Shown here in pieces: positions 1 to 64,000 of a stretch of DNA of 64,000 nucleotides. Every line of letters begins with the position of its first letter. Positions within the stretch are counted from its first letter, which is position 1. Source of the stretch: Octopus sinensis (taxonomy: Eukaryota); contig NC_043005.1 in NCBI RefSeq assembly GCF_006345805.1, positions 55,056,001 to 55,120,000 on the forward strand. The letters are read 5' to 3'. The position numbers and the translations under genes were made by a program. Below the pieces are notes generated by a model. The model did not search any database and was not told the origin of the DNA. It worked only from the letters and a program-made list of their open reading frames with translations.

Positions 1-197
1 GCCTATCAAAAAAAAAAAAGAAATATGTTCCCCAAGTATATTTATGTTCTGTAATCATTAGACCCTTTAATTGAGAATTGCAGTGAATATGATTCTCAAC
101 CGGTGAAATGACAGGAAAAAAAAAAGAGAAAATGTTATATGGCTCATTATCTATGCTTAGCAATAAATATATCTGTGCCATTTCAGTACAACAAAAG

Positions 198-199
198 AG

Positions 200-252
<53 letters not shown>
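198..252. repeat. (TC)n microsatellite
   Basis: Direct reading of a near-perfect TC dinucleotide run. Confidence 0.95.
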
Positions 253-2659
253 TTGTGAATAGGAAAACTTGACATTGCAGTATAGGTTTTACTAATGTAT
301 TATATAACAAACAATTCACAAATCAGATTCAATTTCCTATTGGTACTTATTCCCTCATGTTCTCGCTTAATACACGTTGGAAGGGCATCACCATTGGCAT
401 CACTGCGTTCTACCCACCATCTACCCAAATTTGAATCTTTGGACCATTGTGATAGTGTTGGTGGTGGTGGTGAGTTCTATCAAGGGTAATCTGGAACTAC
501 TAATGATTTCGTGATTAATTGGAATAAGAAAATTTGTTGTGAGCTGCAATGATAAACATTTATACATGTTTTGATGCTGAAGTTGTTTTAAAATATTACT
601 AAAGGCATATTAAATATCTATTTGCTTCAATAAATATCAATTTTTTTCTTCAATTTTCCAATCTATCTTCCAAGTTGCTAATCTATCCAAAGATGCTAAT
701 ATAATCATCTTGCAGCAATTAAGTTTCAAAATTTCATTGCATAAATACTAAACATAGTTTTATGTTATTACAAACACTATAATCTTTAGTAGGTTATTAG
801 TTATTGTTAACCAAAGATAGTGTCTTAGAGAGAGAGAGAGGGGGGGACCTCTAAGTAAGTCTCAAAAGTAGTTCTAGAGTGAACAATGGATTTAGAACAC
901 CACCTCTATTGTAGTTCTATAATCTTTTGTCATTCATGTATGGGAAGTAATGTTAAACTGATTTTTTTTTATTCTGGCATCCAGTGCTCACAATGCATTA
1001 TGCTTAGTAAATAACTTGTACCAAGATAGATTAAGTCAGCCGGCATAAGCATCTTGTCAAAGGACACATTTTGATGCTTCTCGTGTATTCCCTCAAGTAT
1101 TGTGGAAGTCTGTATCTTATCACTTTGGTCATGGTATTCACAAATATGAATACACACACAAACAACACACACAACACAGTGAAACACATACATAAACACA
1201 CACACACACACTCTCGTGCATACACATACACACACACACAACTTGACAGGTCTTCATAGATGATATGATGCACCTCCCTTTTGCAAATCGTGGGCAGGGT
1301 TGTTTCAGCACTCCATCACTATCATCTTTAAAGTTTTCTCTTTTCTACTATAAATTGCTTTTTCCTCTTCTTGCATTTTACCATTAGTTGATTTATATAT
1401 CTGGTCAGTTGCCAAAGATCAATGCTTGCTACTTTATTTCATGTGTCTATTTATCTATTACCTTCTCTTACTGCATCAGGGAAACTTGAAATACCTTCCC
1501 CATAAAGAATAAAGAAACCTCTACTTTATATATGGCTATCTTGCCTCAAAAAGCATTATGAACTTTGGGTCAACTTTGGTTTTAAATAAAAAGTAACTGA
1601 CTCCTCTCTGACCATCGACACGGTTTCCTTTCTAGTAACAGGTCAACTAGTAACCTATTCATAATATTTAATGAGTTACACTTTGTACTCTAAGCCAGAG
1701 GGAAATTTTACTTTTCTTTTATCTGAAGAAATAAACGAAATACCATGAAGCTTGTCCTCCTACTTTACTGTATCTATTCAAGATTAATATTTTATAGTAT
1801 ATGAAATACTTCCATTTAAATTAACTTCTCTCTTGTTTCTTCACAAAGAAAATTGTATTCGAAACCTTGGTTTATTGTTCTACTAATTTAAATTGGTTAA
1901 AATGTCGCGTTTTAATTAGTGAATATTTTCCCCTTCATTTTTATGCTAATTTATTTGACAGGTCTCTATAAAACTTTCTTTTGTTGTTAAGTCATGTGCC
2001 AAAATTTCAAATTAGATTTATTTATACAACAGTAAATTGTTAATTTAAAAAAAATTTTTTTATGATTTTCAATATATGCATTTCTGCATATGTAATAAAT
2101 TAATGGGCCATGTGACATAAAAAAAAACCAACATGAAGTATTTGGAAGGTCACATATGGTGTTCATTCTTACATTTCATGTTTGTTCTCCTATTTGTGTG
2201 CACATTTCATATTTTAACAAGCACAAATTTAACTGCTCATGAAATTCTTATAATCATTCATGAAAAAGAAAAACTAACAAGCAACTCATTCTAACATATG
2301 TATAAATTTATTCTAAACAAATATATCTGTATTAAATGTTCATTAACAGTTTAATGTGATAGGAAGGTAACAACGCCAAAAGTGCAGGTCTACAAATACA
2401 CTTATTAAATATACAGATAATTAAAGTGTGTGTGTGCGTGTGTGTGTGTGTGTGTATCTATGTATGTATGGTGGCATAAAAATGAAGAAATTGTATTTTC
2501 ATGTGAATAGTGAAAATTAGTTGTAGAATCTGTATCTTTCTATGAGTAGATAGAAACAGTCATTAGAAAAACTAATCAAACAATGATAGAGGAGAAAGTC
2601 TACTAGTCCTCAGGTGTGATCATAAAAAGAGAAGAGCCTGCAGTTATTCACTTATGTAG

Positions 2660-4160
2660 AAAGTTATTCAAACACTAGTGTGAATACGTTGGTGTCTAAT
2701 GATTAGCATCACCGTACTAATAAGAATTTCTATGAATGTATATTTTTGCGTACATTTATATACACATATTCAAAAGAGGAGACTGTTGCTGTGCTAAATG
2801 TGAGTTTGTAAAGTAATTGACCAAATGATGAAAGTGATAAAGTCACACCTGATATAAAGTTACTATGTTTAAATTTATATTATGACCAAGCAATACAATT
2901 ATTTCATTACAACAACAATAGAAGAGACAAGCACACTTCTTTCTATCACTCATTTTGTGATATTTGGTTTGGAATTGTGTTGCAAGTTTTATGGTATATA
3001 AGTTGGAAAGTTCTACTGTCATCAGAAAAACGGTATGTTCAAGAGCCACTTTACTTACAGGTCGCCTGCATTTTCACTTAGGTACAAAGTTATTCAAACA
3101 CTAGTGTGAATATGTTGGTGTCTAATGATTAGCATCACCGTACTAATAAGAATTTCTATAAATGTATATTTCGTGTACATTTATATACACATATTCAAAA
3201 GAAGAGACTGTTGCTGTGCTAATTGTGAGAATGTAAAGTAATTGACCAAATGATGAAAGTGATAAAGTCACACCTGATATAAAGTTACTATGTTTAAATT
3301 TATATTATGACCAAGCAATACAATTATTTCATTACAACAACAATAGAAGAGACAAGCACACTTCTTTCTATCACTCATTTTGTGATATTTGGTTTGGAAT
3401 TGTGTTGCAAGTTTTATGGTATATAAAGTTGGAAAGTTCTACTGTCATCAGAAAAACGGTATGTTCAAGAGCCACTTTACTTACAGGTCGCCTGCATTTT
3501 CACTTAGGTACAAAGTTATTCAAACACTAGTGTGAATATGTTGGTGTCTAATGATTAGCATCACCGTACTAATAAGAATTTCTATAAATGTATATTTCGT
3601 GTACATTTATATACACATATTCAAAAGAAGAGACTGTTGCTGTGCTAATTGTGAGAATGTAAAGTAATTGACCAAATGATGAAAGTGATAAAGTCACACC
3701 TGATATAAAGTTACTATGTTTAACCCTTTTGATACCAACCCGGCCAAAACCGCCTCTGGCTCTGTAGAACAAATGTTTTGTTTTCATAAGTATTGAATTA
3801 AAATCTTCCACCAAACCTTAGCCACAATTTATGTTCCCAACACTAGCTTAATGATAACTAAGTTCTTTTATTAAATTCTTTGTTGTATTTAAAATTAATT
3901 GAATGAAACACAGAGAATCTCAAAATAAATACAGTAACAAAAGGGTTAAATTTATATTATGACCAAGCAATACAATTATTTCATTACAACAACAAACCAA
4001 GAGACAAGCACACTTCTTTCTATCACTCATTTTGTGATATTTGGTTTGGAATTGTGTTGCAAGTTTGATGGTATATAAAGTTGGATTGTTCTACCATCAT
4101 CAGAAAAACGGTATGTTTAAGAGCCACTTTACTTACTGCTCGCCTGCATTTTTACTAAGT
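2660..4160. repeat. Three-copy tandem array, 426-bp period; third copy interrupted by a MITE
   Basis: The motif aaagttattcaaacactagtgtg starts at 2660, 3086 and 3512. Copies align along their length, and copy 3 resumes after the MITE at 3946. Confidence 0.95.
3724..3945 (+). mobile_element. piggyBac-type MITE, family 1 (~220 bp)
   Basis: TTAA at 3720-3723 and 3946-3949; termini ccctttt...aaaaggg. Sister repeat copies carry the empty site atgtTTAAatttat. Confidence 0.92.
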
Positions 4161-4494
4161 ACTTCTAGACAGGGTGTTTCATTTGGTGAAAGCACTACTA
4201 AGTTAACATCACTGCAGGGTTATTGAAATGAAGACATGAGATCATGCCTTAATATTCAGGCATGATTGAAAATTTACACCAACCTCTCTATACTACCTTA
4301 TAGTTTGTTTTATGGTGAGGACCACCTTGGTAAACAATATCTAACTAGAGAAAATAACCTGCATTTGAAGATTTGTACAATTAGGCACTGACATTGAAAT
4401 TACATAAAGTTTTCAGGAAAATTTTTGATGGCTTTTGTGCTGAATGGAATCTCTAGTGGTATGGGCATGTAATTAAAACATATTAGTTTCAAAT

Positions 4495-4698
4495 TTTGGC
4501 ACAAAGCCAGCAATTTTAGGGGGAGAGGCTAAGCTGTTACATTGACCCCAGTGTTTGACCAGTACTCATTTTGTTGACCCTGAAAGGATGAAAGGTAAAG
4601 TCGACCTTGGCGGAATTTGAACTCAGAATGTAAGGATGGATGAAATACTGCTAAGCATTTTGCCCGGCATGCTAACAACTCTGCCAGCTCACCACCTT
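4495..4698 (-). mobile_element. tRNA-derived SINE, family A (ggtgagctggcaga head)
   Basis: Reverse complement matches the copies at 8.3 kb and 20.5 kb. It has A-box-like TGGCAGA, B-box-like GAGTTCAAATTCC and the shared ctttcatcctttc core. Confidence 0.85.
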
Positions 4699-6399
4699 TA
4701 GCTAAAACATTAAAAAATTAAAAGTCATTAATTGCTTGTATGGCTGTTATGGTCAAAGGCACAGGATAAATCAGGTGAATGGGAAAACTTTGTGTGACAT
4801 GAAATTTCTTTATATATTGACCAGATGTCACCATCACCATCCAATGCTTCCAAATCATCCTACTCCCCTAATTGCAACTGTAGATCTTGGTCTTGTGTGA
4901 AGAGCAACTTTGCTAATTTTGGAGCAGTCATTGTATTTGGCCGATGATTTGTCTATTGTGATATTTCCATGTTTAGTAATACATTTCTTTCTTTCTTTCA
5001 TCATGCTTAGTTTTAGTTATAATAATAATAATAATAGCATAGTTACTTATTATCTATGATGCATGCTTTCATGTGCAATACCACACACACAATGATGATG
5101 ACTCTTGTGAAGTCGCCCCACCCTCCACTTTATTTATTAATTTATTTGCATTTATGTCATTCTTCAATTGTAAAGAAGACTTTTAATTTCATTAACGTTA
5201 CAGAACAAATCATGACTTCAGAGATAACTCCAAAAAAGGTGACCCCCACTTTTCACCTAGTCGATAATAAATTAAACATTCTAATATTAAGTACATGGTA
5301 TTTATGCACCCTTCCCATAATATCTTGATACTTGTTCTCTGACGCTGATGATTAGACTTCATTCCAAAGTCCAGTTCCATATGTACACCTATTGCTACCA
5401 TCATGATTAAATCATGGTCATTTTCTCTAATGATCCTTTTGCTCCTTAACTTGAGCATTTCTCAAAGGGATGTTACCTTTCTAACCTGTTTTTGTCTTAT
5501 AAATCTCAATATTGAATTGATTGCACTCTTTTCCACATACACACCATTTATCTCTTTATTTCTTATCTTCTTTTCATTAAACCTTTACACACTTCTGTAC
5601 TGTGTAACTGTCATAAATACATGAAAACATTTGACAGGACATAACAAAAGGCCCATATTATTCAACCCCAGGAACCTATACATGAACAGCTATACAGCAT
5701 CATAAACCTTATGCGTGTGAAATACAACTGTTCATAAGGATCACCTTTGGAAACTCCAGACTCACAACATATTCTAAAAGCTGCACTGAGAGGATTGGGT
5801 TTCCCTTACTGAGCCAAAATGCATTTTAATTCTGGCAAATCTATCCATAATCAATGCCTATAAATGTGAGATTATACAGCCAGCAAGTCACTTGATAACT
5901 TTTTCCTGGCTCTAATGCAATGTTATCTATCTCCTTGGTAAACTGGCTCCAGCCCCTGCCTTGCTGTTAAGCAAAGTTCCTGTTTCCTATTCAACAAATT
6001 ACTACTGTAACTTTCTCTTCACTTTAATGTACTCATTACAGCCATCGTTGGAACTCTCTCATTACCCAATCTCTTAAATTTTACTGTAAACCCCTACCGT
6101 TCCATTAGATATTAAACCTGCCACAAACCAAATAACATAAGCAATAATTCTTCAAATTTCACAGTTATTGTCCCAGGCTAACCCCTCAGAACTAAAGTGC
6201 CTCATGCCTCTTACAGTAAGTTAATCAGAAATAAGTGAAAAGCAGACAATTTTGCAAACGAATCCGTCCCTTAATGAATAACAAAATGCTTGTCTAATAT
6301 TTAGTATAACTCAGAAGATTGTGAAATATATTAACAGAAGATATGTCGGCTATGTGATTAGTTATTCTGATGTGTATACTTTTTTACTTATAGATTTAA

Positions 6400-6620
6400 C
6401 CCTTTTGTTACCAGCCCGGCTGAAACCGGCTCTGGGTCTGTAGTACAAACGTCATGTTTTCATAAGTTTTGAATTAAAATCTTCCACCAAACCTTAGTCA
6501 TAATTTATGTTCCTAACACTGGCTTAATGATAATCAAGTTATTTTACTAAATTCCTTGTTATATTTAAAGTAATTGAAAGAAACACAGAGCATCTCAAAA
6601 TAAATACAGTAATGAAAGGG
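6400..6620 (+). mobile_element. piggyBac-type MITE, family 1
   Basis: TTAA at 6396-6399 and 6621-6624; cccttttgttac...gtaatgaaaggg termini; internal similarity to 3724-3945. Confidence 0.92.
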
Positions 6621-6661
6621 TTAAGTTCTTATTTGTAGTGTTCAAAACATTAGGTTATTGT

Positions 6662-6681
6662 TTCTTTCTCTCTCTCTCTCT

Positions 6682-6725
<44 letters not shown>

Positions 6726-6805
6726 ACATGTATGTGTATGTATTATGATGCATGTGTGTGTATGTGTATATTTGTGTGTGTATGTGTGTATGCATATCTG
6801 TATAT
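6662..6805. repeat. Compound (TC)n/(TA)n/(TGTA)n microsatellite
   Basis: Direct reading. Confidence 0.9.
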
Positions 6806-7680
6806 GTGCGAATTTATTTCAAGAAATATTTCCATGAAGGAAAAACAAATTTAATGGAAAATAGTTGTAAAATAGCTCTTTATTGTCTTCGATTTGAGTA
6901 TATGACTCTATTCTGTCTGAATATGCAATATATTTAAAGAACACAACATTTTCAGCAATTTGAATTGGGAGTTTAGTATAGGAAATTAATTTGAGTTTTA
7001 ATTATTACTGCTATTATTATTATTATTATTATTATAACTAAAACTAAGCATGATGAAAGAAAGAAAAAAATGCAGTACTAAAACCAATGCATTTAATGCT
7101 TTTATATAATTTTAATGTTTGTTTTTTTTTTTCTTTGTCTACCTTTAATATTTTAGGCAATAAATTAATTTGAATACTAAAAATGACAATGGAAAAAAAT
7201 ATTTACATTTATTGTGATCAGTAGCAAAATAGAATCTTTGAAAACTTATACAAAATCCAAATATCTTTATATAAATCTCAGAGAATCTGAAACTTGTCAA
7301 GTTGATTGAAAAAGAATAGTTTTGAAAGTGATACAGAAGTGTATGCTGCTGCAGAAATTCTCATGTTCACAAGCTATGAAAACGTAAATGTGAATAAGGA
7401 TGCTTGTAGATATGAATTGATGAAATATTGTGAAAAGTTTTCTTAACTACTTTGTGACCATATCTATAAAGTGTGCATTTAAGTTGATTTTGAAATTAAT
7501 CAAAAATTTGGAAGGATTTTGTAAAATAAGTTTTATCATTGTTAAACTGGCATTTGAAACCTAAACTTAGGCCCTTAAATAAAATCATGATGAGATATTT
7601 TAATTCACATATGATTACTTCATTTAGCTAATGGTTTTGTCTTATAAACTAAATTAGATTTGGGTTACTATCAGCATTAA

Positions 7681-7894
7681 CCCTTTCGTTACCAACCCAG
7701 CTGAAACTGGTTCTGAATACAAGTGTCTTATTTTCATAAGTTTTCAATTAAAATCTTCCACCAAAACTTAGTCCCAATTTATGTTCCTAACGTTAGCTTA
7801 ATGATAACTAAGTTATTTTACTAAATTCTTTCTCATATTTAAAGTAACTGAAAGAAACACAGAACATCTCAAAATAAATACAGTAACGAAAGGG
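7681..7894 (+). mobile_element. piggyBac-type MITE, family 1
   Basis: Perfect 12-bp TIR ccctttcgttac/gtaacgaaaggg; TTAA at 7677-7680 and 7895-7898. Confidence 0.93.
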
Positions 7895-8084
7895 TTAATA
7901 TGGGTGTTAAAATACTGTATTGTATTCATTACATATAGCACAACCTTGGGAAAAACCCGAAACTTAAAAACTTTCACTACCTGCTGAAAAATTTACTTCA
8001 AAGGGGGTCCATTCAAAAATACTAAAAAAAAAGGTTGTGACTACCAGTTTATTGAATTGCCAAGCTTCATAAATATATATGATA

Positions 8085-9445
8085 AAGAATTAGCAGTTGT
8101 TAAAGTACTGAATATAATACTTTGTGTTATTTATGCTGGTTCTTTATGTTCTGAGTTCAACTTTGCCGTTCATCTTTTTAGCTGGTGGGGTGGAAGTGGA
8201 GTCGATAAAAAAAAAAAAATACCAGTTGCGTGCTGGAGTCAATGTAATCGAAATTACCCACTCCCTCTAAAATTGCTGGCCTTATGCCATAATTTGAATC
8301 CAATATTATTATCATTATGGCAGCGAGCTGGCAGAATCATTAGCACACTGGGTGAAATGCTTAGTGGCATTTCGTCCGTCCTTACAGCCTGATTTCAAAT
8401 TTCACTGAGGTCAACTTTGCTTTTCATCCTTTCAGGGTCGATGAAATAAGTATCAATTACATACTGGGGTTGATGAAATAAGTACCAGTTACGTATTGGG
8501 GTCGATGTAATCAACTAGCCCCCTTCCCCACAATTTCAGGTTTAGCGCCTATAGTAGAAAGGATAATTATTATTATTATTATCATTATTATTATTATTGT
8601 TATTATTATTATTATTATTATTAAGGTGGCAAGCTGGCAGAATCATTAACGGGCCGGGCAAAATGCTTAATCGCATTTCGTCCGTCTCTATGATCTGAGT
8701 TCAAATTCTGCTGAGGTTGACTTTGCCTTTCATCTTTTTGGGGTTGATAAACTAAGTACCAGAGAAACAGTGGGATTGATGTAATTAACAAGTCCCCTCC
8801 TGCAAAATTTCAGGCATTGTGCCTTTAGTAGAAAGGATTATTATTATTATTGCAGAGACAAAGCTCAGGTTTGTTCTTATTCCTGGGAGAATCTATGTGG
8901 GTAAAGAGTTACTACTTGTAACCTCAGATACTCAGAAGCTTTCTATATGTAAGGTTATCATTATTATTCTTATTAAGAATTGTAGATTGGCATCTTTTGA
9001 GTACTGAAGACTATGCCTTGTGGTTTTTAGAGTGTTGGGGAAAATACCCTACAGTATTTGTTCTGTTTTTCTTTTACATTCTACATTCAATTCCCTCCGA
9101 GGGCAACTTTGTCTTTCATCCTTTCGGGGGTTTGAAGTACTGGGGTCAGTGATATTGGGTACTCTCCCTCCCCTTATGCCTAAAGTAGAAAGCGTTATTG
9201 CTATTATTATTAAAGTGGAAGATTGGCTGAATCGTTAGAGTGTCAGACAAAATGCTTTGTGATATTTGTACTGGTTCATTACATTTCTGAGTTCGAGTTC
9301 TGTCAAGGCAAGCTTTGCTTTTCATCCTCCTGGAGCTGATATTATAAATTACATGTTAATTACTGTGGTTGATTTAATCAACTAACCCCCCTCTTCGAAA
9401 TTTCAGACCTTGTGCCTATACAAGAATTTGTTATTAAACAATTAT
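8085..9445 (+). mobile_element. Head-to-tail array of ~5 family A SINE copies
   Basis: Repeated ctggcagaatc...gagttcaaattc...ctttgcctttcatcc...aagtaccag units, each ending in an (ATT)n tail. Confidence 0.88.
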
Positions 9446-9497
9446 TCTAAAAAAAAATAAAATGTTAGAGACAATTTTATCATTATTATCATTATTA

Positions 9498-9528
<31 letters not shown>

Positions 9529-11445
9529 CTTGTTTATTAAATGGTTTCAGTTTGAAATATCTGTTTGCTATCTCTTCAAATATGGGAGAATATTTTCAGA
9601 ACAACTTGCTGTAGTTTGAAATGCGACTGTTGCTGAAATATGGGTGTCTGTTATTTAAGGTGGAGCTAAAAGTACCACAGAATCATCCTACTGAGTTGGG
9701 TATACCAGGAAGAAGACGAGGAGATTGATTTGTATTCGAAGCTTGCTGGGAGATTATAGGTGTACTCCATTTACATGGGTGGGAATCATTACAATTCGTC
9801 CCCCTTATTGCAGATTTATGCTGATTTATTACTACTACTTTAATGCATTATTCTTAACATGATTTATACTGTGAGGAGAAATCAGTGTCATGTAATACTA
9901 AATTTTTACTACTTATTAACTGCTTATTATTTCAGTGGATTAGCAATATATTTGAAATTTTGTCACCTGCTTATATCATTACTAGCAGTTGTGATATAAT
10001 TGAGTATTTAATGTTTAATGTAGCATTTATTGAAGACAAGATAGATTGAAATATTCTGTATCGATGACTTCAATTCATGTAACACACACACATATATGTG
10101 CGTGTGTGTGTATATAAATATATAACCTATTACAGTATTTGTAATTGGGTATTTATGGCAAATAGTTGTGGTAGGGGTAGAGAAGCTAACTAGATACTTT
10201 AATCGTATTAAATTATCGCTTTTGGAAGCAGAAATTTTGTCGCCATCACCTTGGACCAAGTTAATTAACTGTGTCCAGAAAAAAATATATATATATATAT
10301 ATATATATATACCCCTCAATATTTATTGCTTAAAACGAAGAAAGAATTCTTAGTTAATTGGAAAACTGCTAGAATATCTAATAACGTTACAGTTCCTCAA
10401 AGTTCTTTGTAGCGTTTTATCCAAGTACAACTCCGTTTCTCATTATCATACCCGCTCATTCAGCTTACATGATATCACACCATGCTGGTTTCTTTTGTTC
10501 ATTCACTTCACCTTGTAATATGAAAGAAACTTTCTTTTCACACACAAGTAAAAAAAAAAAATTATAAAGCCAATTGAGAGTTATTTCCCCTACTTAAATG
10601 ATTGAAAAAAAATTATTATATCTACATATATTTTGAATATATGTTGAACATAACACCTTAGTGTAAAGTGAATTGTGGATGCCCTTTGATAGTTAACTAA
10701 AACTCCATCTAGTTAAATGCATAGACTTTTACTGGTTATGTATTAAATGCATTGACTTTACAGGTTTTGTAGTAAACATTTTTTTCTTTTCATGTATTTT
10801 TAAGAGGTGATATGCTGAATGTTATGTGCAAATGATTCTTAATTGTAATTTCCCTGTTAATTGCAGAGAAGGTATGGGGTCAGGGTGGGTGAGGGCAGAG
10901 CAGCATTTGTTAGGGACTCTCAAAGAAAAGTTGTTTTTTTCTTTTTGTCGTTGAACATGTATATAATTCAGGTTTTATTGAATAATTTCCATTCAGTAGT
11001 TATCTTCAATGATAGATTATATCCTATAAGAATAATGGTCTAGCAGTTCCATGACGGTTCTATGCTGTGTCAGCGTTCAACTTTGCTCTATAGAATGAAG
11101 ACTTACATTTGTATCAGAAATTTAATGAAAATCATATTTAAGCAGTCATCATCAATTATGGTCACTTGTCTGTAGTTCATATGTGGAAGTCAGAATATTA
11201 ATTGTCATTATGCACATGCAGATATATCTATACAATAGATATATTTTGCAAGTTGCTCCATAGTTTTTTTTTGTTGTTTTTTTTTTTACAAGTGCACCTG
11301 AGCTCTGTATACAATAAGCTCATTATTACAAGTATGTAGTCAGTGAGATTTGGAAAATATGAAACAAAAGCTCAGATGAAACTATATCTTTAATAAAAAA
11401 TTTTTTAGTAAAATATGTTAATTATCAATACTTCCTGACATTAGT

Positions 11446-11502
11446 TATTGATGAAATGCTATATCAATGACATTAGGTCATTGATATAGCATTTAATCAA
11501 TA
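11446..11502. repeat. Near-perfect palindrome (26-bp arms, 5-nt spacer)
   Basis: aaatgctatatcaatgac-attag-gtcattgatatagcattt is a perfect 18-bp stem; it extends to 26 bp with one mismatch. Confidence 0.92.
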
Positions 11503-12969
11503 TATACATTGAAGCTGTTTTCAATTTCACTGCCACCCCATGCATTATTATAACCACTGTCTGCTGATATATTTTATTCCTACTTCTGGACTCTTAAAAA
11601 GAAGATACTAATACTTAGCGAGTGTGCTACTAAGTAAATTAAACATTCTAACCTTGTATATCTTCTTTGAGGAATTCATACCCACACACTAATTATGTCT
11701 TAGTTTGAGGAAATCTCTCAGTTTTTTTTTTACAGTGGAATTTTCTTCTTGTTTTTAGCCTATGTCTCAAGTCTGTTATTTGTAAATTTGATAATCTTGT
11801 CACATCTCAAAGCCTTGTTAGTGTTGAGGAGCTGTGTACTTTATTATACTTCCTTCTTAAAGAACATTACCCCCAAAAATCAGACCTGGCCCCACAAATC
11901 CAGCCGGCATTGCTCATTTCTTCAGTTTTACCATCTCCTTTCTAAATAAATCTCAAAGACATATGTAGCATAGTGTAATGCGACAATTCATAGTAGTTGA
12001 TATTACTTTATGCATATGTAGTGCAATAGAATTTGCAGATTTACCAGTTTGATAGTATTTCCAATTCTACTTAGTTTAAATTCATAAAGTCATTATTACT
12101 TTTTAGGATATAAAACTTGGATTTTAGAAAGTAGGGTCAAGGTTTCGAGCCTAAGCATAACTTTATAAACTGAAAGGAACTTCACCTATTTTTTTCCCCC
12201 TTAAAATCAATAAAACGTTTGGTTTGGTTTGGTAACATTAGTAGTTTATGTGATTGCTGTGGCTGGCAGTTGTGTACCAAATTATACACTCAGAAAACTA
12301 AAAAAGGGGTACGGTACTAGATATTGAAATGAAGGTGAATCTAGTTAAAGGAGGTGTGTGCATCTTAGTTTGTTAGATATGGAAAATACCTTAGATAAAG
12401 TTGTTGTTTTTTTTAAAATTCAGCCAATATTCTCAACCAGCTTAAATCAAAATTCTTTTATTTTTTTGGTTTTTATTCTTTTGAAATAGGGACTGGTTAT
12501 ACTGGAACCCCAGTTTCAAGGGTTTTAGTTGACTGTGTCTAATGCTTTGTTTTTTTATACAAGTTAACTAAAACAGTATCCGGGAAAAATTCTCACATGC
12601 AAGTACACAGACACACACACACACAAAACTGTGTTATACCTAGAAATGTTACTTTCTGTTTTTGAAAATTTAAATCTGCATGAGAATAGTAGCAGCAGTA
12701 TGCTTAATGCAGACCATTGTATTCACTTATAATCTATATTTTCTGTCTGCTGTTATTCAAGTCGATTGCTGATCTGCAATCAATGCTATCATCATGACTG
12801 CACATTTACTGCATAGACAAGAGCAGTGGCACGGCATACATTCTCTACCGACAGACAACAAAAATATATTCCATTAAACTACACAGTATCTTACACAATG
12901 AAATAGGAAAAAATGAGGGAAAAGAATTTAAACTTCGATATTTTTCTTCTTTTATTTTCTTGTTCTTAC

Positions 12970-13090
12970 CTGTGTTCTCTTAGTGAAACCTATGCAATAT
13001 TGACTGTGAACATAGGAATTCATCGTATTTCTTCCAGTATGTTATCTTACATAGATTGCGGAGCATCGAAACATATAAATATAAAATCCA
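12970..13090 (-). other. Putative 121-nt exon of a minus-strand transcript (copy 1)
   Basis: On the minus strand: T-rich tract-ttctcaag| acceptor and acacag|gtaaga donor. All frames from the acceptor contain a stop; an internal ATG gives MNSYVHSQYCIGFTKRTQ up to the donor. Confidence 0.5.
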
Positions 13091-13694
13091 CTTGAGAAAA
13101 GGAAAAAAAAAAAAAAGAAGAAAATATCTGGTATTATATCCACTTACAACCTTTCTAATAGTTTTACTCCACCATTTTTACAAAAATTATAGTAATAAGA
13201 TTTAGATAAGAAAATATAGCCATCTTCAATGAAATTAAAACAAACAAAATTTACTGTAAATCCTTGTTTTTTTTCTTTTTTCTTTTTTTTTTCTATCTCT
13301 CTCTCTTAAAGTTGTAAAGTTTGGCCTTGCAACCACATCCTTTCATTGTAAGCATATTTCCCCAGATACCCAACATAAGACGATAGTGTTTCTGAACTAA
13401 AAAAAAAAAAAAAAAAAAAATTACTTTTTTTTTTTTTTCAATTGCTTTTAATGAAAGATATCATTAGTTTTCAGCTGCTTGTCAAACAGATATTCCTCTG
13501 TACTGTACCTTTTTCTTTCTTTCTGTCTTTCTTTTTTTTTTTTTTGGCTTATTTGTTGTTGTTGTTGTTTCTTGTTGCTGTTGCAGTTGTTGTTGTGCAT
13601 ATCTGTTAGTCATCCAAGTTAGCTTGGCTGTTGCTGGTGTTAAATAAAGAAAGTGGTTATTATTATTTTTTTCTTCTTTTTTTCTTGTTCTTAC

Positions 13695-13815
13695 CTGTGT
13701 TCTCTTAGTGAAACCTATGCAATATTGACTGTGAACATAGGAATTCATCGTATTTCTTCCAGTATGTTATCTTACATAGATTGCGGAGCATCGAAACATA
13801 TAAATATAAAATCCA
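13695..13815 (-). other. Putative 121-nt exon of a minus-strand transcript (copy 2)
   Basis: Same sequence and splice signals as 12970-13090. Confidence 0.5.
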
Positions 13816-14472
13816 CTTGAGAAAAGGAAAAAAAAAAAAAAGAAGAAAATATCTGGTATTATATCCACTTACAACCTTTCTAATAGTTTTACTCCACCAT
13901 TTTTACAAAAATTATAGTAATAAGATTTAGATAAGAAAATATAGCCATCTTCAATGAAATTAAAACAAACAAAATTTACTGTAAATCCTTGTTTTTTTTC
14001 TTTTTTCTTTTTTTTTTCTATCTCTCTCTCTTAAAGTTGTAAAGTTTGGCCTTGCAACCACATCCTTTCATTGTAAGCATATTTCCCCAGATACCCAACA
14101 TAAGACGATAGTGTTTCTGAACTAAAAAAAAAAAAAAAAAAAAAATTACTTTTTTTTTTTTTTCAATTGCTTTTAATGAAAGATATCATTAGTTTTCAGC
14201 TGCTTGTCAAACAGATATTCCTCTGTACTGTACCTTTTTCTTTCTTTCTGTCTTTCTTTTTTTTTTTTTTGGCTTATTTGTTGTTGTTGTTGTTTCTTGT
14301 TGCTGTTGCAGTTGTTGTTGTGCATATCTGTTAGTCATCCAAGTTAGCTTGGCTGTTGCTGGTGTTAAATAAAGAAAGTGGTTATTATTATTTTTTTCTT
14401 CTTTTTTTTTTTTTCTTTGTCAGTGGACTTTTTGCAAATGTATTATGGTATGAATTGAGGGAGGTACCTTAC

Positions 14473-14620
14473 TGGCGGCATCTCTTGCGTCTGCTGTCCT
14501 TCGTCGCTCCTCCTTCTCCACCTCCTTGTTTCTCTCCTCCGCAGGATTTTTCCGCTCCCCCTTCCTGTATTATTCAATAGCGCACACATAGGCTGGTCTC
14601 TCCTCTCCTGTGGTAACAAC
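14473..14620 (-). other. Putative first exon of a minus-strand transcript (5' limit uncertain)
   Basis: Purine-rich leader, then gcaagagATGCCGCCA|GTAAGG (ATG at 14481-14479). An alternative donor AAG|GTACCT lies 5 nt further downstream. The exon is inside the CpG-rich segment. Confidence 0.45.
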
Positions 14621-14899
14621 AGTTGGCCAGCCACTAAAACGATGTAGCTCGTTCCTTTACAAGATATTCCCGTATAATGTAGTCGGTTAGCAGTGAGGTG
14701 TTTCTTCTTATTACGACTGTCAGATTCTATCCAATCTAAAAACGACAACTATTTTCAGCAACTAATCTTGCTGCTGTTACAACCGTCTATTGTCAGACCG
14801 GTTTCTCCATATTATATTATATTATATTATATTATTTGTATGTAACTCGGTCCGCAATCTCTTTCCTACTGTTTTTGTGCGCACCACCAGACTTCTACT

Positions 14900-15184
14900 A
14901 CTTCTCACACACTCCCAGATATTTCCCCTCCCTCCAAATAGGGAGTCATGGGAAGAGCTTATTGGCTCCACTTAGTGTTGTTGGACTCATCTTTGGTTCA
15001 CCTGCTGCTGCTGCTGCTGCTGTTGTTGTTAGTATTCACTAGGACTGTAACACCGTACTCCACCCCTGCTATCTCTAGCCATGTCTGAAGAGTGTATTTG
15101 AAAATCATTCTGTGCCTGGTGACCGGCAGGTAGGCAGGTGATGGTGCCTCTTAGTTCCAGATGTTGACCACGGTGCCGAGTGAG
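14900..15184 (+). other. Putative first (leader) exon of a long plus-strand gene (5' limit uncertain)
   Basis: Ends in a consensus donor GAG|GTAAGT. GC-rich, with a (CTG)n tract and ATGs at 14948, 15081, 15141 and 15161. Confidence 0.6.
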
Positions 15185-15577
15185 GTAAGTTTTCGAGGAA
15201 ACTCCCTTGTTACGATCAAACACACACACACACAAATACATTCACAGAATCCCTATAATGTACGCGTGCACTCTCAGATATATATATATATGTACACATA
15301 ATATATACTCACGGGATTGCTAGCTAATACGGTCTTTCATTCATACGGCGTCTGGTTCTCTGAACATCGTTCATATTTCATAGACGCCTCGTTTGTAAGA
15401 TTTGTACAAAATACATGTATAATGCATACACTCATTTTCGCTATCATATATAGATATTCGATTTTACAGCATTACAAATTTTTTTAGGATTATTGATGGT
15501 CTGTTTCAAGTGATGGAAAGAAAAAGAAAAGTGTCTTTACGCTGCTTTATTTCCAACTTAGTATGATCATTGTAATA

Positions 15578-15638
15578 TCTATCTTTCTATCTATCTATCT
15601 ATCTGTCTATCTATCTATCTATCTATCTATCTATATGT

Positions 15639-15670
<32 letters not shown>

Positions 15671-15674
15671 ATGT

Positions 15675-15706
<32 letters not shown>

Positions 15707-15741
15707 ATGTTTATCTATCTATCTATCTATCTGTCTATCTA

Positions 15742-15772
<31 letters not shown>
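15578..15772. repeat. (TATC)n microsatellite with a 36-bp higher-order unit
   Basis: The tatgtt interruption recurs three times at 36-bp spacing. Confidence 0.92.
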
Positions 15773-16339
15773 CATTACCTCCGATCAGATATAAATGTAT
15801 GTATGTGTTTAATCAAACTAATGCCAGTTACGTTTCTATATCACATTAGATCTCTGAATAAAAGAATCCAATTTGCTTTATTTTTTAAATTTATTTATTT
15901 ATTTATTCATTTATTTTAAGTACTATCTTAGCTCTCGTCGTCGGGCATTTTCAGATTTTTATAGTACCAGCTTCGTTCGACAGATAAAAGAAGCCAATGT
16001 CAAGATATTATACCCGAAATAACCATCTATGAATTAAATAAGTGAATGCTTTGAATGTATGTAATATAATTTTAGCGGATCGTGTAATTGTGCTGACGGC
16101 TGTCGTCGTTATCGGAGGGTTATCTCCCTTACTTAAAAGGCAGGTCGACATGGAAGCTTGCGAGCATAAATCATACAGAATTATTATTATTACACTTCAA
16201 TAAAACTTGCTGGAGAGATTTTTTTTTTATATCATATATCTATCTTCCATGTAGACATTCTGCTGTACATATTGATTTATATTTTTTTTCACTAGCGTTT
16301 CAGCATTCTACGTCTTATTATTTTTTTTCACTTTGACAG

Positions 16340-16390
16340 GTTCACATCAATGTATCTATTCTTAGTTACCTTTATAATACACACACACAG
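16340..16390 (+). other. Putative 51-nt cassette exon
   Basis: ttttttttcactttgacag| acceptor and cag|gtaatt donor; open in phase 0 (VHINVSILSYLYNTHTQ). Confidence 0.35.
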
Positions 16391-17096
16391 GTAATTTCTA
16401 TCGGTGGGTGGTGGTCATGTTATTTCGTTTCTTCTTTCTCCTCATCGACAGAGCAGTGGCAGTTATTGAACTGTCATTATAAGTTTGCTTTCTTTCTTTC
16501 TTTTTTTCTTCCTTTCTGCGCATTTATTTTATACGCTTTTTTTTCCTTCTTTCTCTTCGTTTTGTTCTCGTTGTTCCTTCATCATTTAGTTAGGCGTTCA
16601 CTTTCAATTTTCATTACAAAGTGAGCTGCACATGTTCAACTTGGGATCTAACCTTGTTTTCTTCGTTTTACGTCGTCGTATTCGTCCCCGTTGGACATTC
16701 CATCAGACACTATCTCATTAATAAAAACAGAAAAATTCATGGACATACATACACACACGCGCGTGCATATATACATACATATACATATATATATGTGAGT
16801 CTGTGTTTGTTAGACGAACATATAATAATACTATTGTGACTTACGTCTTATTGATTTAGCTCGTCTTTTATTTAGGAATCTGCATGTAATCTGCTAACTG
16901 ATTAAATTGTTAGGTTACGTTCATGACAGTTGATTGCAATACGTGTGTACCTGTAGGTGCGTGCGTAGAGGAAGACACAGACAGAATGAAAGAAAGAAAA
17001 AGAAAAGGTGGGTGGTGGGGGCGGGAGTTTGATTAGCGTCGATGATGATTTCTCTTTGAATTCTTCTACGTGAAGTCAGTCAATTAGTCTTTTACC

Positions 17097-17133
<37 letters not shown>

Positions 17134-18799
17134 GATAGTGATTCCATTCCATTATCGTCTCGGCTTTATCAATGTATATAGACTACGCACACACGTACAT
17201 GGGTCTCTCTCTCTGTTCGATAACCGATCGAGTGAAAGAATTCCAACTTTTTTTTTTTTAATGCATGTGTGTGTGTGTTAGATTTATGAATTTCTCGTCG
17301 GGAAAAACGAATAAACATAACCTTTAATGAATGTAGTTAGATTTTTCGTTTTGTTTTTCCCACCCCACTAAGGTAAAAGAAATATATCCAAACATGTAAA
17401 AGACTTTAGTCATTTAATTAGAAACTACTACTTGGTGTTTCTTTGAACTATTTTCAATAGTCTTTTTTTTTCTCTTTGAAATGTTATCATTCACACATTT
17501 CTACTTTAAAACACTTATTTGATTAGACAAATCACAATATTATAGACATTTAAAAAAAATCATTTCTAGTAGCGTTGTTACGTTGATTTCCAACTTTGCA
17601 TTCTTTTCTTCAAATCTTATAGTCATTTATATAAGTTGAGGAGTTTTGCAATGGAATAATTTAGTATTTGTTGTAAAAAAGTTATTAGATAACAAAGAAA
17701 TAAGAATGTGTGCGTCATGTATTTCATTTTAACTTATTCATCATGTTACTCGAAACTAAAATTGGAAGAAAAAAAAAGAAAAAGAAATTGTGACGGAAAA
17801 AATAATAAATCTTTTAACTTGATCAAATGGTAAAAATATTCATAGAAATATCTGTGCTTGGGATCCAGTTTCATTTTTATTTCTATGATATTTGATTTAA
17901 AATAATTTAAATTAATTGCAGCAACTTTAATAATTTTGCATGTTTTATGAAAGAAATATTTTAATTCCTTGATATTAAGATTTAAAAAAATTTTTAAATA
18001 CTTCTGGAATTACATATTTTTTTATCTTTCAACTAATTAGCAAACTTTTATATATAACCATGTAACTGCAGATCTTTTAAGCTTTAATCTATTTAGAATC
18101 TTTGCAAAAGTATCTATGGACATAAATTCTATCTTTTTCTATAAAATTTAATTTGCTGTAACTATTTTTTAAATTGATATTAAATTAACTTGAACTAAAA
18201 ATATCAGTTTAATGGCTTCAATAATAATTTCTTTAGTTCAGGTTTATTCTTCCAGAGTTGTGACTTAAATGAAACAATATTGAAAATGTTTAATGGGAGA
18301 CGCCAATACTAAAAGCCACATGTTTCTAACTTCAATAGAAGCTATCAATTCTACGCACCACTACCTATGTCTATGTAACTAAGAGATAAAACACAGTTGA
18401 TTGACTGCTTATCAAGGTGATAAGATGATAATCCAAAACCGGAGATACATGTCATTATGTAGAATCAAATGAATTTTTGAAATGAATGACTTCAGGTGAA
18501 ATTCAGTGACATTCTTATCTTTCTCCGATTTCTTTCAAACACTGCATTTATGGGGCTTTCTTTGTGTTTCATTAGACATTAGGTGTTTTATTTTTATCCT
18601 TTTCATAAATTCTTTTTAAGTAATTCAATTTTGGATATGTCCCAGGTTTTATATTGCTTAGACTAAAGTAGTGATACATGTTGGTAGAATGTTTCTGAAT
18701 CTTTGAAATAGTACTAACTACTTAAACATAGGCTCTTTATTGTGATTATTGTTTTTGCAACTTATGCATAACTTTTATAGTTCTGTATTAAATTGTTTC

Positions 18800-18888
18800 T
18801 CAATTCTCATTGATATATACCTTTTCTTGTATTTCTAGGTAAGCACTGTTTTTCTATAACAATAAAAGCAAAAGCCAAGTGAGTAAGT
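18800..18888 (+). other. Candidate recursive splice site 1 with RS-exon
   Basis: ccttttcttgtatttcTAG|GTAAGC at 18838/18839; downstream overlapping donors GTGAGTAAGT at 18879 and 18883. Confidence 0.55.
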
Positions 18889-20519
18889 TACACCATGAAA
18901 ATTTTTTTATATATATATATATATAAATATTAACAATTTTTCTATTTTTCAACTTCGAAATGAGGGTTGAAATAAAACTGAAAAAAGAATATACTTCAAA
19001 CCTGAATTGCCTATACTTTGTACAACGAATACAGGAAAGTACATTTACTTTCACTTTAGTATTGGTTAGAGTATTTCCCTAAATATTTTGGAAAAGTTAA
19101 AGAAATGTTCAGAAGTATTTCTGCAATTTGATATTCTGTATTACTAGCATATCAAACTATGAATCTGCAGTTTCCTTCATTTCTGTTAGAATCTGTTAGT
19201 AAAAGGAATGAATTTAGTGTCAAACTCATACATTTTTTTCAAAGTAGATTTATTTAAACAGTTACAAAATATTCAATTCTCATAAAAAAGATTATAATAA
19301 ATGTTAATATTAATAATAGCTTTATGTTAACTAAGAGCACTTTTCCCCTATTCCTTGAAAAACAATTTTATTGTAGTAAGAAATTCTAAAATTAAAATTA
19401 ATTTTTTCATAAAACATTTTTTTAAAGTTCTGAGTTTCAGATTTCAAGCTTTTGATTATTGTTTTTCTTTTTTTTTCCAAAAGTTCTTTTGATTAGTTTT
19501 CTTTGAACTCGTATTTCAAATGTCAATTTTATTTATTTCTTAATTTTATACTTTCCATTTGGAAATTTAAATCGAGAAGCATTGTTTCCTCGCTAGTTGT
19601 TCTTACTCATCTATCGCTCACTTGAAAAAATTGCTCTAGGTCATACTTGAGAGATAAGAAAATTTTGAAATGTTCCACTTAAATATAAATATGTGTTTCT
19701 GGAGAACGTTGGTTTCATTTTCTACTCATGGAAAAAAAAAAGAAGAAAAAAAAGGAAAAAAAAAGATAAAAAGAAAGAAGAAAATGAGAGAAAATGTTGG
19801 CTCTTAACATTCCCTTATGTTTTCAAGTTAGCTTAAGAGGTTTTGCAAGAATATGTGTAATTCTGTGTTTTAACAAAAGCAACAAGTGTTGTATGCTGAG
19901 ACTTTCTGTTCCCCATATTAATAGGAATTGTTTTCTTCTCTTTTTTAAAGTCTAAAACGGTTTAAATAAATCTGTACATTTATGCATTAACATTTAACGT
20001 AAGGTTACTTGTTTTTCTTTCTCAACTCATTGAATATTTCTTACTCCATCTATTTTCTCCTCTTTTTTTATTTTATCTATAAAATATCTATATTCAATAC
20101 AAAGATTCCCGTTTGCTACATTATCTTAAGCATTTCATTCGACTCTTTTGTGTTCCTATAAATTTTATGCTAACTTTAAAATGGGAATTATAAAGAATTC
20201 CACCAGAACCTAATGTTGCTAACTTCTATTGTTTTGCAACAAATCTTATTTGTACTTTTTCAAAAAATAAGTATACAGTTAAGTTTAGTTTTCAATCGGT
20301 TTTGTTTTAATTTATATATGTTTTTAATAATGTTGGGTGAGGTATAAATATCACACTCTCTGATTCACCTTTTTCTATGAAATTAAAATTTTATAAATGT
20401 TTAAAGAAATCCTCATTATTATGAAATTACTCACTTTGAGGGCTTATTTCCTTAGGAGTTTGTTGATTTGTAGAGATGTTGCTATTAAATTAGAAGCAAT
20501 TATTATTATTACTATTATT

Positions 20520-22335
20520 ATAAATGTGGTGAGCTGGCAGAATTGTTAGCACGCCAGGCAAAATGCTTAGTATTTTACATTTCTTTATATTCTGAGTTCA
20601 AATTCTGCCAAGGTTGACTTAGCCTTTCATCCTTCTTGGGTTGATAAATTAAGTACCTGTCAAGTACTGGGGTCCATGCGATTGACTTACTCCCACCCAG
20701 CAAATTTCAGGTCTTTTGCCTATAGTAGGAAGGGTTATTATTGTTATTAAGTATTATCATTATTCTTGTTAAGGCAGCAAGCTGGCAGAATTGGTAACAC
20801 ACGAGGTAAAATGCTTAAGTGGCATTTCATCTGGCTTTGCATTCTGAGTTCAAATTCTGTTGAGGTCAACTTTACCTTTCATCATTTTGGGCTCGATAAA
20901 ATAAATACCAGTTGTTGTAATCTACTAATCCCCTCTTCAAAATTACTGGCCTTATGCCAAAATTTGAAACCATTATTGTTATCATTATTAAGGTGGTGAC
21001 TTGGCAGAATTGTTTGTGGAATTTTTTTTCTGGCTCTTTACCTTCTGAGTTCAAATCTTACTAAGGTCGACTTTGCCTTTCGTTTTTCACTTTCGATAAA
21101 ATAACCACCAGCCACATACTGGAGTTGATTTCATCAACTAATTCTCCACTTCTTTAAAACTGCTGCCTTGTACCGAAATTCGAAAGAATTATTTATTATA
21201 AAGGCAGTGTGTGCTGGCAGAATTGTTAGCATGTCTGACAAAACGCTTAGCAGCATCTGTTTCGATCCTTTATGTTCCAAGTTCATTCTTTCGGGCTTAA
21301 GTACTCGGGTTGATGTAACCAACTCGATATCTTCCTTCAACATTACTGGCTGTGTACTGAAATTAGGAAGAATTATCGTTATTATGATTGATTAAGGCAA
21401 CTAACTGGCAGAATCGTTAGCATGCTGGGCAAAATGCCCAGTGACATTTCTTCTTGCTTTGCATTCTGAGTTCAAATTGCACTGCTTTCAATTTTACCTG
21501 TAACCTTTTCTGGGTCAATAAGTACCAGTTGAGCACTGGAGTTGATATAATTAACTAGACCCTTCCCCAACTTAATTTCAGGCCTTGTGCCTAGAGTAGA
21601 AAGAATTATTATTATTATTTCTATGGCAGTGAACTACTTGTAGAATCTTTCAGCATGGTAAAAGTGCTCCTGTAGCCCTTGATACTGCTGGCTTTGTGCT
21701 TCAATTGGAAACCATTATTATTATTAAGACGGCAAGCTGGCTGAATAATTAGCATGTCCATCTTTATGTTCTGAATTCAAATTCTGCCGAGGTCAAATAT
21801 AGAATTATATCAACTTTGCTTTTCATCCTTTTGGGAACAATTAAATAAATACAGGTTACACACTGGGATCAATGTAATCAACTTAATCCCTTCTTTCTAA
21901 TTTGAGGCCTTGTGCTTCCAGTAAAAAAGAATTAATTACTATTATTATTATTAAGATGGCAAGTTGGCCGAATCATTAGCATATCTGTTCTGAATTCAAA
22001 TTCCGCTGAGGTCGACTTTGCTTTTCCTCCTTTTGGGGTTGATAAAGTAAGTACCAGTGAAACACTGGGGTTGATGTAATTGACTAGTCCCCTCCCCAAA
22101 ATTCTCAGGCCTTTAGTAGAAAGGAATATTATTATTTGAAGTAGGAGACTAGTAGAATTGGAGTGTTGCAAAAAAAGCCACTTGGTTTTCTGATTTCAAA
22201 TTCTGCCAAAGTCATCTTTGCCTTCCTTCATTTTGGCATTGGTAAAATAAAGTATGATACAAGTACTGGCATTGACTAACCCCACCTTCCAAAAATTGCT
22301 GGCCTTGTGCTTAAATTAGAAACGATTATTATTAT
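20520..22335 (+). mobile_element. Head-to-tail array of ~9 family A SINE copies
   Basis: Units start near 20524, 20770, 20990, 21200, 21393, 21623 (partial), 21725, 21950 and 22138. All have the same orientation and most are separated by ATT-rich tails. Confidence 0.88.
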
Positions 22336-22861
22336 TATTACATTTCTATATTTCATTTGAAGTACTTTATAGGGATGTTACTTAATTTAGTACACATTAC
22401 TAGACTTCCAGGAGAAGAATGGTTTGAAATCTTGATGCAATTAAAAAAGACAATAACTTTCGATTGTTGCCGTACACAGCCTATGGTCAGTTACTTTAAA
22501 ATGGCAATATTTATTGAACTTAGAAAATTCATACCTTATGGACATAAATACTAGCATGTCTATTAAAAAAATTGTCTGATCTTTAATGGTTAACAACAGG
22601 TGCTGCTGCTGCTGTTGTACATGCAGAAAAGCACAATCAAGGATATCTAAGAGAAAAAGACACACATGCATCGCCACTTGGAATGGATTCTTAGAAAACA
22701 ACCTCATTAAATACTGTAAATGACATGTTTGTTGCTGATCCTCTTTTACTGTAACTCTAATCTCTTTATTAATCCATGGCTTCTGTGAAGCCAGAAGAAC
22801 TGGGATCGCTAAGTTTTCTCTTTTTTAACAATCCCCATGGAAGCAAAGCTGTTATCTTTAA

Positions 22862-23069
22862 CCCTTTAACATTCAGATTACTCAGTCAAAAGTAATCCCT
22901 ATTTATTCACATTGAATTGAATTAACCATGAAGTATTTCATAGCTTTGAAATTTCCTTTGATGTTATTGTATATTTTGAGAATAACATTGTCGGGTAGGT
23001 GTAACAGGCCTGGTCTGGCCTCTGTGAACATAAAACTTGCAGAATAATTTTGCCGGATATGCTAAAGGG
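22862..23069 (+). mobile_element. piggyBac-type MITE, family 2
   Basis: TTAA at 22858-22861 and 23070-23073; TIR ccctttaacat/atgctaaaggg; interior unlike family 1. Confidence 0.85.
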
Positions 23070-24444
23070 TTAAAAGAAAGCTTTCCATTATATATCCAAT
23101 GTATGCTACACTCACAAGCTTTGTACACATGAAGCCACAACACATATCTATTATATCCAGCATAAACCACACACTCACAAGTTTTATTATCATACAGCCA
23201 CAATAGTTCCCTTTAGTCCTGCACGTAGTTTATGAATAGAAACCTCTAAAAGCATCCTGCAGGAGGAACCTGCCAACCTAGAATCACGCTGCAGAATCAG
23301 TCAAAACACTGTTTCTCCATACTTCGAGGAAACCAACCCCAAAATACTGCTTCCTCTACGTACAGATAACACTCTTGACAAAACAATAGTCCTTATAAAC
23401 TCTCCCTTTTGGCCCCCCCACTACATTCTTCACATAGCAAAGACTACATCACAAAAAGGAGCTGGATTTCCTCTTTATAAACCATAACTATTTCAGAGTT
23501 TCACAATTATGTATCCCTTATGAATCCTAAATATGCTTTACTCTAAAATAATGCCCACACATAAGGAGCTACTACACACACACACACACACATATTTGTA
23601 CATGTACGTAGTTATTTTCATATTTACACTTCAGCCTGTGTATTGAAGTAGTTCTCTCATCCCAAATGCATTCTCTTATTTTAATGTTGGAAACCACTTA
23701 TTTCTTTTTATGGTGATGTTCACAAAGGATCTTGCTGCATTTGTTGTCTGTTGAAATGCCATTCTGAATGTCTAATGTGTAGATTCAAACTTTCTCCATC
23801 TCTCTCTGCTATAGTGGCATGGTTTTTCTCTGTGTGTTGTAGCTTGCGAGAAGTTCAGATTGCTTATCGGCTGGGGAGAGGTCGTCATTTCCCACTACCA
23901 AGTTGCCGATCTAATCCAGCTAATGAAACAGTACTGAATCCTTACCACTATCATCCTATCTATTTCCTTAGGCTAAAATGGGACAGAGTTTTTGCCATCT
24001 ATTTGCCCATCTGGAGTGACCTCCAGTACTTTTAGCCCACTTATTAGCTCATTTCTAAAACCACTTGAAGTATGTTATCTGTCAACTACCATACACTGCT
24101 TATTTGCGTTACTTCCTTATCCATTCATTGCAGTCGTCTTTGTGAACTCTATCAACCAAATGTTTTCAATACCTGCAGACTTTTTCATGATAACATATGA
24201 AATGTCATCTAATAACACATTGGCCCTTTTCTTTCTTTTTCCTTTAAACCATTTTAAAATCTTTTTCCCATGTTAGTACCGCTAGGAGGATTTTATTTTT
24301 GTTTGTTTTTTGGAAATATATATATATATATATATATATACAACCTTCGCATACTTTAAATTAATTGCTTTTACACCTGAATAACTTTGCTGCTGCTAAT
24401 ACCTCAACCATGAAGTAGGATTAGATAATGATTAACAGCTTAAC

Positions 24445-24535
24445 AGACAAGCAGACTTATGACCCTTGCTCAAAGGCACTTGCAGTGACTAAGATTTGAA
24501 CTCATGACCCTGTAATCAGTGGCTCTGTACATACT
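24445..24535 (-). mobile_element. Degenerate SINE head fragment
   Basis: Reverse complement has B-box-like gagttcaaatc followed by a CORE-like cctttgagcaag motif. Confidence 0.5.
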
Positions 24536-25527
24536 GAAAATGAGAATCGTTATAGATTGCTTATATAAATAGTAGTAAATGTAGTTGTTTGGTTTTTTTA
24601 TTTTTATATCAGTGAGGAATGAATAAAATACAAGAATGTTGCCAGTATGTCCTAGTTTAATTCTGTAATTTTCACCTTTCCCAATTATCTAAAAAGCGTT
24701 TATTTCATAAAATGTCTTTTTTGTCATGTTTAGTGTTTAATCTGATACACTTTAAAAAAATTTTCTAACCTATTTTGGCGATCTTAATTCTATTTATTAC
24801 CAACTAATTTTAATTTTATTCTATCTTACCACTTCATTTAATGCAAAATCATGCTTCTAACATAATTTCATTTCGGTTTTTTTCTTTCTTTTTGTAATTC
24901 TGTTTGTTTATTATTCATTATCATTTTTTTTTTTTTCTAATTTTTCATACACGATAAAACTTTTTGTTTGCATTAGGTTTTCTTAGCATCAAAGTATTTC
25001 TCTATGAGTATGTGGACTTCTGAGTTTTTTTTAATTATCACAGAAATAAATGAGAGGGGAGGGAGGCAGAGAGAAAGAGATTAGTGGCTAATTTGCCACA
25101 TGACTGCGTTAACCAAGTAGACCTACAACCATCAAAGATATACCAGTCATAACCATCCCCGCATTTTTTTCTTTTTTTTTGTTAGATGTCTAGGTGTATC
25201 TTCAAATACATTATCTAATGTATATTTCGCTTTCTCTAGATGTTAGGAAGCTATTTGGAAGTGATTTGCCTTGCTATTTCTTGCACGCCAAGCATATTTT
25301 GTATATGAGGTGACAAGGCATAATGAATATATACAAGTGTGTTGAGAACCAGTGTACAGAATAAGATGTGTGTGTGTGATAAACTTTAAAACTATTTTTC
25401 ATCGAGACACACGGCATTTTCAGATAATGTGGTACCTCATACAATTGATTCTTTACTGAATATATAACCCTCATATGAGCAACATAAGTCTCTTTATCAT
25501 GTTGGTTAAATAATCCCATCACTTTAA

Positions 25528-25747
25528 CCCTTTCATTACTGTATTTATTTTGAGATGCTCTGTGTTTCTTTTAATTACTTTAAATATAACAAAGAATTTA
25601 GTAAAATAACTTAGTTATCATTAAGCTAGTGTTAGGAACATAAATTGTGACTATGGTTTTGTGGAAGATTTTAATTCAAAACTTATGAAAACAGGACATT
25701 TGTACTCAGAGCCAGAGTGGGTTTCAGCCGGGTTGGTATCAAAAGGG
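25528..25747 (-). mobile_element. piggyBac-type MITE, family 1, inverted orientation
   Basis: TTAA at 25524-25527 and 25748-25751; interior is the reverse complement of 6400-6620. Confidence 0.92.
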
Positions 25748-26439
25748 TTAATGAAATACTTAGTTACTTTCCAAATTCATATCAGCTACTTGTTACCAAC
25801 ATTCTCTTATTCTTTTCCATTGGTTTTCATTCATATTGTTCTTAAAGGAAAATCTACTCTTTATACATGTGCATGCTTGCTTCTGCATGCATTTATGTAC
25901 CACACACACAGACACAAACACATTTATTTATAGTGCGAGAATGAAAGAATATATATGACTGTCTTTGTGGCGGGTGTAATCCATGACAATTGTCGGTCTC
26001 TCTCTGTCTGCCTGTCTATCTATCTATCTATCCATCTATCTATCCATCCATCCATCCGTTTGTGTGCGTGTGTGAGAGTAAGCACGCACGTGCACATCTA
26101 TAAATATGTTTAAGGTACTCACGCAGGCCAGGCATGCATTGCTAGCGGTTCGCACACACAGACACGGCATATATAAATATAAGGGACTGAGATACGTTCT
26201 TCTCACTTCTCTTATCTTGTTAATCATGCGAATGCATAGGGTCCTTTTGAACTCCTGCTTTGTATTTTAGCCTTTACTGAATTCATTATGCTTTCATAAG
26301 CAGTCCCTTTTTTCTTCCTAATTGAACTCAATGCCAGTACTATGCATAGTCCTCCTATAGGTGGGACAATAAGATAGTGTAACCCCCATGCACGTGCATG
26401 GGCACGCAAACAAGCACATACTTTTATAATTATGCGTAT

Positions 26440-26605
26440 CAGCACACACACACACACATTAATATACACATTATTTATATAGAGGATTTGCATTATATGT
26501 ACGTACACAATATATGAGTGATGGTGTGTATATATGTGCATGTATACATATATACTTTTATATGTGTGTGTGTGTGTGTGTGTATATATTTCAATGTGTG
26601 TGTAA

Positions 26606-26656
<51 letters not shown>

Positions 26657-26901
26657 TAACAATATGTATTCATGTATTTGTATATATGTGTATGTCTGTG
26701 CATGTGAATGTGTGTGTGTATGTATATATATATATATATATAGTTTAAAAAATAAAGTTGGAAAAGGCACAAAAGTATATAAGTTTTTTTATTTTTACCA
26801 TAATTTCTTTTATTTGTATGAATTTGTAACCTCTTTTCAACTATATATATATGTGTGTGTATATCATTATGTATTAATGTAGATATATGTGTGTATGTGC
26901 T

Positions 26902-26936
<35 letters not shown>

Positions 26937-26940
26937 ATAG
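26440..26940. repeat. Compound (CA)/(TG)/(TA) microsatellite region
   Basis: Direct reading. Confidence 0.88.
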
Positions 26941-26942
26941 TG

Positions 26943-27200
26943 TAAAGGCATCTGGCCTAGTGCATAGGGCGTCACACTTTGATTGCAAAGATCATGGTCT
27001 CAGTTCCCCGGACAGTTGTGTTCTTGAACAAAACTCCACATTTCCTGTTGTTGCAGGATAACCCTGTGATGGACTTATATTCAGTTCTCAGGGAATGTTA
27101 GCTTGCATACCTACCCAGCAGGGTAGCATCATTTAAGTGAAAATAACGTGAGGAATCATATTGTGACCAGCAGTCTGTAACAACATCCAATAGCCTAGTC
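26943..27200 (+). mobile_element. Degenerate tRNA-derived SINE
   Basis: tggcctagtgcatagggc head, cagttcccc B-box-like motif, then gtgttcttgaacaaaac and accctgtgatggact motifs typical of SINE bodies. Confidence 0.55.
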
Positions 27201-28549
27201 AACACCGCAGTATGTATGTGTACATACATATATGTGTACATACATATGTGTGTGTATGAGTAAATGCACATATGTGTGTGTGTGTATACACACATGAATA
27301 GATTTATGTATATATATATATATACACACACACTAACACATCTACACTCACACAACGTTTTATGGCATAGTAGACACTGCACTGTGGAAGACACGCCTTG
27401 CTTTGGAAAATGAAATTCTAAGAAAAAAGTCTTTTATACTTACCACATGATTGGGCAGTTTCTGGCAGGTATATACTAAATGCCTGTTATGTGGCAAAAC
27501 TTGTGCGCAGACCAACAGAATACCTATGCTCCTTTTGGGGTGAAATCACAAGACATGGGCCACCTGACTGGTGGTTTGTGCCAGTTGTTATTGTAGTACA
27601 CAACACCATCTTCTTTAACTGTCCTGCAACTATTGCTGTGACACTCTATGGTGATTGTGACACTCTATGGTGATTGTGCCACACTGTTCACCATTCATCA
27701 TCCTCCTGCACCTGACTATGACTGTTGGCAACTTCCACCTGTATGTTTGTGCCAAACTTCTTGCTCCTAAAATGATAACTTTCATAGAGAGCATGTATCC
27801 AAAGTTTCTTTGGCCTAGTATCTATGTTTATAAGATTTCTTTTTAAGTACAGCCATTTTGCTGGCACTACATGAAGGTTATGGCTTTGCTTATTTGCTTT
27901 TTATCATTACTTATTCCACCTTTTCAGTGGGTGGTCACCTGAAGCTTCCCTCCATCATCCTGTTTCCATGACTTTTGGCATATTATGCACCTTCAAGTTT
28001 AAATAGGACATATTTATGAGTCCTTAATTACCCATCGTGGATGTGGAAGATAATTTGCAGGAAATTATCATCATTCAAGAATATTAAAAATCTAAAAGGT
28101 TTATTGAAACCTTTTGCAATTTTTCAATAGATATTCCTACAGTTGTTGTATTTGTGTCAGCAATATTAAGACAAACCTGTTAAGTATAGAAAATATTTAC
28201 AATTGTTAGGTAATGAAATAAAAGTTTTTCTAGGAAGCTGATTTCAGTTAACTCTAAGAAAACCTTAGCAAAATCAATTCAGCTAATATCATAGGTGATT
28301 TGTGGTATGTTTTATTACAAAAGTGCATTTTCCTTGCCACAAGATACATTATATATATGTACATGTATGTGTATAGACATGTACAATAATATGGGTGTTG
28401 GGGTAGGGGGTATAGATTTGGGTCTCTGACTAACAGATATCCATCACTTCTGATTCCTGTTCTCTTCTGTGCTTGATACCTTACGCATGCTAACAAACTT
28501 GAATATGAGAGAAGTGTTAATCGCCCTCCCGCTCCTGTGTGCTTAAAGT

Positions 28550-28960
28550 TGGTGCCTTCAACATCCAAGAAGCTTTCACTGAACCTAGGCTGATGATCAA
28601 TATGACTGGCAACATAGCTAGGAATGCCACAAGAAGAAACCCATCACTTGTCTCGAAGCTAAAGAGAAACCTTGCACAATGGAACACCAATACTCATGCG
28701 TTTTTGACAGCCTCGAGACTGGTAATGCAGAGCGGATCATCACACCAATGAAATTCATCTGGCCAGACATGGCCATCTCCTCAGATTCCAACAAGTGTCA
28801 ATCAGCACGGGAATGACAGTATACGTACCGGGGAAGTATTGGTGAAAGAATCTCATAGGAGAAACCTTACTAAATACCGGGAGCAGGTGGACTACTGCTT
28901 CCTCAAAGAGAGAGCAACTTGCTGCAAGCTGATTGAGGCAGCCCCATATCCTTAGCCTCT
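28550..28960 (+). mobile_element. Fossil of a restriction-like-endonuclease (RLE) non-LTR retrotransposon C-terminus
   Basis: Manual translation with frameshifts gives FLTAS-DW...PDMAISSDSNK...E*TV...VLVKESHRRNLTKYREQVDYC...CKLIEA. This parallels the RPD...ELTVPWE...HERK..KY..L...C...C..IEVG pattern of HERO/NeSL/R4-type elements, recalled from memory. Confidence 0.62.
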
Positions 28961-29560
28961 ACACTGCAAATGGTGTGACTGTAAAAGTGTGTTTTTACAC
29001 TTGTATGGATATATGAATCAGTGTGTCAGTGTATGTGTATATATGTGTGTGTTCATATTTATGTCTGTACATTTGCAAACACACATATATGTATAGACGT
29101 ATGTGTCTATCTATATCTATATATAAATATATACAGATAGACGTCTATGTATAAATTTGTATATATACGTTTCTACACATACAAATGTATTTATGTACTT
29201 ACATAGTCATCCACGTTTTTGTGTGTGTGTGTTTGTGTGTATATGTATATATGTCAATATATGCACACATACATGCATGTATATATACACACACATCATA
29301 TCATTATATGCATATCCATTTATAGATGAATACACTAATGTATGCATACATCATCATCATCGTTTAACGTCCGTTTTCCATGCTAACATGGGTTAGATGG
29401 TTCCAAACAAGAAAGCACAAAAAAACACAACGCGAGGACGTGGAACAAATATAGTATTATTGGACGCTCAGGAAAGAAGGACATATATACATACATATAT
29501 ATGTATATATATATATATATATTATTGTATATATATATATATATATATGTGTGTATGGAT

Positions 29561-29849
29561 GCACAATGGCCCAGTGGTTAGGGCAGTGGACTCGCGATTT
29601 CAATTCTCAGACCGGGCATTGTGTTTATTGAGCAAAAACGCATAAAGCTTCATGAGGCTCCGGCAGGGGGTGGTGGTGAACCCTGCTTTACTCTTTCACC
29701 ACAAATTTCTCTCACTCTTTCTTCCTGTTTCTGTTGTACCTGTATTTCAAAGGGCCAGCCTTGTCACATTCTGTGTCACGCTGAATCTGTCCGAGAACTA
29801 CGTTAAGGGTACATGTGTCTGTGGAGTTCTCAGCCACTTACATGCTAAT
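29561..29849 (+). mobile_element. tRNA-derived SINE, family C (3' truncated)
   Basis: tggcccagtggttagggc A-box-like head; body matches 37247-37575 and the reverse complement of 41373-41675. Confidence 0.85.
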
Positions 29850-30050
29850 AAATGAGCTGCGACGTCACAGGTGCCAAGCTGTATCGACCTTTGCCTTTCC
29901 CTAGGATAACATCGGTGGCGTGGAGGGGGTAGGCTGGTATGCGTGGACGGCTGCTGGTCTTCCATAAACAACCTTGCCCAGACTTGACTTGTACCTCGGA
30001 GGGTAGCTTTCTGGGTGCAATCCCATGGTCATTCATGACTGAAGGGGGTT
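29850..30050 (+). mobile_element. 3' half of SINE family D
   Basis: Aligns with 33705-33902 (gcgacgtcacaggtgccaagct...catgaccgaaggggg). Confidence 0.85.
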
Positions 30051-30122
30051 CACAAAAATATATGTGTATATATATATATTAATATATATATATATATGTG
30101 TGTACATGTATGTATATATATG

Positions 30123-30157
<35 letters not shown>

Positions 30158-30169
30158 GTATATATATAT

Positions 30170-30200
<31 letters not shown>

Positions 30201-30512
30201 GTATATATATAATATATATATAATATATATATAGATATATATTTGTTGAAATAGAAAGATGAATTTTCTTGTTACAGATTATTCAAAAGTTTAACCGATA
30301 CCTGGGTAGCAAAATCACAGCAGAAATCACTGCGCCTCTGTTTTGTTTTGTTCTGTCAACGAATTCCTGTTTTTTCCTGAAGAGAAAGCCACAATATGGT
30401 ACCCTTATTTAATCAGAATTTGGAATTTGTAGCCTTTGAACATGTGTAGAATGTAATAAAAGGAATTCTGTACAATCTTCGTTCAACTCCATTTCTTCCA
30501 TTCACTAATAAG

Positions 30513-30547
<35 letters not shown>

Positions 30548-30646
30548 ATATAAGGCATTGTGGTAATCAGTTTCCTTCCCGAAGGCATGACGTTATTCCA
30601 CTATGTGGCAGCTTAGACGACAGTCTTTAACTGTTTTTTGCATGTG

Positions 30647-30677
<31 letters not shown>

Positions 30678-30940
30678 CATATAGAAATATGCATGTGTAT
30701 ATGTATATTGATATACATATATGTATATTTCTATATGTGTGTATGTGTGTATATATTTGTGTGTATGTATATATATATTTGTATATGTATATGTGTGTAC
30801 ATATGTATATATATATGCATGTATATATATATATGCATATATATATGTATAAATATATGTATTTGTATGTATATGTATATATTTATTTGTATGTATATAT
30901 GTATGCATATATCTATGTACATATGTATATATATGCACAT

Positions 30941-31083
30941 ATCATCATCATCATCGTTTAACGTCCGCTTTCCATGCTAGCATGGGTTGGACGGTTCAAC
31001 TGGGGTCTGGCAAGCCCGAAGGCTGCACCAGGCCAGTCAGATCTGGCAGTGTTTCTACAGCTGGATGCCCTTCCTAACGCCAA
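30941..31083 (-). mobile_element. 5'-truncated retroposon, family E, with (GAT)n tail
   Basis: Reverse complement reads ggcgttaggaagggcatccagc...catgctagcatggaaagcggacgttaaacgat(gat)n. Related fragments occur at 29350, 41730, 42261, 42645, 47220 and 55990. Confidence 0.8.
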
Positions 31084-31253
31084 TATATACATATGTATAT
31101 CTATATATGTATATATTTGTATATATATATGTATATATGTATGAACATATATATATATATATATTTGTATAAATATATATTTATATATATATATCTGTAG
31201 GCATATATGTATGTATATATTTGTATACATATATCTGTAGGCATATAAGTATG

Positions 31254-31311
<58 letters not shown>

Positions 31312-32282
31312 TGTATGTATGTATATATGTATGTATGTATAATATGTATGTGTATATATGTATGTATGTATATATATATAATGTATGTTATAGTATGTAT
31401 GTATATATGTATGTATAATATATATATGTATGTATATCTGTATGTATATATATATATGTATGTATATATATATGTATGTATATATATATGTATGTATATA
31501 TATATGTATGTATATATGTATATATATGTATGTATATATATGTATATATATGTATGTATATATATATGTATGTATATATATATATGTATATATATATGTA
31601 TATATATATATATATATGCATATATATATGTATACATATGTATATGTATATATATGTGTGTATGTATATTATATATGTGTGTATGTATATATATATGTAT
31701 GTATATAAATATGTGTGTATGTATATATGTATGTATATATATATGTGTGTGTATATATATATGTGTATACATATATGTATATATGTGTATGTATATATAT
31801 ATGTGTATGTATATATATGTATGTATATATATATATGTATCTATGTGTATGTATATATATATATGTGTGTGTGTATATATATATGTGTATACATATATAT
31901 ATATATGTATATATGTGTATGTATATATATGTATATATGTGTATGTATATATATGTATATATGTGTATGTATATATATGTATATATATGTATGTATATAT
32001 ATATATATATGTATCTATGTGTATGTCTATATATGTATATATATATATGTATGTATATATACATGTATATATATGTATGTATATATACATGTATCTATAT
32101 GTATGTATATATATATGTATATATATGTATATATTATGTATATATATAGGTATGTATATATATATGTATTATTATATATGTTATATATGTATGTATATAT
32201 ATATGTTATATATATGTATGTATATATATATGTATATATATGGTATGTAGTATATATAATGTATATAGTATATATATGTATG

Positions 32283-32322
<40 letters not shown>

Positions 32323-32720
32323 TGGTATGTATATATATGTATGTATATATATGTATGTTATATAATATGTATGTATATCTATATATGTATATATATGTAT
32401 GTATGTATATATATATGTATGTATATATATATATGTTATGTATATATATATATGTATATATAGTATGTATATATATAATATGTATATATATATATGTATA
32501 TATATATGTATGTATATAATATGTATGTATATATGTATGTATGTATAGTATATATATATATGTATGTATACGTATATATATATGTATTATATATATATAT
32601 GTATGTATACGTATATATATTGTATATATATATATCTGTATGTATCTATATATGGTATATATATGTATGGTATATAGTATGTATGTTTATATATAATGTA
32701 TGTGTATATATATGTATGTG

Positions 32721-32756
<36 letters not shown>

Positions 32757-33500
32757 GATGTATATATAGGTAAATGTATATTATCTATATGTGTATATAT
32801 ATTGTATGTGTATATATATGTATGTGTTATATATGTATGTATATATATATGTATATATATGTATTATATATATATGTATATTATATGTATGTATATATAT
32901 ATGTATATAGATGTATATATATGTTATATATATATGATCTATTATATGTATAATATATAATATATATATGTATATGTATGTATTATTATATGTATGTATA
33001 TATATATATATATGTATATGTATGTATATTACTATGTATTATATGTATGTATATATATATGTATGTATATATATATGTATGTATATGTATGTATGTATAT
33101 ATATATATGTATTTATATATATATATGTATATATATATGTAATATATATATGTCTATATATGTATGTATATGTATGTATGTATATGTATGTATGTATAGA
33201 TATATATGTATGTATATATATATATGTATATATATGTATGTATATATATATATGTATATATATGTATGTCTATATATATATGTATATGTTGTATGTATAT
33301 GTATGTATGTATGTATTATGTATATGTATGTATATATATATGTATGTATATCTATGTATGTTATATGTATGTATATATATATATGTATGTATATTATGTA
33401 TCTATATATGTATGTATATATATGCATGTATGTATTTATATATATTATGTATGTATATATGCATGTATGTATTTATATATATATATGTATATGCATGTAT

Positions 33501-33557
<57 letters not shown>

Positions 33558-33568
33558 TATATGTATGT

Positions 33569-33902
33569 GAAGGCTCATGTCACTGTGGTTAGAGTGTCAA
33601 GCATATGATCACAAAGTTAGGAGTTTGAAGCCCGGACCAGGCTACATGTTGTGCTCTTGAGCAAGTCACTTATTTCACGTTGCTCCAGTTCACTCAGCTG
33701 TGGAAATGAGTTGCGACGTCACAGGTGCCAAGCTATATCGCCGTTTGCCTTTCCCTTGGATAACACTGGTGTCATGGAGAGGGAAGGCTGTTATGCACGG
33801 GCGACTTCTGGTCTTCCATAAACTACCTTGCCTCGACTTGTGCCTGGGAGGGTAACTTTCAAGGTGCCATCCCACGGTTAGTCATGACCGAAGGGGGTCT
33901 CC
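33569..33902 (+). mobile_element. tRNA-derived SINE, family D (near full length)
   Basis: gtggttagagtgtc head, ggagtttgaagccc B-box-like motif, CORE-like cttgagcaagtcactt, and 3' half shared with 29850-30050. Confidence 0.82.
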
Positions 33903-33949
33903 GCATATATATGTGTATATGTATATGTCTTGATACATGTGTGTATCCC

Positions 33950-34135
33950 TGTCAATAAGAAACTATGACATTACAACCAGCCAGGAAAAGTTTTCTCTAC
34001 ATTTGCGGCACCTGCCAGACGGAGTGTTTCTCCAGGATAGGACTACACAGCCACAGCATGAATTGTAAAAGCCGGACTAGATTATTTTATGGGCAACTCC
34101 ATTGTCTCCAGAGACAAAAAGGATGCCAGCAACAT
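33950..34135 (+). mobile_element. 3' end of an RTE-clade LINE
   Basis: Translation FLYICGTCQTECFSRIGLHSHSMNC matches the CxxCxRxCxSRIGLxSH C-terminal motif of RTE-clade ORF2 and is followed by a short 3' UTR-like tail. Confidence 0.85.
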
Positions 34136-37100
34136 ATGTGTATAAATATATATATGTGTATACTTATATATACATTTATACATATGTATGTTTATATATA
34201 TGTATGCATATATATGTGTATACATGTATGTATGTATATATATATATATATGTGTATATATGTAAGTATATATGTGTATATATGTAAGTATATATGTGTA
34301 TATATGTATTTATATATGTGTATGTATGTATATATATGTGTATATATGTATGTATATATATATATGTGTGTATATATGTATGTATATATAAGTTTATATA
34401 TGTATGCATATATATGTGTATATATATATGTATATATATATGTATATATATATACATGTATATATATATACGTATATATGATGTATATATATATGTGTAT
34501 GTAGATATGCATATGTACATAGATGTATATTTATATTTGTTTATATATACATATATACATATATATATATGTATGGATAAATATATAAATATCTATGTAT
34601 GATCTATATATGTATAAATATATAGTTATAATTATATATGTATGTGTGTATATTTTTGTATGTATATATGTTATAAGCATCTGTATATATATATACTATA
34701 TATATATATATATATATATTATATATGTATGTATATCTGTATGTATGTATGTATATCTGTCTGTATGTATGTATATCTGTATATATATATGTATGTATAT
34801 CTGTATATATATATATATATGTATGTATATCTGTATGTATATATGTATGTATATATATATATATGTATGTATGTATATCTGTATATATATATATGTATGT
34901 ATGTATATCTGTATATATATATGTATGTATATCTGTATATATATATGTATGTATATCTGTATATATATATGTATGTATATCTGTATATATATATGTATGT
35001 ATATCTGTATATATATATGTATGTATATCTGTATATATATATGTATGTAATGTATATCTGTATAATATATTGTATGTATGTATATCTGTGTATATATATA
35101 TATATGTATGTATGTATATCTGTATATATATATATACATATATATATATTATGTTGTATCTTGTATATTTATACATATATATATATATATATGATGTATA
35201 TCTGTATATATATATATATATATGTATGTACGTATATCTGTATATATCTATATATATATATATATATACTATAATATATAATATATGTATGTATGTATAT
35301 CTGTATTATATATATATGTATGTATGTTACTGTATATATATATATATGTTGTATATCTTATATATATATATGGTATGTATTATCTGTATATATATATATG
35401 TATGTATATCTGTATATATATATATAGTATGTATATCTGTATATATATTATATATAATGTATATTTATATATATAGTTAGTATCTAGATATATATTTATA
35501 TATATATATATATATCTATAAATATATATATATATATAGATATATATACATACATATATATGTGTGTATATATGTATATGTTTAATGTATAAATGTGTAT
35601 ATTATATTGTGTATATATAATATATATATAATATACATGTATATATATTATACATACATATGTATATACATGTATGTATATATATGTATAAATGCGTATA
35701 TATATATCTATCTTTGTATATATGTATGCATATATATGTATATATATGTGTATGTATATATGTGTAATTATATATATATGGATATATATACATATATATG
35801 TATATATATGTGTGTGATACCTATATATATGTATATATGTTCAACATATACATACATAAATGTATGTATATATGTAGGCATATCTTATATATATATATAT
35901 ATATTATATATATATATATATATCTTATATATATGCATGTGTATAATATATGTATATATATCTATATGCATGTGTATATATATAGTATATATATATATAT
36001 GCATGTGTATATATATATGTATATATATATATAGGCATGTGTATATATATAATGTATATATATATTATATGCAATGTATATATTATATGATATATATATA
36101 TATGCATGTATATATATATATGTATTATATATTTATGTATGTGTATATATATATGTATACATACATGTATATATATGAATATATATATGTATATATACAT
36201 GTATATATATGAATATATACACGTATAGATATATGAATGTATGCATATATGCACATATATATGAATATATACATGTATAGATATATGAATGTATGCATAT
36301 ATGCACATATATATGTATATATATATGCATATATATATATACATATATGACTATATATAGGTATGCGTATATATAGATATGTATGTATGTATGTATATAT
36401 ATATTTATGTATGTATGTATGTATATATATATCTATGTATGTATATATATGTATATACATATATGTAATTATATGTATATATATGTATATACATATATGT
36501 AATTATACGTATATATATGTATATACATATATGTAATTATATATATGTATATGTATATACATATATGTAATTATATATATGTATATATATATACATATAT
36601 GTAATTATATATATGTATATATATATATATATACATATATCTATGTATATATGTATGTATATACATATATATATATGTATACATATTTGTATGTATATAC
36701 ATCTGTATATATGTATGTATATACATATATATATATGTATACATATTTGTATGTATATACATCTGTATATATGTATACATATATATATATATGTATGTAT
36801 ACATGTGTATATATATATATGCATGTCTATAATTATGTATATATAGGCATGTATGTATATATATATATTTATATATATGTATGTATATGTATATATGTAT
36901 GTATACATATATATATTTGTATATGTCTGTTTATGTATATATATTCTTATATGTATATATATGTATATATATGTAAGTATATATGTGTATATATGTATGC
37001 GTATATTTGTGTATGTGTATGTATTTATCTGTATGTATGTATGTATATATATGTATTTATGTATATATGTATATATGTGTATGTATATATATATATATAT

Positions 37101-37246
37101 ATATATTTATATAAGCATATAAATATGTATATATATAATTGTATGTATACATATGTTAGTATTCCTGTTTATATATATGTTTGTATACGTATGTGTATAT
37201 ATATATATATATATTTATATGTATATGTTTGCATATATCCGTTGAA

Positions 37247-37575
37247 GCACGATGGCCCAGTGGATACGGCTGCGAGTCTTGTGAGTTTTTATTGAGCGAA
37301 AACACCTGAAGCTCCATGAGGCTCCAGCAGCCGGTGGTGGTGATCGTTGCTGTTCTTTTTCTCCATAAGTTTCTCTCACTCTTTCTTCCTGTCTCTGTTG
37401 TACCAGCATTTGAAAGGACTCGGCTTGTCCCAATCTGTGTCTCACTGAATCTCCCTAATAATAATGTTAATGATTCATGTGTCTGTGGATTGGTCAGCCA
37501 CTTGTAAGTTAATTTTACAAGCAGGCTGCTCTGTAGTTCAACAGGATTCCTCATGGGATCAACCAACAGATTGCC
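37247..37575 (+). mobile_element. tRNA-derived SINE, family C
   Basis: Aligns with 29561-29849. Confidence 0.85.
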
Positions 37576-37820
37576 TCATGTCATGTGTGTATATATATAT
37601 ATATTTATACATATAAATATATGTATGTATATGTATATCTGTATATATATATGTATTTATATATATGAGTAGATGTGTGTGTATATCTTTATACATACAT
37701 ATATATATATATGTGTGTGTGTAAATATATATATATATATATAAATTTAAAGTGAGCGTGAGAAATAGTGGATCTGTTTCTAGCATAAGGGTGTCCACAT
37801 AATGGTTTCTCTCTAATATG

Positions 37821-37871
<51 letters not shown>

Positions 37872-38121
37872 AATATGTGTGTGTATATATTTAAATGTGT
37901 TTATCTGTGTATATATATATTTGTGTATATTTATATATATGTATATATGTGTGTATTTATATATATCCATATTTGGATATGTAAATATACATATGTATGT
38001 AGGTATGTATATATTTGTATGTATGTGCGTACATATTTGTATGTCTGTATGTACATATATATTTGTATGTATGTGTGCATATATATGTATATATATATAT
38101 ATGCATATATATATATGTATG

Positions 38122-38233
<112 letters not shown>

Positions 38234-38667
38234 GAGAAATCTGTACATACATATATGTATGTATATATATATATATATATATACACATATATTTATATAT
38301 TTCATATATATACATATCTATATATTTGATAGATATATTTTATGTATATGTGTATGTCTGTCTATATATGCATTTGCATGTATATGTATGTATATATATA
38401 TAGATATCCATCTATACATGTGTACATATATGTATGTATATATATCTATCTATATATATGTGTATATATTTATATGCATATATATACATGTACATATATT
38501 TATATGTATATACATATATGTGTGTATTTATTTATATATATATATATGTATCTGAGTTAAATATACATAATTGTATACTCTTAGGTATGCATCTGTATTA
38601 TATATTTACATACATATATAATATAAATATTATATGTATATGGATACAGACATACACACACATGCAT

Positions 38668-38815
38668 ATATGGTTACAGGACGTCACCGACATGAAACAA
38701 CATAAAATACGAAAACAAATCAGTTGAATATGCAAACACCAAGAGAAACAAATGGAAAACTGGACGAGTAACATAAAGAACGACCCTTCATCAGTTGTCA
38801 GCTGCGTGTCTACTC
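38668..38815 (-). mobile_element. Possible Penelope-like terminal fragment
   Basis: Minus strand reads gctgacaaCTGATGAAggg followed by T-rich sequence, in a TA microsatellite. No coding part is visible. Confidence 0.3.
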
Positions 38816-39191
38816 ATTTGTAGCATGTGTATATATATATATTACTATATATACATGTATGTATATGTGTGTATATCTATGTATTTATATGTCTATGTGT
38901 CATATATGGGTATATATATATATATATGTATGATTGTGAGTCCTTGTATTTATATGTGTATAGCTATGTATATGTGTGAGTAATTATATAAAATATATAT
39001 ATCTGTATGTTTATATATATGTATATGTCTGTATTTGTATGTTTGTGTGTATGTGTATATATGTGTGTGTGTATGTATATAAATATATATATATATATAA
39101 GCATGTTGTATGAATGTATGTGTATATATGAATGTATATCAGTATGCATATATATATTATATATATATATTTATGTGTGCATGTATATATA

Positions 39192-39232
<41 letters not shown>

Positions 39233-39462
39233 GTATGTATCTTCAAACTAGGTATTAGTATTTGTTGGTCAATAAGTGATGAAGTGTTAGTGTTCTGGTA
39301 TCTGTAGTACTTGTACATATTTACGCCAATTTTCATCTATATACATATATATATGTTTATGTATATTGAAATGTAGATGCTATGTATATGTATGTATGTA
39401 GGTGGTATGTATATATATGTAGGCTGTACGTACTTGTATGTCATTATGTATATATGTATATA

Positions 39463-39498
<36 letters not shown>

Positions 39499-40431
39499 CA
39501 CAAATGTCTATATGTATGTATATGTTTACATATGTGTATATCTGTATATACACACGCACACACACACACACACATATATATATCCATATACCTGTGTATA
39601 TGTATTTCTTGATGTGTATGTATGCTTGTGTGCTTATATATGTGCATATTTATATATGTATCTGTTTCCATATATGTGTGTCTTTATATGTGTATATGTA
39701 TGTCTGTATATTCATATATATATAGGATATATAGGTTTGTTTGTATATATAAATATATTTCTTCATATGTATGCATAAAGATGTATATATTTGTAACTGT
39801 GTATGTCTGTATAAATGTATGTAATATATATATATGTCTTTATACGTATAGTCATGTCTGTGGATGTATACATATATAGGGAGGTATATGTACATATTTG
39901 TACATATTTGTGTGTAGAGGGATGTGTGTGTGTGTGCATACACACACACGTGTGTTTTGCTATAGCCTCAGTTTGACCTAATCCTAGAGGGAGTATCCGA
40001 CAGATAGAAACTGAAAGAAGTCCGTTGTATGCATGTGTGTATATAGATATATCTGTGTGCATTCGTGCCTCCGTTTGTTCCTCACTACTGCTGGACAACT
40101 GGTATTCAGATAAATAGGCTTTGGAAATAAGTATCATGCTTCAAAGGAATGTTAGTCTTGGAGTTGATTAATTTGACCAAAAGCCCTAAAGGCAGAGTCC
40201 CAGTATGGCCACAGAGCAAGGACTGAAACAACCAAATGATAACATATATATATATTCAGACACATGCTGACATATACACCATATACACAGATAGAGGAAA
40301 TTGGTGGCACAGTGCTGGGTTACCTATTCCTAGAGGACTCGGTGGTTCAGTCCTATGGATTACCTATTCCTCTGAAACTGTCCCGTCCATGCCACCATGG
40401 AAGACGGGCCTTATATGATGACATTGATTTG

Positions 40432-40470
<39 letters not shown>

Positions 40471-40696
40471 CGTTTTAACAGTTGTCTTCCCTCGTAAGTG
40501 TCGGGTGGAGTTTTTATTGATTGAACTCTCTTCCTGTTGCAACACTAGTTCCAATCAGAGTGATGTTTCTGCATCACTTGACATGTTTTTGCACAACATT
40601 GGAAATGTACATATGACAGTGACACATTTTCTTATAACTAACATGTGATGTCAGGACACACACACACTTGTGTGAGTGTGTGTGCATGTATATATA

Positions 40697-41101
40697 TACT
40701 CATTTACTTGTTTCAGTCTTTTGACTGCAGCCATGCTGGAGCACCGCCTTTAATCGAGCAACTCGACCCCGGGACTTATTCTTTTGTAAGCCCAGTACTT
40801 ATTCTACCGGTCTCTTTTGCCGAACCGCTAAGTAACGGGGACATAAACACACCAGCATCGGTTGTCAAGCAATGCTAGGGGAACAAACACAGACACACAA
40901 ACACACACATGCATATATATATATATATATATATATATGACAGACTTCTTCCAGTTTCCGCCTACCAAATCCACTCACAAGGCTTTGGTCGGCCCGAGGC
41001 TATAGTAGAAGACACCTGCCCACTGTGCCACGCAGTAGGACTGAACCCAGAACCATGTGGTTGGTAAACAAGCTACTTACCACACAGCCACTCCTGCGCC
41101 T
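40697..41101 (-). mobile_element. tRNA-derived CORE-like SINE, family B (young, full length)
   Basis: Reverse complement has A box ggctgtgtggta, B box gggttcagtcc, CORE-like gggcaggtgtctt and an internal microsatellite. Highly similar to 47637-48047 and 61311-61726. Confidence 0.92.
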
Positions 41102-41290
41102 ATATATATATGTATATATATATATATATTTTAAAACTTCTACGAAAATTAATTGATTGAGTTGAAATAATTCAAATAATTTTTTTTAACATTTATTGTC
41201 TACTTAAAGTAATTTCCGTTATTTAATGCAGTATAAATAATCTCTGTCGAGGAAGTTCATATACCGTGTGTCTTTTATATCTCGTTTGTG

Positions 41291-41369
<79 letters not shown>

Positions 41370-41372
41370 TAT

Positions 41373-41675
41373 AACTGGCACTTCCTCAGTTACGATGATG
41401 TGGGTACCAGTTGATTCGATCAACAGAACAGCCCGCTTGTGGCTGAGCACTCTACAAACACGTGTTCCTATAATGTAGTTCTCAGGGAGATTCAGTGTGA
41501 CACAGAATCTGACAAGACTGGCCCTTTGAATTGCAGATACAACTCGTTTTTGCCATCTGAATAGATTGGAGAAATGTGAAGTAAAGTGTCTTGCTAAAAG
41601 GAGGAAGAGCATGTTACCAGGAATTGAACTCACCACCTTACAATCGTGAACCAATTACCCTTACCGCTAAGCCAC
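41373..41675 (-). mobile_element. tRNA-derived SINE, family C-like
   Basis: Reverse complement matches the family C 3' body (gggccagtcttgtcagattctgtgtcacactgaatctccctgagaactac). Confidence 0.8.
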
Positions 41676-42094
41676 ATATTTATATATATGTATATAGACA
41701 CCTATGTATTTGAGTGTATGTGTATATATATCATCATCATCATCATCGTTTAGCGTCTGTTTTCCATGCTAGATAGATAAGCGCACACACACACACACAC
41801 ATACATGATGGTCTTGATTTAGTTTCTGTCTACTAAATCCACTAAGGAGGATTTAGTAGATGGAAAGCAAACTTCTTAACAAGACAAACAGGCCTGCACT
41901 TACACTCACACACACACACACACACACACATACATACTTATATATCTGAATGTGTATATTATTACATATATGTACATATATGTTCGTATGTATGTGTGTG
42001 TATGTATATATATATGTATATGCATATACACATATACATGTGTAGGTATATATGTAGTATATAAATATCCATATATATATATACACACATACAT

Positions 42095-42532
42095 AGGTGT
42101 GCGAGTGGCTGTTAGGTAACTTAGTTACTAACCACATTTTAGTCTCACTGTATGGCACCTTGGGCAAGTGTCTTTTATTATAGCCTTGTGCCGATGAAGG
42201 CCTTGTGAGTGGATTTGGGAGAAGGAAAGTGAAAGAAGCCCGTCATATATGTATATATATGTCCAACCCATGCCAACGTGGAAGGCGGACATTAAACGAT
42301 GATGATGAAGTGTGTGTGTGTGTCTGTGTTTGCCCCCCCCCCCCCAACATCACTTGACAACTGGTGCTGGTGTGTTTACGTCCCCGTAACTTAGCGGTTC
42401 GGCAAAAAGTGTATGGTAGAACAAGCACTAGGCTTACAAAAATTGAGTCCCGGGGTTGATTTGCTTAACTAAAGGCAGTGCCCCAGCATGGCTGCAGGCA
42501 AATGGCTGAAACTAAGAAAAGAATAAAAGTAT
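42095..42532 (+). mobile_element. Family B SINE (older) with a nested family E tail at 42261-42309
   Basis: ggcaccttgggcaagtgtctt core and ttagcggttcggcaaaa 3' body; the extra (GAT)n-tailed insert sits in the internal microsatellite. Confidence 0.85.
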
Positions 42533-42688
42533 ACCTATACATTCATATCTACATGTATTTATGTGTGTGTGTATATACATATATATATATATATACAAAT
42601 ACGCGCACATATACATGTCTGTATACATGGATATATATGTGCGAGTGTCATGCTTGCATGGAACACTGACGCTTAATGATGATGATGA

Positions 42689-42747
<59 letters not shown>

Positions 42748-43274
42748 CACATACATTTACTGGAGTAGCTGTGATGGTGAGAAGTTTACTTCTAACCCAT
42801 GTGCTTTTGAGTTTTCCTTTATGTGTTTCAGCTTCAGTGTCCCCTTCTATAGTATTGGGTCCTCGAAAGTTTTGTGGTTGTATATGTTAAATGTGTTCAA
42901 AAAGAAACCGTTTGTGTCTATGCATATATGTATAAAAGTCATAAAATGTGTCTCTATATACATACATGTGAATGTGTGTGTGTGTGTTGTGGTAATACTT
43001 GCATTTGTTGAATTAAGATTGTTGTTTCATAATATACTCAGTGATGCAGAAAATGTTATTCCTCCTAATCTTTTTGTCACTCCTATTCATATTTAATATA
43101 TTTGCACCCATACAGATATATATCGACGTATATATGTGTGTGTGTGTGTGTGTGTGTTTTTGTATATGTGTCTCTGTACATCAATGTGAGTATATCTTGT
43201 ATGGCATTTTTACATCTCGTTCTTTGTATGAAATGTGGTGTTTTACAATCGTTATTTTTTTTTTTTGTCCACAT

Positions 43275-43616
43275 AGGCAGAGGAGTAGCTGCATGGTAAG
43301 AAGCTTGCTTTCCAACCATGTGGTTCTGGGTTCAGTCCCACTGCGTGGCACCTTGGGCAAGTGCCATCTACTGTAGCCTTGGGCTGACCAAATTCTTGTG
43401 AGTGGATTTGGTAGACAGAAACTAAAAGAAGCCTGTCGTATATAATCTGTGCGTGTGTTTGTCCATCCATCACCATTTGACAACCAGTGTCGGTGTGTTT
43501 ACATCCCCATAATTTAGTGGCTCGGTAAAAAAAGACATACAGTAAGTACCAGACTTAAAAAATAAGTACTGGGTTCAACTCATGGCCGCAGTCTAATGAC
43601 TGAAACAGGTGAAAGA
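43275..43616 (+). mobile_element. Family B SINE
   Basis: gggttcagtcccactgcgtggcaccttgggcaagtg head/core and 3' gtctaatgactgaaacag tail. Confidence 0.87.
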
Positions 43617-46203
43617 TAGATGATCCAGGTGGTTTGTGTGCCCTTGAAGCCATGTAGAAGAATTGTCCCATTCTTGAGAAATAGGTGTTAGTGCTAGGAA
43701 TGTCATCTGGTTGTGAGACGACGGCTGAATAACATATATGTACGACCCATGCAAGCATGGTAATACAGACTCAGCCCCATTGAGCTGAAATTTATGTGTA
43801 TACATGTTATCTGTGTGTGTGTGTGTATAGATAAATACACTCACACGCATGCACACACACAGTCGTAAATATATATATATATATATATACGCATTGTTAG
43901 ATAAGAACTTTTTTGATAAGGCCGAAACAATGTGAAATGAAATATAGTTGACTACTGATCAACATACATATGCCCGCATGGGAAGTGGATGTTAAATGAT
44001 GATAACAATAATGATAGTGAAGCTATGTGTGTGTATGTATATACCTCTATCTATCTATTTATGTATCTATCTATATATGTATGTATATATGTATCTACCT
44101 ATATATATATATATATGCAATTACATGCATGTGTATATATGCATATATGTATGCATATATATGTGTGTATATGTTCATGTGTATGTATATATATATTTAT
44201 ACATTACGTATTCATAAATGCAAATACTGTTTTATATGTATATATATATAAATATATATATCATGCATATATATATATCATGTATATATATATAGTGTAT
44301 ATATATCTCTGTATTTGAGCATTCACATGCAATACATCCAACCGCACCCACATATAATACATGTATTCTTGCACACACACCCTCTTATTAAATGGGTGTA
44401 TTTGTGTGTGTGTGCATGTATATTCATGTTTGTGTTTGTATTTGTGTGTTTATACGTATACATATATGCACACACACACACACACACACACTAATCCTGT
44501 TATCTGTTGAAAGGAACATTTTAAGGGGTATTTGGAATTAATTAAAAAAAGGAGAGAAAGTCAAAACATTAATAATATTTTAGCTGTGAGTGAACCAAGA
44601 TATTTTCCTTCATTGGAAATTTTGTCTGCTACACACAGATTGAGCAACAACACGTGTCTTTGCACACCCGTGCAATAACATGCTCACATACTTGCACATG
44701 CATGCATACACACATACCGATAAATGTGTGTTTATGTCGATGCATATTATGTATGGATGTATTGACTAGACTTTTACATTCACTCTCAGCAAGTTGCTGT
44801 TTTTCTGCTGCAAAATAAATATAATTGTTAAACGATAACATGCACTTAGATGAAAGTATCATTTTTAGCTGTGAGTGGTGGTGCTGTTGTTGTTGTAGTA
44901 CAAACTTTTTCTCTCCATCAAATTTTATTATTTTTCATTGGTTGATTTATAATTAGTTTGGATTTAAGTTTAGATGCAAAAAAAAAAAAAAGTCACTGTA
45001 TTATTGATTTTCGTTGTAGACAGTTATTTATCGTAATGGTTTAATTTCAAATCATTTGATGTTTACTTTTGGAAACTTTACCCTTCACCAGATAAAGAAA
45101 AAATCCCCGTATTTGTGAAGTGTTTATAGTGTCTTATGTGCTTAAATTTCTAAAATTGTGTCAAGAGGTAACCTACTTCAGTTTGTTCCACTTGTGTTTG
45201 GTCCAGATATCAGTTTTACGGAATAAAGGTTGGCAGCATTGAAATGCATTGTCCCCTTTTAGGAAGTATGCTTTTTCTTTCTTTCTTTCTTTCTTGTTTT
45301 TTTTTTCTATCAGTGTGAAATTAGTACTTTATCATGTGAATTAAGTGTAGGATTTTCAAACTATACCTGTATATCTTGCTATAACTTGTTTATAGATCTG
45401 AACCTAAATCTTACCTTATCATATCACTTGTGAAAAAGAAAAAAAAAAAAAGCAGGGGAGTGAAAATGAAATGATCTTGACTGAACATGAATTGTTTACA
45501 GATACTTTTGAATCTATTTCCAGGTAGCTATTCGCCTAAGTACAACCCATTGCTAACTTTAAATATCTAAACTTATTTACTCTTGCTATGAAGAAACCTG
45601 TTACGCTTTCTGTAATTTTCTCATGTGCTGTGTGCATTGATATAGCTCGGTTATAATTTATTTTCTTTATCTAAGGAACCTATGGGGTTTACATTAATCA
45701 ATATCTCCTATTTTCCTTCTACTTATAAAAATCAGTGCAGGAGTTGCAAAAAGTAGTTTTGCTTTTAATGGTAGCTAGCTGCGTCAAGCACCGGTTGCAG
45801 TATTACGATGCATTCAAACTCAAGAACTGAAGCAAACTTGTATTTGTGAGGAAAGCTAATGTACTGATAGCACAATCCATTTTAAAAGGTGAAATTTGAA
45901 GATTAATGTCAGTTTTCTGAAGGCTGTGGTCAAGCTCTTCTCTGAAGATCCACCCACATATATACAGACATATTGGCATACTTGCCTGGTTTGGACAAGT
46001 GTATTTAGGCAGGTTTTTTACAGCTAGATGCTCTTCCTGTCAAAAACCCTCAACTTTTTCGCGGGAAGGGAAATATTTCCCTATGCTTAGACACACTTTC
46101 TCTGAACATTGGAAACAACTGACACTGCTCGTATGAGAGAGATATTCATCTACAACTGTCCCATGATGTCAAGACAAAAAAAAAAAAATACACACACACA
46201 TAT

Positions 46204-47630
46204 ACGACAGGCTTCTTTCAGTTTCCATGCACCAAATCCACTCACAAGGCTCTGATCAATCTAAGGTTCCGGTCAAAGATACTTGCTCAAGGTGCTGTGC
46301 AGTGGTAGCAGATTTCTTAACCACATAACACAGTCAGCACCTATATATATGTCTGTGTTTATTATACAGCAATGAAAGCAGACATAGCTTTGTAAGAAGG
46401 CTTAGTGAATTAAACATGCTTTAAACGTTCTTCTGATATTTGGTGGCTGCTAAAGGGATTATTTTATTAAAAGCCAGTTGGATGTGTGATTTGTTAAGTT
46501 TACTCTGCAATATTAAATTTATGTTAGAACATCTGCCCTGAATGGAATGCCTTTCCTTTTGGCATTATATGATGGATACTGAGAATGAATCTGTTGAAGA
46601 AAGACTTGAATTTATTAACTAAGCATCAGAGACTTTGTTATTGGTGTCATTTGGCTAGACTTGAGAACAATGAGATTGCAGGCTTGGAGGTTTTATTGCA
46701 ACCCTATTCAACCCAAATCCTGTTGTGAAAAACATGAGCCAAAATGAGATTGATGATAATGAAAGAATCTACCGTGTATATACTGGAATTGTAATGCTCT
46801 CTCTATGTATATATACATACACACACTTTCTCTCTGTATGTATGTATATATACATACACACACTTTCTCTCTCTGTCTCTCTCTCTCTCACATACACACA
46901 CATATGTATAGGTACAGGCATGGCTTGCTTTCCAACCATGTGGTCTTGGGTTCAGTTCCACTATGTAGCACCATGGACTAGTGTCTTCTAGAATCCAAGG
47001 TCAAAGAAAGCCTTGTGTGTGGATTTCTTTGACAAAACAGACAAAGGCCAATTTATCTACACACACACACACACACGTGTATGTTTACGTGTGTGTACCC
47101 TTATCTTCACATCATGTGATGGTTGTGAATGAGTGCGATCGTCATACTGGTGATATTCTTCATGGGAAAAAAACTTGTCTGGTCACGGAAATATGTTACC
47201 ATGCTTTTAAACAGGTAAATGTTGGCAACAGGAAGGACATCCAGCCATAGAAAACCTGCCTCAACAAATTTTATCTGACCGATGCTTGCATGGAAAAGTG
47301 AATGTTAAATGATGATGGTGATAATCTGTGTCTGTGTGTGTGATTTGAGTATTAAATATGGCTATACAGAGCTACCCAACCAATGCCTGCATGAAAGAAA
47401 TGGATGTTAGTCAAATGATTTGACTTTAGTACTTGTTTTTGTTTTCTTTAAAGCCTGGTACTTATTCTATCGATCTTCTTTACCGAGCCACTAGGTTACA
47501 GGCACATAAACTATTGATATATGATGGGCTTCTTTCAGTTTCTGTTTACCAGATCCAATCACAAGACTTTGTTTGGCCAGCTGAAGACACTTGCCCAAGG
47601 TGCTATGCAATGGGACCAAACCAAGAACCA
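46204..47630. mobile_element. Cluster of degenerate family B and E fragments in both orientations
   Basis: Partial matches at 46204-46342 (-), 46910-47050 (+), 47220-47320 (+), 47425-47500 (-) and 47523-47625 (-). Confidence 0.7.
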
Positions 47631-47636
47631 AATGGT

Positions 47637-47838
47637 TACTCTTTACTCTTTTACTTGTTTCAGTCATTTGACTGTGGCCATGCTGGAGCACCGCCTTTAG
47701 TCGAGCAAATCGACCCCGGGACTTATTCTTTGTAAGCCCAGTACTTATTCTATCGGTCTCTTTTGCCGAACCGCTAAGTGACGGGGACGTAAACACACCA
47801 GCATCGGTTGTCAACCAATGCTAGGGAGACAAGCACAT

Positions 47839-47875
<37 letters not shown>

Positions 47876-48047
47876 CAAATATACGACAGGCTTCTTTCAG
47901 TTTCCGTCTACCAAATCCACTGACAAGGCATTGGTCGGCCCGGCGCTATAGCAGAAGACACTTGCCCAAGATGCCACGCAGTGGGACTGAACCCGGAACC
48001 ATGTGGTTGGTAAGCAAGCTACTTACCACACAGCCACTCCTGTGCCT
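47637..48047 (-). mobile_element. Family B SINE (young, full length)
   Basis: Near-identical to 61311-61726. Confidence 0.92.
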
Positions 48048-49528
48048 ATTTGTTGGGAAACAAATTTCTTAACCACAAAGCCACACTTGTGCCTGTATAA
48101 AATAGTTTTCACAATAATTTTGGCTATTTTTTTCATTATGATTTTATTGATATTCAGATTTAATTTTCAAAAATCAAATTAGTTTTTCAAAATCTTTTTT
48201 TTTCTTTTTACCTTCCTTTTAAAATAAAGAACAACCACTTAATTGATTCAACCCCTCTCCATGTTATAATATACACACTGTTGTCATGCTATTTTTTTTC
48301 TTTCTAACTCAGTTATTAAAAAATACCAATGTAATGTTTCCAATAGTAATTTGTTTATGTGGTATAATTATGTGAAGTGATCTATTTCAACTTCTCATAA
48401 TTCTCGAATCTGGGTTATGAAAAGCTTGAAATCGGATAAAATTAACAGAGAAGAAAAATAATCATTAGAAGGTAGAAAGATAAATCACTTTTTTTTTACT
48501 TTTTTTGTTTTTTGCATTGTTAACAATCTGCTTATCTGTACATATAGAAAGTACATGCTGGGTGTTTTGATTGGTTTTGGGGTTTTTTTTACAGGTTTTT
48601 TTTTTTTTATATTTCCCAAATTTTTGTTGCTTTCTTTACATTGGACTAGATAAAATATTCTTGATTAGGGAAAAAAAAATATTTTGTAAAAAGATTTTCC
48701 TTTCTCTCTTTTTTCTTTTTTTTTTTTATCGTATCTATGTGAAGTGTTCAGTGCTGACATACACAATATTAGATGAGATAACTTCCAAAGATTTTGTCTG
48801 TAGATAATGGTTCCAAAAGGAGATCAAAATTACATTGATTCCTTCTTTGTAAAACTCTATCAAATGTTAGTTGGTATTACTACCACCACTAGTTTTTCAT
48901 GCTGGCAGATTTTTATCTTAGCTCTTAAAGTCTTCATTCTGCGATGATCTGAAGATGTAATAAGGCTTCTGAAAAGGAAAAAAACTGAGAGGAAAAACTC
49001 TTAAATTGACACGTAATAAAAAGAGATTATTGTGCTAAAATAAATGATTCTTAAGGATAAGGAGTTTTAGATTGTCAAATTAGCCTCATTAATACAAATG
49101 ATAACAATATTGGAAGGCCAGCAATTAATGAAACAAATGTATAAGCTGGGTTTCTTTTTCTAATTCTTAAAAAATTTTTTAAATGCCAAGTAGCTGGTAA
49201 ATTAGTGAGAGTAAGACTCAACTAATACTCAGTCAACTAGTTTTTTTCATCACATAACACACACGTATGTGTGCATGTGTTTGTCTTTGAAAACTACCAT
49301 GTATCAAGATTTTTCTGTTTTATTTTTCTCAATCAACCACCTGCAGATAGTAACACATTTTCCTCTAAGTATCTGAAATGAATAAGAGTCAAATTCTTTA
49401 AAGGCATAGCCTACTCGGTTTGGGCAATCACTCGGCATTGCCACTCAGTTCTATTTAATGGCCATGCCGCAGGATAGCAAAAGCCTTTGGGCTGGAACAC
49501 ATGAGGGAATAAGGAACCTTTTTCTTTT

Positions 49529-49569
<41 letters not shown>

Positions 49570-51316
49570 GCTCCCCCCTTATAGATACTGTCTAGAAGTT
49601 TCCCTAACAGAAATAAAGTACATAACCCACTTTTACCAAACACACACACACACGTGCACGTGCATGCACAAATTGAATACTGAGTAATGTGTTTGATACT
49701 TCATATTGGCCAGATTAAAATTAGATGTTATTGATTTTCTTGATGTGATATTTTGCAAAATTGCACTTCTCAAGAGTTTCACAAATCTATATTGTGGCCT
49801 GCAAGATCTAAGTCTACAGACCAATAAATATCGAGAGCATTTATTCACTCACTTGTTTCGGCCTTTTTTTCTTTTTTTATGACAGAACCTTCTCCTACTC
49901 ATTGGGTTTGGGGTCAATGAGGGAATATTTTCTTTCTGTGCTGTGAATGTTAACTATAAAATAACATTAAACAAATGTCTTTTCTTTGATTTCTTTCAGT
50001 TTATTTTTTAAAAGATTTCTAATAAACTGTTTAAAATTATGTTTTTGAATTCTAACCTCTTTCATTGGTGGTTACAGTAAGAACCTTTGTTTTTTCGAAA
50101 TACTAAAAATATCTGTATATTTCCCTTTATATAGATATTATTGCCATGGGTGTAACCATACAAACACACACACATACACTCATATTTTTTTATGTTTGTC
50201 TGCTTTTCTATTGTTATTGCTTGACTCCAAGTTGTCGCTGAGAGAGCAAACCTGTGATTAGAAACATTCCAGGTATGACCATCTCACCTTTTATTCAGTC
50301 ATACTGTATCATAGACTACATTATCCAACGTGTTCTTTGTTCACAAGATGCTTTTGATTTGGCTGCTATTTACAGCTGATCAAGTGATTAACATAAATGC
50401 TCTCCTGTTTGTTCAACAATATGTTTGAATGTCTATGATGTAAATTGTGTTAAACGTAATTCTGGGTTAAAATTTCCTGTCATCCCTATTCCCTCTTAAT
50501 CTTAAACCTAAGGGTAAATGTTCCTGTCACCTTTATTCCTTCTTAATCTTAGACCTTAGGATCACTTGAATGTGATCAGAAGCTTCTATTTATGAGTAGG
50601 GGTCAGGCCTGTTTCCAGAGGATGCAGGATACTTGAATATTATCCCATGAATATTAACATAAAATGGCTGCAAGCATGAATCCAGTTTTGGGCCCATCCT
50701 CAGTTTGTCAAATGCTTCTAGCTTACATCAAATTTCCATTATATCAAAATAGACTTCTCTTCGAGTCTCATGTAGCTCGTATGTTATAATAATTAAATCA
50801 TGCTATATTACTTCTCATGTTAATGAAAGAAGAGTCTACTGAAGAATAGAGCATTTAGAAGCATCATTTTAATTAAGGAAAATTATCTATTCATCTTGAG
50901 TTTGTCAGTTACAATTGGCCACCATCTGTCAGCACTTTTTCTCTGTCCATACTGCGCATTTAAATACATTGAGAGCTTCAGTTGGCTTCTCTCTTTATAT
51001 CTTGGCTCGTTTCTTACACTTATACCATAGTTTATATTTGTTCCCTTGCTCCTCTTTAAAATAACTTTGATTTTGGTTGGATTTGTCTTTCTCTTACTTC
51101 TCTTGACAAAAATTACCATTGGAGATAATGAAGTTTTCTCTTTCTTATTAGTGTAATTTTAATTCTTTTTATTTTCTTTTTCACCCACAAGTAAGTATAC
51201 TCAAACAACTATGGTGTGAATATTATTTCTATTACTGTTTAGACAACATTTAACTATTTTATAGAACTTTACAAAAATTTGTAGTCTCATGAAGCTCTAC
51301 ACATTCCTAATACAAC

Positions 51317-51361
<45 letters not shown>

Positions 51362-53388
51362 ATAAATAATGAATAATTTCTAATGGAATATGATTACATA
51401 TCAACAGATTACTGTGTATCACTTGAATAATGAGAGCATTTATTGACACAAACAAACTATTCTTCACTTCACAATAATCGGTTAACATTTTCTGTAAGAC
51501 AACAGTATACACCCAACTCTAACTTTGCAATATTCAAATGACACTGCTCCAAGTAAATGACAACTTCTCTAAATCTGGCACCGAAAGAGAATGACTCTCC
51601 CCAGACACAACAAAATATGCTTCAACATATGAACTCACATAAAGAATCTTGCAAACCAAATCCAAAATTGACACATATATATAGATATAGTTCACCATAA
51701 TTTGATGAATTATCAACTTTGACGTTTTGGTTGTAACAAATGTTATTCTCCCTGGACTTCATCTACCAAAATTAGCTTTCACCTTTATATCCTGAGCCCA
51801 AGGCATGGTGCTGAATATCTTTGTCATTACTTATCTAGCAACAGGTTTACAGTGCTGGTCTCACCTGGCAATGAATACTCTGTAGCCACTCACTTTTTAC
51901 TTCTTTTTTTTAATATATTTTGTATATTTATATTCATACAGACAGTTCCACTCAGCACTTTGACCAATTTTCTTCAGTTCATGTACAAAATACAGATGAA
52001 AGCAACACGCTATATTAAACTGCACTTTTACTGATCAACTGCAGACTGTACAATTGAAAAAATTGTCTGTGTTCTAAACAGTCACTCTTATTACTCTAAT
52101 GAACTTTTCATCTTTGTCTCATTAAGCCACCATTTATGTTCAATGCACTTACTATGTGATTGTCCCTACTGACACAGCTAGTCATGTGCTATAGTTATAA
52201 ACTCTATGAACAATCTACTATACAGCTGTCATCTAAACAGACTGCTCATAGCTTTCTTTCTTTTCCTCTCATCTCCTCCTCCAGGAAAGCAATAATACTG
52301 CTCAGAATTATTTGTCTGATTCAGGATCAAATATTATTGGAAAATTATTTTACTTTTAATATGTCTTAACTAAGCAATATATAAGATATAATAACTGCTG
52401 TCGTTTGAATAACAAACTTTCCTGAATATTTTTTTTATAGCCTGCCTACTTTATTAGATTTTTTTATGATATTCTCAAAAGTTATTTCTATACATATGTC
52501 TGCTTCAATATATTCAAAATACTAGGTGACAACACCCCCACACATACATGCACATACACATATAGATCTATATATATATTGCACATATTTATGTATGTAG
52601 TACATAAATATGACCACTACAGTTTTGGTTAGTCGGAGATATTGAATCACTTGGGAGTTCATGGCAATTCAACAGATAGTTGGTATGTGATGTCAACAAC
52701 TGCCATATGTTGTGTGACTCAATGAATAACTGTCTTCAATTCAACAGAGACTGATAAAGTGGTTAGCAACTAAAACTGTTAGATTTCTCTTGATGTGTCA
52801 TGTAAATATTCCCAAATTTCCCTATGTCCTGATATTTTCGAGGGGCATTTTTTCATACATGTAATACACACACATACACCTATGGGATTTTTTAATGTGT
52901 TTGTAAGGCTCTAATGAAGTGACACACCTGTTAGAATACACTGCCATATCGTCAATATTATCTTCTATCTTTATCAACTATATTACTATTAATTCAGCTT
53001 TCACATACCTGTCATTCACCACTGACATTCTCTCCTCTCTCTCTCTCAAAGTGTCCTCCATTAGTATAATCAGAAAATTTTAAAGAATGTAATTAATATT
53101 TCATCATATGGCTATATATATCTAAGATGTAATTGTCAGTTCCTCCTAGATTTTCTATAGCTTTCTATCTGGATTTTTATTTCCAAATTCTTCTCTGGCA
53201 AGACATGGCTGCTGATGAAGTTCATAATATGCCTGTTTTAGGCAGCCTAAGAAATATTTATACCTGAAAACCTTTTTTTTTTTTTTTTTGTTTTTTGATG
53301 ACCACAATTTATTAGAAGTGTAAATTTTGACAGAGAGCTGTTTGTGACTTTACCCTGCTACAAACTATATATTTGTTGTAGGCATTAA

Positions 53389-53607
53389 CCCTTTTGATAC
53401 CAACCTACCAGAGGCCGTCCTTGATTCTATCGCACAAAATTCCTGTTTTAAAGTGACCTAAATTAAAACTTTTCATCAAAATATCAAGTTAATTTATGTA
53501 CCTAGCACCAGCTTAATAATAACAGATGTCTTTCTAAATTCTTTATTATTTTCAAAATCAATTGAAACAAATGCTGTGTCTTTCAACAGAAATATGGTAA
53601 CAAAAAA
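53389..53607 (+). mobile_element. Diverged piggyBac-type MITE related to family 1
   Basis: TTAA-cccttttgatacc left end; decayed right end ggtaacaaaaaatta; interior alignable to 3724-3945. Confidence 0.7.
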
Positions 53608-55230
53608 TTATTCACTGTTTTGGGGAAAGAAAAAAAAGGTTTGCTGACAACCTCCCCCAAAGGTACTGGCAATATTTGTGATGCAGTTTTATTTATTAAA
53701 TACTGAAATTAGTCTATAGACTGGATTTGTCAAGAAGAACTCACAGGAACATGAAAGTTTCACCTGTTAAAAGGTATCTAGGAAGCTGTCAACTATTCAA
53801 AGTTAGTTTCAAAGCCTATAATGGAATATTAGTAAGTTAACTAATAAAATCAGCAGGTGTCAAGAATTGCTTGACTGTTAGAAATTGATCTAATTTCAAT
53901 ATTACCATCTCACTCAGCTGAACAGTTTTACACCATATAATGGTTGCGGTATTGTCTACTGTTAATGTTTTCTTAAGAATATTTCATTTTATGATTAGGG
54001 CAACCAAAATATTGAAGAGGATTATTTTCCTGCATATTTTGTATGGAATTCTGTGGATGACTTTCTTATACTTGTGTTTATATTGACTTTATATCTGGAG
54101 GAAAGGGGAGCAGAATAGGAAACAACCTCAATCAATGCAAGGTTAAATACAGCAAAACTTTGCTTATAACTGTTGATATGAAGTAATCAGAAATAAAATT
54201 GACATTGGTAGCAAAGGAATGCTGTATTTTTGTTTTGTTGCTGACATAGAAACTTGTACTATAAATAGATACTATGTTCATAGTCAAAATGTATAAAAAA
54301 AACTTGCTTGGTCCCTGAGTGTTTGGTATGCAAAACTTAAAAGTTTAAAGACTGATTAAGAGAAAAAAAAAACACAAATAAATTTTGAATGCATAAAAAA
54401 AAATGTTAGAAAGGATCTTTAAAGAAAATATCCATGCTTAAACTATAAATACTTTGTTTTTCAATGACAACACAACAATGTGTGCATCACTATACAAATT
54501 GAATAGTAAAATTTGAGCATAAACTTATTTAAACGGAATTGATTTTCATGAGAATTTTGTAAAAACGTGATTGTGTGATTTCCACAATGTTGATTTTACA
54601 GCAGGTGCACTTTTAAAGCCTATGCCATTAAAGTTTAAAGGTCAATTTTGAATTTACTTTTTGTTTTGATTATTAGATACGGGGATTTGTTTACTGTATT
54701 TTTATACAACAATTACAATAAATCTCACTAAACTCTTTTTTCCATACATCAGTGCATATTGTACACAGAAAATTTTTTTTTGTCTGGGATTTTATTATGA
54801 TAAAATCACAACAATAAATAGTAATGGCTATAAATAAATATGGTACGTTAAAATAAGTTGTTTTCATTCTTAAATATCATTTTGCTGCATATGTGGATGG
54901 TTTTATGTATCATTTTTCTTAGTTAATTCTGCATACCCTCAGTCAAAAGGCTAAAAATGGCAAAAAATAATATTTCATTTTTTACTTTTCCAAATTTTAT
55001 CCCTAAAATTAAAAGCATTAAAATCAGAAGCATGCTAAAACTTAGCGTGTTATATACATTTTTAAAATTTTTATATTCTTCATTCTACTGTATTTTACAA
55101 AACGAGCCAACTTGCTGATACAGCATTGATTGGTATTATTATATTAATTTATTTTAATTGGTATATAATTTTCTGAGATATACATTGCTTGAGTTTGTCT
55201 TAAATCTTGAGACCTATGTAAATCTTTTAA

Positions 55231-55450
55231 CCCTTTCGTTACTGTATTTATTTTGAGATGCTTTGTGTTTCTTTCAATTACTTTAAATATGATAAAGAAG
55301 TTAGTAAAATAACTTAGTTATCATTAAGCTAGTGTTAGGAACATGAATTGTGACTAAGGTTTGGTGGAAGATTTTAATTGAAAACTTATGAAAACAAAAC
55401 ATTTGTACTCAGAATCAGAGCTGGTTTCAGCCGGGCTGGTAACGAAAGGG
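55231..55450 (-). mobile_element. piggyBac-type MITE, family 1
   Basis: Perfect 12-bp TIR; TTAA at 55227-55230 and 55451-55454. Confidence 0.93.
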
Positions 55451-55920
55451 TTAAACATTTCTCATACACACTCCTCTTTTTCACAAGCAATGTTCTCAAA
55501 TATAAACTGATATATAGTAGTTGTTTTCATGATGCTATATCTTTAAACTTCTCTCAGCTCTTATCTATGTTGATCTTTACTTAGTTCATTCAAACTTAGT
55601 TATATATAGCAGTTTTGTAGGCTCTTAAAGTGTACACTCCTTAAAGTGGTTAAGTTGTGAATTCTACTCAGCTACATTGAAAAGGAATATAACTTCCTGA
55701 AAATGAAACACAAGGTATAATGCTGCTGGTATTGACAGTAGAGGACTGAGTTATAACTTTGTAAGATAAGTAGCTGCAGGGACTTTTGTGGCAGAGATGG
55801 AATAGACCATGGACATAATTTTCCTTCCAATTCAAGAAGCTCCCATTTCATATTTGGGTTTCCTTTATCGAGTATATTAAGAAACATCAAGACCAGTCTC
55901 TTAAAAGTAGTCTGTTCATA

Positions 55921-55957
<37 letters not shown>

Positions 55958-56794
55958 TCATTGGTGGCCAGGCAGAAGACTGCACCATATTTCTGTGTCT
56001 GTTTTGGCATGGGTTGTGCTGGTGCCACATAAAAAGCATTCAGCCCACTCTCTGGGGTGGTCGGTGTTATGAAGGGCATCCAGCCATAAAAACCATGCAC
56101 ATACATATAGTGCACTGAATTCTATAGTAGACATCAAGAATAACCTGCACAAATTAACCCTTTGAGATAGGATTAAGTGAGCTTATTGTTTAAATATTGT
56201 TTAAGGTGAAGAACTGTAATCAAAGCTGTTTCCCTTCATTTGTAATATATATTCAGACGAACCTTGGCTTTTAGCCATGTGGTTTAAGGTTCCATCTCAC
56301 CACATGGCACTTTGGGCAAGTAAGTGCCTTCTATTTTAACTTTGGGCTGGCAAATACTTTGAGAGTGAAATTGGTAGATAGAAGCCTGTTGTGTATGTGT
56401 GTGTGTGTGTGTGTGTGCGCGTGTGTGTGTGTGTATGAATATTTTTGTATTTAAATATCTTTGTGTGTCTTCGGCATGGACAGCTGTGTGTTATTTATTT
56501 CTTGTATGAGCCCGAATTCCATTTTCAACAAAGAAGAAAAAGCCAATTGCAGATTTGATGCCGATTGGTCTAAAACACCTGTTTCTCCAAATTGCTCAGC
56601 AACATTGATGTGTCAAGATCAGAAGAATAAAGATGCTTATAAACTTGGTAAGATTTGATACCAGGAAGGGCATTTGGCTGTAAAATTCAACATTCATAAG
56701 CCTTGGTCTAACATGAACAAAAGAAAAGAAAAAAAAAAAGACAAGTAAAATTGCGGTTGATGTCATTGCACATACTTTTCTGTATTTATATATT

Positions 56795-57016
56795 CACTTT
56801 AGCATTTAAACCAGGCCATATCCAGCCAAAATATTCTATCTGTGTTATGTTCAAAATGGTCAGATCAAGCCTTTCACACCTGCCCTACAATTTTATTCAA
56901 AGCATATGCAATCACATCATCAAAATCTCAAAGTTACAAAATGATAAATAATTAAATGAAAATAATGTAAATAAACAAGCATTACATTTAACAGAATAAT
57001 CTGAATGCTAAAAAGG
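56795..57016 (-). mobile_element. piggyBac-type MITE, family 2 (degenerate)
   Basis: ctttagcatt...aatgctaaaaagg-TTAA termini; interior resembles the reverse complement of 22862-23069. Confidence 0.7.
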
Positions 57017-58090
57017 TTAAAATTTAAAAAACTGAATCCTGAAGAAGATAATTTCTAGCAGATGGAGGGTAACTAAAATAATGATTCTAACTCCAAGGCA
57101 GCTATGGTTGAGCTCATCTAATGCATTCCATCCATGACTGTCTCGTCTCTTATTCAAATATTCAGGACCATATTATGCAATGTGTCATTGTTTTTTTAAG
57201 ACAGAATATGATTGGAAAGAGATGTAGCTGTTATTTCTAGCATAAGAGCTGAAATATTTTATGATCACAGATGCAATTATCTTAAATTATTTATAAATCA
57301 GATAATATTGCCTATTTGATGCTTGTTGTGAATGAACATAACTGCAATTTAAAACTAAAACTTTATACTGCGAATGTTCTAACAGTATATGATATGTTAA
57401 ATAAAGCTGGATATTTATTTACTAAGAAACTTCTGAAAAAGCAACTGTTTAAAAGGGGAAGAAAAAGTTATTTTTCTTCTTTTGTTTAGTGGTTATTGAT
57501 ACAAAGTGTTTTTACTTTCTAACATCATTAGTTTTTTAGAGACCAGTATGGACATTTGAGCAATCGGTCTCAAACAAACCAGACCCCCAGCACACACATA
57601 CACACACATATCCATATCCAAAATACATGCATTCACTATATATGCATTACGTTCACTATATATTTGAAGATGTGAATGAACTATAATAATTTTAGTGTAT
57701 ATGTTTCATCAATATATATGTATCCAGGTATGAAACCTTATGATTTGGTTGGTGAATGTGAGGTATAGTGGTATCATTGCTCAAAGTTTCTGAGAGCAAT
57801 AACATAGGACTGGAAGTAACTGTAAAATAGTACGAATAGTAACTCCAAAGAAGATAGAACCATAACCTGTACTTGTGGCATTTGCAGAACAGTAACAAAG
57901 AAATGACACATGCATTGACATTGTTTAATATATATCCAATGGAATACATCTCTAAATTCTTATCGTATGAGAATATTATTGGATTTATTTATTAACTGTT
58001 GAATAACTCATTTGAAATACCTAACTGAGAGCAAACTAGTTAATGTTTGGAGTAATCCCTTACTATTTACAAATATATATACACACGTGT

Positions 58091-58130
<40 letters not shown>

Positions 58131-59501
58131 GAGACTACTGTGGAATGCAGCATCACTTATGCTTATGGGAATCAGTCAACTGGTGTCACGTGAAAGAAGA
58201 TATTGGGATTCCCACCATAGCTGATGCTTTGAAAGTAGAAAAAAATAATAAAAATGTTTCTATATAATCAATATAAAAAAATACAAAAAATAAAATGTTG
58301 GTTCCAATAATGATATTCAGAAAGATAAGTCGGGCTCAGAATAACCATTTAATAAATGAAAAAAAGAGGTAAAGAAAAATGCGTTTTAAATGTAATCTTG
58401 TAGTAAAGCTTATTTGTAAATATTCAAAAATTGATTGATAAACTCATTGATTCTTTCATCTATTGTCACTTCAGAAGACTAAGTTGCTACTCATTTGCAG
58501 CTGTATAACGATGGATAAATGTTTTATCTAAAACTAGATCATATTATGAAATGGATTCTTAGCCCATATGAAAATTGAATATTATACATGAGAGTAGATT
58601 AAGTGTATGTAGTGCTCTTAGCAAAATGTTACATTTTTATTTCATTTTAATTGAAAAACAGATTAAATATAGGAAGATAGAAACTAGTCTTCTACTATAC
58701 CTACAAGCCATCATCAAGACATTTGCTATATTTTATTTATCATCTTTTTGTTTTTTGTTTTTGTTTTGTCTAAAAAGTTTATCTATTTATATTTTGCCTA
58801 TATAGATTTAGAAATTTCATCCTTGTTTGTATTAACATTAGAAATGATATTTGGTTTATCTAGTGAACAACGCTGACACTGATTATAAAGATCATAATTG
58901 GTAAAGAAATTGCAGTGTTCTTAGAGGAATTTTGAGATGATCTAACGACAACAAATTAAAATATTATTTGATAATTATCTTAACTATTACTACAGAGCTC
59001 CGTTATTAGTGGATGGATGAAGATTGCTTAGCTTTTTTAAAAAACAAAAACAAAAAAATAGTCATCTCTTTTTTTCCATAAATAACTGTTCATTTATTTA
59101 GCTATATAGCTAGATAGTGTATATATTTATAAGATCAATATCACTAAAATTAGAAAAGGCTGTTGCTGGGGCAAAAATAATTCACTTGCTATATTTGACT
59201 GGCACTGCTCCATAAGAATACCATTTGTTTTGAAATTTACAAAACTACTTAGAGTTTATTTTGAATATGTATTTCATTGATTAAAAAGATATTAGACATT
59301 CTTAGAAGATATTTCAATATGTATGGGACAGGGGTGAATTGTGGAGAAAAATATTCATTTAACGACCTTGAAAAAGTAATTTGCAAGTAAGAATACTTTA
59401 TATTTGAACTGAAATTTTTATAATATTCAGAATACTACTTCTTTGCATTGTAAATTGTATAAATGGTATTTTTTATCATTATTATTTTTATTTATTTTTA
59501 G

Positions 59502-59814
59502 GAGAGCTGCAATAGCTGAGGGGTTTAGTGATTCCTATTCTACTACTGACATTACTATTATGTGTCCATTTAGCTCTTAGTTGGTGCCGCAAGTTGTATA
59601 ATTAATTCACTGCTGCAGGGCAGAATCGGCACTTCTTTTTAGCTTGCTGTACTCAACTGAGCTAATTACCACCCACAGGAAAAGCTACCTGCAATAGACA
59701 GCCTTCTGGTTCTCTTTTATCAGCTATCAGTTCTTGTAAATTCTGAAAATGAACAGTCATTTAGTATTTTCTTTACAGTGTCTACTAAACCTTAGCAAAC
59801 AAAGCCTATTATAA
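59502..59814 (+). other. Putative non-coding exon or conserved structured segment
   Basis: tttatttttag| acceptor at 59501, second acceptor ttttctttacag| at 59778, donor taa|gtaagc at 59815. More GC-rich than its flanks; stops in all frames. Confidence 0.3.
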
Positions 59815-61310
59815 GTAAGCATACAAAGAATAAATCAGTCTTAGACTTGAAAATGGTTTTAGCTTATTTTTGTTTGTTTACCAATTCTGATGATTTTAGA
59901 ATTTAATCTAATTAGATTTAGAAATATTTCAAAATAATCCCTTATGTGTGTTAAAAACGTCTAAACAGTTAGATAAAAAAAATCAAGCTCTTAGATTAAT
60001 ATTAAAACATAAAGAGACAATTTATGATATTTATAACATCGATTGTTGTTACTAACATACATAAAGATATAATCTGTTCTAGTTTTGCATTATACACTAT
60101 TTAAATGTGAGCTTAAATGATATTTATGAAAATATATAGTGCAAGTTTTCTTTTATCTGTTGTATCTAAATTCCTTTGGGTTAATTTAGATCTGCATAAT
60201 TTCCTCCTGTTTATTTTTAAAATCAATTTTTGTAACTGATTCCACACATTAATCTATTCTGCTCTGATTTCTTTATATTTTCTCCTTGTTTGCAATAAAT
60301 TATTGCCAATTTAATTAAAATAGATTTCAAACATAATTTTAAATAAATAATGAAAAATATGGAAATGCGTTCAGATATTTTTGTTTTGTGTAAAGTACCT
60401 ATCAACTTTTGGAAGTTAGGTAGCATTTTATTCAAGTTTATCTTTTAATTTAATTCAACTAAATTTAGAATGAAGGGGGGAAAATAAAGAAAACAAAAAT
60501 TTGATGTAATCAAGCAAAGTGAATAATTCAATTAAACAATTTATTGCCTTAGATTGTAACTAATTAGGTGGTTTTAAAATAGTTATTGAGTATATTCATA
60601 CTGAGTAACAGAGAATAATTATTTCAGTTTTCAGCAAGGGAGTTGTAGATTAATCAAGAGAGACAGATAAAGAGGGAGAAATGAACCCTATATAACATGC
60701 AAAATGTTAGTTAATCTTACTACAAGCTGTAAAAATTAACCAAGCGTGGTGCCAGTGGTAGTGAGTTCCACAACTCTGTAAGTTTCTGAAGTGTAACTGA
60801 AATTTTATCTTCATGTAGTATACTCAGGGCAAGCCAGTCTGGCAGAGTATATACCAATACACTCTATCAGAGTGTAGTTCTTGCATGAAGTACATGGTGG
60901 ATTCATTAATATTACAGTACTCCCATTACTTCCAACAATAAGCTTTACATTATGTTGAGAATTCTTTAAAGCATGCTATTAATTCTATTAGCTGTATATT
61001 TCCTACTCTTAAGTGTGTGAGAACTAACTAGCCCTTTTCTATATGAGACTTGCCTATTGCAAATGAACTGGTACCTGTTTAACTAAACTAAGCTATACGG
61101 CTATGTCTAACAACACAAACCCTTCAGTGCAATGCAAACTTAGACGCAATGCAATGCAAACAGTCTGAAAGCATTTCTGATACAAGCTCTCATCAATGGT
61201 GAATTTATATAACTGTTTGAAATTATTGAGCAAATTGTTGTAATATTATATATTGTTAAATATATAAATATCTGAAACAAGTTGTTATTGTTAATAAAAT
61301 TACATTTTGG

Positions 61311-61726
61311 ACTCTCTTTTACTCTCTTTTACTTGTTTCAGTCATTTGACTGCGGCCATGCTGGAGCACCGCCTTTAGTCGAGCAACTCGACCCCGGGAC
61401 TTATTCTTTTTGTAAGCCCAGTACTTATTCTATCGGTCTCTTTTTGCCGAACTGCTAAGTGACGGGGACGTAAACACACCAGCATCGGTTGTCAAGCAAT
61501 GCTTGGGGAACAAACACAGACACACAAACACACATACATATATATATATATATGCATATATACGACAGGCTTCTTTCAGTTTCCGTCTACCAAATCCACT
61601 TACAAGGCATTGGTCGGCCCGGAGCTATAGCAGAAGACACTTGCCCAAGATGCCACGCAGTGGGACTGAACCCGGAGCCATGTGGTTGGTTAGCAAGCTA
61701 CTTTCCACACAGCTACTCCTGCGCCT
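61311..61726 (-). mobile_element. Family B SINE (young, full length)
   Basis: Near-identical to 47637-48047. Confidence 0.92.
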
Positions 61727-62414
61727 ATCGTTCACATCGTTTATCGTTTTTAGAAATGAGTGAATTTTTCAAAATTTACGTATATACTCTATAATTTTGC
61801 TACTCAGAGGTATAAAATACTGAGTATTAGTGATTGCAAATCAAAGCAAAAGATCTGTATTTGTTTAATTTTCTTTCTTATTTTTGGTAATATTTTGAAT
61901 ATTTGGGAGAAAGAGCTGGCTGCTTTCTACTTAATTTAATTGGTTTTATTTTATTTTTTGTATACTTAAAAAACAGTCTTTCTCTAGTATTCTAAACTGT
62001 ATCAGAATACCACCTTTCAATTAATGCTTAATCATGTAATGTAGATAGAATTCATTAGATGATGATGATGATCATTATCATCATCATCATCATCTTTGAT
62101 GTTTTGAACTTTTTTTTTTTTTTTGTTTTTTTTATTTCTGTGAGTAGCGGTGTGACCAGTACAATTGTACTCATGACCTTCTTTCTCTCAGCCTATCTAT
62201 CATTTATCTATCACATGTTTGATATTGATTTTATAAGTATTCCATTTTTAAATTTCCTCATTACACAAATTCTCTCCCATGAATAAATGTAATTATCACT
62301 TGAAGAATTTTTGTTGAAATGCACTATTTAAATAACTCATTTTTGCCCCTTGACAAATACTGGTGATTTCATATTAATTAATAATTAGTTCAGTAGACTT
62401 AATAATATACGTAA

Positions 62415-62548
62415 TATCTTACTTTAATTTTTTTTTTTTTTTTTTTTTCTTTAGGTAAGTCGAGAACTTTTCAAGATTCATAGCTTAAATGGATTACGTA
62501 ACTTCTCAAAATGTTTTGTTTTGGAGATCATGCCTTGTGAAGGTAAGG
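62415..62548 (+). other. Candidate recursive splice site 2 with 88-nt RS-exon (62455-62542)
   Basis: ttaat-T-tract-cttTAG|GTAAGT at 62454/62455; downstream donor GAAG|GTAAGG at 62543. Confidence 0.6.
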
Positions 62549-62979
62549 AGGTCCTTTCTGCCTCTGTCAAACATTCAATACTGTCTCACATTTACAATAT
62601 TACATACACTATCTTCTAGATTATCTTAACATAGTTATATGCTTTATATATGTTAATGACTTTTGAAATTATTAATAAAAATTAGAAAAGAAAATTTCCT
62701 TGTTTTGTGTTTTTGCAGTCATGAATATCTTGGTGACTGACAGGCTCACACCTGATATTAAAATAAGAAGCTTTTCAAATCAAAAATAGCATTATAAATA
62801 TAAAACTTCTACTTTTTTTTGTGTTAGAATACATATGTGCTCTATTTTTACTATTTCTCAGCCATCAATGCAAACAATGTGAATATGTTATTTCCATATA
62901 CTTTCTCTATGTGTTTCTTATAAAAGCCATCGTTTTGTGTAACTTTGAGAAAGTGTGTGAATCGTAACATAATCACCAT

Positions 62980-64000
62980 AAAAGTTGAAATGCTGGTGAC
63001 AAAAAATAAAAGAAGAAAGAAAGCTGAGAAGTAGTTTTATTATGAAAAACATATTAGGCAGAGTTGTATGGTGGCAGGGTGGGATAAGGGGCACCAAGTC
63101 ATATATAAGAAAACTCTTCCTTTAGTGAATACTATCAAAAAGTCAGACATAGTTTTATACACTGGAGAAGTTACAGTAAACAAAGCTATAAAGAAGATGA
63201 AAATGGTAAAGCCATTGGCAGGGCCATTAACTGGCATTGTTAAATTGGACCAAAAAAGAAAATAGAAAAACAACACCTTCAGGATAGGTAAACTTGGAGC
63301 TGATCATTGAAGCAAGTAATTCACGAGGGTGTTATCCCCAATGTCTGTCAAGTTGCTTTCATTATAAATTTATAATAGTAAGAATTATACTCTAGAGCAG
63401 TGGTTCTCAACTGGAGGCCCCTGAGGGTCCATATAAGATTTTTGGGGGTCTATGCAACAAAATAGTAAATTGTGGATCCACAGTAGTTTTTTGAGGGCCC
63501 CTGAAAAAATTTTGCGTTAAATATATGTATTGGTATGTGCTGCAAAAAACAGGTCCCTTTCTCTAACATTTTACATAGATTAACCTACACAAGTTAATGT
63601 GTGAAAAACAAAATAGAATTTTGGAAGAAGTTTCTATAAAACAACTTTTTAAACATTAAATGGTTATGGGGATCCACCAGAATAAAATAGTAATCAAAGT
63701 GGTCCATGGATAAAAAATGCTTGAGAATCCCTGCACTAGAGAGTGTGAGGGTGATGTAAGAAATGATTGAGTAATGAAGGCAGTAAAACAGTTAGTTCTT
63801 AGTGGAACTTGTTTAAGCCAATTAATAAAAACTACATGCAGGTTTCTTTGAGACGAAGAATACAGATGCATTGTTCTTTGCAAAATGGATGCAACATAAA
63901 TAGTTGGTGTTGAGGACAAAATTAATCCTTCTTTGGTTTAATTTAAATGTCTGACACAGTTGTTTTAAGTGGTAGTCATAGAAAAATTACAGGTAAAAAT
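62980..64000 (+). mobile_element. Degenerate RTE-clade LINE ORF2 fragment (pre-RT linker and RT start), running off the window
   Basis: Manual translation gives NKAIKKMK-GKA-GP-TGIV, KQVIHEGVIPN and, after the MITE, GFFETKNTDALFFAKWMQHK*L. These parallel the RTE motifs AIKxMKxGKAAGPSGIV, NQVIxEGVIPxDW and MQFGFxxGRxTTDAIFxxRQLQEKYL. Confidence 0.8.
63398..63733. mobile_element. hAT (Charlie-like) MITE
   Basis: TIR cagtggttctcaa/ttgagaatccctg; 8-bp TSD ctctagag (63390-63397) and cactagag (63734-63741), matching the NTCTAGAN preference of Charlie-type hAT elements. Confidence 0.88.

What the first reader, a model, noticed from the sequence alone, without database searches (positions are those of the whole stretch)
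18800..18888. Candidate recursive splice site 1 with a stop-containing RS-exon
Seen: a branch-like ctcat, a pyrimidine tract, then TAG immediately followed by GTAAGC, so splicing from the upstream exon would regenerate a 5' splice site. Overlapping donors GTGAGTAAGT lie 40/44 nt downstream, and the intervening segment has a TAA in phase 0. Established: AG|GT ratchet points backed by a cryptic downstream donor (RS-exons) subdivide very long introns in Drosophila and vertebrate neural genes. Inference: with the second site at 62454, the long plus-strand intron may be removed stepwise. I am not aware of a description of this in cephalopods or molluscs. Caveat: AGGTAAG alone is expected a few times by chance in 64 kb of AT-rich DNA; the added tract and downstream donor are what make it notable.
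Basis: partly seen in the sequence, partly recalled or inferred. Interest (0 to 1): 0.72.

Follow-up and report, generated by a model that had tools for sequence, protein, structure and literature searches.

The report
Unproven recursive-splice-like motif in octopus intron
The sequence really does look like a "recursive splice site" inside a long octopus intron, but a look-alike this good is expected by chance in roughly one in 10-20 introns of this size. Nothing available here (no RNA data, no related genomes) shows that the cell uses it.

Summary

AGGTAAG alone is at chance (7 found, 6.06 expected). As a composite 3'ss|5'ss, the site scores z=2.7 among the window's AG|GT sites, so 0.31 equally good sites are expected in this intron. 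Adding the downstream donor gives P about 0.05-0.09 per intron (0.003-0.005 with post-hoc thresholds).

The intron shows no sense-strand excess of weaker AG|GT composites. The site would also cut it into 3.65 kb + 43.6 kb, unlike the 9-15 kb segments in flies.

The partner site at 62455 (T21-CTTTAG|GTAAGT, donor at +88) is not chance (P about 0.0025). It is probably a real exon or RS-exon edge, which raises the prior somewhat.

The repeats match Octopus bimaculoides proteins, so the taxon guess holds. No cephalopod DNA or RNA could be reached, so conservation and use are untested.

Verdict: chance pseudo-exon about 0.5, true ratchet point about 0.3, ordinary small cassette exon about 0.12. If real, it is a new member of a known kind. 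Interest is low to moderate.

The parts
18806..18814 (+). Branch-point-like CTCAT (A at 18809) overlapping TTGAT (A at 18813), 29 and 25 nt upstream of the AG
   Evidence: Read directly. Both fit yUnAy. No AG dinucleotide lies between them and 18837.
18820..18836 (+). Pyrimidine tract ccttttcttgtatttct (15 of 17 Y), with TT at -5/-6
   Evidence: Acceptor PWM score 10.4 bits. 32 acceptors on the + strand of the window score 10 or more.
18837..18844 (+). AG|GTAAGC: juxtaposed 3' splice site and regenerated 5' splice site (candidate ratchet point; junction between 18838 and 18839)
   Evidence: Donor score 9.9 bits. Composite score 20.3, z=2.72 among real AG|GT sites.
18839..18878 (+). 40-nt candidate cryptic RS-exon (44 nt if the donor at 18883 is used). 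It has stops in two of three frames and contains AATAAA at 18861-18866.
   Evidence: The length is not a multiple of 3. AATAAA is at chance density (179 found, 175 expected).
18879..18888 (+). Overlapping downstream donors CAA|GTGAGT (18879) and TGA|GTAAGT (18883)
   Evidence: Best downstream donor 9.7 bits at +40. Only 6 donors this strong lie on the sense strand of the intron.
14942..15184 (+). Exon-like unit upstream: acceptor ccctccaaatag|GGAGTC, donors at 15130, 15138 and 15185 (GAG|GTAAGT). It is GC-richer than its surroundings and is the presumed upstream exon.
   Evidence: Not verified by any transcript or protein match.
62428..62542 (+). Partner site: T21-C-TTTAG|GTAAGT (junction 62454|62455), with donor GAAG|GTAAGG 88 nt downstream. 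It is an exon-like unit or RS-exon.
   Evidence: Three-part score 36.4, P(max at least this) = 0.0025 in shuffles. One open frame of 29 codons, but no protein homologue.

Best explanation
Most likely this is a fortuitous pseudo-exon. In AT- and T-rich intronic DNA, a decent 3' splice-site look-alike happens to be followed by GTAAGC and, 40 nt later, by another donor-like GTGAGTAAGT. On this reading it is not under selection. The spliceosome ignores it or uses it only at noise level. The long intron is removed without an obligatory stop here.

Shown: the motif alone is at chance; the intron has no sense-strand enrichment; the site sits near the 5' end of the intron.

Inferred: that it is not used.
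For: - AGGTAAG: 7 found against 6.06 expected; 4 on the + strand and 3 on the - strand.
- Composite score z=2.72, so 0.31 sites this good are expected among the 95 AGGT of the sense intron.
- P(max composite at least as high) = 0.31-0.38 in local dinucleotide shuffles.
- Even with the downstream donor, P = 0.05-0.09 per 47-kb intron. A multi-gigabase, intron-rich genome should therefore hold hundreds or more of these by chance (my extrapolation).
- Sense against antisense AG|GT composites in the intron: 24/24, 11/15, 8/10 and 3/5 at thresholds 8-14.
- No other candidate lies in the remaining 43.6 kb.
- Segment sizes of 3.65 and 43.6 kb differ from the 9-15 kb chunks of fly recursive introns (PMC6110457).
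- The regenerated donor is not stronger than its competitor (9.9 vs 9.7 bits).
- Stops in a 40-nt stretch of 31%-GC DNA are expected anyway.
Against: - The full three-part anatomy is uncommon: 0.0025-0.005 sites per intron if all three observed thresholds are required, and 0.05-0.09 by summed score.
- It is the single outlier among sense-intron sites (20.3 against a next best of 15.3). No antisense site exceeds 16.1.
- Strong donors are scarce on the sense strand (6 against 16 antisense), yet two of them sit here 40 nt apart.
- A second, much stronger site of the same design lies on the same strand (62455). Two sites scoring 30.0 or more have P = 0.0013.
- TT at -5/-6, which 99.5% of fly ratchet points have, is present.
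Confidence: 0.5

Rival explanations
1. It is a true recursive splice site (ratchet point) with a cryptic 40/44-nt RS-exon. The segment 18839-18878 is recognised by exon definition through the downstream donor. The upstream exon is then spliced to 18839, which regenerates ..G|GTAAGC. That donor is used for the next step, so the RS-exon is discarded. If the donor at 18879 or 18883 wins instead, a frame-breaking, stop-containing exon is included and the mRNA is degraded or unproductive.
For: All sequence-level features of published ratchet points are present:
- AG|GT on the presumed sense strand of an intron of at least 47 kb;
- pyrimidine tract with TT at -5/-6;
- a branch point and an AG-free zone;
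- a short, out-of-frame RS-exon of about 50 nt with its own donor (PMC8605326).

The three-part anatomy has P 0.05-0.09, or 0.003-0.005 by thresholds.

The partner site at 62455 has a textbook ratchet-point sequence and is not chance (P 0.0025).

Sense-strand enrichment of ratchet-point motifs has been reported in the long introns of every invertebrate examined, namely insects and sea urchin (PMC2773006).
Against: - No RNA or conservation evidence could be obtained.
- The motif alone is at chance.
- The intron has no sense-strand excess.
- The position, 7.7% into the intron, gives almost no subdivision.
- There is no further site in the next 43.6 kb.
- The regenerated donor is no stronger than the competing donor, whereas skipping of fly RS-exons follows donor strength.
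- The gene model around the site (exon ends, strand) is itself unverified.
Confidence: 0.3
2. It is an ordinary small alternative exon of 40 or 44 nt, either a 5'-UTR exon or a poison exon, that merely happens to begin with GTAAGC. It is included or skipped as a cassette, and the regenerated donor plays no part.
For: - It ranks among the few distinct exon-like acceptor-donor pairs on the + strand (20 pairs on + against 5 on -).
- The upstream exon-like region carries only short upstream ORFs, and no protein match was found. This part of the gene may therefore be 5' UTR, where small alternative exons are tolerated.
Against: - Exons starting with a strong donor are rare among real exons (general knowledge; annotated RS-exons are a small minority, PMC6224609).
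- 40 nt is short for unaided exon definition.
- No transcript or protein evidence was found.
Confidence: 0.12
3. It is a composite terminal exon, that is, a cryptic intronic polyadenylation site. The 3' splice site at 18838 plus AATAAA at 18861-18866 would give a truncated transcript. The GTGAGTAAGT just downstream binds U1 and normally suppresses cleavage.
For: - AATAAA lies 23 nt after the acceptor, and the two U1-type sites lie 13-17 nt after it.
Against: - AATAAA is at chance density in the window (179 found against 175 expected).
- A terminal exon of about 45 nt would be unusually short.
- No GU-rich downstream element stands out, apart from the donors and a (TA)n run.
Confidence: 0.03

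Closest known systems
Drosophila intronic ratchet points with cryptic RS-exons (Duff 2015, bioRxiv 10.1101/006163; Pai 2018, PMC6110457; Joseph and Lai 2021, PMC8605326)
   Same: - Juxtaposed 3'ss|5'ss AG|GTAAG in a very long intron.
- Strong pyrimidine tract with TT at -5/-6.
- Short (about 50 nt), out-of-frame, stop-containing RS-exon with its own downstream donor.
   Different: - Fly sites are ultraconserved and are supported by saw-tooth coverage, junction reads and lariats. None of this is available here.
- Fly sites cut introns into segments of about 9-15 kb. This one would give 3.65 + 43.6 kb.
- In flies the ratchet-point donor usually beats the RS-exon donor. Here the two are about equal.
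- The +6 base is C, not T.
Vertebrate RS-exons (Sibley 2015 as summarised in PMC5126111; Blazquez 2018, PMC6224609)
   Same: - The exon-definition model: the RS-exon is defined first, and then the regenerated and downstream donors compete.
- Inclusion brings in a premature stop.
- Typical hosts are long, often neural, genes.
   Different: - Host gene identity and expression are unknown here.
- Vertebrate sites were defined from brain RNA-seq and are conserved.
- Vertebrate long introns show little motif enrichment, so the motif alone has low predictive value there (PMC2773006).
Pseudo-exons / cryptic exons of long introns (for example the DMD pseudoexon compilation, PMC7175933)
   Same: An intronic pair of decent splice-site look-alikes, with no coding potential and no repeat-family origin, which sits silent or is used as low-level noise.
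   Different: A pseudo-exon that also begins with a strong donor is the rarer sub-case. That is exactly what makes this one resemble an RS-exon.

Membership tests
Recursive splice site / ratchet point with cryptic RS-exon | [quoted passage not shown] | tested here: met
   TAG|GTAAGC at 18836-18844 on the + strand. That it is intronic and on the sense strand is inferred from exon-like units at 14942-15184 and 62455-62542 and from T>A skew on the + strand. No transcript verifies this.
Recursive splice site / ratchet point with cryptic RS-exon | Prominent pyrimidine tract with TT at -5/-6, and a usable branch point | tested here: met
   15 of 17 Y at 18820-18836. T at 18833 and 18834. CTCAT/TTGAT 25-29 nt upstream, with no intervening AG. 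The fly figure of 99.5% TT is.
Recursive splice site / ratchet point with cryptic RS-exon | Short cryptic RS-exon (about 50 nt) closed by a downstream donor, out of frame or stop-containing | tested here: met
   40 or 44 nt, with donors at 18879 and 18883 and stops in 2 of 3 frames. This content is also what chance gives in 31%-GC DNA.
Recursive splice site / ratchet point with cryptic RS-exon | Regenerated (ratchet-point) donor stronger than the RS-exon donor, so that the RS-exon is skipped | tested here: inconclusive
   9.9 against 9.7 bits with my approximate PWM. U1 complementarity is similar: 7 contiguous pairs against 6-8 interrupted ones, by inspection.
Recursive splice site / ratchet point with cryptic RS-exon | Motif occurs more often than chance / is enriched on the sense strand of long introns | tested here: not met
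   - The heptamer is at chance.
- 0.31 composites this good are expected.
- Sense against antisense counts are 24/24, 11/15, 8/10 and 3/5.
- Only the full three-part anatomy is marginal (P 0.05-0.09).
Recursive splice site / ratchet point with cryptic RS-exon | Subdivides the intron into intermediate-size segments (about 9-15 kb in flies) | tested here: not met
   15185-18838 is 3.65 kb and 18839-62454 is 43.6 kb. No further candidate lies between them.
Recursive splice site / ratchet point with cryptic RS-exon | Evolutionary conservation of the AG|GT core against diverged flanks | not testable with these tools
   No cephalopod DNA is reachable:
- ORFs and peptides around the site have no relatives.
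- The exact 23-mer is absent from the metagenome and prokaryote collections.
- The Octopus bimaculoides proteins that were found have no contigs on record.
Recursive splice site / ratchet point with cryptic RS-exon | Splicing intermediates: exon-to-site junction reads, saw-tooth intronic coverage, lariats starting at the regenerated donor | not testable with these tools
Alternative cassette / poison exon | Segment present in some mature transcripts between the flanking exons | not testable with these tools
   No transcript data. The translated segment and its neighbours have no hits.

The most novel reading that the evidence does not exclude
18839 and 62455 are both genuine ratchet points / RS-exons of one octopus gene. 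This would be the first recursive splicing seen in a mollusc or any lophotrochozoan. Taken with flies and vertebrates, it would argue that RS-exon-based handling of long introns is ancestral to bilaterians and is used in the very long genes of cephalopods.
Probability: 0.3. Interest if true: 0.55.

Novelty: not a real feature. Interest (0 to 1): 0.3.

Why it matters
Cephalopod genomes are repeat-rich and have many very long introns, particularly in neural genes. How those introns are removed accurately has not been described. The held literature has nothing on recursive splicing in cephalopods or molluscs.

A validated site would extend a mechanism known from flies and vertebrates to a third major bilaterian branch. 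It would also give a handle on splicing fidelity and poison-exon control in octopus.

That would still be an expected extension of a known mechanism. This single motif does not establish it. The useful result here is the calibration: a site of this quality is expected by chance in about 1 in 10-20 introns of this length. Motif-only calls therefore need RNA or conservation support.

Tried and rejected
1. Identifying the host gene.
- The exon 1 + exon 2 peptide (MLTTVPSE + VSRELFKIHSLNGLRNFSKCFVLEIMPCE) found no homologue.
- An exhaustive HMMER search of the 62455-62616 translation gave only three weak hits to tandem-repeat proteins (a G5-domain protein and others), judged spurious.

2. Reaching orthologous DNA.
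- The 66-aa ORF beside the site is not on record.
- Ten window ORFs are not in the collection.
- A concatenated query of eight ORFs within 500 nt of the site gave no hit.
- The exact 23-mer across the junction is absent from metagenome contigs and genome contigs.
- The three repeat-derived hits, two named Octopus bimaculoides, have no contigs on record.

3. Transposon origin: rejected.
- No repeat family of the window covers 18.3-19.4 kb. Only the (TA)n run at about 18900-18930 does.

4. A structured RNA or tRNA-derived element: rejected.
- Rfam gave 0 hits and there are no tRNAs.

5. Null models.
- Whole-intron Markov models were set aside in favour of local dinucleotide shuffles, because they mix the 10-kb microsatellite block into the composition.
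- A first summed-score run was discarded because it let non-GT sites through.
- One empirical-pool run used a faulty filter and was redone.

6. An intronic poly(A) site was considered. AATAAA is at chance density.

Full report
**What is in the sequence**

- CTCAT at 18806-18810, with the A at 18809, 29 nt before the AG. It overlaps a second yUnAy match, TTGAT.
- No AG between that point and 18837.
- The tract ccttttcttgtatttct at 18820-18836 (15 of 17 pyrimidines, with T at -5 and -6).
- TAG at 18836-18838, immediately followed by GTAAGC at 18839-18844.
- GTGAGTAAGT at 18879-18888, which gives GT dinucleotides 40 and 44 nt downstream.
- Reading from 18839 gives GTA AGC ACT GTT TTT CTA TAA.

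The proposed upstream donor GAG|GTAAGT at 15184|15185 and the second site TTTAG|GTAAGT at 62454|62455 also exist.

**Context**

- The window is 31% G+C, T-rich on the + strand, and full of microsatellites and short interspersed repeats.
- One 407-bp repeat family matches repeat-derived stretches of predicted Octopus bimaculoides proteins at 82-93% identity.
- Rfam and tRNA scans found nothing.
- No repeat family covers 18.3-19.4 kb. Only a (TA)n run follows the site.
- A splice-site PWM scan was run with my own approximate generic metazoan matrices, used only for ranking. It finds few distinct exon-like acceptor-donor pairs on the + strand:
  - 14942-15184, which has a strong acceptor of its own and so may be an internal exon, not the first one;
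  - 62455-62542;
  - the 40-nt unit at 18839-18878.
- Counting overlapping combinations, there are 20 such pairs on the + strand and 5 on the - strand.
- Neither flanking exon could be tied to a protein. The gene, the reading phase and even the exon ends remain inferred.

**Is it more than chance?**

| Test | Result |
|---|---|
| AGGTAAG, both strands | 7 found, 6.06 expected |
| YYYNYAGGTAAG | 2 found, both on + (18832, 62448), 0.38 expected; 5 of 100 shuffles reach 2 |
| Composite acceptor+donor score | 20.3 bits, z=2.72 among 313 real AG\|GT sites; 0.31 sites this good expected among the 95 AGGT of the sense intron |
| Best composite in local dinucleotide shuffles | at least as high in 31-38% of shuffles |
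| Summed score including the best donor 25-150 nt downstream | P 0.05-0.09 |
| All three observed values used as thresholds (anti-conservative) | 0.0025-0.005 sites per intron |

The site is the one outlier of the intron: the next best sense site scores 15.3 and the best antisense site in the window scores 16.1. Even so, the intron has no sense-strand excess of weaker AG|GT composites. The sense/antisense counts are 24/24, 11/15, 8/10 and 3/5 at thresholds 8-14.

The motif alone is therefore ordinary. The whole three-part arrangement is something one expects in roughly one intron of this size out of 10-20. By my extrapolation, that means hundreds or more chance copies in a multi-gigabase, intron-rich genome.

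**Fit to the known mechanism**

Published ratchet points have these features:
- AG|GT with a strong tract, and TT at -5/-6 in 99.5% of fly sites;
- a cryptic RS-exon of about 50 nt that is poorly conserved and out of frame;
- a ratchet donor that usually beats the RS-exon donor;
- an ultraconserved core;
- support from junction reads, saw-tooth coverage and lariats;
- in flies, a position that cuts introns into 9-15 kb pieces.

Here the sequence-level features are met. Donor competition is a tie (9.9 against 9.7 bits). The position is atypical: 3.65 kb, then 43.6 kb with no further candidate. Conservation and RNA evidence could not be tested.

**The partner site**

The site at 62455 is a run of 21 T, then CTTTAG|GTAAGT, with GAAG|GTAAGG 88 nt downstream. 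It is far stronger, with a summed score of 36.4 and P about 0.0025. Two sites scoring 30.0 or more have P = 0.0013.

It is very probably a real splice element. It could be the next exon, which would then be an RS-type exon because it begins with a consensus donor, or a cryptic ratchet point in an even longer intron. Its one open frame of 29 codons is not significant in this composition, and it has no homologue.

Its presence raises the prior that this transcript uses AG|GTAAG elements. For that reason I do not put the recursive reading of 18839 lower than about 0.3.

**Attempts to get outside evidence**

All routes to cephalopod DNA or transcripts failed:
- peptides and ORFs at and around the site have no relatives or records;
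- the junction 23-mer is absent from the metagenome and prokaryote collections;
- the Octopus proteins that were found have no contigs on record.

The held literature has no account of recursive splicing in cephalopods, molluscs or other lophotrochozoans. A 2009 motif study did report sense-strand enrichment of ratchet-point motifs in the long introns of insects and sea urchin, but not of vertebrates (PMC2773006).

**Verdict**

| Reading | Probability |
|---|---|
| Chance pseudo-exon, unused or used only as splicing noise | about 0.5 |
| True ratchet point with a 40/44-nt cryptic RS-exon | about 0.3 |
| Ordinary small alternative (UTR or poison) exon that happens to start with GTAAGC | about 0.12 |
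| Cryptic intronic poly(A) exon | about 0.03 |

AATAAA, on which the poly(A) reading rests, is at chance density.

If the site is real, it is a new member of a known kind, not a new mechanism. RNA junction, lariat and saw-tooth data, together with an alignment of the octopod orthologues, would settle the question. The site at 62455 deserves the same test first.

Noticed in passing
window 62428-62547: A run of 21 T, then CTTTAG|GTAAGT, with a second AG|GTAAGG 88 nt downstream. This is a much stronger ratchet-point / RS-exon look-alike than the finding itself (P about 0.0025 in shuffles). It has one open 29-codon frame but no protein homologue. The GT at 62455 could alternatively close an exon-like unit at 62192-62454.
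   Followed up: partly
window 15130-15190: Inside the presumed upstream exon there is another AG|GT composite (ccggcag|GTAGGC at 15130), plus CAG|GTGATG at 15138, 55 and 47 nt before the main donor at 15185. These look like alternative donors. The exon-like unit also has a strong acceptor at 14941, so it may not be a first exon.
   Followed up: partly
window 30000-40000: A block of about 10 kb of TA/TG-type micro- and minisatellite. G+C is 17-24%, with strong G-over-C skew (+0.28 to +0.45) on the + strand. It gives long spurious 'YIYIY/CMYV' ORFs on both strands. It sits in the middle of the presumed intron.
   Followed up: no
window 12939-14417: Tandem duplication with a period of about 725 bp, 99.3% identical. 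It lies immediately upstream of the GC-richer exon-like region and looks recent. Each copy carries a minus-strand exon-like pair (acceptor ...ctcaag|, donor ACAG|gtaagaac).
   Followed up: no
window 2636-4162: Tandem repeat with a period of about 428 bp. Two units are 97.9% identical and a third, partial unit is about 93% identical.
   Followed up: no
window 40697-41103, 47644-48049, 61324-61728 (+); 42063-42535, 43273-43444 (-): A 407-bp interspersed repeat family. Its translation matches internal stretches of predicted Octopus bimaculoides proteins (UniRef A0A0L8H4P3 'aromatic-L-amino-acid decarboxylase' and A0A0L8I3Y0 'FAM98A'). This suggests those gene models have absorbed repeat sequence.
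   Followed up: partly
window 3711-3949, 6384-6624, 7675-7898, 25523-25751, 55226-55458: A SINE-like repeat family of about 230 bp (83-93% identity between copies). A second family of about 160-250 bp lies at 4537, 8304, 8588, 20500-20911, 21372 and 21986.
   Followed up: no
window 15185-62454: Strong donor look-alikes (9.66 bits or more) are rarer on the presumed sense strand (6) than on the antisense strand (16). AATAAA also looks rarer on the + strand. This could reflect selection against cryptic signals or simply the T>A skew.
   Followed up: no
window 63035-63262: An ORF fragment containing ...VNKAIKKMKMVKPLAGPLTGIV... resembles, from memory, the start of a LINE reverse-transcriptase domain. 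It was not tested against any library.
   Followed up: no

What the first reader, a model, noticed from the sequence alone, without database searches (positions are those of the whole stretch)
62415..62548. Candidate recursive splice site 2 whose RS-exon is open and contains an ATG
Seen: a ~21-T tract, then cttTAG|GTAAGT (perfect donor consensus directly after a strong acceptor), and a second strong donor GAAG|GTAAGG 88 nt later. The segment is open in phase 0 (VSRELFKIHSLNGLRNFSKCFVLEIMPCE) and has an ATG (MPCE) just before the donor. Inference: competition between the two donors could switch between a zero-length exon and inclusion of an exon that extends the frame from 15161 or supplies a new start codon. 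That would couple recursive splicing to N-terminal choice.
Basis: partly seen in the sequence, partly recalled or inferred. Interest (0 to 1): 0.72.

Follow-up and report, generated by a model that had tools for sequence, protein, structure and literature searches.

The report
Candidate recursive splice site, octopus intron
In what looks like a very long intron of an unidentified octopus gene sits a textbook "recursive splice site" (an acceptor fused to a perfect donor, with a short throw-away exon behind it); this is a known way of removing long introns in steps, its use here is unproven, and the idea that it selects the protein's start is not supported.

Summary
There are 21 T (62428-62448), then cTTTAG|GTAAGT (exon start 62455). 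A second donor, AAG|GTAAGG, follows at 62543. The 88-nt segment is open in frame 0 and has an ATG at 62530.

The arrangement is not chance. The acceptor is one of 3 of 3,080 YAG sites with 20/20 upstream pyrimidines. The donor at 62543 and the putative exon-1 donor (GAG|GTAAGT, 15185) rank 3 and 2 of 7,240 GT sites. It is the only exon-like unit in the window at strict thresholds.

Joining exon 1 to 62455 regenerates the identical 9-mer GAG|GTAAGT, which pairs slightly better with U1 than the downstream donor does. This matches the published anatomy of ratchet points with cryptic RS-exons in flies and vertebrates.

The DNA is octopod: a SINE matches Octopus vulgaris. A CpG-island-like domain at 14.5-17.5 kb supports a nearby promoter.

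The N-terminal-choice idea is weak:
- 88 nt shifts the frame.
- An open frame with an ATG occurs at 9-15% of positions.
- No protein among 5.8 billion contains either peptide.

No transcript or orthologous sequence could be reached, so use of the site remains inferred. Verdict: a probable new member of a known kind.

The parts
14500..17500 (+). CpG-island-like domain, taken as the promoter-proximal region of the host gene
   Evidence: CpG o/e is 0.77-1.3 here against 0.41 for the whole window. The sequence is unique, not repeat.
15161..15184 (+). 3' end of the putative upstream exon (ATG 15161, MLTTVPSE), ending in GAG before donor GTAAGT (15185-15190). An alternative donor CAG|GTAGGC lies at 15130.
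   Evidence: The donor at 15185 ranks 2 of 7,240 GT sites and the one at 15130 ranks 4th on the + strand. The exon's 5' limit is unknown: either a TSS in the CpG domain or acceptor-like sites at 15079 and 14424. No transcript evidence.
62418..62427 (+). Candidate branch points: CTTAC (A at 62421, 33 nt from the AG) and TTAAT (A at 62426, 28 nt from the AG)
   Evidence: Read from the sequence. They match the yUnAy consensus (established knowledge). No AG occurs between 62397 and 62452. Such motifs are common in AT-rich DNA, so this is weak evidence.
62428..62454 (+). Polypyrimidine tract (T21 C TTT) and acceptor AG
   Evidence: 20/20 pyrimidines upstream of the YAG, 1 of 3 such sites among 3,080. 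It is the longest T-run in the window.
62455..62460 (+). GTAAGT: the donor core regenerated once the upstream exon is joined at 62455 (the ratchet point)
   Evidence: After joining, the site reads GAG|GTAAGT, the same 9-mer as the exon-1 donor. The U1 duplex is -10.7 kcal/mol, or -12.3 if donor 15130 was used (CAG|GTAAGT).
62455..62542 (+). 88-nt RS-exon, probably cryptic
   Evidence: Unique in the window. GC is 34% against 26% in the flanks. It is the only exon-like unit at strict thresholds. Its length is not a multiple of 3. It has ATGs at 62489 (exits in phase 0), 62511 (closed by TGA) and 62530 (exits in phase 1). No protein in the database contains its peptide.
62543..62548 (+). RS-exon donor AAG|GTAAGG, which defines the exon and competes with the regenerated donor
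   Evidence: Rank 3 of 7,240 GT sites. The U1 duplex is -10.0 kcal/mol, slightly weaker than the regenerated site.
18839..18878 (+). A second, weaker acceptor|donor site in the same putative intron: ttctAG|GTAAGC, then a 40-nt unit ending at CAA|GTGAGT
   Evidence: It is the second-best of 316 AG|GT sites. All four sites passing the filters are on the + strand.

Best explanation
This is an intronic recursive splice site (ratchet point) with its cryptic RS-exon. It sits about 47.3 kb into an intron of at least 48.8 kb of an unidentified gene on the + strand of an octopod genome.

Inferred mechanism:
1. The 88-nt unit is recognised by exon definition. The T21-CTTTAG acceptor and the AAG|GTAAGG donor at 62543 are bound together.
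2. The upstream exon (ending GAG at 15184, or CAG at 15129) is spliced to 62455, removing the first 47 kb.
3. That junction regenerates GAG|GTAAGT (or CAG|GTAAGT). This pairs with U1 as well as or better than the donor at 62543, so it is normally used for the next step.
4. The 88 nt are removed with the rest of the intron and leave no trace in the mRNA (a 'zero-length exon').
5. Occasional use of the donor at 62543 would add 88 nt, shifting any frame that starts in exon 1 and introducing three upstream ATGs.

Shown: the sequence anatomy and its statistical rarity, the regenerated 9-mer, the relative U1 pairing, a CpG-island-like promoter region near the putative upstream exon, and octopod origin.

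Inferred: that the + strand is transcribed across the site, that 15184 is the partner exon, and that any of these splice events occurs.
For: Anatomy and rarity:
- Anatomy confirmed.
- The acceptor|donor 14-mer occurs once against 0.06 expected.
- The acceptor is in the top 3 of 3,080 sites, and the two donors rank 2 and 3 of 7,240.
- It is the only exon-like unit at Y>=18/20 and donor >=10. All four units at Y>=16/20 and donor >=10 are on the + strand.
- All four AG|GT sites with a good tract and a good regenerated donor are on the + strand, downstream of or near the putative exon.

Donor competition:
- The regenerated 5'ss is identical to the exon-1 donor.
- U1 duplex energies are -10.7 or -12.3 against -10.0 kcal/mol.

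Context:
- CpG o/e is 0.8-1.3 only at 14.5-17.5 kb.
- The exon body is absent from every known protein, and its length is not a multiple of 3. Both are typical of cryptic RS-exons.

Literature:
- RS sites are tandem SA|SD with a short cryptic exon (~50 nt, <100 nt).
- These exons are generally out of frame.
- The ratchet-point donor is usually the stronger one.
- RS acceptors are unusually strong.
- RS introns are enriched among long first introns.
(PMC8605326; PMC6224609; PMC6110457; PMC5126111.)
Against: - There is no RNA evidence of any kind: no junction reads, lariats or sawtooth coverage.
- Cross-species conservation could not be tested. No orthologous locus was reachable.
- The host gene is unidentified and its next exon is outside the window.
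- The upstream exon is inferred from a donor motif and a CpG-rich domain only.
- The margin between the competing donors is small (0.7 kcal/mol with the donor at 15185), so constitutive skipping is not assured.
- The segment lengths (3.7 kb, then 43.6 kb) are less even than the 9-15 kb typical of flies.
- Recursive splicing has not been described in cephalopods in the searchable literature.
- The 5'ss weight matrix used for ranking was written from memory of vertebrate tables, not trained on octopus.
Confidence: 0.55

Rival explanations
1. This is an ordinary expressed exon, constitutive or alternative, untranslated or carrying the true start codon. It merely happens to begin with GTAAGT. The regenerated donor is suppressed, for example by the exon junction complex, and the 88 nt are present in the mRNA.
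For: - Both splice signals are among the best in the window.
- The exon is slightly richer in GC than its flanks.
- ATG 62530 has A at -3, a better context than ATG 15161. ATG 62489 leaves in phase 0.
- A coding start of only 4 or 18 residues would be invisible to the protein search.
- Annotated exons that regenerate a 5'ss are common in deuterostomes and are kept in by the EJC (PMC6224609).
Against: - A perfect GAG|GTAAGT or CAG|GTAAGT regenerated site is the class that escapes EJC repression, according to PMC6224609.
- GTAAGT as the first six bases of an exon is rare by chance (about 3.4e-4 at this base composition).
- An extreme acceptor directly abutting it is the signature of ratchet points.
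- No database protein contains the frame-0 peptide or the exon-1 octapeptide.
Confidence: 0.2
2. This is an unused pseudo-exon. A slippage-grown T-run, or the poly(A) tail of an antisense retroposon, happens to lie next to AG|GTAAGT and near another donor-like motif. The spliceosome ignores it, or the + strand is not transcribed here.
For: - T and A runs of 12 or more are frequent in the window (13 and 10).
- The genome is rich in SINE and LINE tails.
- There is no expression or conservation evidence.
- A scan of many windows will turn up rare motifs. With the looser acceptor class, my arithmetic gives about 1e-4 such composites per window, or a handful per 2.7-Gb genome.
Against: - With the acceptor class actually observed (20/20 pyrimidines), the same arithmetic gives about 1e-6 to 4e-6 per window, under 1 per genome.
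- No target-site duplication and no repeat copy of the segment was found.
- The site lies on the same strand as, and downstream of, the best donor in the window, next to the only CpG-island-like domain.
Confidence: 0.15
3. One reading: regulated competition between the two donors toggles between a zero-length exon and inclusion, and inclusion gives the protein a different N-terminus or start codon.
For: - The frame from 15161 is open through the exon.
- Two ATGs (62489 and 62530) are open to the donor, leaving in phases 0 and 1.
- The two donors are close in strength, which is the condition for a regulated switch (PMC8605326).
- Ubx m1/m2 show that expressed RS-exons exist.
Against: - The exon is 88 nt. 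The frame-0 readings leave in phase 1 while the skipping isoform leaves in phase 0.
- An open frame with an ATG is expected at 9-15% of positions.
- No protein contains either peptide.
- In an inclusion mRNA, ATG 15161 would lie upstream of and out of frame with ATG 62489.
- Cryptic RS-exons are generally out of frame and harmful when included.
Confidence: 0.07

Closest known systems
Drosophila intronic ratchet points with cryptic RS-exons (Burnette 2005; Duff 2015; Joseph 2018 and 2021, PMC8605326; Pai 2018, PMC6110457)
   Same: - Long pyrimidine tract + AG|GTAAGT.
- A downstream donor less than 100 nt away defines a short exon that is then skipped.
- The exon's length is not a multiple of 3.
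- The regenerated donor is at least as strong as the exon donor.
- The site lies in a very long, probably first, intron.
   Different: - The organism is a cephalopod, where no case is documented.
- The exon is 88 nt, against about 50 nt typical in flies.
- The intron segments are very uneven.
- Conservation and sawtooth or junction evidence, which define the fly set, are missing here.
Vertebrate RS sites acting as a 'binary splicing switch' in long genes (Sibley 2015, as summarised in PMC5126111 and PMC6224609)
   Same: - The RS-exon is defined first.
- The regenerated GT then competes with the downstream GT.
- Inclusion is expected to be deleterious (frameshift or PTC).
- Sites are preferentially located in long first introns.
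   Different: In vertebrates the outcome was linked to which upstream exon is used. That cannot be examined here. The two alternative exon-1 donors (15130, 15185) would give CAG| or GAG| and slightly different regenerated strengths.
Expressed RS-exons: Ubx m1/m2 microexons (Hatton 1998, cited in PMC8605326) and the zero-length/NMD pseudo-exon of Grellscheid & Smith 2006 (cited in PMC5126111)
   Same: One element can behave as a zero-length exon or as an included exon, depending on donor choice.
   Different: The Ubx microexons are 51 nt and frame-preserving, and they are seen in mRNA. This unit is 88 nt, frame-shifting, and absent from all database proteins.
EJC-repressed annotated RS-exons (Blazquez 2018, PMC6224609)
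   Same: The exon begins with a 5'ss-like sequence, so splicing to the upstream exon rebuilds a donor at the junction.
   Different: Those exons are mostly constitutive, with moderate regenerated sites. Here the regenerated site is a perfect consensus, the class reported to escape repression.

Membership tests
Recursive splice site (ratchet point) with RS-exon | Juxtaposed strong 3' splice site and 5' splice site: (Y)n-YAG|GTAAGT | tested here: met
   T21-C-TTTAG|GTAAGT at 62428-62460. It is a unique match in the window against 0.06 expected, and the acceptor is in the top 3 of 3,080.
Recursive splice site (ratchet point) with RS-exon | A downstream 5' splice site within about 100 nt that defines a short RS-exon | tested here: met
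   AAG|GTAAGG lies 88 nt downstream and ranks 3 of 7,240 GT sites. The criterion comes from PMC6224609 and PMC8605326.
Recursive splice site (ratchet point) with RS-exon | The regenerated donor is as strong as or stronger than the RS-exon donor (a condition for zero-length behaviour) | tested here: met
   GAG|GTAAGT gives -10.7 and CAG|GTAAGT -12.3, against -10.0 kcal/mol for the RS-exon donor in U1 duplexes. PWM scores are 12.08 against 11.76. The margin is small.
Recursive splice site (ratchet point) with RS-exon | Location inside a long intron, on the sense strand of a transcribed gene | tested here: inconclusive
   The best donor in the window (15185) and the only CpG-island-like domain lie 47 kb upstream on the same strand. 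No transcript, no annotated protein and no downstream exon is available.
Recursive splice site (ratchet point) with RS-exon | Splicing intermediates: junction reads into the site, lariats from the regenerated donor, sawtooth nascent-RNA coverage | not testable with these tools
Recursive splice site (ratchet point) with RS-exon | Strong conservation of the SA|SD core with a poorly conserved exon body | not testable with these tools
   No orthologous octopod locus could be fetched. Only one unrelated O. vulgaris locus was reached.
Expressed, protein-modifying RS-exon (Ubx m1/m2 type) | Exon present in mature mRNA or protein | tested here: not met
   No protein among 5.8 billion shares three 5-residue words with the exon peptide or with MLTTVPSE. 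Caveats: only annotated octopus proteins appear to be in the database, and a 4- or 18-residue start would escape the search.
Expressed, protein-modifying RS-exon (Ubx m1/m2 type) | Frame-preserving length | tested here: not met
   88 nt, and 88 mod 3 = 1.

The most novel reading that the evidence does not exclude
The unit is a regulated, expressed RS-exon in a cephalopod. Near-balanced donor competition, possibly tuned by which exon-1 donor (15130 or 15185) was used, decides between two mRNAs. One starts translation in exon 1 or further downstream. The other starts at an ATG inside the 88-nt exon; 62489 leaves in phase 0. Recursive splicing would then select the protein's N-terminus.
Probability: 0.07. 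Interest if true: 0.6.

Novelty: new member of a known kind. Interest (0 to 1): 0.3.

Why it matters
If used, this would be a clear example of recursive splicing outside insects and vertebrates, in an animal group with very long, repeat-laden introns. No paper in the searched library mentions recursive splicing together with octopus.

It would suggest that stepwise removal of long introns through cryptic RS-exons is ancestral to bilaterians. It would also give annotators of cephalopod genomes a motif class to look for: an extreme pyrimidine tract, AG|GTAAGT, and a donor within 100 nt.

It adds no new mechanism. The switch between a zero-length and an included exon is already described.

Tried and rejected
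**Searches for transcripts, proteins or orthologous loci**
- Exact look-ups of two window ORFs to reach the source contig or its relatives: not on record.
- Search with the SINE-spanning ORF 660 nt upstream of the site: one hit only. It is an Octopus vulgaris 'hypothetical predicted protein' that is a SINE copy at another locus. This identified the clade but did not reach the orthologous intron.
- Search with a 3,595-aa concatenate of the non-SINE stop-free segments of 45 aa or more from 53-64 kb, to fish for any annotated ORF near the site: 2,558 candidates, none significant.
- Metagenome scan for the 30-mer across the site: nothing.

**Other checks that found nothing**
- Rfam at gathering thresholds and a tRNA scan of the window.
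- Test of whether the unit is part of a repeat or the tail of an antisense retroposon. Only the T-run matches other T/A runs, and the best candidate target-site duplication is a chance-level 8-mer. Not supported, but not excluded genome-wide.
- Search for protein-coding exons in six frames: only microsatellite, SINE and LINE-tail ORFs, so the host gene could not be named.

**Literature**
- Two literature searches were uninformative.

**Considered and rejected**
- A cryptic last exon using AATAAA at about 62674. That hexamer is expected about once per 600 nt at this base composition, so it carries no weight.

Full report
**1. What is in the sequence**

The finding's description is exact.
- On the + strand a run of 21 T (62428-62448) is followed by C, TTT and the acceptor AG (62453-62454).
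- The next six bases are GTAAGT (62455-62460).
- Eighty-eight bases further on, GAAG|GTAAGG places a second donor with GT at 62543.
- The 88-nt segment is open in frame 0 (VSRELFKIHSLNGLRNFSKCFVLEIMPCE) and ATG 62530 is in that frame.
- The short frame that starts at ATG 15161 (MLTTVPSE, followed by GAG|GTAAGT at 15185) continues open through the segment.
- Upstream of the tract there are two branch-point-like motifs: CTTAC with its A at 62421, and TTAAT with its A at 62426.
- No AG dinucleotide occurs for 56 nt before the acceptor.

**2. Is it more than chance?**

For the splice signals, yes.
- The 14-mer YYYYNYAGGTAAGT occurs once in 128 kb of both strands, against 0.06 expected from dinucleotide shuffles.
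- Only 9 AG|GTRAG sites exist on both strands. On the + strand they are 15185, 18839, 62455 and 62543.

I also ranked sites with a 5' splice-site weight matrix. I wrote this matrix from memory of vertebrate tables and used it only for ranking.
- The donor at 15185 ranks 2nd and the donor at 62543 ranks 3rd of 7,240 GT dinucleotides. On the + strand they are 1st and 2nd.
- The acceptor at 62455 is one of three YAG sites out of 3,080 with 20 of 20 pyrimidines upstream.
- I then searched for 'exon-like units', meaning an acceptor with a good tract followed by a good donor 20-250 nt later. This is the only one on either strand at Y>=18/20 and donor >=10.
- It is one of four at Y>=16/20 and donor >=10, and all four are on the + strand.

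My own arithmetic from these counts puts the composite expectation at about 1e-6 to 4e-6 per window for the acceptor class actually observed. For a looser class it is about 1e-4. So it is unlikely even genome-wide under the strict class. Under the loose class a handful per genome is conceivable.

The 'open frame with an ATG' is ordinary by contrast. Of all 88-nt stretches on this strand, 20-26% are open in a given frame, 48% are open in at least one frame, and 9-15% are open with an in-frame ATG.

**3. Context**

*Repeat content and organism.* The window is AT-rich eukaryotic DNA (31% G+C) filled with TA/CA microsatellites and SINE copies. An ORF spanning the SINE 660 nt upstream of the site has one relative in 5.8 billion proteins. 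That relative is a 'Hypothetical predicted protein' of Octopus vulgaris. Its locus (GCA_951406725.2, OX597820.1) carries the same SINE family at 75-87% identity and has the same G+C content. The window is therefore octopod DNA. The exact species was not determined.

*Coding content.* No convincing protein-coding exon is present in any of the six frames.

*Promoter evidence.* CpG is depleted across the window (o/e 0.41), except in one unique-sequence domain at 14.5-17.5 kb (o/e 0.8-1.3). This domain contains the donor at 15185 and a second good donor at 15130. That is what an unmethylated promoter-proximal region looks like. It supports, without proving, a + strand transcription unit whose first long intron runs from about 15.2 kb past the end of the window. 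The intron would be at least 48.8 kb, with the site 47.3 kb into it.

*Uniqueness.* The 88-nt segment is unique in the window. I found no target-site duplication that would make the T-run the tail of an antisense retroposon.

**4. How it most likely works**

Joining the upstream exon to 62455 rebuilds GAG|GTAAGT, which is the very 9-mer of the exon-1 donor. If the donor at 15130 was used, it rebuilds the full consensus CAG|GTAAGT.

Duplex energies with the conserved 5' end of U1 snRNA are as follows:

| Site | ΔG (kcal/mol) |
|---|---|
| Regenerated GAG\|GTAAGT | -10.7 |
| Regenerated CAG\|GTAAGT | -12.3 |
| RS-exon donor at 62543 | -10.0 |

This is the published anatomy of recursive splicing, as the following sources describe.
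- A tandem acceptor|donor forms the 'ratchet point' (PMC8605326).
- A short cryptic RS-exon (about 50 nt, donor under 100 nt away) must be recognised first (PMC8605326; PMC6224609).
- The regenerated and downstream donors then compete, and the ratchet-point donor is usually the stronger (PMC8605326).
- Cryptic RS-exons are 'generally out of frame' and must be excluded.
- RS acceptors are stronger than ordinary ones, and RS introns are enriched among long first introns (PMC6110457).
- The 'binary switch' between a zero-length and an included exon has been formulated before (PMC5126111, citing Sibley 2015 and Grellscheid & Smith 2006).

I therefore commit to this reading. The unit is a recursive splice site whose 88-nt exon is defined, spliced to the upstream exon, and then removed through the regenerated donor. 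Occasional inclusion is a by-product or a regulated minor outcome. The anatomy is shown here; every splicing step is inferred.

**5. The N-terminal-choice idea**

Arguments against:
- The exon is 88 nt. Both the frame continued from ATG 15161 and the frame from ATG 62530 leave the exon in phase 1.
- The skipping isoform leaves exon 1 in phase 0, so both cannot read the same downstream frame.
- ATG 15161 has a poor context (C at -3, T at +4) and follows several upstream ATGs with short ORFs, so exon 1 may be untranslated.
- No protein in the database shares even three 5-residue words with the exon-1 octapeptide or the exon peptide. Octopus annotation is represented in that database.

Arguments that keep it open:
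- ATG 62530 has A at -3.
- A 4- or 18-residue start would be invisible to the protein search.

Without the next exon this cannot be decided. I rate it unlikely, at about 0.07.

**6. Rivals**

- An ordinary expressed exon that happens to start with GTAAGT (0.2).
- An unused pseudo-exon (0.15).

The first rival is disfavoured by two points. A perfect regenerated donor is the class reported to escape EJC repression. An extreme acceptor abutting GTAAGT is the ratchet-point signature. The second is disfavoured by the joint rarity of the signals and by their strand and position relative to the best donor and the CpG domain.

**7. What could not be done**

All attempts to reach the source contig, its downstream continuation or an orthologous intron failed. 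Use of the site and its conservation, the two defining empirical criteria, remain untested.

**8. Novelty and score**

The mechanism, including the zero-length/included switch, is known. If the site is used, it is a new member of a known kind in a clade where none is documented. Interest is 0.3.

Noticed in passing
window 18839-18884 (+): A second acceptor|donor site in the same putative intron: ccttttcttgtatttctAG|GTAAGC, followed 40 nt later by CAA|GTGAGT. It is the second-best of 316 AG|GT sites. It lies only 3.65 kb from the donor at 15185.
   Followed up: partly
window 14500-17500: This is the only CpG-island-like domain in the window (o/e 0.8-1.3 against 0.41). It is unique sequence and probably the promoter and 5' end of the host gene.
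   Followed up: partly
window 14424, 15079, 15130, 15185 (+): The putative exon 1 ends with two strong donors 55 nt apart (CAG|GTAGGC at 15130, GAG|GTAAGT at 15185). It is preceded by acceptor-like sites at 15079 (tctctAG|CC) and 14424 (20/20 pyrimidines). It could therefore be an internal 51- or 106-nt exon of a gene that starts further upstream. A 46-codon upstream ORF with a leucine run (ATG 14948) comes from a CTG/TTG microsatellite.
   Followed up: partly
window 12938-14417: A tandem duplication of about 727 bp at 99.3% identity (12938-13692 and 13665-14417). Each copy carries an A22 run. It lies immediately upstream of the CpG-rich domain.
   Followed up: partly
window 61400-61728 (+), 47722-48049 (+), 40775-41103 (+), 43273-43562 (-), 42138-42442 (-); L001 2957-3380: A SINE family of about 330 bp with at least five copies (71-92% identity). 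In the Octopus vulgaris assembly a copy is annotated as a 125-aa 'hypothetical predicted protein', most likely an annotation artefact.
   Followed up: partly
window 31083-37226 (wider block 30.0-40.0 kb): A 6-10 kb block of degenerate (AT)n / TATG-like microsatellite. G+C is 17-24% and GC skew is strongly positive (+0.3 to +0.45).
   Followed up: no
window 33700-34135 and 29850-30077: A repeated element (82% identity between the two copies). In the second copy it is followed by an ORF tail with a C2H2-like motif (…CGTCQTECFSRIGLHSHS…). It resembles the 3' end of a LINE ORF2.
   Followed up: no
window ~63393-63742: A MITE-like unit with imperfect 21-nt terminal inverted repeats (CTCTAGAGCAGTGGTTCTCAA … TTGAGAATCCCTGCACTAGAG, 18 of 21 complementary). 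This was seen by eye. The repeat finder at seed 9 did not report it.
   Followed up: partly
It is open to the donor at 62543 and leaves the exon in phase 0, the same phase as the exon-1 frame. A third ATG (62511) is closed by a TGA inside the exon.
   Followed up: yes
whole window, + strand: T exceeds A (23,773 against 20,365) almost everywhere, including upstream of 14 kb. Exon-like units are about twice as frequent on the + strand (38 against 17 at lenient thresholds). This is compatible with + strand transcription across the whole window, or with a plain composition bias.
   Followed up: no
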